Positions 1 to 64,000 of a DNA stretch of 64,000 bases are shown in pieces (position 1 is the stretch's first letter; each line of letters begins with the position of its first letter). The stretch comes from Harriotta raleighana. Lineage: Eukaryota. The notes beneath the pieces were generated by a model. The model did not search any database, was not told the DNA's origin, and saw only the letters and a list, made by a program, of their open reading frames with translations. Position numbers and translations under genes: made by a program. Location: positions 2,703,907 through 2,767,906 of the forward strand of contig JBNZDD010013702.1 of NCBI GenBank assembly GCA_050575255.1, given 5' to 3'.

Positions 1-1032
1 GTCTCCCCCCTTGTCCCTTTTTCCCCCTTTCTTCCCTGGCCCCATTTCCATATGTGTTTGTGGGACACTGCTGTGCGCAATTTGGCTGCCGTGTTTCTTC
101 CCAGATATACACCTGGTTTTCCTTCTCTCTTCCTCCTACCCCAACCCCTCCCCTTGCCCTCTTTCCCCCTTTCATCCCTGGCCCTCTCGCTTCCATGACT
201 GTTTGTGGGACACTGCTGTGCGCAATTTGGCTGCCGTGTTTCGCCCACAAATATACAGTCAGTATTTTCCTGCTTTTCTTCCCCCGACCCCTCCCCCCAC
301 TTGACTGTACAGCGCCTTGGGACGTCCTCCTGACGTGAAAGGCGCTATATAAATACAATATATAAATAAAATATAAATAAATTCTCGACTCCCATCTCTA
401 GCTCCAGCCGCAGCCCAGGCCAGGCCGAGCCGGCCCCCTGCTCCCAGCCGGGGAGTGGGAGCCAGATGGCAACTCCCGTGGCATGCGGAAGGAGCCGACC
501 GACCCCCGAGCCCCCCGCAGACACACGGGGTGCATCCCGCGCTCGCGACTGGCGATCATGGTGATGGTAGTGGCGGCGGCGGCACCTAACCCTCCGGTGT
601 TGGATGTAGAAGACCCTTCCGCCCGTCTGATCTTATCCATCTTGAATCCCTTCCCTACTATCCTCCCACCACATGCATCCTGTTGCTTTTTAAAATGAGA
701 CCCAATGTCCTTGGCCTCAACCATTTTTCCTGGCAACTTTGAACTGTCTCAGTTCCATAAATTGATACATTTCAAAGCAAAATGATGATTTGATTAGCGT
801 TATGGAACATATATTACTGGTTGACTTGTACATTTTTATTCTGTTCAGGTTTATACCAAAAATGTATAAATTAAGATTCCCAAAGAGAAAACCTTTATTT
901 ATAGGAAACACTTGTTGTATAAATGAATATGCAAGAGTCGAACTGAGCAGTTTTGACGATCTTCTGCACTACATATTTAAACCTTATAAGAGCAATGGTA
1001 ACTCTTTGAATTTTTTGCTGTTTGTGTACCAG

Positions 1033-1156
1033 GAAGGCTGTGGAGAGTCTAGCTGGCAACAGCGATGTAGAAGTTCAACGAGTTAAGGATCAGGCTCAGA
1101 AGGATGTGCAGCAGGTGAAAGAGATTCTTGGTAAACAAATCCATCTTTTGGAAGAG
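1033..1156 (+). CDS. cdk5rap2: CDK5RAP2-like exon (KAVESLAGNSDVEVQRVK...HLLEE)
   Basis: cag|G...GAG|gtgagc; open frame resembling CDK5RAP2 KAVESLA. Confidence 0.85.
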
Positions 1157-4100
1157 GTGAGCACTTTGTAGTTTGGTTTAAAGAAACTATTGATTAAACC
1201 CATTCCACTGCCCCTTTTCAAGCACTCTGGGTCGCTACCCTGTGTGGGTGGAGGGGGCACTAAATAAATGCAAGTTGTTCTTTTTCCACAGCCTTTTATA
1301 TTTTTGGTTCCTGTCTTTATAACTTGCATTGTATTATGTTGGGTTGGGAGTTTTCCTCAAATAAAGTGTAATATAAATCTGTTTTTTTCCCCCTCTGCAT
1401 CTAGGATGTCAAAACTACCCAGGCCGAGTTGGAAAAGATGGCTGCCATCGCAGAGCAGGAGAAACTTCGAAGCATAAGCCTTGAGAAGCAAATTCTAGCA
1501 ACGAACAAGCAGAACCGTACAGGGTTGGCCTTATCCCCGGAGCAAATCAAAATCCTTCCAGAAAAAGAACAGTCAGTTCCTTTATGTTTATCAATATTTT
1601 AACTTGTGCAATATCAAAACTTGTACAGTATTTGTTTATCACCTGCTTTTTCCCGTGTCGAAACCATTTCTAATTTTGACTTTCTGATAACTTTCTTGAG
1701 ATTCACTAAATTCTTTTAAGAGTTAGCATTGAAAGCTTCGCTATACTCAAGTGTGGGTAGAAGTCAGTTGTAGAATTTTTAAAAAATGTCTATTTAATAT
1801 CATCTAGGCTGATTGAGGATCTGAATGAAGCCATTAAGGGCAAAGATGCTCTTATTGATCAACTAAAGAATGAAAAATCAAAACTACAAGGCAACCATAC
1901 GCAACCTTTAGAAGAAAAGATTCAGGAGCTTGCTGAGGCTCTTCACAAGAAAGCTGGTGAAACTGAAGTAGGTAGCCTTTTAATCTATGAATAGTAACCC
2001 TTGCATTTGATATAGTGCTTTATCACGTCTTCAAGGCATCTCAAAACTCTTCACAGAATATACTGTAAAGTGAATTAACTGTATATTTGAGGGCAAAATG
2101 CTTCAGCTAGTTGTGAACAGCAGTGTCCCACAAAGTCATAGATTGAGTGACCAAATTACTTTTTTTTTAAGGCATTATTAGGCATGGGAGTAAGGAATCT
2201 TATCCAAGGTTTCACATACGGAATTGAACCCAGGTCTCTCACTAACAAAACGAGTGCTCGAACCACTAAGCTACCCTACTGCAGGGTTTTTTTAAACAAG
2301 ATTTAAAAAAAAAATATGTGCATCAAATTCACCTGCTCAGTGTTGCGGTATGGCTTCCTTATACTGGTAAAATTGTTTAGAGTACTTCCCAAACCTGTGG
2401 CTTTTGCTCAGTTCCTGATTGTTGGTTTATCATCTCGAGCGTAAATGGATTTTACTGAGGGTCGAGGGAAAAAAATGGAAGATTAAATGCCTAAGAAGAT
2501 TTTTTACTCTTTCTTAACGGTCAAAGTTAGTGTGATATTGGTAATGATCTAAATGGTGCAGCATGGTTAAGAGCTGAGCGACAAGCTGGAAGTTTTTTGT
2601 GTGGGATCACCATACGAATAGACTTCCTATATGTCACCCGTGAAGCGTTTTGTGACAACTCAACAAAGTGATAAAATACTGTACAAACCATGAGGTTTGT
2701 TCTAATTAAATTACTGTTTATTGAGCTTTGTAGGAAAAGTGAGTTTCATTTATAATATTCAGAAGCCACAATGAGACAAAAAGGTCATTTTTATCAGTAG
2801 CAGAAATTTGACGCCTATAATTCCCTCCACTCACAGGCACTTCGAGGCGAGCTTGGAAATGAAAGAACTCGTTTTGAGAGCGATATGAAGGTAATCCTTT
2901 AATCAAACACAAAGTATTAAGGAGCGAAAGATCTTTTTAACATGCAGTTAAAATATTAGAACCGGAATTACCCATGATACATGTAAAAGGCCTTCCTGCT
3001 TTGAATTTGAGGACAAATTCTGTACTGATGCGGCTTCCTTATTCTGGTTGCTTTTGGAATTAACTTTGTTGCAACATTCTTGAGATAAATGCTTTGTTTC
3101 AGCAAATACCGATGTCACCTCAAGATCTTAATCTACTTCTCATTATCTTTCACTTGATTTCTTTTGGGGCATTCATGTGCTTGGTAACGCAACTATCAGG
3201 AAAGGCCAATCAGTGTGTTAAATTTGTATATGGCTGGCTGTGTTAGTTTTTCAGAAATTGGGTCAGATAAAATCTCAATCTGAATTCCTTTGTGCATTTC
3301 ATTTGGCAGCGGTTATTGCTTGGTACTGGATGTGCAGAAATGATTGTCTGGTGCCTGGTGCTAAGTGGTTCTCATTCTGATCGATGGAATATGGTAGAAT
3401 GGAACACACACAGCTGTGCAGAGCTGCAAAATAGTTGATTTTTCCTTTGTTAAACCATCTGTATTTTACAGATGGTTTAACAAAGGAAACTAAATAGTTT
3501 TGTCACTACAAGACACATGAACTGGCCGTTTAAACCCCTGTGTTACTAAGTCAGCAGCATCTATGCAAATAAGTTCTCTCTACTTTGTTACCGTTTTGTG
3601 ACACAAAGCACAGTCTCCATCATGAGTTTTGATTTCCTTTTTCTATTGGTTCTGCTCAACTTTAGCAAATGAGAAACTATACTTCTATTTAAGGTCGATC
3701 CTTTTCAGACTTAATGTTTATAACAATCCTTACATTTGATATAGCTCTTCTTCACATCTAGACGTATCAAAGCGCTTCACAGATTAGAGTGTAAAATGAA
3801 TTGACTGTATATTTGTGGGCAAAATACGGCAGCTAATTGTGCACAACAGTTTCCCACAAATGTGGATTAAGTGATCAAATTATTATTATTTTTCTTTGGA
3901 GGGATTATTATCAGGCGTGTGGAGTAAGAAAACTTGCCCAAGGTTTCGCCCTTACTGGAATCAAACCCATGTCTCTCACTTGCAAGGCGAGTGCTCTAAC
4001 CACTGAACTACAGAATTATAAAATTCTGAAGTGTAAATTTATCACATCTCCACTATGAATAATTTTTGTTGCAGTCAAAGTAGGAAATATGTTTTCCTAG

Positions 4101-7100
4101 GTCGGATCGTCTTTTCTGCCCCGACCTAGAACTCCATCCCAGAATGCCTCCTGTTCGCCCCCTCTCTTGCTTCTTTCAAGGACCGTCTCTAGACCTTCCT
4201 CTTTGACCGAGCCTTCGGTCACCCTCCCACCCATCTCTGTCCAATGCCTTGGGATGAACTCCTGACATGAAAGACTCTATATAAATACAATTTGGTTTTG
4301 TTGTCGTTGTCTTAAAGGCATCTGACAGCTATATTTTTAAACAATTTCTTAGGGGTGCGTTATTTGCCAATTTTTGGGTATTTCAAGCCATACCCAATTA
4401 TGCGGATTAAATGGTTAATGAGATAGCAAAATCTATTTGGGGGGGATTAGAGCCATGCACCTGGTTTGCTACATTGTCATTTCACTTGGCGTGCTAATCC
4501 TGTTACAAGGCTATACCAATTGACTTTTTCTGCAGGGGAGTCCAGAAAGAATAGAATTCAGAAAAAGCAAAACTCTTTTCAACAGTAGAACATGAGGGAA
4601 TATGTGAGCAAAGTTAAGGAATAACGTAGGCAATAACGTTAAAAAGGTCTCTTTCAAATAATTTTGATGTGCGTTTCAAGATTTTTGGTGTTGGTGTCAC
4701 ATCTAAGTAACTAACACCTTGCCAAATGATTTTTCTGGTTCAGCAAATCCTCAGTTGGTTGGAGGAACTTGTAAGGGAGGGTCCCTGTAAGATAAAGTAT
4801 TCTTTTGTGAAGGCCTGGTGAAAATGAAATTACTGCAGCATGGAGATTTGAAGTGGACATGAACATTCGTTTGGAAAAATAGGAAGAGGAAAAGAGAAAA
4901 ATTGCCAGCTTGGCACCACTTGTGGGTTTCTACTCAAGAAAGTGACTTAACTTGAAGCGAAATGTCCCACAGCGTTTTAACCTAGTAAAGTGACTTTGTG
5001 TGTGAAAGCTGCAACATTTTTTTAAAAAAAAGCATAAAACTGGAATTAGTATCAGCAACATTTGAAGCCCGCCTAGCAGAATATCATGCGACTCTTTTCC
5101 TGCACATGTGGCTCAGATTCAGCCCAAAATAAGAAGTTTAATTGAAGATCTTTAAACCACCATGAAAATTATCAATTCATTTTTGTAGGTTGATGGATTC
5201 CTGAAATGTGTATTTTTAAACCATTTAACTAAACTTTAGCTGCTTGAAGAAACTTTATTCAAGAAATAATTCAGCCTACTCCATGTGCCATACAAGATGT
5301 AACTAAAAAATTTCCCTTCAACAGGAAACTAGTGGTTTTTCTGCAGTAGCGTGCAGGCTTAGTTCTGCTATGTTTGTCATTTCGAAAGTTCTGTGGAAAA
5401 ATGATCAGTAAGCCTTGATGTCAGTTGACCCACCCAGATTTGAACATCTTAAATTTCTTTTTCTAAACATATTAATAACGTTGACGGAACTACAGCGGAA
5501 CCAGTGGGTTTAGTTAGTTGAGAGATTCATTAGAGTGTGAGGTGTATTTTTCTGGGATTGTACTTCGATAAGAGCGCATCTGTAAAATCCTGTGTCCCCG
5601 TGACTGTTAGTCCCCTCTCCGCATAACTCTCGAAGGGTGAGCTAATGAAGGTTTTGTGCACCAGCTGCCAGTGAGTAAATCAGTTCTCGGTTTATGGTTA
5701 TCTGTGCCGAGGAAGAAGAAAAGACTTGATCTCGTCAACTCAAGACGATGTGAGAGCAAACGTTACTCACTTGATGGTCATGTGCTCGATGAGTCCTGTC
5801 CTATCAGATGCCTGTTGTCTCTGGACTAATCACGAGTTGGGATCGTGTCTTCAGTCAGGAAGTGTGCCTTTGCTGAACGGGACTGTATTGTCACAAACTT
5901 GGTGCCTTTGAAACCGACAAAATTTGCTGGAGTTGGTATCAGCATTGTGTATGATTCACAGGCGTGTTGCTTTACTGCCGGGAAGGTGCAAGTGATTGTC
6001 ATAGCAACGTCTGATGCAGTCGTCCGTCCCTCTGGCTTTTATTTTATTTTGAGAATCTATCCGTGGAAGATCAGAAGGCCTGAACTAGCTTTGTATCAAT
6101 TGTATTTAGCAATTCCATTTCAAGAAGGGCCCGGTCAGCTGTGTTTTGTTTTTAATGAGAGCTTCACCACGTGAGACCCTAATTTTCTGAAGATGAAGGA
6201 TCTCTGCCGTGTCTGTGCCAGTGGGCTTCAAGGAAATCAGCGTCGCTGGATTTTCAGCATCTCTGGCAAAAGGAGGCTGCAAGTTGTTCTGTCTTTCGTG
6301 TTGGACTGTACAGTCAGCCGCGATGGCGAAGGAGAATTCTTGTGCAGCAAATGCGTCTTTATGCTGGAGAAGGTATTTAAATGCGATCTCGTTATCGCGC
6401 ATGTTCGGGCCCTTGCTGTTGAGAAACTGCAGAGCATTACGGCAGAGAAGAAGCACCTAATTCAGTGCATTACTCGTTTGTATTATCGATATAATAAGAA
6501 GTCTACAGTTCCCCGATACCAAGAGCCGGGCAGCACTCCGGAATCTGCCAGCCTGCCTGGTTTGAATTACAGCAGGCTCCTGCGAGGTGAATTTTCCCTT
6601 TATGAATGTGGACACAAAACACCGAGGAGGAATAGTAACGGAAGATTCAGCTGCTTCAGCTGCCCACGGCATACTCGTGGGCACATTATGAGAAAGTGCT
6701 TCAGTTACGACTTGTCACGTGTAACGGATTCTTTGTACGATTCGGTGTACTCGACCCCGAGATGGTCCGCACACAGGTCAGGACCTGGACGCGTCCGTCC
6801 ATTAAGCAGGCAATCGCCCGGCATGTCTCTTGAGTTGGTACAGAGGAGCAGCGTGTCACCAAAGAAGGAGGGCAGTGGACCCAGTCTGAGGCAATCCCTT
6901 TGCGCAGAGAGTGCATCAGTGGCATCATTAAATCTAAGCCGAATTGACTGGAAAATCGACGAAGAGCTGGAGGAAATTCAGCTCTTGTCGGAGTCTGATT
7001 GTGCAGCGCTGGGTGGTTGCTGCCTCCTAATGAGGGAGTCTGTTGCTGAGGCGATTCAGCAAATAAAACATTTTCAGTGCAGACCCGTACCATACTGGTC

Positions 7101-10100
7101 ACACAGCAAGATCCCAGTATCTGTGAAGTATTCTGCACGGAGACCAGCATCAGGATGCAGTATTGCAAGGCCCCTAGAAGGAACCTTTGATCTTGAAGAA
7201 GTTAGGTCTGTGCAGAAACTCTTGGAAGACATGGAAGATGAATATAGTCCCCTAAAAACGGAGGTAGTTAATGCCATTAATATTTAACCTGTTGCTTTGT
7301 GTCAAAGATTTGTTTTTGTTTTGGTCTGGCTCCCTTTTTATGCTTAAGCCATCACAAGGTATTCTATTTAAAACCGACAAGGCAGTGCATTTAATCTCAA
7401 AGTGCTGTAACCTTTTAAAATTCTACCAGAGAGCATTCGAGCATCCAAGTTGTATGAAAAATATTGAGTTTTTAAAAAAATGAAAGAGTATTTGTTTAGC
7501 AGAACTTCTCATTGTGTCTTTTCTCTCTCTCTCTCTCACTCTCGCTCGCCTCTCGATCTCTTTTCCCTCTTCCCCAGAACCTGGTTGAGAAACATAGGCA
7601 ATTAGGGCAGCTGGAGGTGGAAGCCAGGCAACTAAACTCTGACCTGGAGAGGGCTCAGACTACTATCTGTGCACTGCAGGAAAAGCTAAAGCAAGCAGAT
7701 CATGCCAACAAGGTACAACATTGGTTTAAAGAACAAGTATTGGAATATTATTCTTTAAAATGTCTTTTTTGTTTGCCTATAAAATACTTTTTTTTTCTAT
7801 TAAATGTCATTTGGTATAATTGTTTCATATGTTACTTAGTGCATAAAGTCTTAATCAAAGGTGTTGCATCAAATTTGGTTTAGATCCTGCAGGAACATGT
7901 TGAAGAAGAGAAGAGCAATCTGACTGCTGAGAAGCAGAACAGTCTGAAACGAGATAAAACCATTCAAGGACTGACTCTGGCTCTGAAGGCCAAAGAGAAA
8001 GAGGTATGTGTGTTTGCAGTGGTCAAGATAGATAATTGAATATTTAAATATTTCTCATTATTAAGACATACTTGTGCTGCCGATGTGGCGGGCTTGAAAC
8101 CAGTCTGTTCATGAATGTACAGTATTTGTGGAATCCTGTAGCTTAATGGGTAGAGCACTCGCCTCGCAAGCGAGAAGGTCTGGGTTTGATTCCCAGGCCG
8201 GGCGATGTGTTAGAAAAGTTCTCTTACTAAACATGCCTTTGTTTACCCAACGGTAAGTACCAATCCAGTTATTAGTTGATTGGTTGATTGCTTTTCTGGG
8301 GTTAATAATCCCTTCCAAAAAAATATTATTATTATTTTGTCGACAACTATAATTTACAACTGCTGATGGAAAATGGCTGCTGCATTCCTCCCACAAATAT
8401 TCAGTCAATTCATTTTATGGTATATTCTGTGTTGCACTTTGAGTTGCCTTAAAGACATGATAATGGCGATATCAAATAAATGCAAGGATTATTGAACAGT
8501 TCCTTTAACATTAGATCTTTTTGTTTAAACAGATTGAAGAGCTTTGTCATGAAATTGAAGATCGGGATGATGCGCTGGCAAAAGCTAGGGATTCGTTGCA
8601 TAAGGCCCAACTACAGAAATTCCAGGTAAAAACTAAATTGCTAAAATTGTTTTTTTTTCATTTCAGCAGTGGGCTGAGATTTAGTTTTACACATGTATTA
8701 ATTGTAATACATATCATACTCTTGTGAAACTAAGTTAGGCTAAAGCACCAAACATTTTCACATTGATTCTAGAGTAGACTCAAATTTTAGTTTGGGAGGA
8801 TAGAACTTTTGAATATCCCCCGTCTTTTCTTCCTCCCTCCCTTTCTCCCCTTCCCTCCCTTTCTCCCCTTCCCTCCCTCTTCCCTCTTACCCACCGTTCT
8901 CCCCATTTCTACCTGATTTTGCCCCCCAGCCACCTTTCCCTCCCTCTTCCCCCTTGCCCTCTTTCTCTCCCCATTTCCTCCCTTATTTCCCCCTTGCCCC
9001 CCTTTCTCCCCCCCCCCATTTTCCTCCCTTATTTTACCCCATCCCGCCTTTCCCTCATTCTCCCCACTTACCCTCTTTCTCCACCGGCCCCACTTCCGCG
9101 ACTGTTTGTGGGACACTGCTGTGCACAATTTGGCTGCCCTGTTTCGCCCACAAATATACAGTTGTTTTTTTCCTATTCTCCTTCCCCCTACCCCGACGCT
9201 TCCATTGCCATCTTTTCCCCCTTTCTCTCCTAATCCCAATTCCATGCCTGTTTGTGGGTCACTGCTGTGCGCAATTTGGCTGCTGCGTTTCAACAACAAA
9301 TATACAGTCAATTTTTTTCTACTTTCCTTCCCCCAACCACCCCCCTCCCCCCCCCCGCTCTGATCCCTGCTTGACTGTACAGCGCCTTGGGATGTCTTCC
9401 CGACATGAAAAGCACTATATAAATATAATTTTGATTGATTGATTGATTTTAAATGTCTCAAAGCGTTTCTCAGAATATACTGTAAAATGAATTGACTATA
9501 TTTTGTGGGCACAGCTCAGTGCCTGTGTGAAAATAAGAATATGTGATCAATTGCTATGTTCTTTATGGGTCGGGATTGCCGTATAGAACAGTGGTGTGGC
9601 GGGGGATTGGGGTGCGGTGGAGAAGATTCAACAGTTTAAATCTGCTATCCTAATGTTTAAGATGATCTTGAGCTAGACTTGCGACTTTTATTTCATGTCC
9701 AGGGAGCAGAAGAGTATCAAAACCTTTTAACTGAGAAGGAAACAGAGTTGGCACAGTTGCGTGCTGGGCACAACGGGAAAGCGATGGAGACACAGAAGTT
9801 ACAGCGCGCATTGAACCGACAAGAGCAAGAACTGAACAACTTGAATCAAGCAAAGGGTCAGCTGGAGAGAGAACTGGAAGATATGCAGCTTCAGAAAACA
9901 AAGGGCGACAAGGCAGTCAATGTGAGTGACATCAATTATTTACTATCAAATGCAAAGATTATTATTATCATAGGGAAGGGGATTTTTAAGGGAAGTGTTT
10001 AATATTACCAGAAAAACATAATAAGACTGTCAGAACATTTCTTTGAACCAGGCTGCATAGGAAGGAAAAGCTATGTTAAATAATTGGTTATGGGCTGTGT

Positions 10101-13100
10101 TCCAGATAGCGCAGTTTATTTAGGAATGTACTGAGGAATGTCTTATCAGGATTTAGGCAAATACATTTTCTACTTTGACCAATTAAAAAAAAACTGACTT
10201 GCAAGAAGATCAGTGAGCCTGTTCCCTAATGTGCATTTATGATTTTCTTTAAAACCATGCAGTGACAATGTTGTATTTGCTGCTCGGAAAACCCCCATCG
10301 TCTTTGAATGTGTTGTTTTTGCTATTATTAATCTTCCATCTGGAATATAAAATGGTGGCCAAACACTGAAAACAAAACCTCCATCAGTTGTTATTTAGAA
10401 ATATGAATTACAATTAAATTTCAGGAATATTACTCCTTTGAAGCAAGTTTTGTGAAAAAATGTCCCATAAATATGTTAAGTTAACTTTTTTTCTTGCTCC
10501 CTTCAGGATCTTCGGAACCAACTAGAGAAATTGCGCAGTGATCTGACAGCCAAGGAACAGGCAATGGAACAGCAGTATCAAACCCTCCTTAGTGACAGCA
10601 AACAGAAACTGCAGAGCCAAGAAGTAGTTATCGAGCGCCTGACCGACAGTTTAAGCAACAAAGATCAACTGCTCCAGGTGTGGGTCAACAATGATGCTTA
10701 TCTAGGAAAATAGTCCTCTCATTACAAAACAATTTAAGAATAATAATAATCATGCTTGCGTTTAATAATAATCATCCTTGCATTTGATATAGCAGCTTAT
10801 CACATCTTCAAAGCTCTTTGCACTATAAAGTGAACTGACTTTATATTTTGTGGGCATAATAATAATAAAATGATAAGAATAAATAACTATATACATAGCC
10901 CCTTCTCCTAATCCCTTCTGATATGATGTGTTTCATTTTGAATGCAAAGTGTCCGTAGCAAATGGCCTAATTTACAGTTTTCCCCGGAGAAATGTAACAC
11001 AAAGCAATTAGCCTAATTACATTTATAAAAACATTTATTGCAATGAATTCCACTTCAAAAATAGCGCGTGTGGTAAATAGGATGTCATGGCCAGCAGCAG
11101 GTAGACTTGATGACTATCTGCACTAGGGGGGTTGTTACATCCAGAATTATGAATAAGTGAAAGAATTGCGTGCTCGATGTTTGCATTCATCTGAAATTGC
11201 AATTGAAATGTAAATTAAATTGCCTAAGCACATAGTCAAACCTGTAAAATGTGCTGCCAGCTTTACTTTGTGGCTATAGCAAAGCTCTCTCTCCCGCTGG
11301 TCCTTGTGCTTTCAAGAGTGAGTGCAGAATACAAATATCTGACTTGTACCGTCTTGCATTAAGGCCGTTAATTAGCAAGATAACATTCTGAGTTGGGCCT
11401 CAATTATAGTGCATAAGAATCAGCTACCAATATCATTACCGTGCAGCCATTTCCACAAGTGAGGCTGATTGGCAAGCCACAAGTGGATTATTAACAGCTT
11501 CATTAGTGGAACTCTTTATCGTGTCTCGCAGCAGATAATTAGTAGAAGATCCTTAGTTATAATTTACTGCATTTTACATGTAACCCTAATTAGGTTTTCC
11601 GCACTGAATGTTTGAACTCTTGCATATTAGTTAGTTTTAAAAGCTTATTGAGTTCATACGGAACTGGTTTCCGGAACAGTTTCATAGGCCGCGAGCCGGC
11701 CACTGATTCTACTTGCAGGCTGTTATTAATTAGAAGTAAGTGATGTGTGAGAGCGATACCGGGTTTCCAGTCTAAACTCTTTTTTTTACTTCTTCTCACA
11801 CATCCCCCCCGAACCTCCACTCCCCCACATAAGGATTACATGGAGTTGGCAAAAGGAGCTCAGCAAGGAGGGGATCACAGTGGAAAAGATGCCTTGCTGG
11901 CTAAATTGCGTGACCGGCTAAAAGAGAAAGACAAAGCCCTTGAGGTACGCTCCTCATTGAACTAAATCTAAATGTCAAAAGCTTTTTGGATTAATATTGC
12001 ATCCCCCAATCTATTTGTTTTATGGTTTGATGTTTTGTGATTCAAAACCACAGCTGTTGCAAATCCTGTTGGGAAAATTGTAATAAGAGATTCTTGTCTC
12101 TTTCTCTCAAAAAAACCCCAATACCCTTTAATGAATGTGGGTGCAGTTTTATTCAGTCCTGTGTGCAGTGTAACATGTTGTAACATGTATTCTGTACAAT
12201 TTTCTCTGTCAAATCCCTAGCAAGCCATTGATGAGAGGTATGCGGCTATTGACGAAAAGGAGAATGAAATTCGACAGTTGCGCCTAGCTTTGCGAGAAAA
12301 GGAACATGATTTGGATCGACTTAACAGTCTCTTTGCCAACAATGAGGAAACCATCAATGTAAGCACATTTCCTTCACATGTGTTCACAATTATATGCTCT
12401 ACAAGTATGTGTTTGTATACCTCAAACATGACGTTTGAGGTATTTTAAGGTCATTCTCTTAGATGCAAAGGTTAACTGAGGGGGGTCTGAGAATGCTTGA
12501 AAAATATTTATAATGTGTTTTAAGGCATTGAAAATTGCAGTTAACTTTGATTGTTAGCATTCTTTACATTCGCAAAAATAATTTAAGTTTTTAGTTGTGC
12601 AAATATACTATTAAGATCTAAAAGATTCCTGAAATCTAATAACTGCTTTCCAAAGTGTGTGAGACTATTTGCAAGTAAAATTAACATAATGTTGGCTATT
12701 CACCCATCTTTTTGTTTCAGAGTCTGGATAGTGTCATTAAAGAGAAAGACATGGAGTTGCAACATCTCTTGAACACCTGCAAAAACTTACAAAGAGTGAA
12801 GCAGGAACTTGAGGAGAGCCGGGCAAGAGCACTTCGGGAGAAGGATGCCATTATTTCACAGCTGGAGAACGCCTTGAAAAGCAAGACCACGAGTTTGGAG
12901 GTAATAAGCCATTGAACTAAATATTCTAAATACACATTTGCACCACACTGTTGTGCTTCGGATTGTAAAACAACTCTTAGTCTGCATTACCTTTATATTA
13001 AAACAATAATAATTTTTATCATGTTGTTTGCGGGTCGCTGCTGTGCCTAATTGGCTGCCATGTTTCGTCCACAAAATGTAGGGTTACTACACTGTACGGT

Positions 13101-16100
13101 ATATACTGTGAAGCGCTTTGAGACGTCTCAAAGGTCTAATAGGTGCTGCATCAAATGGAAGGATTATTATGTAAAAGTTTTAAAACTAAAACGATCTTAC
13201 CTCATCTGCCAGGAAATGACAGATACGCTGTTGATCAAGAGTCAAAGTGACACCAAAGACCTGGCAGAGCAGTTGAGTCAGCGGTTGAAGGTGAAGGAAA
13301 AGATGCTGGAGGAAGCTTGGGCGGAGCAGAGGGACCTGAACTCCAAGCATGCGACAGAAGTTGAGGACTTGCTGAATCTTATCAGCAACAAAGATAATCT
13401 GTTTAAGGTGGGAAACTACGTTAGCTTAATAATTAATCATTTTTCGCATCATAATCTTCCCCTCCCTTCAAAAGTCACTCAATCCATGGCAGGGCAAAAC
13501 GTTGGGTAGGTTTCCTTCCTCAACACGCTTCTGTTTACTTAGGAGCAAGTAGGAACCTGCTTGTTAGTCGATTGGCGGATCACTTTTCTGGGGTAATGAT
13601 TCCCTAAAAATATCAGAATTTGGGCATTCAATTCACAACTGTTTGTGGGACGCTGCTGTGCTCAATCGGCAACCACATGCCTTCGTACCCGTTGCCTTCG
13701 CTCCTCTGGTTCTGGTCTCTTTAGTCCTCCAAATCCTCCGCTCCATCATCGGCGGCCGTGTCTTCAGCCACTATGCCCCGAAGCTCTGGAACTCCCTTCC
13801 TTACTCCCTTCGCCTCGCCCCCCTCTCTTAGTTTCAGGTCTCGGCTAAAGACTTTTCTTTTCCACTGCACTTTCGATCACCTTTTTCCCTTGGCCCTGGG
13901 TTCCGTTATTGTACAGCGCTCTGAGATGCCACCCTGCGTGGAGGGCGCTATATAAATCAAAGTTGTTGTTATTTACAGTAGAAGCACTTTTGAGACATCT
14001 TCACGACATTTTAAGGCCCTTCATCAAATGCAAGAATTATATCATATTAAACTTTTATACTGTTTTCGAGCAGCACTGTAAATGTCTATAAAATAATTCT
14101 GTAATCAATGGAGAATACTTTCAGCTAATGACATTTTTATAAAAAATTCCGATTTGTGTTTAGGAAGCGTCTGAACGTTATAATCGCAAGTTGACTGACT
14201 ACAATCGTGAGATCCAGGAATTGGAGCGGCAGCTTACTGAAAAAGGGCGAGACCTGTCGAGCTTGGTCAAGCACGATTCCATGCAAAACCAGGAGCAGAT
14301 CCTGGAAATGGCCCATCTTAAAGCTGCTTTGGATGAAAAAGATAAGATTATCAACGTGAGTATTAATTAATAGATCTCAAAATTGGTATTGCTACTTATC
14401 ACAACACTATTAATCCTCTTGTTATATCAGCCCTGAAAAATTCGAATCCGTATAATTAGTTACGGGGGGATCAATTTAAATGTGACACAAATTAGTTTGG
14501 CCGTCTTTTGTTTTTTCCCTCCTCCGACCTTGAACAAGTTTCTATTGTTGTACCGTTTGTGAGTAGGTTGCCTTCCACAGCCTACAGTCATTTTCAGAAA
14601 TTCTAGGTTTTTGAGGCTGATTTGGTTTTACGGCTCGCAAAAGGATTTTCCTGATTCCTTTCTCTCCCTCCCTCCCTATTTTCCAACACTAATCACGGCT
14701 TCTTATTCCAACAGAAACTGGTGCAGCGTGGGCAAGAGAACAATGAGTACTTTGCCCATCTGAAGGATCAAGGAACTCTGAATCCTCCACATGTTCTTGA
14801 GTTAAAACAAACCATCCAAATACTGCAAGAACAACTGGAAGAAAAAGATGGTAGGCAATGCGCAAACAATGCTGAGTGACTTAGCAAAAACTCCAAATCC
14901 ATGTTCATACCTCATTGAAGTCTTTTGATATTTTAAAGTTTTGCCCACAAATATACAGTCAATCAACTCCTGACCCCTGTGAAGCACTCTGAGATATTTC
15001 AAAGGCGCTGTATCAAATGCAGTGATTGTTATATTGTTACCTTTATTCTGTGATGACCTGGATTTTATTACATAGAATTTGTATTGTGAGTGTGTTGTAA
15101 GATACTGAATGGACCCATTGCTTTTATAGATGTCTTCCAAGCATATTAAGGTTTAATCTTTATCCTTATGACATTTGAAACCTATGGCAGCTAAATTTCA
15201 GCTTGGATTGTTTGTGAAAGCAGTGCTGAATGTAATGTGCAGTTGGGAGTATACATGACATCTAGTGGATCCATTTCAGAGTTCAGAGCTGTTAATGGAA
15301 ACCTAGTACAACCAGAATGGAAGCACTATTGATATAGACACTGCGTTGCTCTTTCTCCTGCCTCTTTACCCATCCATCCCCCATCCCGTCCCCTCTCCCT
15401 GAGAATTAACTAATTTATATATTTCTTCCACATTTCTAGCCAAATTAACTCAACACATGTCAGGGGAGGACGAGATTGTTGTCAAAACATCCCAAAGCAA
15501 GAAGGGTTTGATTGGCCTCAAAAAGGAGCTCGCTAAAAAGACAGAAGAGCTAAACAAGACTTTGAAGAAAGAAAACAAGGCTAAAGTAAGTGTGAGCACC
15601 GATCGGTAAAAGATACGATCGATAGTTGAATGCTTTTGAAATCAGTTCCCCGAACTCTTCCCTCTGCTGAATGAAAAGGCAACAGGTTTATTTTGCTAAA
15701 CTTTATTTTCACAGATGGAGGTGACTCGACTCCAATCTAATATTGATTGCCTGGACAAGCAGATTCAGGCACAGGTGGCAAATATCGAATCATTGTCTAA
15801 CACAATGCAGGTCAAGGATGAAATCATAATGGTAAGAGTTATTTATTTTTAGGGGCCTTTTGCTAAATAAAGAGTTATACTGAGTTGTATAATTCAGCCA
15901 GTGTATTAGTGTTTTACTGATATAGCAAGGGCAGAAATTATTATTATTGCCAGGCAATTTGTGCAAATTCCAGGACTCCAAATCTTAACAGAGACCGCAT
16001 ACTGTGGGGATTTGTACTTCCTTCAAGAAGTGAGATTGAATTGTCTTTGTTTCTTAAACTTGTTAAATGCACCTTTATTATCGCAGGGACTTCAAGCGAG

Positions 16101-19100
16101 ACTGAACGCCTCACCTGAGGTGAGGGAAGTGGAGCATTTTACAAGGGAAGTGATTGTGCTGAAGGAGGAGATTCAGAGACCAGACCACCCTCCAAGGGAA
16201 CGTACCATCATAGGGGCAGACAGCCAACAGATCTGTGCAAGTTAACATTGATACTCATTTGTGTGTTCATTGTTTCTAATCTATTTTGGTTTACTACAGT
16301 TAGGTGAACAGAAATGATCACTGTGTATCTTTCCTGCAGTGTGCCACGCCCACAGAAGATGAGCTGTCAAAAGACCCGTTGTACGAGGCACTAAAAGCAG
16401 AACAGCAGCTCTACTCCAGGCTAATCAAAGCAGTGAAGGAACCAGACAGGTAAACGATTTTTGTAAAAGCCAAACAAATGTTTTGTGAGCCCCTTTTTTC
16501 TCAACACCAAAGTTTCTCTTCTGAAAGCTGTTTCGATGATCTTTTCCACCTCCAACTTAGAGCAGTTCCGCAGACTCTCACCCTCGGCCAAGTTGCTTTT
16601 ATGTGTGAACCTTGATTGTGCCAGGCTCCTTAACTGTGGCTTGCATTTAACTGATCCTGTCCTCTCCCAACACCCACACTCTACTCTTGTATCTCGCCTG
16701 TGTAGGTGAATTCCTTTTAGCTCTATTCCTCTATCAACTTCTTTGATGTCATATGTGCTTTACGTGATTGACATCCCAGCTTGTGTTAGATACTCTGACA
16801 AGCCTGAGAATTATTTATACCTTGCGCATTTTTTCCCTCCACCCATGTAGTAACGTCAGATCTTTACTTTCTTCCTCGGGCACCGACTCTGGTGAACAAT
16901 CTCACAGCCACAGTCGTGTCCAAGCCTTGCAGATGGAGCTGACGGCTGTCCAGCTGTTGCGGCAGCAGCTTGAGGAAAGCATCCAGTCCAATCAAGACCT
17001 GCGGGAGAAGTTGGAAGAGCAAATCCAAGAGGCAACAAGAAAAGAAGGTGGGGCTCAAATGGAATTGTGATACCGTGCTTTGCATACTAATTCACGCGAA
17101 AGGACTCAACCACAACAACAACAACAACAAAATTACATTTATAGAGCGCCTTTCACGTTGGGCGGACGTCCCAAGGAGCTGAGTACTAAGCTTATGAGAA
17201 AGGTTTTTTCGAAACTAATAGCTGTGCGGTGACATTGAACAGAAAGAAGGGATTATGTGGTTTCAGGAGATGGAAATGTTTGTTGCATTTGTAATGGCCA
17301 TCCTCAGTGGTGTACAGTTACAGAAATTAACATTGTTCAGCTCTTTATGTAAGCGCATTTCTCTGTACCAATTCAACTGCGGTCGGTAGTCAATGGATAT
17401 ATCCTGTTTAATCTAATGACTGTATATTTACCTACTTAGTGCCTTGGGACGTCCTGCTGAAAGGCGTTATATAAATGCAATTTGGTTGTTGTTGAGTGTT
17501 TTTGGTTACATGTGTGGGAGGAGAGAGAAACCAAGAGATGGTAGAATTTTTAAAAATCTATTTGAAGCTGTTACCCACATGGCAAAATAATGTGTTTTGT
17601 TAGTCTTTAGATCAGTACAAATATTTGAGCAAAAAATAGGAGTGAGGCCACAATAAGAATTGCTCGCAAAATAAGAATAATTGCACTAGATCAAAGCTTA
17701 TACTGCCTGTTCGATGTATTGGGAACATATTTTATCTTGCATTACTTAAAATAAGTAATCTAAAATAACATCTCTCCTTGGTTGTATACATGGGTTGGGT
17801 CCATACATGGGTTGTGGTATATACATTTTAAATAACAATCCTTTCATTTGTTATAGAGCCTTATCACATCTTCGAGATGTAAGCGCATCACAAATATACT
17901 GGGAAATGAATTGACTATATTTTGTATGCAAAAAGCCCCAGCCAATTGCACACAGCGGTGTCCCACACTCGTGGATATAGTGACCCAATTATTTCATTTT
18001 TGTTCACTCAAACCACACTGTTTATGGGACACTGCTATGGATTGATTGTCCAAATTATAAATGCAACAGAGCAAGATATGTTTAGGAAAGTACTTAACAT
18101 GGAACAAGGAAGTAAGGCATGTTTGTGTCTGATTTTTCATTAGTTAAGTAAAAATGTATCATCCGATTTCTAGTTTTCAACATTCTTTTGCAGTGAATCT
18201 GTAGAGAGATGTTTTGCATTTCTAGCTGAGTATACTTGAGTTTTACAACCACAAGGTATGCAGTATTTTAAGAGTGCATGGCTAGAAGCAACAATTTTAA
18301 AAAAAAATACATAACTAAGCTTAAGGAACATAAACTGAATTCATTTTCATAATTTAGAGGTGGCCATAATGACATTGGCATTTGGTCTAATCCAGACTAG
18401 ATCGTTATCTAGACCCTGGAATTTTAAGATCTTGTTGCCACTCACAAAATACAGTCAATTCGCTTTTTAGTATATTCTGACATATTTGAGACATCGCGAA
18501 GATGTGATAAGACACTATACCAAATGCAAGGATTATTATTATTTTTCACATGTGTCCAGATATTTTTGTACTCATTGTTGAAGTAAATTTGCACGTTAGG
18601 CCGATGGGGAAACTAGTATCAGGTCAGACTGGGTTTGAGTTTAATTGGCCAAGTTTTGGGTGAACAGCACTTTGGTGTTAATGTCAGTTGGGAGACTGAC
18701 TTTAATCGTAACAATTAGTGCAATTCCCATCTAATACATTGACGAAATGGCAGTCAGTTTATTTCATCATGAATTTGCTATTGAAGTAGCTGTTTAATCC
18801 TGCCCTCAGCATGCAATGTTAATCCTGGCATAAGCACGTTTTTTATGTATTAATATATTTGTCTTTCTGAATTGTCTCGTTTGCTTCTTTAATACATTTT
18901 CTCCTTGCACAAATCAAAGCTCAGAAATCGATCCCAACAATTCGTATGGATATTTCTAAGGCTGAAAGCCAGTCTAAAACCTAAAAGCACATCAGTCGTG
19001 ATTGTGGTCAGCGCAAGCCAATTCAGCCGGTTGTTAAAATAACTAGTTATTAAAACAACTAGTTTAAACAGTGTGTCCCAGGCCGACAAATAAGAAAGGC

Positions 19101-22100
19101 ATGTTTACCTGGGAACGAAGGTCTTTCAATTTGAGCTGCTAAAAATATTGTTGGTTTTCTTTTTTTAAAAAAAAAACCTCAATGATTTTTAAAAGAGAGA
19201 ATTAGGTTAACATTTCAGAGCTTTGAATTAAAAATCTAACAAGTTACCTTTTCCTTTGTTTTCACTCCTACTATTGTAAGTGCATTGTCTATAATGCTGT
19301 AGATTCCTATTAGTTTTCAAACCAAGAGAAAATAAACCTTTCAGTGGCCATCGAGTCAGCATTGAGTAACATTAGAATGTTTGTTTCCCAGCAATTGGCT
19401 TTTTCTTCTCTTTTTGCCCCACCTTAAAACATAAACATTTCTATTTTCACTATTTTTCCCTTCCTTCGTTAAAGGAAACTGCACTCTGTAGGTTAATGCT
19501 ATTGTTTGCTGGTTGCGATGGCAACTATGCGCTGGTTTGGCTTTAAATATTTGTAAAAAAAATTATTGCATGTATACACTTTGTGGAGGGGGCAGCTGAA
19601 TAAAGTAAAGCAAACTGCTTGCATAACAAATTTAACATGCTTTGCATTCAGCTGACACAACAAACTGATACACTCCACCAGTTTGTGGTGGTGAAGTGCA
19701 GACAAACACAGTTTTCTTTCTCTTTTGCTCTTAACTCTTAAACTCCCATACTTAGCTGATCTTGCCCAGCCAGAAAAGCTTCCAATGCTGCCAGTGCCAA
19801 TGAGTCAGTCCAAGTTCTATGGTAATGAGGTTAGGTCCTCACATTTGCTGCGTCTGACGACCCAGCTGAGATTAACTGGGCTATCTGTTCTATAGGCTAT
19901 TGTAAATTAGCCCGGTTCCACCATCAGTTATTAAACATTGAACAATTTTAATTCCAGTGCTACTACCATTGTTTATATCACAGTAACATTAGTCTTCTAA
20001 TATTTCATGCTGCGCCAATAATAATAATCCTTGCAATTGATATAGAGCTGTATCACCTTGTGAAGACGTCTGTAAAGTGAATTGACTGTATATTTTGTGG
20101 GTGAAATGCGGCAGCCAATTGTGTAATGAGAAGACATAGGCCACGCTTACAGCACGCACCGCTTCTATTGCTTCTTTCAATATTAGTTTGTGGCATTGCT
20201 ATTCTGTCATCATTAAAAATCCTAGTCTCAGAAGAGAGGAATTGGAAAGATCACTTTGCCATGGGACACCATCTATTCTCATGGTATTATCGTAGTCAGA
20301 CAATTCTATCAAGGGGTCACTTTGGGAGCAGAAAACATTTGAGATGTAGATTTTGGGGGAGGACGGGTTTGCTCGGTTATGGGGAGAGAGTTGAGGAGTG
20401 GGATTAAATTGCTCTTTTTAAAGAGCCGGCACAGACTCATTGGTCCGAATGGCCTCCTTTTTGTAAGATATAAGATCGTAAGATTCTATGTTTTATTAAG
20501 ACAACAGGACTTCAAGAGCAGTAAAGAAATAGAGCAATAAATCATAATCACTCAATGTGGGGTTTAAATAGCAGTGAAAATATCAGAATTTTGGTTAGGC
20601 TGCAGTAAAATACTGGGACTATCACCCCAAACCTGTCCTGTTTGTGGGATCGCTTCTGCTTCAGGCAGCAGCCAGCTGCTCAAAAACAAGAACCAACATT
20701 TCAGATGTAATTTTATTTTGATTAAAATAGGAAATTATTTTGAATTATATCAAAAAAAAGTTTGAAGCACTGTTCTGCCATATTTTTATAACTATAAATT
20801 GTATTGAAATTAAATTTGCATGCCGTTAGCCATGGTATGTTCTATATAGTTCCTCAAACCTAGACGTTGAGAATTCTATTTGACATTTTCCTAAAGTACA
20901 GTTAACCCTTGTCGAAGGCGACTTTATCGATTGCAAATTCAAGTATATGTGATGAACAAAAGCATCACTTGTGTTTCCGCACTGGCTGGCCCCCGCTCGC
21001 ATGCGCACGGGTGAAGCCACCGATAGCTCCCGACTAAATCCATTGATTCCTCGGCTGGCTGGTCCCACGCGCATGCGCATTTTTGACGAGACCAGCAGAT
21101 CCGGACTATTGCCGAAGCCCCCGGCGCAATGCATTCTGGGTAAATAGAATAACGCGTCGACGTCGGAGAATTTATTGCATTGCATGGTAAACAGAAGAGA
21201 CAGAGAGAGAGACAGGAATTGTACAGCAATGTAGGCTAATTACCCTGTTGTTTTATTGCTTTTTTTTATTGCTTTATTGCTTTTATCACTTTATTATAGC
21301 AATAAAGCGATAACAAAGCTGCTGTAACCTTTCTGTGTCTCCCGTCGTCAGCACTCTGCCTTCCGAGCGGCTGGCCCCCCATCCTGCCTCTGATCAGCTC
21401 TCTCTCCCGCACCTCCCTGAGTCCCCCCCGCCTCCAAGTGGCTCCCTCCCCCGCACCTCCATGAATCCCCACCCCGCTTCCAATCTGCTCTCTCCCCTGC
21501 GCCCCGAGCAGTTCTCTGTTCCCTCCCCCACCTGCCTGCCTGCCGCTCTCCCCAATTTCTCTCTGCCTCCCTCCCAGGCTGCCCTGATTTGCCCACTTCC
21601 TGGGTGATAGAGACGAGAGCAGGAAGAGTGGGGGGGAAGTAACAAGAGTGGGGAGAGGTAGGCGGAGCGAGGAGTGGGCCAGCCAGCTGTAGCCCGCCTC
21701 AGTAGGTACCTTGCATTGGATGTGTTGGAGGCTTGATGTGGGTAGCCTGCGACTGGATTCCCCTAACCCCTCTTTTCCCATTACTTCTTAAGATTGTCCA
21801 ACGCGATTTCGTTGAGTGCGCAGTTTTCCAGGAATGTAACCAGCACGATCGACGAGGGTTAACTGCATTGTTACTCTATATCAAAATGCCACTTGTTATT
21901 AAAATCAAAACATTTCAGTTTGGGAAATCAATCCGAAAGGGTTGCCTTTCCAGTGGCAAAGTATTGGGTCTTGAATTTGGATCTTTTGCAACTTTTAAAA
22001 TGCATTGGTCTGCTTTGGCCTCTCATTAGCAGGGAAACAATAAATTCACTTTACAGCATATTCCGTGATGTACTTTGAGATGTCTCGAGAAGAAGTGATA

Positions 22101-25100
22101 CAGCGTTATATGAACTGCAAAGATTTATAATTATTACTAAGATGAGAGAAGTTATTATCTGCCAAGGAGGATGTGTTCATTCATTTGGTATTGAAATACT
22201 ATTTGTGGAGTACTCTTAATGTTGGTTATGGAACAGTCCCTTGCTTTATTTAGCCTGTCTGAAAGAGGAAACCATCACAGGATATGAATAAGAGGAAATG
22301 AAGCATGTTACACTTAAATTACTTGTATAGTAATAATAATAATCCTTGCATTTGCTATAACGCTTTCACGTCTTCTTGACATCTCAAAGCGCTTCACAAC
22401 ATATACTGATAAAAGTGAATTGACTATGTTTTATGGGTGATCCTAACAGCCAATTGCGCACAGCACTGTCCCCACAATCAGTCATGGATTGAAATGACCA
22501 ATTATTGTGTTTTTTTTGAGGGATTATTATTAGGCAGGTGGAGTAACTAAACCTTGCCCAAGGTTTTGCCCTGATCTGCTTGGATTTGAACACAGATCTC
22601 ACGCTTGCAAGACAAGTGCTCTAATTGCTGAGCTGCAGGACTCCACAATGTCAAGTATCCATCGATTTTGGTCTATCTAGCCTAAGCATCCAATTCCTCA
22701 CAAGATTGCTGGGATGTAATCTATACTTAAATCCAAACCTGTCGAGTTTCATTTTGAAAACCACTTTTTATTGTTCCACCACCTGTGCCAGCGGTGTGTA
22801 CCACGTGCCTAATACCACTTTATTAAAACAAGTGTCTCCTGCATTAAACAATGCAGGTGGTACTGGGTTATATTTTCTCATTGCTACACTGGTACAATTT
22901 CGAACTCGCAAAATAACTATATTTCTTAAGGAGTCAGGAGTGAGCATTGGCTCTGAATTGGTGGGCCATTTTGCCCTGAGTAAGTAAGGCTATGGGTGGC
23001 CATAAACAGCACTGGACAAACTGCTGAGCTGATTTTCAATTTAATATACTGTGTGTTATACAATTGATTCACTTTATAGTATATTCTGAAGAGCTGTGAG
23101 ACATCTCAAAGACATGATAAGGCGCAAAATCAACTGTAAGGACAAGGATTATTATTACCATTTCATTCAAAGGAATGTGGCTGAAATAAAAGATGAAACC
23201 ACAACAAAAGCAATGAAATGTAGGGCAAATTTTAAACTAGAATGTCACTTAAATCACCTCTGTGCCCCAAATGAGCTCAACCTAACCTCATAGCTCACTT
23301 GAATAACTGAACAATGAGTTCCTCTACTAGATTCTGCCTTTAGTGGCTGGGTGATTGCAGATGTACGTTGTAGGCATTGGTAATGAATTAATTATCTCTA
23401 CTCATTAATTTCAGAGGGAGAGAGACCTCCAGGATTATGCCAAAATATAATTAAAGTCCTGTGGAAAAGATACTGCAATGAAATTTTCCTGAAAAATGCC
23501 TTATTTTTAGTTTGATCTCCACTCCCAGCGTACTCTCTCAGCAACCTTTCCACTGCAATAAACCTGCCAGAGCTGCACACCAGGCAGAAAACGTCTACAT
23601 CATTCACTTAGTGATTGTTTCACCCAGAAAATATACAGTCAATTCACTTTACAGTATATCTTATGAAGCGTTTTGAGATGTATCGGAAGGTGTGATAAAG
23701 GCAGTATTTCAGAGCTCTTGAATAATACGCTAATGTTTATCCTGATTTCAAACTGGTCCATTCATTCACTTTTTTCCTTTGACTGTGTTTTACAACCAGG
23801 AACATGTTTTGCTTAGATTTTCTTCTACATTGACTTTAATAAAAATGTAAAAATCTTCACTATTATCTTCAGCCACCACGCCCAAGCTGCACGAGGCTAA
23901 CCTGAGAGAAATCGAGGCATTGAGGCACAAATTGGAAGACTCCCAGCGATGGAATACATCGTTGCACACTCGCTTTGGGCAAATGCGGAAGAGAGGAGGT
24001 GGAGTGGGGGCAGCCAATGATTCTGGTATGTCGTAACCTTTCAATTGAGATACAGGTCACCTGCAGAGCAGCTTCAGAACTCTTTGCCTCGCTCCCGGCA
24101 CTTGCCTCCTTCAAGGCACGTCTCAAGACCCTCTTTATCCATCATGTGTTCAGTCACCCTCCCTTTCCCCCTTCCACTGCTCGGATCCAAATGCCGGACT
24201 GCCCAACGCCTCGGGACGTCCACCCGACATGACGGGCAACACAAGTGTAATTTTGTGTTGTATATATTTTTATGTTAACGGGTGTGCTGTGATAATGTAG
24301 TTTGGTGTAGATGTGTCAGCTTAGCTCAGTGGGTGCACCCTCAGAAGGGACTCAGACTTGCATGGTCTAAGCTGACACTCCAATGCAGTACTAACTGTTT
24401 TTCAGGTGACACTGTTACAACTTATGGAGACCAGACCTCGTATTTGAGTATTTGTCTGGGAGAGTACGATAGCCTGGACCAGGAGATAGCAAAGCTTTCC
24501 CTGATAGAACTCAGGCAGATGGTAAGATTGGCTTTTCATTTCCTTTCTCCCTCGTTCGCACCCCCACCACCATGTAGAAGCTTGAGTTCAATTAGATTTT
24601 GTGCAGACATGTGGCTTACTTCAATATGGCAGACAAACCACTGATTGTTGGTGACTTTTTTTAAATGCTCAGGTTATTGACCTTCAGATGATTGTGAAAG
24701 AATTGCAAATGGCTAACCAGGAAGTCCGAGAACAGGAAGTTTTGTCAGAGCGTTCTATACTGGGCTCTGAAACCCAAGAAAACATGGATCCATCAGCGAT
24801 GGCAGCGCAGATAAATGTAAGGAAAGAGCTCTGATTTTTGGGCTGGCGAGTGGAGTTCACAATTGTGCCCTGTTTCTAATTATTTAAATTATATTTTACC
24901 TCCAGTGTTTTGCACAGATACTAAACCAATATAGACCTTGGTATGCACTATAGGTTACTTGAATGTATGGACATTCGTCCAGAAAATATAATTTATAACA
25001 TGGAGATGAGTGGTGGTTTAATTTCCAAATACTGCGTATTTAGATGTTAGTGGCATTTAAAAAGGATAGGTTTTATTGATTGTGCTGATCTAGCCATCTA

Positions 25101-28100
25101 GTTCTACGATTGCCAGGTTACACTTATTGTCAATAGAACAAATATCCACAATTATTGATGTCTGTAATGGTGTCTTTAAGCCTTCTGTATGAAGTGAAAC
25201 ATTTTTAAGAATACCCTGACTTTAACAACTTCAGACCTGAAAAATCTGTTCATTACCTTTTTGTTCCAGGTCTTTTGTAATCCATTTTACATCCAAGACA
25301 CGTCTTCATTATGTTTCACTTGTATATATTGTTTTCATACGCCCAGTTTTTTTTGTTCATACTCATTTTTTAAAATCTCATCCCGCTCCATGTCTCATAT
25401 AGTTCCTTGAACAGAAGCTGGAAGAGTCAGTGAAAACCACCACACATCTTCAGGAACAGCTACAAACCCTTAACCAAGCAAATTCTGGGAATAAAGGAAT
25501 GGTAGGACTTCTTCCCTCCTATATCCATATAGGCTTGGTGTAATTGCTTTATTATAATAATAATAATTGTTGGATTTGATGCAGCACCTTATCACATCAT
25601 CAAGATGTCTCAAAAGAGCTTCACAGAATATACTCTAAAAATAATAATGCTTGCATTTGATATAGTGCTTTTCACATCTTATCGACTTCCCAAAACATTT
25701 CACAGAATATACTGTAAAGTGAATTGACTGTATCTTTGTGGGCGGAACGCGGCAGCCAATTGTGCACAGCAGTGTCCCCACAAACAGTCATGGATTGAAA
25801 TGACCAATTTTATTATTGTGGTTTTTTTGGAGGAATTATTATTAGGCTTGTGGAGTAAGGTTTGCCCAAGGTTTCGCCCTAATCTGCCTGGATTTGAACA
25901 CAGGTCTCAGGCTTGTAAGGCGAGTGCTCTAACCACTGAGCCACAGGAGCTCATGTGAATTGACTGTATATTATGTGGACGAAACGTGGCAGCTGTTTGT
26001 GCACAGTCGCGGATTGAGTGACTACTATTTGGAGAAATTATTAGCCCCCAGAAAGCTACTAACAAGCGGGTTCCTATATACTGCTATGTAAACAGAGGTG
26101 CATGTGTGGAGACATGCACATGTCTTGCCTAAGAAATCAAACCCAGTTCCTTTAATTCTTTGTTCCTGGATAGCTTTTGTTCCTCGTATTAATACACATT
26201 TGTAATTTTACAAACATATCTGATTATAGTGCGTGAACAAAACTGATCAGTTGTATAATTCTAGCACGTAGACCTTTCAACACCTGAGATATACCTGCTT
26301 ATTCCATTTAACTTGTGTATACTTTAATTGTTAAACTTTCTGACCAATGTTCAAATATGAAATTTGGGCAGATTTAAGGGTTTGTGGTTATACTGATTGT
26401 TTTGTCCTCTGGTACACTTAAAGTATTCCCGAAACTTTAGCACTTTGTAAGCTATTGCGCAGCCTATCACTGAATATCATGTTTTTGTCTTACAAAGCAG
26501 ACGGTGTCTAAAGTGGACAAAAGTATGCAGACATCCCCTGAAATTCCGCTGGTGTCAGAGTCTGTGCCAGGACAGCATTCCTCCCTCCATGCCCGACTAC
26601 CAGCAACTGGGAAGTCTCAGGAGTTGCCTGCCTCCAGGTCTCGGTCAGATAGTGCGGCTAGTATGGCTCAGACGGCGGACCTGGTTTTGGAGGAGCTGAC
26701 CAGGATTAGACAGGAATTGGTGGACATGTCTAGACAGCTGCAGGATGTGACCAGACAACTGCAAGATGTGACCAGACAGCTGCAGATGACACAAGATCAG
26801 CTGCAAGAATGCGAGGCTGAGAGGCACAACCTGGAGCAGGAGGTGGAACTCATGAGGTCTTTGCTGAATGAGAATGGTGTATTATCAGTTGCTGAGCTCA
26901 GGTACGTACAAAGGCTTTAATTACACCCACCCCTGGAGCATTCTCTTATCTACTTATCTTATATATTGACGCCAACTTGCTAGGTAGTGAGCAAATAGGC
27001 TTGTTCAGCTCAATCATCATGGAGTCTATCAAAAAATAGACCTTAGGTTTCTAGGTGAGTTCACCTGCCTGTTGAAGTTAAATGGTTAAGACAGTGGTTA
27101 CTATATTGACCTTCACAGAGCGCTTTATAGTTAGCACCTTGCACAGATCTGGGCTTTTGATTGATCCCGTTCATTCATAATCATGTCAATTCCCAATATT
27201 CAGACCGTCAACCTGTCTGCTGTTAATGGATTTATTTATAAAACTTTTGTTACAGGACAGAAATTGGCAGGTTGAGAAGTGAAATGACTGTCCTGCGCGA
27301 TGGGCTTGGTGAGAACATGCCCGAGGAAGAAAATGGCGACCAAGATGAAAAGACTGAAGCTGACCTGAGGGAGATGGTTACGGAGTTGAGGGTTAAGCTC
27401 AACAACAGCAAAAGGCTTAATGACATCCTCAAACAGCAAGTGGAGCTTAACTCTTCCACAGAGGGCGAGAACGGTTTTAACCCTGAGTTGATTGTAAACA
27501 TGGCAATGGAAATAGAACATCTGAAAGCTGAACTGGAATCTGCCAAACAAAAACCAGTGAATGTGGATGGGCGATCTGCTGAAATGAAGAGGAAAGCAGT
27601 TCCGCAATCAAAGCTGCCACGGTCAAAGTCTTTGGAGTTGAGGAAGCAACAGCCAAAGAAGACCGAAGGGATCTCTGATGGATCTGTTCGATCTGACAGC
27701 CCTGTCTCTGCAACAGTAGGTTCTGTGCTTTTTGTTTGTTAAGATGATGCACAAAATATAGCACAGAGATTAATGATATGGCATAGATTATAGGCAGACT
27801 TGCTTTTCTACCGCAGGTGATTAAGTGTTTGCATCAAAGTCCTGCATTTTGTTTTTTTGCAACAGTAACCCAATACAGGGATGTTTTAAAAAAAAACACC
27901 ACAATGATAAAATTGGTCATTTCAATTCACAGCTGTTTGTGGGACACTGCTGTGCGCAATTCGCTGCTGCGTTTCACCCAAGTCAATTCACCTTACAGTA
28001 TATTTATTCTGTGAAGCGCTATAAGATGTCTAGATGACGTGAAAAGCTCTGTATCACATGCAAGGATTATTATTATTTATTAGCGGCTTTCCATTGTCTC

Positions 28101-31100
28101 AGAAATAAATCATAATGTTTTCAACATAGTACAAACTGAGCTGTAACGAGTTCATTTACTGCAGGTCAGTACGAGGTCTCGTCTCCCTATTGCGTTGAAG
28201 CAGGCGAGATCCACCAGCAGCGTGAGCCTGGCCTCCAGCCAGGACATGGTGTCTGACACTCAGCAGCAAGTGGGACTATTGAAGGGACTATTGAAAGACT
28301 GCAAACTGCAGAACAAGCAGCTGCATATTGAACTGTGCAATGCTGAAGCAACAGTTAATAGCCAGGCAGAGAAACTGAAACTTCATTGTTCTCCCCAAGG
28401 TAAGCAACTTAGCATTATTTGTAAAGCATTATTGTCCTTACCTTTTTGTCAGTGTGTTGCATGGCTTAGAACAGTGGCCAGCAAATACAGTGAGTTTAAC
28501 ATTGATCCTTAAGCCTTGATGATTTTCAGGGTGGGGTGTTCGAATGGTTTGTGGATATATCATCAATTCATTTCAACCACCAAACTAGGGAGATTTCGCA
28601 TGATATGAACTTTTTTGGATGTTTTTATAAGGACGGCTACATTTGGAAGATGTCTCAGTTTAAATGATGGGCCGGGTGGGGGTGAGGTGGTTACCATGTG
28701 GTGTGTCAGTATATGTATTTGCAGTTGGATGACATTGTGTTTTATCTTCTAATTTAAGGAGCTTGACTGCCTGCAACTGCTACTTGCAAGATCTTCCCTC
28801 TCTCCTTTCCAGCCCCCCTCACCACCCCAAAATCCCTTTTCGCTGCAGCTTTTGTGTGTTACGAACTTTGCTTTTGTGCTTGTTTTTTCTGTAGCTGAGA
28901 CCTGTTTGGAGCAAGATGATAAAGAAGTCCAAGTGGACTTTCAGGACCTTGGTTATGAAACCTGTGGAAAAAGTGAAACTGAGGCGGACAGGGATGAGAG
29001 CAGTAGTCCAGGTAGATGGCAGGAACGCGGAAACCTGACTCACTCAATTCTCAAGCAAGCATGGGGGAAAGGACTGCTTTATTCTCTGTTGATTGCACGC
29101 TTTTATTTATCTTTCTTCTCGCTCGCTTTGTAGCTAAAATGTTGTGCTTATTAATTATTTTCATTGTTTCTGTTTGTCGTGAATCAAATCCTGATGTTTG
29201 TGAAACAAAGGCGTGGTTTCAGCTGCCTTGATCATTCAAGCCATCGTGAACAGGTTACAAGATTAATAATATCAGAGTTAACTGTCCTACAACCTGGGTG
29301 AAATGTGAAGAGCTGACATAAATACTACCAAACAATGACGAGGGCAGTTTCTCATTTCAAGCAAAGTTTACATCGAATGTGATGGATAATTCTAATTAAT
29401 TATCACTTCACACTCGAGTGAGATTTGTTGTAAAGAGAAAGGAATGAAGAGGGGAGTAGGAGGAATGGGGACTTGTGTGAAGTATACACACTGCCGTGGT
29501 CTAGTTGGGCTGAACGGCATGTTTCCGTGCTGTTACAACTCTTATGTAATTTTTTAAAAAAAGATGTTACAACTCNAAAGGAATGAAGAGGGGAGTAGGA
29601 GGAATGGGGACTTGTGTGAAGTATACACACTGCCATGGTCTAGTTGGGCTGAACGGCATGTTTCCGTGCTGTTACAACTCTTATGTAATTTTTAAAAAAA
29701 AGATGTTACAACTCTATTGATAATAAATTGGCACAACAGACTGTCTTACATCTCTGCACGTTTTATTCTTCTGCGTTCATGCATTTTATTGTTGTTTTCA
29801 TCTTCTCGGAACTTTGGTAGTTTACGCATCAAACTGAGAAGGATATTCACTGCCTGAATGTTTCTATTGCATTTCCTCCCAAGACTAACCACATAAATAA
29901 TGCTTTGATATAAAATCTTTTTCCATTGACTTTGCTGGATTTTTATTTTTGTCAGACACAGCCAGCCATTTGCCGGGCCACCACTGCAGCGAATCGAACA
30001 TTCCATCTCTACTTAAACTCAACCGCCGTTTCTTTTCCATGGAGAATCTTGACACCAACTCGTCAACATCCTACCCCAGCTCGCCAAGTTTGATTTCACC
30101 CAAAATCAGCTTGAAGAACCTCAATGTATTTGACGACTATGGACAGACAGACGACACGAGTGAGCTCCAACTCCAAATCCGTGAATTGAAAGCCCAGATC
30201 GAGAAGTACCAGAAAATCGTTCAGCACCTTCACCCTCAAATGTGTAAGAATTCTCTGTCGAGCGATCAGTTGACCGGCTCCGATCATAGTTCACAAACGC
30301 AGGGCTCCTCTTATGAAGGGCAATATTTGGACACAGTTCAAAAGGAAGACTTGCACTGCTCCAGCCAGAGAAGACATTCCATACAGTCTTCAGACTTGTC
30401 TACTGGGACCAGGCAGAAGAAAGGAAACCATTTGGATCACATGCCAAGATCCCAAAGTATGGATTTTGGGAACCAAGATGACCAAGGAAGCTGGACAGTG
30501 TCTCAGTTTGCGGAGAACGTACAGCAGGTACAGCAGCTGAAGAGACGAGTGAAAAAGTTGGAGGATCAGATACAGAAAGAAAGAGCTGTGAATGAGAGAC
30601 TTCAGGGCCAAATGCGGCATATCCAAACTAAGTTGGCAGCAACATCCCCAGCCAGGTATCGGCAATCCTTTCCAATTGATTTACTTTTGAACGAAGCTAA
30701 TTATAGCTAGAATCCATGCTCTATTGCAATAATAATTAAAATAATCATATTTATTATTACAATATAATCCTAGCATTTGATAATAGCTTCTCATCATGTT
30801 GTTGAGATGTCTCAAAGCGTTTCACAGAATATACTGTAAAGTGAATTGATCGCATATTTTGTGGGCGTAACACAGAAGCAAATTGCACATGGCAGCATTC
30901 CTTAAAACCATCGTGGATTGGGTGACCAAATTATATATATATTGTTTCCATCTTCTTGATGTTCCAATCTATTAATGGAGATGAATGTTCACACCAGAAT
31001 CAGACCTTTGTCAGCTCTTGCTCCAATGTCGAAGATTTTAAGCTTGGTATCTACTGTAATGCTAACATCCTAACAGATCGAGTTTTCAAAATATTTCATG

Positions 31101-34100
31101 TGCCATGTGCCCTACAGATATGATCCACTGATACAGTCCCAAGCAAGAGATTTATCGTACCTTCGCCAGCAAATTAAAGAAAGCCGTAATATCTGGACCT
31201 TGCACTACCAGCAACTCGTGGATCTCACCAAAGGCTTTGAGGAACTTCTTCAAGCCAGCGATATTGATTATTACATTGGAGAGGCATTCCGTGAGCAGCT
31301 TGATGAGAGCTTGCAACTGGTGGTCAAGCTGGAACGCAAGCTTGACAATGGTATGCGTATTAATAATAATATTAATGATATTAATAATAATATTAACAAT
31401 AGTAATAATAAAATAAGAAAGCTACATCTTGAAGGAAATGCATTTGCCTATAGACTCCGTTTTTAAAAGAGCTTACTAGATGTTTGAGTGTCAGCACCAG
31501 CTTCTTGTAGGCGGTAAGAAGGGAGAGATGCAGTTCATGTCACTTAAGATGATTTAGGGGATAGAATGGCTGATCGGACCTGACTGGTGACAAGATTTCT
31601 TGGCTTATCTTCCTCAGCATCATTTTACAGCAAAGATGTTCAAAGTGCATTTCTATATCAAATCATGTTATGAGGATGGTTTCAAAAGATTGAAAAGGAT
31701 TCATATGAGTGACCACGCATTATTGGGCATTAATTTCAGTATTATTACTGATTTTACTGACTGGTTCTATAGCAAATAGAATACATGTTGGATTAAAAGA
31801 ACAATGGTCTTTAAAATGAAAAACAATACAAACCACTAAGATTTTTGCTTCTATGTTCTTTCACTCTTGCAGGGGAAATGTCCTCAGTTGGTGGAGATCA
31901 CACGTTTCTCAATATGGCTCAAAGGTAAGCAATTTTTAGGTCAGAAACTCTTGATTAAAACTGGAAATTGGATCTCTTTGTATCTGCAACCTGGGGAAAA
32001 AAGAGCCAAATATTGCATGAGATAAGATTACATGAGCAGCATTTGGATAGTGACAGAAGCATTTATTTTGAATATTAATGTAACTTCTAATGATCAGAGT
32101 TCAATGTGATTTTTGGGGCATGCAGCCAGGTGTTAAAAGGTATGTCCAAATTTGGTCCTAAGAAAGATTTTCTGTAGCTTTTTAAAAAAAAATTATCTAA
32201 AGAATTTGTTAAAGAACTTGTTAGTGGTTTTATTCTGGTTATCTGATATCTAAATCAGATATGTATCGGTTGTTGTCCTTGTATTGCCCCAAAAATACAC
32301 AGCCACTACACGTTAAAGTATATTCTATCATGCGCTTTGAGACGTCTCAATAAGGCGCTATATCAAGTGCAAGGATTATTATTGTTATTGTTTGTCTCAT
32401 ACTTAGACATTTTCAAACTGGTTGTTGTCAGGAATATATTGGTAGCTGTGAATAGATGGTTTAAATGATCTGCATTCAGTTTATCTCAGCCATAGAGCAG
32501 CCCAATTACACACAAGTTGTGTAACTATGTCATGGCTAATCCGTGCTATTTGCTTACGTTTCATCTGTTTCACTGTAATTAGGCTGGTTAATCATTTGAC
32601 TGAATAGTGTATTTACTAGAGTAAATTATTATGAGGTAATGTAGAGCACAATCTTCCAAATGATTTGAAATGTCAAAGATATTTAATTGTAATAACGACT
32701 AAATCAAGGTCAATCCGTGCTATTTACTTATGACTCATCTGCTTCAAACTGATGTATGTACGTGTGCTGATCTGACTAATCCCAGTTTCTTCAATGAATT
32801 ATTTTAAGGTTTTCCCAATTGACTGAAATGTCAAGCACATTAATTATGAGGAGGAATCATTTAAAGTTTCATCTAGGAGTGAATAGCTAACCGTGGAGCA
32901 GCCAGATAGATTATGGTCTGAGCAGGCGTGACCACATTCATTCTTAAAGCTCCAAATTTTGGCAAGCATGTCAGATTAAAAACACAAGGAAATTGTATTT
33001 GTGAAGGAGTTCTCGTGTATAGTTTATATTGATATTTAAGTGTCCTCCCGATGTGAAAGGCGCTACATAAATGTAATTTTGATTGATTGATAATGGAATA
33101 TTTTTTAATGGAATTGTAATACAACCTGCAGACCCATTGTTGTAGTATAATTAAAGCTGTTCTTTCGTCTGCTAAGTGCTTGATTTGGTACTGCCCAGTA
33201 CTCAATCCACAATTGTTTGTGGGACACGGCTGTGTGCAAATCGCTTCCATGCTTCGCCCACAAAATACAGTCAATTCGCTTTACAGTGTATTCTTGAAAA
33301 TGTGATAAGGAGCTATATCAAATGCAAGGACTATTAAGNAAATCGCTTCCATGCTTCGCCCACAAAATACAGTCAATTCGCTTTACAGTATATTCTTGAA
33401 AATGTGATAAGGAGCTATATCAAATGCAAGGACTATTATATAAGGATTACTGCCATTCACATTTCCTTTGAAGGTCAGTTATGGATTTAGATCTGGTAGT
33501 GAGCCCTTTGGGTAATTAAATGGAGTCAGGCAGCAAGGATTTTCAGCTCCAATTTAATAGTTACTTTTATAAATTGGAAAAACACAAAAAAATACTTACT
33601 GGGCATTTACATGAACTCAGTTATATCAATATTTTGGTGGTGTAAAGTAAAGGCTTTTAAAGCCATCAAATCTCTTAAAAGTATATCTTTTATTTGGAAA
33701 CAGATTTAAGTGGTTTTATATTTTATATGCATCACAACAACAGCAATGTATGTATTACTGTCCGCTTATTAGACTGAAAACATTATGTTGGTAAGAACGA
33801 GTCAGAATCAGTACAAATTTATAAAAAATTATAAATTAGTTTGTCTTTTATTTTGAAAGCTCTGCATTTTTGGGCAGATTTTATTTGAATCGTGGCAGAA
33901 ATCTTAGCTGTTCTGAAATGTCCTGCCTCTTGCAATGTCATACCTTAAATAGCTCCTTACGCCAAAGAGTATCCTATCACCAAGATCTAAGCAAGGGTGT
34001 CGGTTGGAGCATTTAAGGAGGTCCATGATAAATTTCTGTTGAGGTAGATGCAGTTCCAAAACGTATGATTAAATTGAATAATCTGCTGATGCTATGGACT

Positions 34101-37100
34101 GGGCCACTAATCGTTAATGCACTTGTTAATCTCAAACGCCACTGTTCTTAAGATAACAGATCTGCTGAGTGCTTAGCAGAGGAGAGTTTAAAGCAAGAGA
34201 AACTGTCCTGTGTTCTCCTTCCATTGAGATGAAGCTGAACTGAAAGATTGGGGCAATACACGTGCTGCTCTTGTGTCTAGCTTGTGCGTGGAATGTTTGC
34301 GGAAGTTGTTCAGTAACGATGAGGACAGGGAAATGGGGGTCAGCTAACATATGGATGAACTGCCTGATGCCTTCTGCTAATCTTCTGAAAGTTGCTGCTG
34401 AAAGTCTCTCTCGACATTATGCTTCCCAACAATTTCAGTTAATTTGCTTTGCGTAAAGTGAAGCAAAATGGCCTTGAAGCTTTTTCTCTGTGCTCTCTCA
34501 ATCAGTCTCTGCTTTCTCTACGCTCTGCATGGATGTATAAGTGCCTCAGGAGTGCTTAGGGCATGTTTTTGCCTGCCGGTGTGCATTTAATGCAAACAAG
34601 CAAGCATGCTTTCCAAAATTAGCCCGATCTATCGAGAGTCTCTGTTCTCCTTCTCTTTGGCTAGTCCTCGCAGCCTGCAGCATGAAATTCTCTACCTTCG
34701 AAAGCAGCTTAAGAGTGAACGAAGTCAGCTGCAAAAGCAGTTGAATGACCTCCTGTACCAGAATCAGTCCTTGTCACAGTCAACCAAAGAACAGCTTGAC
34801 CAGTAAGTTTATACTTGGCATTACAGCGATTAGGCACTTTTTTCACATAAAAAAGAGTTGCATGGTTTTATTTTCGCTCTCTTGTGTGTCTTGTGTTCAA
34901 GTTGACCTCAGTGTGAGTTTTCAGAACTTAATTGGAAAATTGACCTTAAATATCATACGAAAGAGTGAATGTGATTTGTTATGAACCAATCTTTTGCCCA
35001 CAAAAAAAGGCAATTCACTTTACAGTATAGTCTGAGACGCTTGAGATGTCTCAACTACAAGGATGATTATTATTGTTTGGCTTCTTGTATCAATGATGCT
35101 AAATGGGTGTTCTGTAATCGGACTTTCTTGATGGGGAAGGAAGCTCACTGAAGGACTACCTAGACTTTCTGGATATAGTTCTGTTTTGTAGCACGCCTAC
35201 AACAATATTGTCATGTGCTTCTCAGGATACCTACTTCAATTCCCTCTCTCCCAAACAAATAAGATAAGTAATAGTTAGCTGCGAGGTTTCAGAGGTTAGG
35301 TGTAGGTACAGGAGAGGGTGCTTCCATTTATGATATTCCATTATCTTTACAAATTTCTCCAGTCCTATACTCCATCCACACTCCGTGGCAGCCTTCAGCC
35401 TATATATTCCCGCTCTCTGGAACTCTCTTCAGTGGAGTCCTATAGTTTAGTGGTTAGAGCACTCGCCTTACAAATGTGAGACCTGTGTTCGAATCCAGGG
35501 CAAGTTTCCTTACTCCACACACCTAATAATAATCCGTCCAAAAAAAACCACAATAATAAAATTGGCCATTTTAATCTATGATTGTTTGTGGGACGCTGCT
35601 GTGCGCAGTTGGTTGCCGCGTTTTGCCCAGATATATATAGTCAATTCATTTTATAGTATATTCTGTCAAGCGCTTTGAGATGTCTAGAAGATGTGAAAAG
35701 CGCTATATCAAATGCAAGGATTATTATTATTTTTAAAATCCCTTGGCCGTTGCCTTCTCTTCCTGCCTTCAAATCCCTCCTAAAACATCTTTCTGATTTA
35801 CCTACATTTGATCCATATCCTCAGATTCCCCTCCTTTGGTTGGTGATTCCCATCTTCATTTTGACTTGCTTTGAGACATTCATCCTACGTGAAAGGTGAC
35901 AGTGCAGGTTATTGTACCCTCAACACACAGAGCCAAATAACCTGCACTTGACATGCATTTCCTTTTTTGTAGGTGGACGATAAAATGAAACGGGAACATT
36001 TCAAATCTGATTTAAAGGACCTTACAATGTATTTAATCTGACCATTTTTTTCTCTTCTCTCTCTCCCGCAGACTTACAAAAGAGGTTCAGGAAAAGAACA
36101 AAACCATTTGTCAGCTTCAGCAACAGCTAAGAGCTCAGTCGCACATGTCCAACAGCCACCTCTCTTCAGATTGCGAGGCATCGGATCAGAGCTCCGTTCG
36201 TTCACACGACATTCGGTCGACAACTCCCGAAGCAAGGAAGATCTGTGAAAGCTTAATGCTCGACCACAGTCGTTTACAGAGGAGGCTTTCGCAAGATTCA
36301 GATGGTACTTTGCTTTTTTTTTGCTAAAAGTGTGGCTGGTGTTCCTGTTATTGTTTTGTTTGCAGGTTGTAAAAAAACGACCTTGTGTCTGTCTCGTTAG
36401 CACATTCTTTTATCAAATGTGTTCTCCACCTATGAGATGATACTCTGCTTCCTTAGAAATCTTATTCCAGTCACAATATTGTAGTTGCATTCATTCCGTT
36501 GCATTCTAAATCCATCAATCCATACAAGTCTCTTCAGGTTTAACAACAACTCAAAACATATTCCGTGCAGAAATGTCCACACATTGTGATTACTGAGATT
36601 GAGGCCACTATAATTCCTTTGATAATCTGAAATGATTAGTCTGTTCATCTTGTAGATGCTCCAACTCACTGCGACTCAGAGGTCTGACTCAGATGTGGGA
36701 GACATCTTGCACTTCCTATTCAGTTATCTATGACACCTTTTGGCTACTGAGGGCAAGATGAGAAACGGCCGCTTAAGTGATATTTTTGTGACCCTTCAAG
36801 AGGCATAACAACAACTGTTACAGGTTATGAAGGAAGAGGATGGGATGAAATGGGGGTGGGGTGGTTGAGGAGGATGAAATTGGCCCTGTGGGCTGCCAGT
36901 TGGTCTGTCCCACCATACCACCTTGAAAATTCAACACAGCAGCTTGCCCCCCTTTCACTATAATCAGAACAATCATCCAGGATCCAGTCCAGTCACATTG
37001 CCTTCCCTTTCCACTGTAGAATTAAGAAATTTAAAAGAGAGGAAAATAATGAAGGCAGACTTCAAAATAACAGGCTTAAAGTCGTTTAAATGTTTACAAT

Positions 37101-40100
37101 TTCAATCCAATGGAGTATTCATTTCACTGCCTGCTTCCCTTCTCCAAGACTGTAGATCTGTTGATTACAACAACAACAAAATTACTCTTGTATAGTGCCT
37201 TTCACTTCAGGAGGACGTTCCAAGATGTTGGATTACCGGTGCTGGATTATGTTCTAATACAGCATTTTTTTAAACTCATTTCAAATTTCAAATTTATAGT
37301 AGTCATTAATAACCTGTGTTCAACATGTAAAGAATACAATAATAATAATCCTTGCATTTGATATAGTGCTTTTCACATCTTCAAGACGTCTCAAAGCACT
37401 CCACAGAATATATACTATAAATTAATTTGACTGTATTTGTGGGTGAAAAGCGGGAGCCAATTGCTCACAGCAGTGTCCCACAAACAGTTGTGGATTGAAA
37501 TGATGAATTTATTACTGTATTATTTTTGAGGGATTATTATTAGGCGTGTAGAATGAGGAAATTTGCCAAAGATTTTGCCCTGACCTGCCTGGAATCGATC
37601 CCAGGTTTCTCACTTGCGAGGCGAGTGCTCTAACCACTGAGCTACAGGACTCTCTTGTAGGTAGACGCGGCAGCATAGTTGCGGACAGCAATGTCCTACA
37701 AATAGCCACGGAGTGAGAGATCAATTTTATTTGGGGGATTGTTGGTCAGGAAACCAGGGCAGAGAGAAACTCCCTTTTCTTTTCGAATAGAGCCACAGGA
37801 TCTTTATCATCTGCCTATAAGGCAGACGGGACCTCGGGTAGTAACCGATATAAAGAAAGATGAATAATCCAGCCCTCTGCTTTGGAAACAAATGCTGTTG
37901 GACTCTTGACTTTTAAAGACAAAGTTCCACAACAAAATCTATAATTGATTGTCTTGAAAGGAGTTTAATCTGCTGACATGAAGCAAAAGCGGGAGGCTTG
38001 ACTGGTATAGCTTTCCATCGTACCTTACAAAACTGCATAATTTATTGGCAGTATCCTGTTTAATCTGAAAGGCACACTTATCAAATGGAAACCAAAGACA
38101 ATATGTTTGAATTCCTTTGATAATGGCTTGGGCTGGCTGCACACTGCCGGATTGGGTCACTTGACGTTGTTAGAGTCAGGATCCCGACCGTAAATCTTTA
38201 TCAACGCCGATATTTTGTTAAAACGAGGAACAATTTTAGCTGTTGCTTACGTGGCTTGAGTTCCTGAATTTCCTCAAGTGAAAGCGGTGGGAGGTGGAAG
38301 CCTCAACTGAACCTCTGATATCGGCTGTACAATGATGGGAATTAACAAGGAGAAAGTAAGCAGTGAGGAGGTGAAGAGAGGGAATGTCATTTGCGTGCGT
38401 GGGAAATGGAGGAAAATGGTTAGAGCCGCTAAAGAGGAACGGGCAGGTACTGACATGAAAGCTGTACTGATATGAAAGCTGCTACAAAAAGTTGCCTCAC
38501 CACTTTGCAATCTTTGACTGCTAATAAAACTGATGTGTGCAAAGCAGAAAATTCGAGTACAGGACATATTTTTAATAGGTCGAATATTTATAATATTCAG
38601 TTGTGGCCAAATTTTCCTAGCATTTACGCAGGATTTTCACTGTAGGAGTCAAAATGGTTTTGAAGACACTTTATCGAGACAGGAATTTCAAATGGTTTTC
38701 AAAGCTATTTCCTTTCTGCTCGTATCCGTGGACAAGTTGTAAATTTCTACTGTAAACATATTCAAATGTTTGACTTGGGGGATCGCCAGCTTTCTATCTT
38801 GCTTCTCCCGATCTCTGTGATCTATTAACACCATATCAATCTCTCCGTTTGACCTGCTCCATTTCCCCCAGCCCAGCCTCACCACTTTGTGACTCCTATA
38901 ATAATATTAAAAATAATAATTCTTGCACTTGATATAATGCTTTTCATGTCTTCTAGACGTCTCAAAGCGCTTCACAGACTACTGCAAAATGAATTGACTA
39001 TAAAATTTGTGGGTGAAACACAGCAACCAATTGCACACAGCAGTGTCCCACAAACAGTCATGGATTGAAATGACTAATTTTAGTATTGTTTTTTTCACGG
39101 GATTATTATTACGCGTGTGTGTGGAGTAAGGAAACTTGCCCACGGTTTCACCCTAACCTGTCTGGATTCGAACACAGGTCTCAGGCTGTTGCTGTACTTT
39201 TAACTTAGTTACTCTGAATCTAGAATTAATTTAGAATTCAAGCAAATATTATGATACGCTCTTTGTCTTCAACCAGATATTGCCAAATACCGATCATCTT
39301 CTCAAAGTGGTTTGTCAGCTGCTGACTCGAGTACAAACTTTCAGATTAATGAGCAGATGGCAGAGCGAAAAACACGGTCTGGACTTTCCGTCACATCAGA
39401 TGACAAAGCGCTACACCCTGGTTTGTATCCATTTTCTATTTATATGTGATTTATGCTTGTGTCGGCCGCTGGGTTAGAACATTATGTACATCTTTGAAGT
39501 TTAAAAAGTTTTGAAAAAGAGGTATATTTTAAGAGGAGATAGCGAAATTGAAATGTAAGGCCACTGCCATCAGCATACACTTTTTATCTGAAAATATGTC
39601 CCTGCAGTGTGTGTGCTTACTGATTATACTTACTGATTTTTAAAAAAATAAAAAATCCTAAGAATTACGTCACTCAATCCATGACTGTTTGTGGGACACT
39701 GCTGTGCCGCATTTCGCCCACAAAATACACAATCATTCCACTTTATGGTATATTCTGTGAGGTGTTTTGAGATATAAAGCGCTAGATCAATTACAAGGAT
39801 TATTATGTCAGAAACCTAGTCAATGAGCCTGTTCACAACAGAAAATCAGATTGTGTAACTTCCTAAATGTGGATCACGTTTACAGGTTGTGTTTGAAAAT
39901 CCATATGTCAGACTAGTTTTATTCACAAGTGTCCCACACTACCTTTGGAAACTGATTTTGCTTGACTTTTACATTGGTGACAGCAAACATTACCATTGTT
40001 CAAAGTGGACTCAAGCCATTAAATTAATCATAATTTCAACATTCTGACAACTTTAATTGCATTGACAGGCATGACAAATAATATCCTCTGTGTCTTTCTC

Positions 40101-42874
40101 CTTTACAGTGGCAGGGAGCCAGGTACCCGCACAAACATCGCCTCACAGTGACTGGACAAGTGAAAGTGTTGGTGCTCAGACATCGTTGCTGAACCAGAAG
40201 CTGTTTGAGCTGCAGAGAGAAAACGCCACCTTGTGCGATCGGCTGAAGAACAAAGAAGACCTGAATGAAACATTGAGGACGGAACTGGACTTGCATCGAA
40301 CCATCTTGACAGAGGGACAAGAAGGAGCTGATCACCAGACCACTCACTCACCCGACAGTGATCGGCCTTTAAAATCAAACCAGCAGATTGCAGTGTCCAA
40401 AGAGCAAAGATTCAACTCTGGCCTAAGTGCTGCAGGTATGACACTTCACAACAACTTACACTTGTAAGTAAGTGTACAAGTACTTACTTACTTGTAAGTA
40501 ACAAATTACACTTGTACAGCGCCTTTCACGTCAGGAGGATGTCAACAGCCCAGTCATTAGTTACATCTGTAAAGACTTGAAATCAGTATTGTATTTCATG
40601 TTGATCCTTATTTCCCTCTTTTGCATACAGGTGACCCTATAATCCTCAGTAATTTGAAGGGTAGTAATCCTGTAAAAAAAAATATATATTTTGATCACTC
40701 AATCCACAACTGTTTGTGGGACGGTGCGGATTGCAATTAGCTACTCTGTTTCCTCCCCAAAATATTCAGTCAATTAACTTTACAGTATATTCTGCGAAGT
40801 GCTTTGAGAGGTCTCGAAGACGTGATAAGGTGCAATATTAAATGCAAGGATTATTATCATTTGCGGATGCAGTACAGTGAGGTTCTATTGTGACACTTTC
40901 CTTTCAAGTCATTTCAGAAGCAGAGACACTGTTGCTGAGTTTCCTACTAATGCAACCGCTTTTTACCTTAGATTTATTAGCGGAGCACCTTCACGAAATC
41001 CGCAGCCTGAGAGAGCGTTTGGACGAATCGATCAGAAACAACGACCGGTTAAGAGAACAACTGGAGCGGCGACTGGCTGAAGCTGAGCGCGATCCAGGTG
41101 ATCAAACGTTCCTGCCACGTCCAACCTGCAGAGAAGCAAAAGCCACAAAAATATGCAGGAGTCTGTTGTCTGCACCTATGTTTTAGCGCAGAGATCACCT
41201 CCGTTCAACGGACTCCAGTCTGCTCCATATCCCCCGCACAATCCGCCCTACCATCATTGGACAGACTTTTAGCTTCTCTGCCTCCACAATCCATCCCACA
41301 GTCCCTTCGCCTTGCTTCCTCTTTTGCCTCCTTCAAGACCGGTCTCTTAAGACCCTACTCTTCAATCGTGCCTTCTGTTGCCCTCCTAATTCTCTCCCTC
41401 TTCTCTACCCTCCCCCCACCCCCCCTTCCTCAGGTCCCGACCTGAGTTCAACACCTTGGGACATCCTCCCAATGTGAAAGACGCTCTAGAAATGTAATTT
41501 TGTTGTTGTTGTCAGTCTGTATGCTGCAACCAATGTCGGGTTTGTAGGGAAGCTATCTTATAAACGAGTCAGTTGGGGCGAGGTGGAACCTCATTACAGT
41601 GTCCACAATCCAAACCAGTTTGACTAAATCCAGTGCTATGAACATCCAGCTCGAGTTAAAACAACTTTCCTCACTTTCAGCTTCCACAAATATCTTCATC
41701 CATGGCTCAGAAGAGCACAGTCACTTGACCGACAAGGTTCATTACCTGAAAGAACAAAACCAGGCGTTAAAGGGGGAACTGATGAGAGGTTCACGGGGTA
41801 AGTGTTCCAGCAACTGTTGGGCAATCGGGAGACACCAGTACTACAGTTAGAATCATACAATCAAAGAATATTACTGCACAGAAGGAGGCTATTCGGCCCC
41901 TCGTGTCTGTGCTGGCTCTTTGAAAGAGCTGCCCAATCAGTCCCACTCCCCCACTCTTTCCATACATGCTTGCAAATTTTTCCTTTTCAAGTACCTGTCC
42001 GACCCCCAACTTTTCAACGTCTTGGGACTTTCTCCCAAAGTGAGAGGCGCTCTATAAATATAATTTTGTTTATGTTATTGTGAATCTGTTTCCACCACCG
42101 TTTTAAGCAGTGCATTCTAGACTTTCGGTTCAGGAAAAGTTGCTGATAAGGGAGGTCTGATGTCTATGAAGTACGAAATCGTGGAAATGAGCTGAAACTT
42201 TGTCTTGCAGATAAGCAAAGGGAAAACGAGAAACTGAAGGAGTCGCTTTCGAAGAAAAATGCCATCATCGATCGCCTGCGTAGTGAGTGCGAGCGAGTGA
42301 GGAGAGAGCACGGGCGTCTGCAGGCTAAAGCCACCGAGGGTCACGAAGAAAATAAACGTCTCACTGACAAGTTGTACTGCACTCGGGGTGAAATCAACAG
42401 GTATTGAAATGCTCTGGGACTACCCCACCTGAAGGTCGTGATATAAATATTTGTTGTTCTTGTTACTCTTACAGTTGTGAACATCACAAAGCAATTTATT
42501 TCACAACCAAAATAGTTAGGGCAAACGTTATATCTGTTTAAATCAGCTCAACAGTTGCAAGTTCCTTTTTGTCATACTGTGTGATCTTCGCCTGAGGATT
42601 GGCCAGTTAGAAGGTTTCATGTGTTTCTTTGTATGTTAATTATTAAGTTGAATTTGACTTGTGGTGGTATTGTTTCAAGAGAAAGTTAAAAGGAGGGTGT
42701 GGTGTGCAGATTGGGTTTTGCTAGTTTGGTTTCTGTGACAGGTTAGAAAGAGAGCTCGCCTTACAGTACGAAAAGCTTACGGAGAACCAGCAGCTCCAGG
42801 AATCACTACAAGTGGAACTTCGTGTATACGAGCAGCTAAGAGAAGCCAAGGAAAAGAAAGCAGGTATTTATACA

Positions 42875-42941
<67 letters not shown>

Positions 42942-45900
42942 CTTAAAGCTCATCTAATCTAATTTCATTTAAACCTTTGCAAAATTATTTGCTTTCATTA
43001 AGATGTCAAACACAAAGATTTCTGTGACCTCCCTCTGAGAGAATAGCTATAACAACAACAACAACAACAAAATTACACTTATAGAGCGCGTTTCACGTCA
43101 GGAGGACGTCCCAAGGCGCTGGACAGATTGGTTCAGGAGTTTTCACAGTTTATGGCAATCTCCTAGCCTCACAAAAATATTTTCTTCCCCCACCCACCCC
43201 CCCCACCCCAGAACCTACACACGACACTAGCTGTGAGCCAGCAAAGGATTCCCAGGGTCCACTTGACCTTAGTGAACTCCTGACGGAGATCCGCAACTTG
43301 CGGATTCACCTGGAACACAGCATTCAGACGAACAACGCTCTCCGGCAGAAGCTCGAAGAACAGCTTCAGTGGGGAAGTGGGAAGAACGATGGCAGCCCGT
43401 CCACCATTAATATCAATTATCTTCTGGCTAGAGAGCAGACATCTTCTGGGAGCAGGTGCTTTTATCGAGGTAAGAATTCAACTACACCTCCTTTCTGTTA
43501 AGAGAATAAACATGTTCAAAATTCCGTTCAATTTGGAGGAATAATAGCATATGATTGTAGCTGATGCCTTGTGAAGATCTTGTCACTCAGTGATTATGAT
43601 GTGCATCAGCAGAATTTGAACCATAACCCACATCCTGTCCGTATCATAAGAAAAATAAGAGGAAGCGTGAAAGATCGGATGAGCAGTGTGTTACGGATTA
43701 ATAATTTGCTGATCTTCATCGAATAAATGTTAATAATAATCCTTGCATTTGATATTGCACCTCATCATTTTGTTGAAATTTGTCAAAGCGCTTCAAAAAA
43801 ATACTGTAAAGCAAATTTGCTGTATATTTTGTGGGCAAAACGTAGATGGTTCTGATAATGTCATTTCAATAATTAACTGTTTCCTATAAATGAATGGTAT
43901 GTTACCAGCAAAATAATGTATTAAGGGATGTAGGGTAAGGGCGGGTAATTTGACTTGAGGTACAGATCAGCCGTGATCTTATAGAATGGCGGAACAGGCT
44001 TGAGGGCCTGGATGGCCTCCTCATGTGGGTGTATTTACCACCATGGCTCTGAACCAACACTCACCAGTGCCATAAACCTACTGTTGAGTTTGACAGATGT
44101 AGAAGCCGGCAGGTCTGATCCTGCTGGAGATGGTAAAGCAAACTTCCAGTCTCCTGGATTCCCAGCCCCCAAACCTGCTGATTTCCTCCCAAAAATCAGT
44201 GTCATAGATGGTTTGCTGTTCAGAATCCCAGGTCAGAATATGCCAAGATGACTTTCCGATTAAATTTATTCTCCCTTGACCCCATCCCCATCTTTCTCCT
44301 CATTTCCCAGCTCCATCTCTTAGCACCTTTCCAAACTTAATGTCATCAACCTCTCCCTATCCACTGGCACTGTTCCCACCCTTCTAAAATCTGCTATCAT
44401 CAACCCCATCTTAAAAAAACCTTCTCTGGACCCATCCCTACTCTCCAGTTATCGTTATTCCAGCGCCTTGGGACTTCCTCCTGACATCAAGTGTAATTTT
44501 GTTACTATTGAAGTGTATATTGCTCTAATAGCACTGATCAAATGTAATTTGGAAATTGAATTAAAACATTACTAGGAAGACTAAAATTCTTCCAACAGAC
44601 TTTTTCTTAAAATCTGTGTAGAATGTTTCATTTTCTTGTGTGTGTGTTTTTACCTGTTATTGAGATTGTAATGGAAAAAATAGCAATGTTTAAATGTGAT
44701 ATTAATCAAAATCCACTTTCCATTCCAGGAGTCAAATCACTGGAGAAAGATGACGTTGACAGCTCGTCGCACTGCAGTGACAGTTCAGTGGAGAATCTGT
44801 CACACAAACCCATCAGACCTGTGTTAGGCCATCGGATCTGGGAGGATAAGAATGGACAGCACGTGGTCGGGCTGCTGGAAGACTACAGTGCGCTGCGCAA
44901 GCTAATCTCAGAGGGGCGGCTGCTGGTTCGAACCATGGACACCCACCTCCGAGACTGTCTGAACACCATTGCTCAGCAGTCCACAGGCTCAAAGGTAAAG
45001 CTTTGTGTTTGAAACATGCGGCAAGGTTAGAAATTTATGGAGTCCCGTAGCTCAATGGTTAGAGAACTCGCTTTGGAAGCGAGAGACCTGGGTTTTGATT
45101 CCAGATAGGGCAAAACCTTGGGCATGTTTTCTTACTCTACTCCTGATAATAATCGCTCAGAAAAAGCAATAATAACTTTGTTACTCAATCCACGACTGTT
45201 TGTGGGGATGATGCTGTGTGCAATTAATTGCTTGTCGCGTTTCGCCCACAAATATCCAGTCAATTCACTTTACAGTATATTCTGAGAAGTGCTTCGAGAC
45301 ATCTTGAAGACATGAAAAGCGCTGTATCAAATGCAAGGATGATTTATTTATTATTATAACTGACACTCCAAGGGAAGGAGTTCAACAACAAAAGCAAATT
45401 ATATTTACACAGTGAGTTTTACGTCAGGAGTACGTTCCAAGGCGCTGGACAATAGGATCCGCACCCGAGCTAGTGGCTGGGATCAGCGGGGGTAGAGAGC
45501 AGTAGGGGTTGTAGTTCATTGACGAGTGATGAAGCCTTGCAACAAAGCAATTGAATTCTGCTTAGCAGCAACACAACAACATTTATATTGCATTTATATA
45601 GCACCCTTCACATAGGGTAGAGTCCCAGAACACTCCATCAGTCCGATTGAAATTCGGGGAACTTCTTTCATGTGTTAATTTTGTGCACTATTTCCATCAT
45701 CCACAAGAGTCTGATTGACCTCGTGCTGTGTTTTCTTTTCCTTCTGCTCCAGGAGCCAGATGAACTTTCCTTAAAGGACCTCTCGGCGGATGTCAGCTCC
45801 ATGCAGCGGCTGCTGGAAGAAGCGGGATGCATTCTAAAGCTCTTCTGGAGGGTTTCCCTGCCAAGTCCTACAGCCAGCATCGGGGGTCAACACAAACCGG

Positions 45901-48900
45901 TACAAACAGCAGAGAGGCTACAGGGCTGCTTATTGGATTCTATTGCTTTCCCTAATAATTTACTTCATCTTGTCAAATGTATTGTTTTGTTTCTGTAATA
46001 CACCAACAAATGGCATTTCACACAGCGCCTTTCATGTCAGGAGGAAGTCCCAAACCTCTTAAGACAGTCAGAGATTTGCATCCGAACTGGGGGTTGGGTT
46101 CCAGAGGTGTGGAGGGCAGGGAGGGAGGTATGGTCGAAGAGGAGGGTCTTGAGATAGGCCTTGAAGGAAGCAAGTGAGTGGGTGAGGAGAAGGGGGGTGA
46201 TTCCAGGAGTCCTGGGCAAAACATACACCTAGTATTATCAATCCTAAAATGCTACCTACGAATTGAAGTTCAACAGAAGTATAGAAAGGCAACTGATGGG
46301 CTGAACAGTGAACAAATTCACCATCGCCGCAAAGCTATGGCTTAGATTTGGATTTGGCCAATTTCCTTTTGCTGTCAGTGTGTTCCCAAGCACACAAGAA
46401 AACCGAGTGTTGTCTCCTAACAATTACAGAACAGACTCTTTGTCTGAAATCTTCAGCTCACAGACTAATAGTACAGCTTGTTTGCCCAAGATTTACAGCA
46501 GACTCTGAGTTTCTTGAATTCTCTCTTGACAGTTTCTCCCCTGGACAGAGGATTGCTGGCTTAGCTCCACATCAACAGACAGTGAAAAGAAGCTTTGGTT
46601 TTACTAAAGCTCTTGTCCAATAATGAGCTTTTAAAACTCTCAATTCCACGATAAAACATGTCTGTGTGACAACACGATTAACTCCCGTGTAATATAACTG
46701 GACAAAACGCTTTTCTTTTTTTAGGATAAAATTGTGAAGGATGAAATACATCAGCTGCGGAAGAAATTGACTGAACAGGAGAGGCTTCTGTATGGCACAG
46801 TCAAACGCCTTCGCACAACAAACCAGCTTAAAGAGGGCATGGAGAAGGCCATCATTGACCAGTGTGAGTAAACGAAAGATGAATAATTGGAGAGCCAACA
46901 TATTTCATTTAAATCTAACAGCCTTGATTGTGTTGCTTAACAAATGAAATCACACGTGTAACGATATTCTTGTTGTACAGCGGGATCAATTTAATGTATT
47001 TTTAACTTTCAACCACTACACCCCAAAACTCTGAAATACTCTTCCTCCATCCCTCTGCCTTGCCCCCTCCTTCCCCACCTTCAGGTTGTGCCTAAAGACT
47101 TTCCTATTTGACCGTGGCCACAGTCACCTCCCTTGTCGTCGTCGTCCGTGTCCCGTTCCCCACCCCCACCCCCGGGTACGGGGTTGTGTTCTGCTCCGGT
47201 CAAATGCTCTGGGATGCTGCCCTGTGAAAGGGACGCTATATAAACACAAGTTGTTGTTACTTTTAAACCAGTTTCTAACATAAACTTCTGTCCTTCTTTA
47301 AAGTGTCGCTGACCCACAATGTCCTGAAGAAGGCTAGAGGAAATCTGGAGGTAAGAACATCTGAAGAAACACAAATCTTTGATAAAACATTTAACACACA
47401 CTGACCGATGCAGAGTTCAGGTGCATTGGAATTCCTCTAAATCAACCCACTCGACTCATTGTAAAGTTGGGAAAGTGGTGCTTTATTTTGACAGAGATCC
47501 ACCTCATCAGATGTGTGTTTGGGCCAATTCTGTGCTGGAAATATTTCCTGAAGAGTAGAATCATAGAATATTACAGCACAGAAGAAGGCCAAGGCCCTTC
47601 GGCCCATCGTGGAAAGAGATACACAATCAGTCCCACTCCCTCGCTCTTTCCCCATAGACTTGCAATTTTTTTTAATCAAATACCTGTCCAATTTCCTTTT
47701 GAAAGTTCTTATTGAATGTGTTTCCACCGCCCTATAAGGCAGTGCACTCGAGACTGTAACTCTTGCCATTTATCTTGAATCTATAGTTTTTCCCTATCTA
47801 CTCCATCAAAACACTGCAGAATTGTGAACGCCTTTATTACATCTCCAGTTAACCTTCTCTGTAAGGTGAACAATCCCTGCTTCTCTAGTCTCTCCACATA
47901 ACTAAAGCCCTCTCATCCCTGGTATCATTCCGGTAAATCTCCTTTATATCCTTTTCAAACTTGGTACAGGGATTTGTGTATTTTCCTATTAAAGTCTGAT
48001 TGCGAAGAGTTTTAGTGCAAAGCTGGTCTCCACCAGAGCCCCCTCCAGCTCCCACTGACCCAGCCTGGTAACAAGGTGACCTCAGTCTTAGCAATATGGC
48101 CATCATCTATTCACAGGTGCTGAGTTCTCCCACATATGTGGTTTCATACAATTATATCTCGGGGATATCTAATGGTGATAATAATCCTTGCATTTAACGC
48201 TGAGTTTGCTTAACATTCTAAGTTGTTTTGAACCTAATGAAATGGTCCTTTTAATTGCAATTTTTTTTTTAAGCATACGTACGAAAAGGCGACAGCTTAG
48301 CTACTTGAGGTTGGGTTTGATATTCTCTCTCTGCTCCCACATCTGCTCATTTCTCTGTGTCTAACAGTGCACGCTTGTGATTGTAAACATCTCGCTTTGC
48401 CTTTTCAAACTTATTCACTTCAGTGTTTTTATTCCTCTTCCTGTCTCCCTCCTCCTCCTCCTCTCCTTCGCCTGAACTGTTGCAGATGAATCATTACATG
48501 GTTTTTGGTCTTAAAGGCTTTCCAAAGCCAAGTGAAGGTTGGTGAAGCATCAATGCTGCATGCTAGTGCCTAGTTCACATCCATTTTAAGATCCTGTTCT
48601 GGGTGGCGTCGGTTGGAGTTGGCTCGATGGCAATTAGCTAAAGATTGCTTTAGAAACCCGCACACCTAGTTTAGAGCCTAGTTTAGAGCCATAAGTACAG
48701 GCACTGTTTAGTGCTATACAGTAACAACAGATGACTCACTGCTCCTTAAAGGCAATGTCAAGTTTTGAACCACACATTGTTTCCATCCTCGAACATGATC
48801 ATTTTAAAAGCGCAGTGAACTTGGCATAAGGAGACTGCATGGCGGGTTAATGGTTGCCGCGTATCTTCCTGTTTTGTTGGCAGCTCGGTGACTGCTGCCA

Positions 48901-49893
48901 GTTGAATTGTGCTGTGTGTGGTTTGAGATTCAGTGAAAGCTGAATCTCCTTTTTCAGCAGGGCATTTTATTTTGTGTTCATCACCGTGCTCAATAACAAC
49001 TTTAATGCAACCAACCAATGCGGTGCGGGTGGGGAGAGGTGGAGGGGAGTGTTGGGGGGAAGAAGGAGTGAAATATTCAACTTGATATTGATGTTCATCC
49101 AATACATTCTCTGTTTGGCAAAATGCAAAGGATCAGGATGACAGTTAAAACTCATAAGTTGCTATCACTCGACAGTTCCACACACCATAATCCTAGCAAC
49201 ATTGACAACTCTGATCGGTTAATTCTAGGCGCCTACATTTGTCATAGTTTTGATGCCAATTCTTAGAATCCACCCACATTAACGGTTAATTTCTATGTGT
49301 TGATCAGGAGTGGCTTTGTCGACTTAACTGAGCAATCATGACGACTTGAGTGTACAGTATCAACATTCATAGTAGGACAGTAAAAGATTGGTGGATTATT
49401 ATTATTTGCGCAGCAAAGAATATATAATCGTTCGAGATGTATACGAACCAACTTGCTGGCTGCCTGGCATAGAGTGAACAGACTGACATCCGTCCTATTG
49501 CTTTGCAAATTTGTGAATTGATTTGCTCACATGCACAGGTACTTGCTCGTTGTATTTCTGTGACATGGTGGAGTTCCTCTCCTGCTTGTGGTGCCCATTG
49601 CAAAACAGTTGGCAAGTTTTCTTTTGACTGGGGTTGTTCGCTGTGTGGTATTTTGTGACTCGCTCGGAAACTCGTATTGATCACTTCATGCCGATATAAT
49701 AACCCGGGTGTCTCTTTTGAGATGGAATTTGATGGAATCTGTTGTTCCTTCTGTAGACACAACCCCCCGATATTCCCCTGGTAAATGGGAACTAATGAAT
49801 CCAGTGGCCCTCGATAACGATTCCAACAGAGATGCTGCCTCGACTTCTGAAGAGAAACACGACTCCTTGACCTCATCACTTTGCAGCTATTGA
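1033..49893 (+). CDS. cdk5rap2: CDK5RAP2-like / myomegalin-family centrosomal coiled-coil scaffold, multi-exon gene, 5' part (CM1) upstream of window
   Basis: About 46 AG/GT-bounded exons joined in consistent phase. CDK5RAP2-like motifs: KAVESLA, EKQNSLKRDKTIQGL, DQTSYLSICL, SRLPI, RYDPLIQSQARDLS, GHRIWEDKNGQHVVGLLEDY, LFWRVSLP and CM2-like LTHNVLKKARGNLE. Also myomegalin-like blocks (DLGYETCGKSE). Orthology versus PDE4DIP or a third paralog is not proven. Confidence 0.8.
1405..1571 (+). CDS. cdk5rap2: exon (DVKTTQAELEK...PEKE)
   Basis: tag|GAT...CA|gtcagt, phase 0 to 2. Confidence 0.8.
1808..1967 (+). CDS. cdk5rap2: exon (LIEDLNEAIKGKDALI...GETE)
   Basis: tag|G...GAA|gtaggt, phase 2 to 0. 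Confidence 0.8.
1993..2280 (-). mobile_element. tRNA-derived SINE
   Basis: reverse complement of family consensus. Confidence 0.7.
2837..2890 (+). CDS. cdk5rap2: exon (ALRGELGNERTRFESDMK)
   Basis: cag|GCA...AAG|gtaatc, 54 nt in frame. Confidence 0.75.
3441..3489. repeat. perfect inverted repeat, 23-bp arms, 3-nt spacer
   Basis: tttcctttgttaaaccatctgta-ttt-tacagatggtttaacaaaggaaa. Confidence 0.9.
3721..4012 (-). mobile_element. tRNA-derived SINE
   Basis: reverse complement of family consensus. Confidence 0.75.
6193..7263 (+). CDS. alternative first coding exon, similar to N-terminus of the EB1-binding myomegalin isoform (CxxC...CxxC, SKIP motif)
   Basis: ATG-initiated 357-codon open frame MKDLCRVCASGLQGNQRRWIF...FLCSKCVFMLEK ending GAG|gtagtt, phase 0, compatible with exon 7578. 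Confidence 0.8.
7578..7712 (+). CDS. cdk5rap2: exon (NLVEKHRQLGQ...DHANK)
   Basis: long pyrimidine tract, cag|AAC...AAG|gtacaa. Confidence 0.8.
7884..8003 (+). CDS. cdk5rap2: exon (ILQEHVEEEK...KRDKTIQGLTLALKAKEKE)
   Basis: tag|ATC...GAG|gtatgt; strong CDK5RAP2-like motif. Confidence 0.85.
8129..8495 (+). mobile_element. tRNA-derived SINE (diverged/variant)
   Basis: tRNA-like head, tgcaaggattatt tail. Confidence 0.65.
8533..8625 (+). CDS. cdk5rap2: exon (IEELCHEIEDRD...QKFQ)
   Basis: cag|ATT...CAG|gtaaaa. Confidence 0.85.
9703..9921 (+). CDS. cdk5rap2: exon (GAEEYQNLL...KGDKAVN)
   Basis: cag|GGA...AAT|gtgagt. Confidence 0.85.
10507..10677 (+). CDS. cdk5rap2: exon (DLRNQLEKLR...KDQLLQ)
   Basis: cag|GAT...CAG|gtgtgg. 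Confidence 0.85.
11834..11944 (+). CDS. cdk5rap2: exon (DYMELAK...KDKALE)
   Basis: aag|GAT...GAG|gtacgc. Confidence 0.75.
12221..12358 (+). CDS. cdk5rap2: exon (QAIDERYAAIDEKE...NEETIN)
   Basis: tag|CAA...AAT|gtaagc; myomegalin-like coiled coil. Confidence 0.85.
12721..12900 (+). CDS. cdk5rap2: exon (SLDSVIKEKD...TTSLE)
   Basis: cag|AGT...GAG|gtaata. Confidence 0.85.
13213..13407 (+). CDS. cdk5rap2: exon (EMTDTLLIK...KDNLFK)
   Basis: cag|GAA...AAG|gtggga. Confidence 0.85.
13675..13972 (+). mobile_element. L2/CR1-clade LINE 3' fragment
   Basis: GGRVFSHYAPKLWNSLP, typical of the L2 ORF2 C-terminus, followed by the ...ggcgctatataaat(gtt)n tail. Confidence 0.75.
14164..14355 (+). CDS. cdk5rap2: exon (EASERYNRKL...KDKIIN)
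   Basis: tag|GAA...AAC|gtgagt. Confidence 0.85.
14715..14850 (+). CDS. cdk5rap2: exon (KLVQRGQE...EEKD)
   Basis: cag|AAA...G|gtaggc. Confidence 0.8.
15440..15585 (+). CDS. cdk5rap2: exon (KLTQHMSGE...ENKAK)
   Basis: tag|CC...AAA|gtaagt. Confidence 0.8.
15715..15831 (+). CDS. cdk5rap2: exon (MEVTRLQS...KDEIIM)
   Basis: cag|ATG...ATG|gtaaga. Confidence 0.8.
16087..16236 (+). CDS. cdk5rap2: exon (GLQARLNASPEVREVEHFTREV...), 3' end uncertain (putative GC donor)
   Basis: cag|GGA; candidate phase-0 donors include GAG|gtgagg (16120) and TGT|gcaagt (16237). Confidence 0.6.
16340..16449 (+). CDS. cdk5rap2: exon (CATPTE...LKAEQQLYSRLIK)
   Basis: cag|TGT...AG|gtaaac. Confidence 0.8.
16908..17047 (+). 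CDS. cdk5rap2: exon (RVQALQMELTAVQLLRQQLEE...RKE)
   Basis: cag|C (or in-frame acceptor at 16914)...G|gtgggg. Confidence 0.75.
20950..21180. promoter_or_regulatory. intronic CpG-rich promoter-like element with NRF1-type motifs
   Basis: local CpG cluster; CGCATGCGCA at ~20998 and GCGCATGCGC at ~21069. Confidence 0.5.
22333..22643 (-). mobile_element. tRNA-derived SINE
   Basis: (taa)n tail through to tRNA-like head. Confidence 0.8.
23873..24025 (+). CDS. cdk5rap2: exon (LHEANLREIEALRHKLEDSQRWN...)
   Basis: cag|CC...G|gtatgt. Confidence 0.8.
24406..24521 (+). CDS. cdk5rap2: exon (DTVTTYGDQTSYLSICLGE...)
   Basis: TACTAAC branch point, cag|GT...ATG|gtaaga; DQTSYLSICL as in CDK5RAP2. Confidence 0.9.
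24673..24816 (+). CDS. cdk5rap2: exon (VIDLQMIVKELQ...)
   Basis: cag|GTT...AAT|gtaagg. Confidence 0.8.
25415..25501 (+). CDS. cdk5rap2: exon (KLEESVKTT...KGM)
   Basis: cag|AAG...ATG|gtagga. Confidence 0.75.
25556..26130 (-). mobile_element. nested SINEs (full copy ~25643-25950 inside an older copy)
   Basis: outer copy is interrupted after ...gaatatact and resumes at gtgaattgactg. Confidence 0.7.
26501..26901 (+). CDS. cdk5rap2: exon (TVSKVDKSMQTSP...AELR)
   Basis: NAGNAG acceptor aagcag|...AG|gtacgt. Confidence 0.8.
27256..27715 (+). CDS. cdk5rap2: exon (TEIGRLRSE...GFNPELIVNMAMEIEHLK...SAT)
   Basis: cag|G...ACA|gtaggt. Confidence 0.85.
28165..28399 (+). CDS. cdk5rap2: exon (VSTRSRLPIALKQ..., SxLP EB1-binding motif)
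   Basis: cag|GTC...G|gtaagc. Confidence 0.85.
28895..29011 (+). CDS. cdk5rap2: exon (EVQVDFQDLGYETCGKSE...)
   Basis: tag|CT...G|gtagat; myomegalin-like motif. Confidence 0.85.
29956..30655 (+). CDS. cdk5rap2: large exon (TASHLPG...AATSPAR)
   Basis: cag|AC...AG|gtatcg; 700-nt open frame. Confidence 0.85.
31118..31350 (+). CDS. cdk5rap2: exon (YDPLIQSQARDLS...LDNG)
   Basis: cag|A...G|gtatgc; family-conserved motif. Confidence 0.9.
31873..31924 (+). CDS. cdk5rap2: exon (EMSSVGGDHTFLNMAQ)
   Basis: cag|GG...AG|gtaagc, phase 1 to 2. Confidence 0.75.
34665..34802 (+). CDS. cdk5rap2: symmetric (phase 2-2) exon (PRSLQHEILYLRKQL...)
   Basis: tag|T...CA|gtaagt; coiled-coil character. Confidence 0.7.
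35434..35731 (+). mobile_element. tRNA-derived SINE, near full length, inserted in an L2-like tail fragment
   Basis: A-box/B-box head (TAGTGGTTAGAGC...GTTCGAATCC), family core tgtgggac(g/a)ctgctgtgcgca, tail tgcaagga(tta)n. Confidence 0.8.
36072..36304 (+). CDS. cdk5rap2: exon (LTKEVQEKNK...SQDSD)
   Basis: cag|A...G|gtactt. Confidence 0.8.
37339..37651 (-). mobile_element. tRNA-derived SINE
   Basis: family consensus on minus strand. Confidence 0.8.
38915..39186 (-). mobile_element. tRNA-derived SINE (5' truncated)
   Basis: family consensus on minus strand. Confidence 0.75.
40109..40435 (+). CDS. cdk5rap2: exon (AGSQVPAQ...LSAA)
   Basis: cag|TG...G|gtatga. Confidence 0.8.
40972..41097 (+). 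CDS. cdk5rap2: exon (LLAEHLHEIRSLRERLDESIRNNDRLR...)
   Basis: tag|AT...G|gtgatc. Confidence 0.9.
41681..41797 (+). CDS. cdk5rap2: exon (STNIFIHGSEE...MRGSR)
   Basis: cag|CT...G|gtaagt. Confidence 0.85.
42211..42400 (+). CDS. cdk5rap2: exon (KQRENEKLKESLSKK...)
   Basis: cag|AT...AG|gtattg. Confidence 0.85.
42742..42863 (+). CDS. cdk5rap2: exon (LERELALQ...VELRVYEQL...)
   Basis: cag|G...G|gtattt. Confidence 0.85.
42879..42940. repeat. (CA)31 microsatellite
   Basis: direct observation. Confidence 0.95.
43212..43469 (+). CDS. cdk5rap2: exon (DLSELLTEIRNLRIHLEHSIQTN...)
   Basis: cag|AA...G|gtaaga. Confidence 0.85.
44097..44132 (+). CDS. cdk5rap2: possible 36-nt cassette exon (VEAGRSDPAGD)
   Basis: cag|AT...G|gtaaag, phase 1-1. 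Confidence 0.5.
44265..44510 (+). mobile_element. L2-like LINE reverse-transcriptase fragment fused to a tail
   Basis: translates as INLSLSTGTVPTLLKSAIINPILKKPSLDPSLLSSYR, typical of L2 RT. Confidence 0.7.
44729..44994 (+). CDS. cdk5rap2: exon (GHRIWEDKNGQHVVGLLEDYSALRKLISEG...)
   Basis: cag|GA...AAG|gtaaag. Confidence 0.9.
45039..45357 (+). mobile_element. tRNA-derived SINE
   Basis: same head, core and tail as the 35434 copy. Confidence 0.8.
45753..45899 (+). CDS. cdk5rap2: exon (LLEEAGCILKLFWRVSLP...)
   Basis: cag|GAG...CCG|gtacaa. Confidence 0.9.
46725..46863 (+). CDS. cdk5rap2: exon (DEIHQLRKKLTEQE...AIIDQ), CM2 region
   Basis: tag|GAT...T|gtgagt. Confidence 0.9.
47304..47350 (+). CDS. 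cdk5rap2: exon (SLTHNVLKKARGNLE), CM2 motif
   Basis: aag|TG...GAG|gtaaga. Confidence 0.9.
47557..47960 (-). mobile_element. CR1-like LINE 3' fragment
   Basis: IRTFKRKLDRYL-type C-terminus plus tail ending (ttctatga)-like; related pieces at ~20330-20490, 41849-42000, 29440-29560. Confidence 0.6.
48486..48537 (+). CDS. cdk5rap2: putative 52-nt penultimate cassette exon (MNHYMVFGLKGFPKPSE)
   Basis: long pyrimidine tract, cag|ATG...G|gttggt. Confidence 0.55.
49757..49893 (+). CDS. cdk5rap2: terminal coding exon (stop at 49893 if 52-nt exon included, at 49795 if skipped)
   Basis: ttccttctgtag|AC; AATAAA at 50000-50005. Confidence 0.65.
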
Positions 49894-51728
49894 AAAAATA
49901 ACTATTTTTAAATGCCCATATTGTGTTTTTTTTAATTAAACTGATTTGAGCTTTTTTTTGCACAAGCTGAGTGCAGAGTGAGATCTGCATGTCTTGTCAA
50001 ATAAAACCTCCTCAAATACTTTGTGAAGCACTTCACACTCTGAATGGTGTGTAGCTGTGATTTCAGATGTTACCTTAAAAAGAGTGACATGAGTTAAAAA
50101 AAAAGGGATTTGTGATTCAAATGGGATTGTAGGAATGGTGTTAAACCAGCTAAAATATTTGTTTCTTTTTTTAAAATGCAGACTTTCAGCAATATTGAAA
50201 CTTTTCTGACCTCTGTTAAAATAGTTTTAGAAGTGTGCCTCTGTACATTCCCTCAATTCTATATGTAGACTGTAAAAAAATCATTTTGTAAATAATAAGG
50301 AGGCGTGTGTGTGTTTGCTGCATGATTTGTTTTATTCTGTACTGTATAATGTCTCTTGTGGCTGTTGAGATGCATGTTTTAACAGGAGATAATGGTAAAC
50401 TGCCTTGCCCTCAAACTGCTCATTAATCTCCTGAAATGTTCCCATTTATGTTTATTGTAAAGAATTCTTGCAAGTGATTGCAAAGTGTGAAAAGGGGCCT
50501 GTCTGCCTTACTGTACATTTTTCTGGAATGTATGGACCTCAATCAATGTTCTTTATTTTTCTTAATACATTTTTATATTGTCATTGAACTTGTCATCCAT
50601 TTATTTCTTGATATTTATTCATTAGTATTGCCTCTGAACATATTTCAGGCAGTAGCAGACATAAATAACCAACACCATTTTAATTAATCTTGAATTGAAT
50701 GCTGTGATCTAACTCTGAACGAGTCTGAACTACACAGAAATTCTCATACATTTCTGGTATCGTGCTATCCAACAGTGTTAAGGTATGTAAACATGGTCAG
50801 GATTATATCACATTTATTTACAACACTTGGCATTTCGCACACAAATGCTTGTAATTTGTACTTTGTGTTTATTGCACTGCTGCCCTGAATGTCGTCCAGT
50901 AATGCGGAACCTGAGAGAACTGCTTCCTATAAACGGAGTCAACAAAGGGAGACTGAGCAGAGTTCTCTCAGGTCAAATCTAAATTGGATGTAATTCCAAT
51001 TTTCTTATTAAGAAATTAATAAGGAAATTGGAAATTGCTGCTTATTTGACCCCAATAACTTGCTATTAAGCAGTTCACAATCTAAGCTAACAAAATAGCT
51101 TGTAACTTAACGGTTACATGATGTGAAGCGCTCTGAGACGCCGTCCGGCGTGGAAGGCGCTATATAAATTCAACTTGTACGTGTACAGTTTAAATGCTTC
51201 AGTTTTCATGAAGGTCTAATTAAGTGCATGTTAGGTTTAATTTGCTAAAAAAAAAATAATGATATGACACTTGACTGACCCAGCACAAGGACAAAAATTG
51301 GCTGTTGATCATATTCAGATGTGTTGTATAAATCTTGGAATGCTTTGGAGTAAAAGATGTGTCTCGAACAGCATCACTGGGGGAAAGGCCATTTTACATC
51401 AAATACTTATGAGATTTTCATTGCTAAAGTTTATAGACTATTCAACTGATTTGCTTCAAATGCGGTCTATAAAAATCCACTTAATGTGGACCTTGGTTGT
51501 CTTCTCAAGTAGGGATTGAAAAATCACAGGATCATAATAAATATCAGATATGCAGGATTGTATGTAGCCTTTTGCTTTCAATTGAATCAAGCACAGAGTT
51601 GCTAAGCAACATTTATCGAAACAGCATCTCTCTGTCTTTGATGTGCTGAGGATACCCTTCGGCAAGACCTAGTGAAGCAAATATCAATTAGGAAGAACAG
51701 ACAGGGAGAGACTTGCCGGCCATTTTAG

Positions 51729-51832
51729 TCAATCTTTGAGCGCAAGAGCAGCCATTTGAATCTTTTCATTCAGTTGCTCTGGAGATTTCAGCAGTTCTGT
51801 TAAGCTGTTTCGAGGCATCTCAAGCAGCATAC
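51729..51832 (-). CDS. 4xMLLE gene last coding exon (GMLLEMPRNSLTELLKSPEQLNEKIQMAALALKD*)
   Basis: ctctgtag|GT...TGA. Confidence 0.85.
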
Positions 51833-54800
51833 CTACAGAGAGGACGCAATACATTAATGCAAGCAGTTTGGGCAACGAACAACTCTCATTTAGAACGAAT
51901 GGGTAATTATGATGGAGGAGGAGAGGATACTTGGATACACTGATAAGGAGGAAAGAGTCTTTGGAAGACCATTCTGGGGGAAGGGGAGGGGGTGAAATTA
52001 GGAGAAATGAGCATTAGCCCAGAATCAGACGCCACTTTGACTACATGAATAACAATAATAATCCTTGCATTTGATATAGTACTTTTCACATTCTCTAGAC
52101 ATCTCATAGCACTTAATTTTTTCATTAAAGAGTCGTGGCCCCATTGTTTCAGTGATCCAAATTACCTTTGTGCTCAGTTTAGCCAACCCTTCACCATCTC
52201 AGTTTATCTACACTTTGCTCCGACGACCACAACAACTTGCATTTATATAGCAACGTTCACAACATGTAGCTCCTCAGACCTCCGACAGGGGATCAAACGC
52301 AAGAACAAAGGTCAGTGAGGAGACAATATCAATGCTGTAAGCAGATATCACATCACTGTATTCCCACCCAGTGTCTCTTCCACACCTTAAAAGTTCCGAA
52401 TGCACAATCAATCCACTATCTTTCACTAAATTCATACCTGTTATCTTGCTTGAATGCTCGCTGTATTGTGTGTTGTTGATGTAGCAGTATAGCTCCTCGC
52501 CCAGCCTTTCTGTCTCACTGTCCGTCTCGCTCCTATCGTTGCGAATCAACAAGCCAGGTGGAAGGCAAGTGGCCGAATTCAGCAGCGCTATCTGCGCTTG
52601 CTCCACTGCAGTCTGTAGCGCTAGTCTGTCAGTCAGCAACTGCTGTACAGTAGAAACTTTCATCTCTAACAACATGCCTGAAATAAAAATGAGTGGGGCT
52701 AAAATATAGGGTATATTTAGTTTTGAGGGTTACACCGTTGATTTTTTAAAAAATCTGGATGTTGGTTTACTGTTCCTAAAAACTGGTTTCCCAATTAAGG
52801 CTGATATTAAGAATGACCACAATTTCACACAACCTTAAATTCTAAGACACTGATAATTTGCACTTGGATAGCACTCTCCACACATCTAGCAACACTTAAC
52901 ACTTAACCTGACAAAATAAGGTACTTTTGAGACATCTCAAGTCCCAGCATATCCCTCCATCAAAGTTTATCCCTCCATCATCGCTTCTTTGCTCTGATTG
53001 TGCTTGGAGTTCAGATGACCTGAGTGTTGGGATAATCCGGTAGATCTATTGCTCTCAATCCATATTCCGTGAAAAACAATCAAAGATTCCTCTCACCAGT
53101 GATGTTCGCACAGTTCTGTCGGTCCATCTTCTCTACCTCTGCAAAAATCTTCTCTCCCAAACTCTCCTTCACATCAACAAATTCTGAACATTCGGAAGTC
53201 GGCCCGTTGTCTGGCAATGCTCTGCACACGGAAAGACGTTTCAAATGTTTCATTCCTGCTCTGAAAGCAGGGCATTGCAAGAGGTTTTCATTCAAATTCA
53301 AAAGGGTCCTGACATGCTCATAAGTCGAAGGAAATGTTCAAAGAGTTTACTTAACCAGTAACCTGGCACAACATCCTGTTCCAGCAATTCAAGACATCGA
53401 ATTCCTAATCACATACACAGGCAACGCTTAAGGTAATGTTAGCTTGGACCTAAAACACCTGTTCAATTTTCAATCACATCACCCCTAAAGCAATCGTCAA
53501 TTTTAAGCCATTGTGTTGACATTTGCAATCCACTGCTATTTCATAAGTAGCGTTGCTATTTTCAACTTGAGATGAATGAAGCTCTAGGATAGAGTACTGT
53601 ATATAAAGTTTTGATTTTCACCCTTGGCTATGTTGGGTTGATAACAACAATAGCGCCTTTCACTTGAATACACTTGANAGACAATATCAATGCTGTAAGC
53701 AGATATCACATCACTGTATTCCCACCCAGTGTCTCTTCCACACCTTAAAAGTTCCGAATGCACAATCAATCCACTATCTTTCACTAAATTCATACCTGTT
53801 ATCTTGCTTGAATGCTCGCTGTATTGTGTGTTGTTGATGTAGCAGTATAGCTCCTCGCCCAGCCTTTCTGTCTCACTGTCCGTCTCGCTCCTATCGTTGC
53901 GAATCAACAAGCCAGGTGGAAGGCAAGTGGCCGAATTCAGCAGCGCTATCTGCGCTTGCTCCACTGCAGTCTGTAGCGCTAGTCTGTCAGTCAGCAACTG
54001 CTGTACAGTAGAAACTTTCATCTCTAACAACATGCCTGAAATAAAAATGAGTGGGGCTAAAATATAGGGTATATTTAGTTTTGAGGGTTACACCGTTGAT
54101 TTTTTTAAAAATCTGGATGTTGGTTTACTGTTCCTAAAAACTGGTTTCCCAATTAAGGCTGATATTAAGAATGACCACAATTTCACACAACCTTAAATTC
54201 TAAGACACTGATAATTTGCACTTGGATAGCACTCTCCACACATCTAGCAACACTTAACACTTAACCTGACAAAATAAGGTACTTTTGAGACATCTCAAGT
54301 CCCAGCATATCCCTCCATCAAAGTTTATCCCTCCATCATCGCTTCTTTGCTCTGATTGTGCTTGGAGTTCAGATGACCTGAGTGTTGGGATAATCCGGTA
54401 GATCTATTGCTCTCAATCCATATTCCGTGAAAAACAATCAAAGATTCCTCTCACCAGTGATGTTCGCACAGTTCTGTCGGTCCATCTTCTCTACCTCTGC
54501 AAAAATCTTCTCTCCCAAACTCTCCTTCACATCAACAAATTCTGAACATTCGGAAGTCGGCCCGTTGTCTGGCAATGCTCTGCACACGGAAAGACGTTTC
54601 AAATGTTTCATTCCTGCTCTGAAAGCAGGGCATTGCAAGAGGTTTTCATTCAAATTCAAAAGGGTCCTGACATGCTCATAAGTCGAAGGAAATGTTCAAA
54701 GAGTTTACTTAACCAGTAACCTGGCACAACATCCTGTTCCAGCAATTCAAGACATCGAATTCCTAATCACATACACAGGCAACGCTTAAGGTAATGTTAG

Positions 54801-57473
54801 CTTGGACCTAAAACACCTGTTCAATTTTCAATCACATCACCCCTAAAGCAATCGTCAATTTTAAGCCATTGTGTTGACATTTGCAATCCACTGCTATTTC
54901 ATAAGTAGCGTTGCTATTTTCAACTTGAGATGAATGAAGCTCTAGGATAGAGTACTGTATATAAAGTTTTGATTTTCACCCTTGGCTATGTTGGGTTGAT
55001 AACAACAATAGCGCCTTTCACTTGAATACACTTGAATAGCGTCTTTCACGTCAGGAGGACGTCCCAAGGCGCTGGACAGTCACTGCTTCAGACCCAAGCT
55101 GAGGAATGGTGGGGGAGGGAAGGGGGGGATTAGGAGTTTCAAAAGAGCAGCGTCTTGAAGCGAGACTTGAAGGAGGCCAGGGAGTCACTATCCAGAGCAC
55201 AAATTACAATTGAAAGTTTTTTTTAAAAAGAACTCTGTGTTAAACCAATCCATATTTACTGTTCAATGGCTCGCCAAGCAACGTGAATCTGTTGTTCCAA
55301 TAACTGCTCATCACAGACCAATCGCTTCACTTCCTCCCTGCCCAATTCCAGCAGCATCCCTGTGGAAACAAATGAGGCCTGTGAGTGAGTCTCTGGTGGG
55401 TGCAATCAGCTGCCCTGTTTTAGCCACAAAATACAGTCACTGCACTTTGTAGCATATTCTGTGAAGCGCTTTGAGATGTTTCGATGACACGATGAGGCGC
55501 TATGTCAAATGCCAGGATTATTATTATTACAGGAAACTTTCGAAAGAACAGCACTCGGAAGAATGGCAGATTCGAGCTAACGGAGTTATGAAAATTTGAA
55601 AGAACGGCATCACTCAATTCCCGAGGGTGTTATTCCTTCAAACGTTTACTATACTTATTATTATAGACGATAGGAAAGTCTAATAAACTAACCAGTTATT
55701 TTCTCGCTGTGTCCAGTGTTATGGATATCGACCAGGTCATAGAGTTGATCCCCCAGTGAATCGGTAGAATCCGAATCCATATTATCTTGCTCACTTTTAG
55801 ATACACCGAGAAGCCAAACAAGATACTGTTTACTTTTCCTCATAGGCACAAAAACAACAACAGCAACAACTTTGATTTATATAGAGCCCTTTGCACCTAT
55901 ATCTCGATATCTCAGAGCGCTTCAGAATTAACGCTGCCAATACATTTTGCTCCAAATTAACTGCATTGATACAGAGGTAATTTTATTCATATCAGAAAGA
56001 AACACATGTTATTAATATCCTAAATCATGTTATACAGATACTGATCAGCAATATCAGTCCCTCGTTAATACAAAAAGATCTGAACAGATTTGATCTCTTA
56101 CTTTATTCCAAGTTTGCTTTGAACTCAGCCTTATCCCTCACTTCTGCCAATGCCCCCTAACTCATTGAAATATTGTGGAACATCATTCTGCCAATATACT
56201 GTATGAAGAAAAATAATGTTAAGGATGGACAGCATTCAGCGATTAGCACTTAATAGGAGAAGGGTACTGTCTTAATATCAATTTCATGGTGGCAATATTT
56301 TAAATGATAGGACTTTCCTTCCTCCTCCATAAATATTATAGATTTATATACTGGAATATAAAACTAAGAACTTTCCCCACCACCCACCACCCCCCACCAC
56401 CATTCCATTCAGCAGGCTCCAGCCAGTTCCACGTCCCCCACCCATCCCGCTCTACTATTAGCGCACGGGCTTTCAGCCTCTCTGCCCCACACTCTGGAAC
56501 TCCATCCCACAGTCCCTTCGCCTCACTCCCTCCCTCACCTCCTTCAAAGCCGGTCTCAAGACCCTCCTCGTCGACCATGCCTTATGCTGCCCTCCCAACT
56601 CTCTCCCTCTCCTCCACTCCCCCCTATACTACTCCTCTCCGTTGCTCAGGCCCTGACTGTTCAGCGTCTTTCCAGACGTGAAAAGGGCTCTATGAATGCA
56701 ATTTTGTTGTTGTTGTTGTTGTAAATGCATTACACTCGTGTTTAACCACATAACTGCTCTGCACTGTGTTTTTTGTGATGTCTTACCATTTTTCTGTTGA
56801 TAACTGAAGTGCGCTGAATGCTTTGTCCAGGGCAGTGGCCAGCAGTTTCTCATCATGGACCATCTGTTCCAACACAGGAACTGGCAGCTCCAACAGCATC
56901 CCTGTAAGAGGCTCGGAACAAAAGGATTAATGAGTTATTCAGCCCATAGGAATGCAGACAGTTATAACAGTGGAACTCAATGATCTGGTGGAAATAGCAA
57001 CAGAATCGTATTGACACAAGTCAACACACAGGTACATCCACTTTACAATATATTCTGCGGAGTGATAAGGCCTGAGGTTACAGGTGTGATAAGGCGTTAA
57101 TTATCAAATGCAAGGATTATTATTAATATTATCTTTCACATCAAAAATAAATATCTCAAAACATCTACCTAAGCATTCATGTCAACATTTCAGAGTTTTG
57201 AATCAAAAAGTGTTACTATTCCAAGGAGTGATCCAATCAATCTAGCCAATGTTATCACATCATTGTCATTTTAGGAATTCTCATCAAAAAGTGCTTCGCT
57301 CAAATTCACAATTTTTGGAGGTTGGCTTTGGATATTCACCGCGAAGAAGAATGTAAATGTCATATGACTGTACCTGTAAGTTTTCCAGCCGTTTCTGGAT
57401 GGTCTGGAACAATGACATTGTAAAGCTTTTCCCCCAGCATGTTCAGTTGCTCAGATAAATCGTTCTTATCCAT
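51729..57473 (-). CDS. uncharacterised ~307-aa protein with four tandem MLLE (PABC) domains, 7 coding exons
   Basis: Exons 57473-57374, 56901-56787, 55793-55693, 55359-55260, 54618-54455, 54035-53796, 51832-51729 all have canonical AG/GT ends and join in frame. Four LG(E/D)x(L/I)(Y/F)...(K/N)(I/L)TGMLLE signatures. Confidence 0.85.
53796..54035 (-). CDS. 4xMLLE gene exon (GMLLEMKVSTVQQLL...LGEELYCYINNTQYSEHSSKITG); duplicate copy at 52438-52677
   Basis: tttcag|GC...G|gtatga. Confidence 0.85.
54455..54618 (-). CDS. 4xMLLE gene exon (...KESLGEKIFAEVEKMDRQNCANITG); duplicate copy at 53097-53260
   Basis: tttcag|A...G|gtgaga. Confidence 0.8.
55260..55359 (-). CDS. 4xMLLE gene exon (GMLLELGREEVKRLVCDEQLLEQQIHVAWRAIE)
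   Basis: ccacag|GG...CA|gtaaat. Confidence 0.85.
55693..55793 (-). CDS. 4xMLLE gene exon (EQDNMDSDSTDSLGDQLYDLVDIHNTGHSEKITG)
   Basis: aaag|T...G|gttagt. Confidence 0.8.
56400..56722 (+). mobile_element. L2-like LINE 3' fragment in 4xMLLE intron
   Basis: ARAFSLSAP-type degenerate C-terminus plus (gtt)n tail. Confidence 0.65.
56787..56901 (-). CDS. 4xMLLE gene exon (GMLLELPVPVLEQMVHDEKLLATALDKAFSAL...)
   Basis: ttacag|GG...TG|gtaaga. Confidence 0.85.
57374..57473 (-). CDS. 4xMLLE gene coding exon 1 (MDKNDLSEQLNMLGEKLYNVIVPDHPETAGKLTG); exon begins at 57604 with 5'UTR
   Basis: in-frame TAA immediately before ATG; donor G|gtacag; acceptor ttattacag at 57605. Confidence 0.8.
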
Positions 57474-58479
57474 TTAAATCATGCGTCACAACTGAGGAGG
57501 CTGCAGGACTTGCGTGTGAATTGCACAGTGCCCTCATCAAGCTTGTCCTGTACTCAAGACATCATTGGAACATACAGATTCCTTCTTCAGCAACTGCAAC
57601 AGCGCTGTAATAAAAAAAACTCAGCCTAAATAATATGCATTGAAATTTTTCAGGGACACACAAAATGATAATGGTTTACAAATGTAATCCAAGCTTTCGT
57701 CCCGTGTTTAAACTGCTCATTATGGATGTAAAAGTGTCAGTGTGTGGGGCGGGGGAGGGAGGGGGGATGGGATGGAAGAGACGAAAGCAAGTCATATGGG
57801 TGGAACGAGTATCCAGACCAGATGTAACATGAAAGTCCGTGGCTGTCAAATTGGTGTCCAGATCAGTCTGGATGAAGAAAGCCTTTCAGGCCATCTGATC
57901 TCATCCCTCCAGAATTCTCCCTCCCCCACCTACCCCAACACCTATATTCATCACAGCATCGAGCTGCTTTTTAAATGAGTACCAGTGGCCTGGCCTTTAT
58001 GACATTTCCTGTCAATCCAGTCGTTAATTACCCTCTGGGTACAGAAAACTTTCCTGATGTCTGTCCTAAAATTACCCTTTACAGCTTTAAACCTCTGTCC
58101 TCTTGTCCTACTGTCACAATGATGTTGTAAAGTAATCGCCTGGTCTATCTTAATATTAATTATTACTACTTTTATATTAATAATTATTATTATTACTATG
58201 GTTCAGGCATTGCTCCTGGAGCTCCTGTGGCTCAGTGGTTAGAGCACTCGCCTTACAAGCCTTACAAGTGTGAGACTTCATTTTGTNGTGAAAAGCGCTA
58301 TATCAAATGCAAGGATTATTATTATTATTATTGCTGATGTTCCGATTTGCCAGCGGAAAAATAAAACGATTCCCCCCACATTGGGCTAATTTCCTAATTT
58401 GTCCAGACATTACTGACACATTCCTGCAGATTAATGCTGACTTTTATATAGTATTATTATATGTGACTCTGTTTTACTG

Positions 58480-59520
58480 TATGATATTAATCAAGAGCAG
58501 CTCACCCACAGCAGCGTCGCTCACTGATGACATCATTCGCGGCGCGTCACCTCCAACGTCACCTAGCCTCCTCGCTCTCCCCGAGCTCCTTCCGAGGGAA
58601 TGAGAAAATAGTCCCGTTATCCCAGAAAAGACAACGGCCCCGCGCCGGGGGCCCTGGGGAGGGGCTGGGGGGCTGGGGGGGGGGGGCAGGGGAATAACGG
58701 TTAGATTTTTTTCAAAAAGAATAAAAGATGATAATAAGAAAGCGGTTGGAAGTGGAGGTGACTTGGTGGGAGAAGGTGGTGGGGGGGTGAGGCGGAGGGA
58801 TCGGGCGGCACGCGGAGGGTGGTCAGGCGGTCTCTCACGCGGCTTCTTCCTTTGCTCGTGGCGCCCGGAGAGAGACAGTCAGACAGTCAGTCAGTCAGTC
58901 ACACACACAGGTACCTCAGCCCGGCCCGGCCCCAGCCCAGCCCCGGCCCCAACAAACTTCATCCCCGGCACTGGGTAACCCTCAGCTCAGCCTCTCCCCC
59001 CCCCCCCCCACCCCTCCTCCGGCTACAGCCGTCACTCCCCCCCCCCCCCNCCCCCCCCCCCCCCCCCCCCCCCCCAAATCCCCAAATCCCCAATCCAGCC
59101 CCACGGTCCCGAAACCCTCAGAAGCTTCAACTCAGCCTCACACACGAGGCCTCACAGGGCGAGGTCAGGAGACTTCACCCGGGTTTAGGCCTCACTGTGC
59201 CGGGCAACGTCAGGCGGGAGGAGCGAGGCCTTAAATACAGGGGGGAGTGTGTGTGTGTGTGGGGGGGGGGGGGGTGAATAAGCCCCCAGCGGGTCCTCTC
59301 CTCCCTCCTGAAGCCGAGCTGTATTCCGGGCTGGGGACCCGCGGCTGAGGCCCGGGTTTGGCTTGCGGCCTGGCCTGGCTGTCAGGAGCGAGGCCTTCGC
59401 TTCTTTGCTTCCAATTTTTTATATTATAATAATTTATATCTTGTATAATTGATATCTTTCATAAACAGATTCCCGATCAGATCTCGCCGGGCCAGGGAGG
59501 GTTGGTCTTTCTAATCGTGC
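58480..59520. promoter_or_regulatory. CpG island / bidirectional promoter between the 4xMLLE gene (-) and rpl28 (+)
   Basis: GC- and CpG-rich against an AT-rich background; CRE-like TGACATCA/ACGTCA and GGAAGT motifs; minus-strand donor gtgagc at 58505; rpl28 TOP start at ~58843. Confidence 0.7.
58843..58910 (+). promoter_or_regulatory. rpl28: rpl28 non-coding first exon starting with 5'TOP tract CTTCTTCCTTT
   Basis: pyrimidine initiator typical of ribosomal protein genes; donor cag|gtacct at 58911. Confidence 0.65.
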
Positions 59521-59541
59521 TCAGAAAATATTCATACATTT

Positions 59542-59670
59542 NNNNNNNNNNNNNNNNNNNNNNNNNNNNNNNNNNNNNNNNNNNNNNNNNNNNNNNNNNN
59601 NNNNNNNNNNNNNNNNNNNNNNNNNNNNNNNNNNNNNNNNNNNNNNNNNNNNNNNNNNNNNNNNNNNNNN
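59542..59670. other. assembly gap (N run) in rpl28 intron 1
   Basis: run of N. Confidence 0.99.
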
Positions 59671-60045
59671 TTTGCTGCTGACAGACTGGAATTCAAACCC
59701 CAAACCCGGCTGAGCCCTGGTGCATTTTACTCTCCTGCCNCCCCCCCCCCCCCCCCCCCCCCCCCCAACACACACAAAAGGTGAGGAGCAATGGAATAGG
59801 CTCCCTCGGGAAGCAGCCACTTTGATTCTTCCAAAAGCAAATGAGTTTAAGATTTATTTTAGGGAATGCTGTCCTCAGGATAACAGTATCTAGATATCTA
59901 GGCCTTGGTGTGTGTGTGTGACTGAATTCCAGACTGCATGGAACCTGGTCTTCTTTAGTCTTCAGCAAATTCTTGTGTTCTTTATGAGCTCATCTATTGA
60001 CTGACTCTTGGTTTTTCTTTTCCTTTCGGGTTTAGGTGATCGAAA

Positions 60046-62358
60046 ATGTCGGCTCACTTGCAGTGGATGGTCATCCGTAACTGCTCCAGTTTCCTCATTA
60101 AAAGGAACAAGCAGGTCTACAGCACCGTAAGTGCCCACTGGAGGGTTCGGACACAAACTATTGTTAATAATAATTCTTTACATTTGATACAAAGCCTCGA
60201 TTTAGCCCATAAAATATTCTGTGTGGCGCTTTGAGACGTCTCAATGATGTGATAACTGAATGCCTATATCGAATGCAAGGATTATTTTTCTTGTCGCATC
60301 TTCGGGACTTGGCATTGCATTTAGTGGGATCTGCTGTAAAGTGATTGAGTGACTGCATTTTGTGTATCAAGACCACATAAATTTTGAAGGGGTTTAGTTG
60401 CACGGATGTTATCTGTGCCCCGTATGTTTCAAAACAAACTGCATCTATGACAAAAGATAATAATATAATAATCCTTGCATTTGATATAGCGTTTTTCACA
60501 TCTTATCGACATCTCAAAGGGCTTCACAGAATATACTATAAAGTGAATTGACTGTATATTTGTGGGTGAAGATGTATTGGAGATCCTTCCATCATGTTCA
60601 CTAAAAGAAATTAGACAATGCCCGACTTCATTAAAGTGTACGTTTGTTGTCTTCTCCAGCTCTCCACAAAGAACTGGAGATTTTTGCTCTATGCTAGAAT
60701 TTTAGATGTGTATCCACTGTTTTAGTTAATAATAAGTTGATAGAATGGCTCAGTTTGAGATTGGGGATTTCATGATTGAGAAGCTGTGATTGCAGTGACA
60801 ATACTAGAGTTACATCTGCAATGGTATTTTTTTTTTGCCTTGAATTTCACTGGATCATTCTTCTTACTTAGGAGCCCAACAATCTCAAGGCCAGGAACTC
60901 CTTCCGTTACAATGGGCTTATCCACCGCAAAACTGTGGGTGTGGAGCCAGCAGCTGATGGGAAAGGGATTGTTGTAGTCCTCAAAAAGCGAGCAGGTAAA
61001 CTGATCCTATCAATCCTGCTATTCAGTCTCTTCATCTGCTCTTTATTTTTGTGTGTGCAACACATCTGATCTTTACTGCAGCCTTAGGTGATTCTATCTG
61101 CCTAGCCAGGTTCTGAGTTATTTGCCCTTTCATTTCTCTGTACCACACACCAGTATGGGAGTAACCTGCTATCTGATATAGATTAGATGTAGAACTTCTT
61201 TAATGTTTTCCCCTTCTGGAGTAACATCTTTTTAGATCCTTTGCCATTGCAGCACAGACTCTAAAATCTTGAATGACAATGTAACTGAATCAATGGGTCA
61301 CTGTTTTATTCAGGTTGCCTTTTGTTTTAACATGACCTATAACAAGTTACACATCTCATTTAGGTCAACGCAAACCAGCAACGTCCTATGAGAAGATCAC
61401 TGTGAATAAGAATGCCCGTGCCACCCTCAACAGTTTGAGACACATCATCCGCAAGAATAACTACAGACGGGACCTTCGCATGGTATGAGAGCTGGTTGTT
61501 TGCTGTGATCAGTTGTATAATAACTAATATAAAGGAGTTGTGCCATATCAATAACTGAAATGTACTTCACATATGACTATTAGCAACTTGTTGGTAAATT
61601 AATGCCACCTGTTCCTGTTTGATTGTTGCACTTCTTTAAAAAAAATTCCATCTTATAATAATAATAATCCTTGCCTTTGAAATAGCGCTTTACACATCTT
61701 CTAGAGGTCTCAAAGCACTTCACAGAATATACTGTAAAGTGAATTGATTGTATATTTGTGGGTGAAACGCGGCACAATTGGGCACAGCAGCGTCCCACAC
61801 AACCAGTCGTGGATTGAAAATGACCAATTTATTATAGGGTTTTTTTTTAATGGATTATTATCAGGCTTTGGAGTAAGGAAACTTGCCCAAGGTTTCGCCT
61901 GACCTGTCTGGATTCGAAACACAAGTCTCACACTTCTAAGGAGAGTGCTCTAACCACCGAGCTATAGGATTTTGACTTTTTTTTTTTTAAAGTACTTCTG
62001 AGGCTAGTTCAAGTTACATGTAGGACTCTGAATAAATGGTGAGGAATTTAAGTGGGAATATGGGGGACTGAATGTTGGGNTAAGGAGAGTGCTCTAACCA
62101 CCGAGCTATAGGATTTTGACTTTTTTTTTTAAAAAGTACTTCTGAGGCTAGTTCAAGTTACATGTAGGACTCTGAATAAATGGTGAGGAATTTAAGTGGG
62201 AATATGGGGGACTGAATGTTGGAAATGTCACATTGGTCCTCAAAAATTATGATTTGTTTTACTTTCAGGCTGCAATCCGACGTGCTAGCGCTATTCTGAA
62301 GAGTCAGAAACCAGTTGTTGTCAAGAAGAAACGCACCAGGACTGCCAAGAGTGCATAA
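60046..62358 (+). CDS. rpl28: 60S ribosomal protein L28 (eL28), 137 aa; exons 60046-60126, 60872-60995, 61364-61482, 62269-62358
   Basis: [59 protein letters not shown]...[36 protein letters not shown]; canonical splice sites; AATAAA at 62381. Confidence 0.97.
61657..61970 (-). mobile_element. tRNA-derived SINE in rpl28 intron
   Basis: family consensus on minus strand. Confidence 0.8.
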
Positions 62359-64000
62359 CTGTCGCAGTTTCACATGGTTTAATAAAAAAGGAAGATTTAT
62401 GTAATTCTGTCTAGTCTCTTTGCTGAGATCGTATTTGTAAATTTTGGTAATACATTTTATGAACCTTCAAAAAGAACTGCTCAAAGCTATTAATTCTTGC
62501 ATTCGTTATAGTGCCTGTGATGTTCCCAAAGGCTTCACAGGATTCAAATATATAGCTGGCCATTTACCTTTGAGTTAGATTAGGATACAGTGGGTGATGT
62601 GTTGCTCTTAAGGCTTTAAGAGCTGGCGATCTACAGGTCTAATTGGAACAACAAGAGCAATCAAGCCTGGCTCATTAGTAAAAGCCAATTTTAAGCTGAC
62701 CCAAAGAGATTGGTATAATTCTAGTGAGAAGAGCAGAAAATATTAATTCTGAATCTTCACACAAAGTTATGTAATGCATTAACAGAAATTTCTAATATAC
62801 CATTTTATATTTCATGATAATTTTTTTCCAACTGCTCTGAACTCTTTAACAGCTCTTATTTTGACATGAATTATTGGCATGAATCCTTTGTGGGCAGTTG
62901 TATTTCTACTCCAAATATTTTTGAAAGGGAACATTTTGTGTTTGATTGAATAGATGAACCGTCAGCAAATCCACAGTGTTTCAATCTTAAATGATTCAGT
63001 CTATCTTTAGTGTACAGCAGAACATGATATACATTATGCCACATAACACTTGTATTTTATCACATTGTTCAGATGTCACCCAGCATTTCACAAACATATT
63101 GTAAAGTGGATTGATGTTTGTTGTACCGCAGTCACTCCTAAACTCTGGATATATAACTTGCCTAAAAGACTAACAGGTTACAGTACTTTGAATTGTAAAA
63201 GTGTTGGCTTACATTCTCAGGTATCTATTAACTCAGTGTTTCAAGTCTGGTCAGTTGCTCCATTCAGTTCCCCTCTCCACACAGCTTGGACTCATGCTGG
63301 TTACGTGAGTTAAATTCAACTAAGACACTGACATTGACTATAGGTTATGTATTGTAAATTACTTCAACAAAGTACAAAAAAGGTAGACTTGTTGCACAAC
63401 TTAATTTGTTTCCATGCAGCACCCTTAGATGACCACATGAGGGAACCAAAGCAACGTCTTAATTAAATACCTAGATACAGTGCAGATACTGTGGTAAGTG
63501 GTCTGTCACATTGTAGATTTCAGGTGTGCTAGATATCAAATTGGGACAATTTACAAAATTAAAGCAATGTCATAGCCCACTCTAAAGGGGGCAATGCTGT
63601 TTGCAGGGATGCTCAGTATATAATCCATGCAAATCTAGAGCGATTTGTTAGTTACGTTGGGTGACAAGTGGCAGATCTTTATTGCTGAATATGTGAGGAC
63701 TCACAAGCGAGGGGATCCGAACAGGGTGAAACCAGGCAAGTTTCCTTACTGCTAGTGAGTAACTGTTTACTCGTTTCAGTCGATTTACCCAGCATTGAGT
63801 AGGAATCTGATTGGCAGATTGCTTTTCCATGGGGTATTAATCCCATGAATAAAATAAGAATTTGGTCACTCAATGCATGACTGTTTGTGGGAACACTGCA
63901 GTATGCAATTGGCTCCCCACAAATTATTCAGTCAATCATTTAGTGTATTCTGTGAACTGCTTTGACGTTTTGAAGACAATAAAGCGCTTCATCAAATGCA

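Follow-up and report, generated by a model that had tools for sequence, protein, structure and literature searches.

A gene for four tandem MLLE domains in Harriotta raleighana and its MLLE-only relatives among fishes and, probably, invertebrate bilaterians

Known MLLE domains are peptide-docking modules, and their contact with PAM2 motifs is a hub of competition for poly(A)-bound PABP among eRF3, deadenylase adaptors, PAIP1/2, ataxin-2, LARP4 and GW182. What, then, would a protein do that consists of MLLE domains and nothing else? This question is raised by a locus on contig JBNZDD010013702.1 of Harriotta raleighana (assembly GCA_050575255.1), within a stretch of 64,000 nucleotides that we refer to as the window. 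The initial annotation, made from the sequence alone, proposed here a hidden gene of seven spliced minus-strand exons with a 307-aa open reading frame. The proposed exons are bounded by AG acceptors and GT donors and splice into an open frame of 924 nt, i.e. 307 aa and a stop, which bears out this part of the proposal. An in-frame TAA directly 5′ of the ATG, also noted at the outset, is present in the sequence, and orthologues start at the same place. The features of the locus are as follows.

60047..62359, plus strand: rpl28 coding exons, divergent neighbour (Ribosomal_L28e, E 2e-9 on 60872-60994)
58400..59400, no strand: GC-rich, CpG-enriched stretch between the MLLE gene and rpl28 (composition)
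57474..57604, minus strand: putative 5′ UTR portion of exon 1, preceded by an AG (read from sequence only)
57374..57473, minus strand: coding exon 1, start codon and N-terminal half of MLLE repeat 1 (Pfam E 1.8e-6, spliced frame)
56787..56901, minus strand: coding exon 2, C-terminal half of repeat 1 (Pfam, spliced frame)
55693..55793, minus strand: coding exon 3, acidic linker, then N-terminal half of repeat 2 (Pfam, spliced frame)
55260..55359, minus strand: coding exon 4, C-terminal half of repeat 2 (Pfam, spliced frame)
54455..54618, minus strand: coding exon 5, linker, then N-terminal half of repeat 3 (Pfam, spliced frame)
53796..54035, minus strand: coding exon 6, C-terminal half of repeat 3, then an acidic linker and the N-terminal half of repeat 4 (Pfam E 9e-8, two stretches)
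52321..53677, no strand: second copy, 1,357 bp long, of 53679-55035 (exons 5-6), adjoining a single N (self-comparison)
51729..51832, minus strand: coding exon 7, C-terminal half of repeat 4 with the stop codon (Pfam E 3e-6)
50813..51241, minus strand: candidate polyadenylation hexamers at 51241, 50873 and 50818 (a call from the letters alone)

Searched exon by exon with Pfam, all seven exons matched PF00658, which was the best family for six of them; in exon 2 it was tied at E 0.12 with an LRV match. The matches alternate between positions 5-34 of the MLLE profile (N-terminal half) and positions 36-66 (C-terminal half), and three of the seven exons pass the curated PF00658 cut-off singly. Together with the four MLLE stretches found in five of six orthologues, this is the outcome that the initial annotation had expected of a profile search. 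All four repeats are split by an intron at one and the same site, within the glycine of TG-MLLE. Upstream, the putative untranslated stretch (57474..57604) contains five ATGs, one of them a two-codon open reading frame ending at the main ATG. The gene is a single locus in the 1.1-Gb genome, and among database proteins that of Callorhinchus milii comes closest (89% on exon 6).

Comparison with the Callorhinchus orthologue (298 aa) bears on the exon boundaries. The 307-aa model aligned to it with 17 gap columns, exon 5 being 13 residues longer and exon 3 four residues shorter. Shifting the exon-5 acceptor 39 nt downstream, to the AG at 54579, yielded 294 aa and 4 gap columns, and combining this acceptor with an exon-3 start at 55805 yielded 298 aa, with no gaps and 263 identities (88%). 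The orthologue-guided exon-3 acceptor at 55805 reads GG in the contig: either the AG 12 nt downstream is used, or the GG is a base error or variant. Judged from these alignments, the exon-5 acceptor is probably the one 39 nt downstream of that first chosen, and the protein 294-298 aa in length.

The duplicate of exons 5-6 is absent from the initial annotation. The two copies, 52321-53677 and 53679-55035, differ by one mismatch and are separated by one N. Four of the seven single Ns in the window are flanked by duplicates (138, 101, 1,357 and 143 bp), the PABPC loci elsewhere in the same assembly show a like pattern at single Ns, and inclusion of both copies of exons 5-6 stops the frame at residue 276. 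We therefore read the 1,357-bp copy as an assembly overlap artefact. Fifth and sixth MLLE repeats in Harriotta raleighana were rejected, since the extra copy adjoins a single N and breaks the frame.

The gene lies head to head with rpl28, across the GC-rich, CpG-enriched stretch; the Ribosomal_L28e match confirms the neighbour named initially. The stretch may serve as a shared promoter of the two genes, and a candidate non-coding exon ends at 58506, with GT next to it. On the other side the MLLE gene is tail to tail with a myomegalin/PDE4DIP-like gene (SMYLE_N), and a phosducin-family gene lies beyond rpl28. A search of positions 45000-64000 with Rfam gave a sole match, a weak tRNA-like one at 45042-45112.

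In six orthologues scanned with Pfam, no family besides MLLE rose above the cut-off, and five of the six full-length proteins showed four MLLE stretches (165-201 bits). RRMs, four of which mark a cytoplasmic PABP, were found in none of the six; the UBR-box and HECT domains of a UBR5/HYD E3 ligase were likewise absent from the scanned orthologues, and so, for want of RRMs, was the Rrm4-type combination of RRMs with a C-terminal MLLE triplet. Among longer proteins (140-2000 aa; 15 matches of 97 candidates) a fused form was absent, a weak indication. Upstream exons encoding RRM or HECT domains were rejected, given the in-frame stop before the ATG and the matching starts of orthologues. An AlphaFold2 model of the Callorhinchus orthologue (26-sequence alignment; mean pLDDT 85.6, pTM 0.34) contains 16 helices, four per repeat, with low-confidence linkers at 74-81, 146-155 and 227-232. 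The predicted protein is thus a series of four 4-helix bundles that lack a fixed mutual orientation, independent beads on flexible linkers. The top Foldseek matches of this model were MLLE structures of PABPC1 and UBR5, with an rmsd of about 1 Å over 59-65 columns and TM (target) of 0.8-0.9. The E-values were 0.06 or weaker, with none at E≤0.001, as a single domain accounts for a fifth of the query. In the model, the repeats have the helical bundle of PABPC1/UBR5-type MLLE domains, and ESM Atlas returned MLLE clusters only, mostly chordate. Pfam and the model of the orthologue thus agree with the claim of a stand-alone four-MLLE protein free of RRM and HECT domains. The linkers are conserved, acidic and Ser/Thr-containing. 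Net charge is -30 (pI 4.45), and ranges from -13 to -37 across all nine family members for which it was computed; a charge of -30 is unlike a site tuned for acidic PAM2 peptides, and counts against an adaptor for such peptides.

We mapped the PAM2-contact residues of MLLE listed in the accessible part of PMC2854688 onto the repeats, with the TGMLLE motif and the PABPC exons of this genome as guides, using a panel of 14 lineages for repeats 1-3 and seven for repeat 4; the pocket was also examined in 197 proteins. G563, E/D564, F/Y567, T582, L586 and E587 are kept in 12-14 of 14 lineages for repeats 1-3 and in 6-7 of 7 for repeat 4, and the phenylalanine pocket (G563, E564, F567, T582, L586) together with M584-E587 is near-invariant in all repeats. 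Mean column conservation is 0.94-0.99 at nine pocket positions versus 0.62-0.72 at other positions, some pocket residues being also fold residues, which inflates the former values. A pocket of PAM2 type is conserved in every repeat. Other contacts are not kept evenly. None of the 49 panel cells retains Q560, which mostly gives way to D or E; G579 is kept only in repeat 1 and replaced throughout repeats 2-4; K580 is lost in 14 of 14 lineages of repeat 3; K606 is invariant only in repeat 4, being replaced in most of repeats 1-3; and E609 is mostly replaced in the MLLE-only family. Loss of a glycine accompanies loss of PAM2 binding in MLLE1/2 of Rrm4, according to the accessible text of PMC9249222, and this pocket glycine, which we mapped to G563, is present in all four repeats. 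In the accessible text of PMC11347130, F567A/K580A/L585A abolishes PAM2 binding by PABPC1, so repeat 3, with K580 lost, may not bind canonical PAM2. The repeats would differ in ligand preference, with repeat 4 closest to PABPC1 and repeat 3 furthest from it.

Each repeat is identical to its lungfish or coelacanth counterpart at 30-41 of 56-57 positions, versus 17-21 of 56-57 for its sister repeats, which indicates that the repeats have been kept as distinct units since before the shark/bony-fish split. The initial annotation had offered a PAM2 scaffold or a decoy as the function. The conserved pocket is consistent with the PAM2 part of that proposal, but the repeats are not equal, repeat 3 being without K580 and repeats 1-3 without K606, and hence we favour a scaffold whose sites have been tuned over a set of four equivalent PAM2 sponges. 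The usual PAM2 partners are present in the genome, with 18 PF07145 (PAM2) matches, 14 of them over the cut-off. A complex prediction for the Callorhinchus orthologue and a 41-residue PAM2-bearing stretch of the genome, which we take to be eRF3-like, gave no answer (score 0.00); it was run without an alignment, with a tool not validated on peptides.

How far does the family extend? Word-seeded searches covered the best 120 of 410 relatives for the Callorhinchus query and the best 120 of 143 for a lungfish query; the latter missed a bichir protein that the former found. By alignment, four-MLLE forms occur in chimaeras, sharks, rays, coelacanth, lungfish, bichir and sturgeon, the fourth repeat is partial in gar, and the proteins of bowfin and teleosts end after repeat 3; a Danio species is among the orthologue matches listed. 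Some annotated isoforms miss half of repeat 1. As teleosts have lost the most canonical repeat (4) and these isoforms half of another, valency is not fixed. No tetrapod, lamprey or hagfish is among the named matches listed (best 120 of 410; best 120 of 143), and none of 174 unnamed or representative matches has coelacanth or lungfish as its best match, which suggests that the gene was lost in tetrapods. Whole open reading frames, 74-77% identical to a ray protein, are present on Logan contigs of 1,345 and 1,775 nt, from which we infer spliced transcripts in rays or their relatives.

A profile search of 1.84 billion representatives returned 55 proteins at E≤1e-30, and most of the 58 proteins scanned with Pfam have 3-6 MLLE stretches and no other family. 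Of twenty clusters looked up, six had no name. MLLE-only members include amphioxus (four domains), the corals Acropora and Pocillopora (four to six), and, with three domains each, Saccoglossus, Acanthaster, Lytechinus, Anneissia, Holothuria, Patella, Babylonia and Lymnaea. Three of the 20 are other architectures or expansions (a long Babylonia protein, an Octopus PABP4-like protein and a plant F-box fusion), and no arthropod or nematode appeared among the 20. Mapping of gain and loss, which the initial annotation had envisaged, thus shows a gene that is not peculiar to one lineage, being spread over fishes and probably over invertebrate bilaterians.

Per-repeat HMMs placed the invertebrate middle repeat best on vertebrate repeat 3 in all eight named three-domain proteins and in 31 of 42 three-domain matches. 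The first and last invertebrate repeats matched vertebrate repeats 2 and 4 in only four of eight proteins each. The coral proteins showed no consistent mapping, and their orthology is therefore unproven. In a careful tree of 68 domains and 62 columns, vertebrate repeat 3 formed a clade (support 96/85) with the middle repeats of the invertebrates, repeats 1 and 3 of amphioxus and the third repeat of two gastropod proteins. Forcing all 27 vertebrate repeats into one clade cost 25.5 log units and was not rejected (p-AU 0.085). The PABPC/UBR5-like domains stood apart at SH-aLRT 90 in a quick tree of 178 rows, whereas the 68-row tree left this group unresolved. Given the repeat-3 matches and the supported clade, and with the vertebrate-only clade still standing at that p-value, a bilaterian origin of the MLLE-only family is likely. 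In the same genome, the TG-MLLE motif is uninterrupted by an intron in three of three PABPC loci and the UBR5 locus has its intron elsewhere, which argues that the MLLE-only gene is not a recent PABP fragment.

With four MLLE domains, each under its own constraint, and no RNA-binding part, we lean towards a multivalent PAM2-type adaptor that would hold or bridge several PAM2 factors without binding RNA. The acidic four-MLLE chain would engage several factors of mRNA turnover and translation simultaneously through their PAM2 or PAM2-like motifs (candidates are TOB, PAN3, PAIP1/2, eRF3, ataxin-2, LARP4, GW182 and MKRN-type proteins), and these would be bridged, or held away from or beside poly(A)-bound PABPC, so that deadenylation, translation or granule assembly might be tuned. 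Related MLLE domains discriminate between PAM2 and PAM2-like motifs, and those of UBR5 and PABPC1 differ in their partners, according to the accessible text of PMC11572963. A simpler possibility, which we regard as unlikely, is a soluble sponge that titrates PAM2 proteins off PABPC with no bridging, and so lengthens poly(A) tails or damps miRNA silencing and stress-granule assembly. The absence of RNA-binding and enzymatic domains and a repeat number that ranges from three to five or more would suit such a decoy, as would the need for the PABPC1 MLLE-PAM2 contact in stress granules (PMC11347130, accessible text). However, identical high-affinity copies would serve that purpose, whereas the repeats keep their own residues and order over the jawed-fish tree and the middle repeat is still recognisable in molluscs and echinoderms.

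Two further readings of the protein are each improbable. The protein could read PAM2-like motifs in the manner of UBR5, in the UBR5 HECT domain, MKRN1 or substrates, and so control ubiquitylation instead of poly(A) tails; the four helices per repeat in the model are the form of the UBR5 MLLE (PMC9249222, accessible text), some databases name teleost members 'hyd', and the MLLE domains of UBR5 and PABPC1 differ in partners (PMC11572963, accessible text). Yet PABP structures match more strongly (E 5e-9 to 1e-6) than those of UBR5/HYD (E 7e-4, 8e-4), the intron position is unlike that of UBR5, and no ubiquitin-related domain is present. Just as doubtful is redeployment of the fold for non-PAM2 ligands such as basic ribosomal or chromatin peptides, the protein being an acidic chaperone co-expressed with rpl28. 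That would fit the negative charge of all nine members computed (-13 to -37), the replacement of Q560 by D/E and the missing K580 or K606, the conserved acidic Ser/Thr linkers and the head-to-head arrangement with rpl28, but the phenylalanine pocket and TGMLLE helix are as conserved as in PABP, and the rpl28 linkage was read in the Harriotta raleighana genome only. A mis-assembled or decaying set of PABP fragments could appeal to the duplication at the locus and to the GG at one orthologous acceptor; against it stand the open frame, whose product is 88% identical to that of Callorhinchus, the presence of orthologues in every jawed-fish group, the single locus and an intron position not common to the PABPC or UBR5 genes of the genome. 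Conservation in the sequences compared has already refuted this last reading, and we give it practically no weight.

The multivalent adaptor remains our preferred reading, and its possible reach is wider than one fish. It is plausible, if somewhat short of an even chance, that the family makes up a fourth, ancient class of animal MLLE proteins next to PABP, UBR5 and fungal Rrm4, namely an RNA-free scaffold of MLLE domains only, from the bilaterian ancestor, perhaps from the coral split, that organises PAM2-type poly(A)-tail regulators via repeats of different specificity and was lost toward land vertebrates. Such a loss, if true, would explain why work on mammals never met the class. As an adaptor or competitor, the protein would add an RNA-independent organiser to the MLLE-PAM2 hub in fishes and probably in sea urchins, starfish and molluscs, the last three being classic systems for the study of maternal mRNA control. 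The protein is small, predicted to be soluble and encoded by a single-copy gene in Harriotta raleighana, and its four diverged pockets are a natural series for an MLLE binding code.

The gene is not hidden, as first supposed, since RefSeq and UniProt annotate orthologues as uncharacterized or PABC-domain proteins. Predicted entries are UniProt V9KYV4 and RefSeq LOC103184661, LOC102356072 and LOC122790988, with names such as 'uncharacterized' and 'PABC domain-containing' or the mislabels 'polyadenylate-binding protein' and 'E3 ligase hyd'. The surmise that the family is undescribed fared better: no description was found in the literature searched, which left most subscription papers and supplements outside, where expression tables may name these genes, nor any mention there of six orthologue LOC identifiers. 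The accessible parts of PMC3018788 and PMC4174440 yielded no test of a free MLLE domain. Besides PABP, only UBR5 and Rrm4-type proteins carry described MLLE domains in the accessible text of PMC9249222 (2022), and that of a 2025 review (PMC12852828) names two human MLLE proteins and no further class. The MLLE domain itself is known and the orthologues are predicted, though unnamed or misnamed; the MLLE-only family is new to the literature searched.

Among known systems, cytoplasmic PABP (PABPC1 and paralogues) has PF00658, the TGMLLE helix and the phenylalanine pocket in common with the family, and its MLLE overlays the predicted model at about 1 Å. PABPC has one MLLE besides its RRMs and proline-rich linker, whereas the MLLE-only proteins lack the RRMs and that linker and carry three or four MLLE domains. 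Their repeats are split by an intron in the TG-MLLE glycine, unlike the three PABPC loci, have four helices each in the model, unlike PABPC1, and have mostly replaced Q560, G579, K606 and E609. With UBR5/HYD, whose MLLE in this genome is on another contig, they have in common the four-helix form, a weak sequence match and a structural match (1i2t, 3ntw); the MLLE of UBR5 and MLLE2 of Rrm4 have four helices and are without the first helix of PABPC1 (PMC9249222, accessible text). However, UBR5/HYD has UBA, UBR-box and HECT domains, while the MLLE-only protein lacks them and is repeated and free-standing, with a different intron position. The three C-terminal MLLE domains of Rrm4 in Ustilago maydis are a tandem platform with differing pockets, as here, in the accessible texts of PMC9249222, PMC11572963 and PMC12852828, but Rrm4 has three RRMs and the pocket glycine in only one MLLE, whereas in the MLLE-only family every repeat retains the glycine and RNA-binding domains are absent. 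The MLLE-only protein nevertheless probably functions in the manner of the Rrm4 MLLE platform. The Octopus PABP4-like protein, the plant F-box fusion and RRM- or PHAX-bearing proteins also carry several MLLE copies per chain. The copies in these proteins are almost identical or resemble PABP, and they cluster with one another or with PABPC, which argues that these expansions are independent of the MLLE-only family and more recent.

The inferred 5′ UTR of the four-MLLE gene (57474–57604, minus strand) contains five upstream ATGs. One opens an upstream ORF of only two codons, whose stop lies directly against the main ATG, and another opens an ORF of 23 codons that overlaps the main ATG. These upstream ATGs may act as a brake on translation of the four-MLLE protein. 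Within the protein, the acidic Ser/Thr linkers preceding repeats 2 and 4, immediately before helix 2, are strongly conserved in the orthologue alignment, and they look like casein kinase 2 sites. Phosphorylation of these linkers could open or close access to the MLLE pocket.

The surrounding DNA includes the following features:

6175 to about 50000, plus strand: large myomegalin/PDE4DIP-like gene with a SMYLE_N match
45042–45112, plus strand: tRNA-like sequence, a weak hit in Rfam at 32 bits
29576, 33339, 53678 and 62080, and loci L003 and L005 outside the window: single Ns with near-perfect tandem duplicates on either side
L016:1670–2257, minus strand, just outside the window, downstream of rpl28: phosducin-family gene (PF02114, E 5e-86)

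The SMYLE_N match (E 5e-7) falls in a 370-codon exon (6175–7284), the start of which also has a below-cut-off match to the zf-AD zinc finger (E 0.001). The tRNA-like match sits within a repeat of ~320 bp, present in many copies across the window, and is probably the head of a tRNA-derived SINE. Duplicates of 100–1,357 bp flank single Ns throughout the Harriotta raleighana assembly, and because of them false exon duplications arise, including in PABPC genes.

Elsewhere, multi-MLLE fusions (P0166, P0199, P0190, P0169 and P0143; source organism looked up for few) join the repeats to a PHAX RNA-binding domain, a Cid1 PAP-associated domain, MIF4G with RRMs, or a plant F-box. Some coral-type multi-MLLE proteins (P0308 from Acropora, P0154 and P0159) begin with MG followed by small residues, much as an N-myristoylation signal does; if so modified, the coral-type platform would be tethered to membranes.
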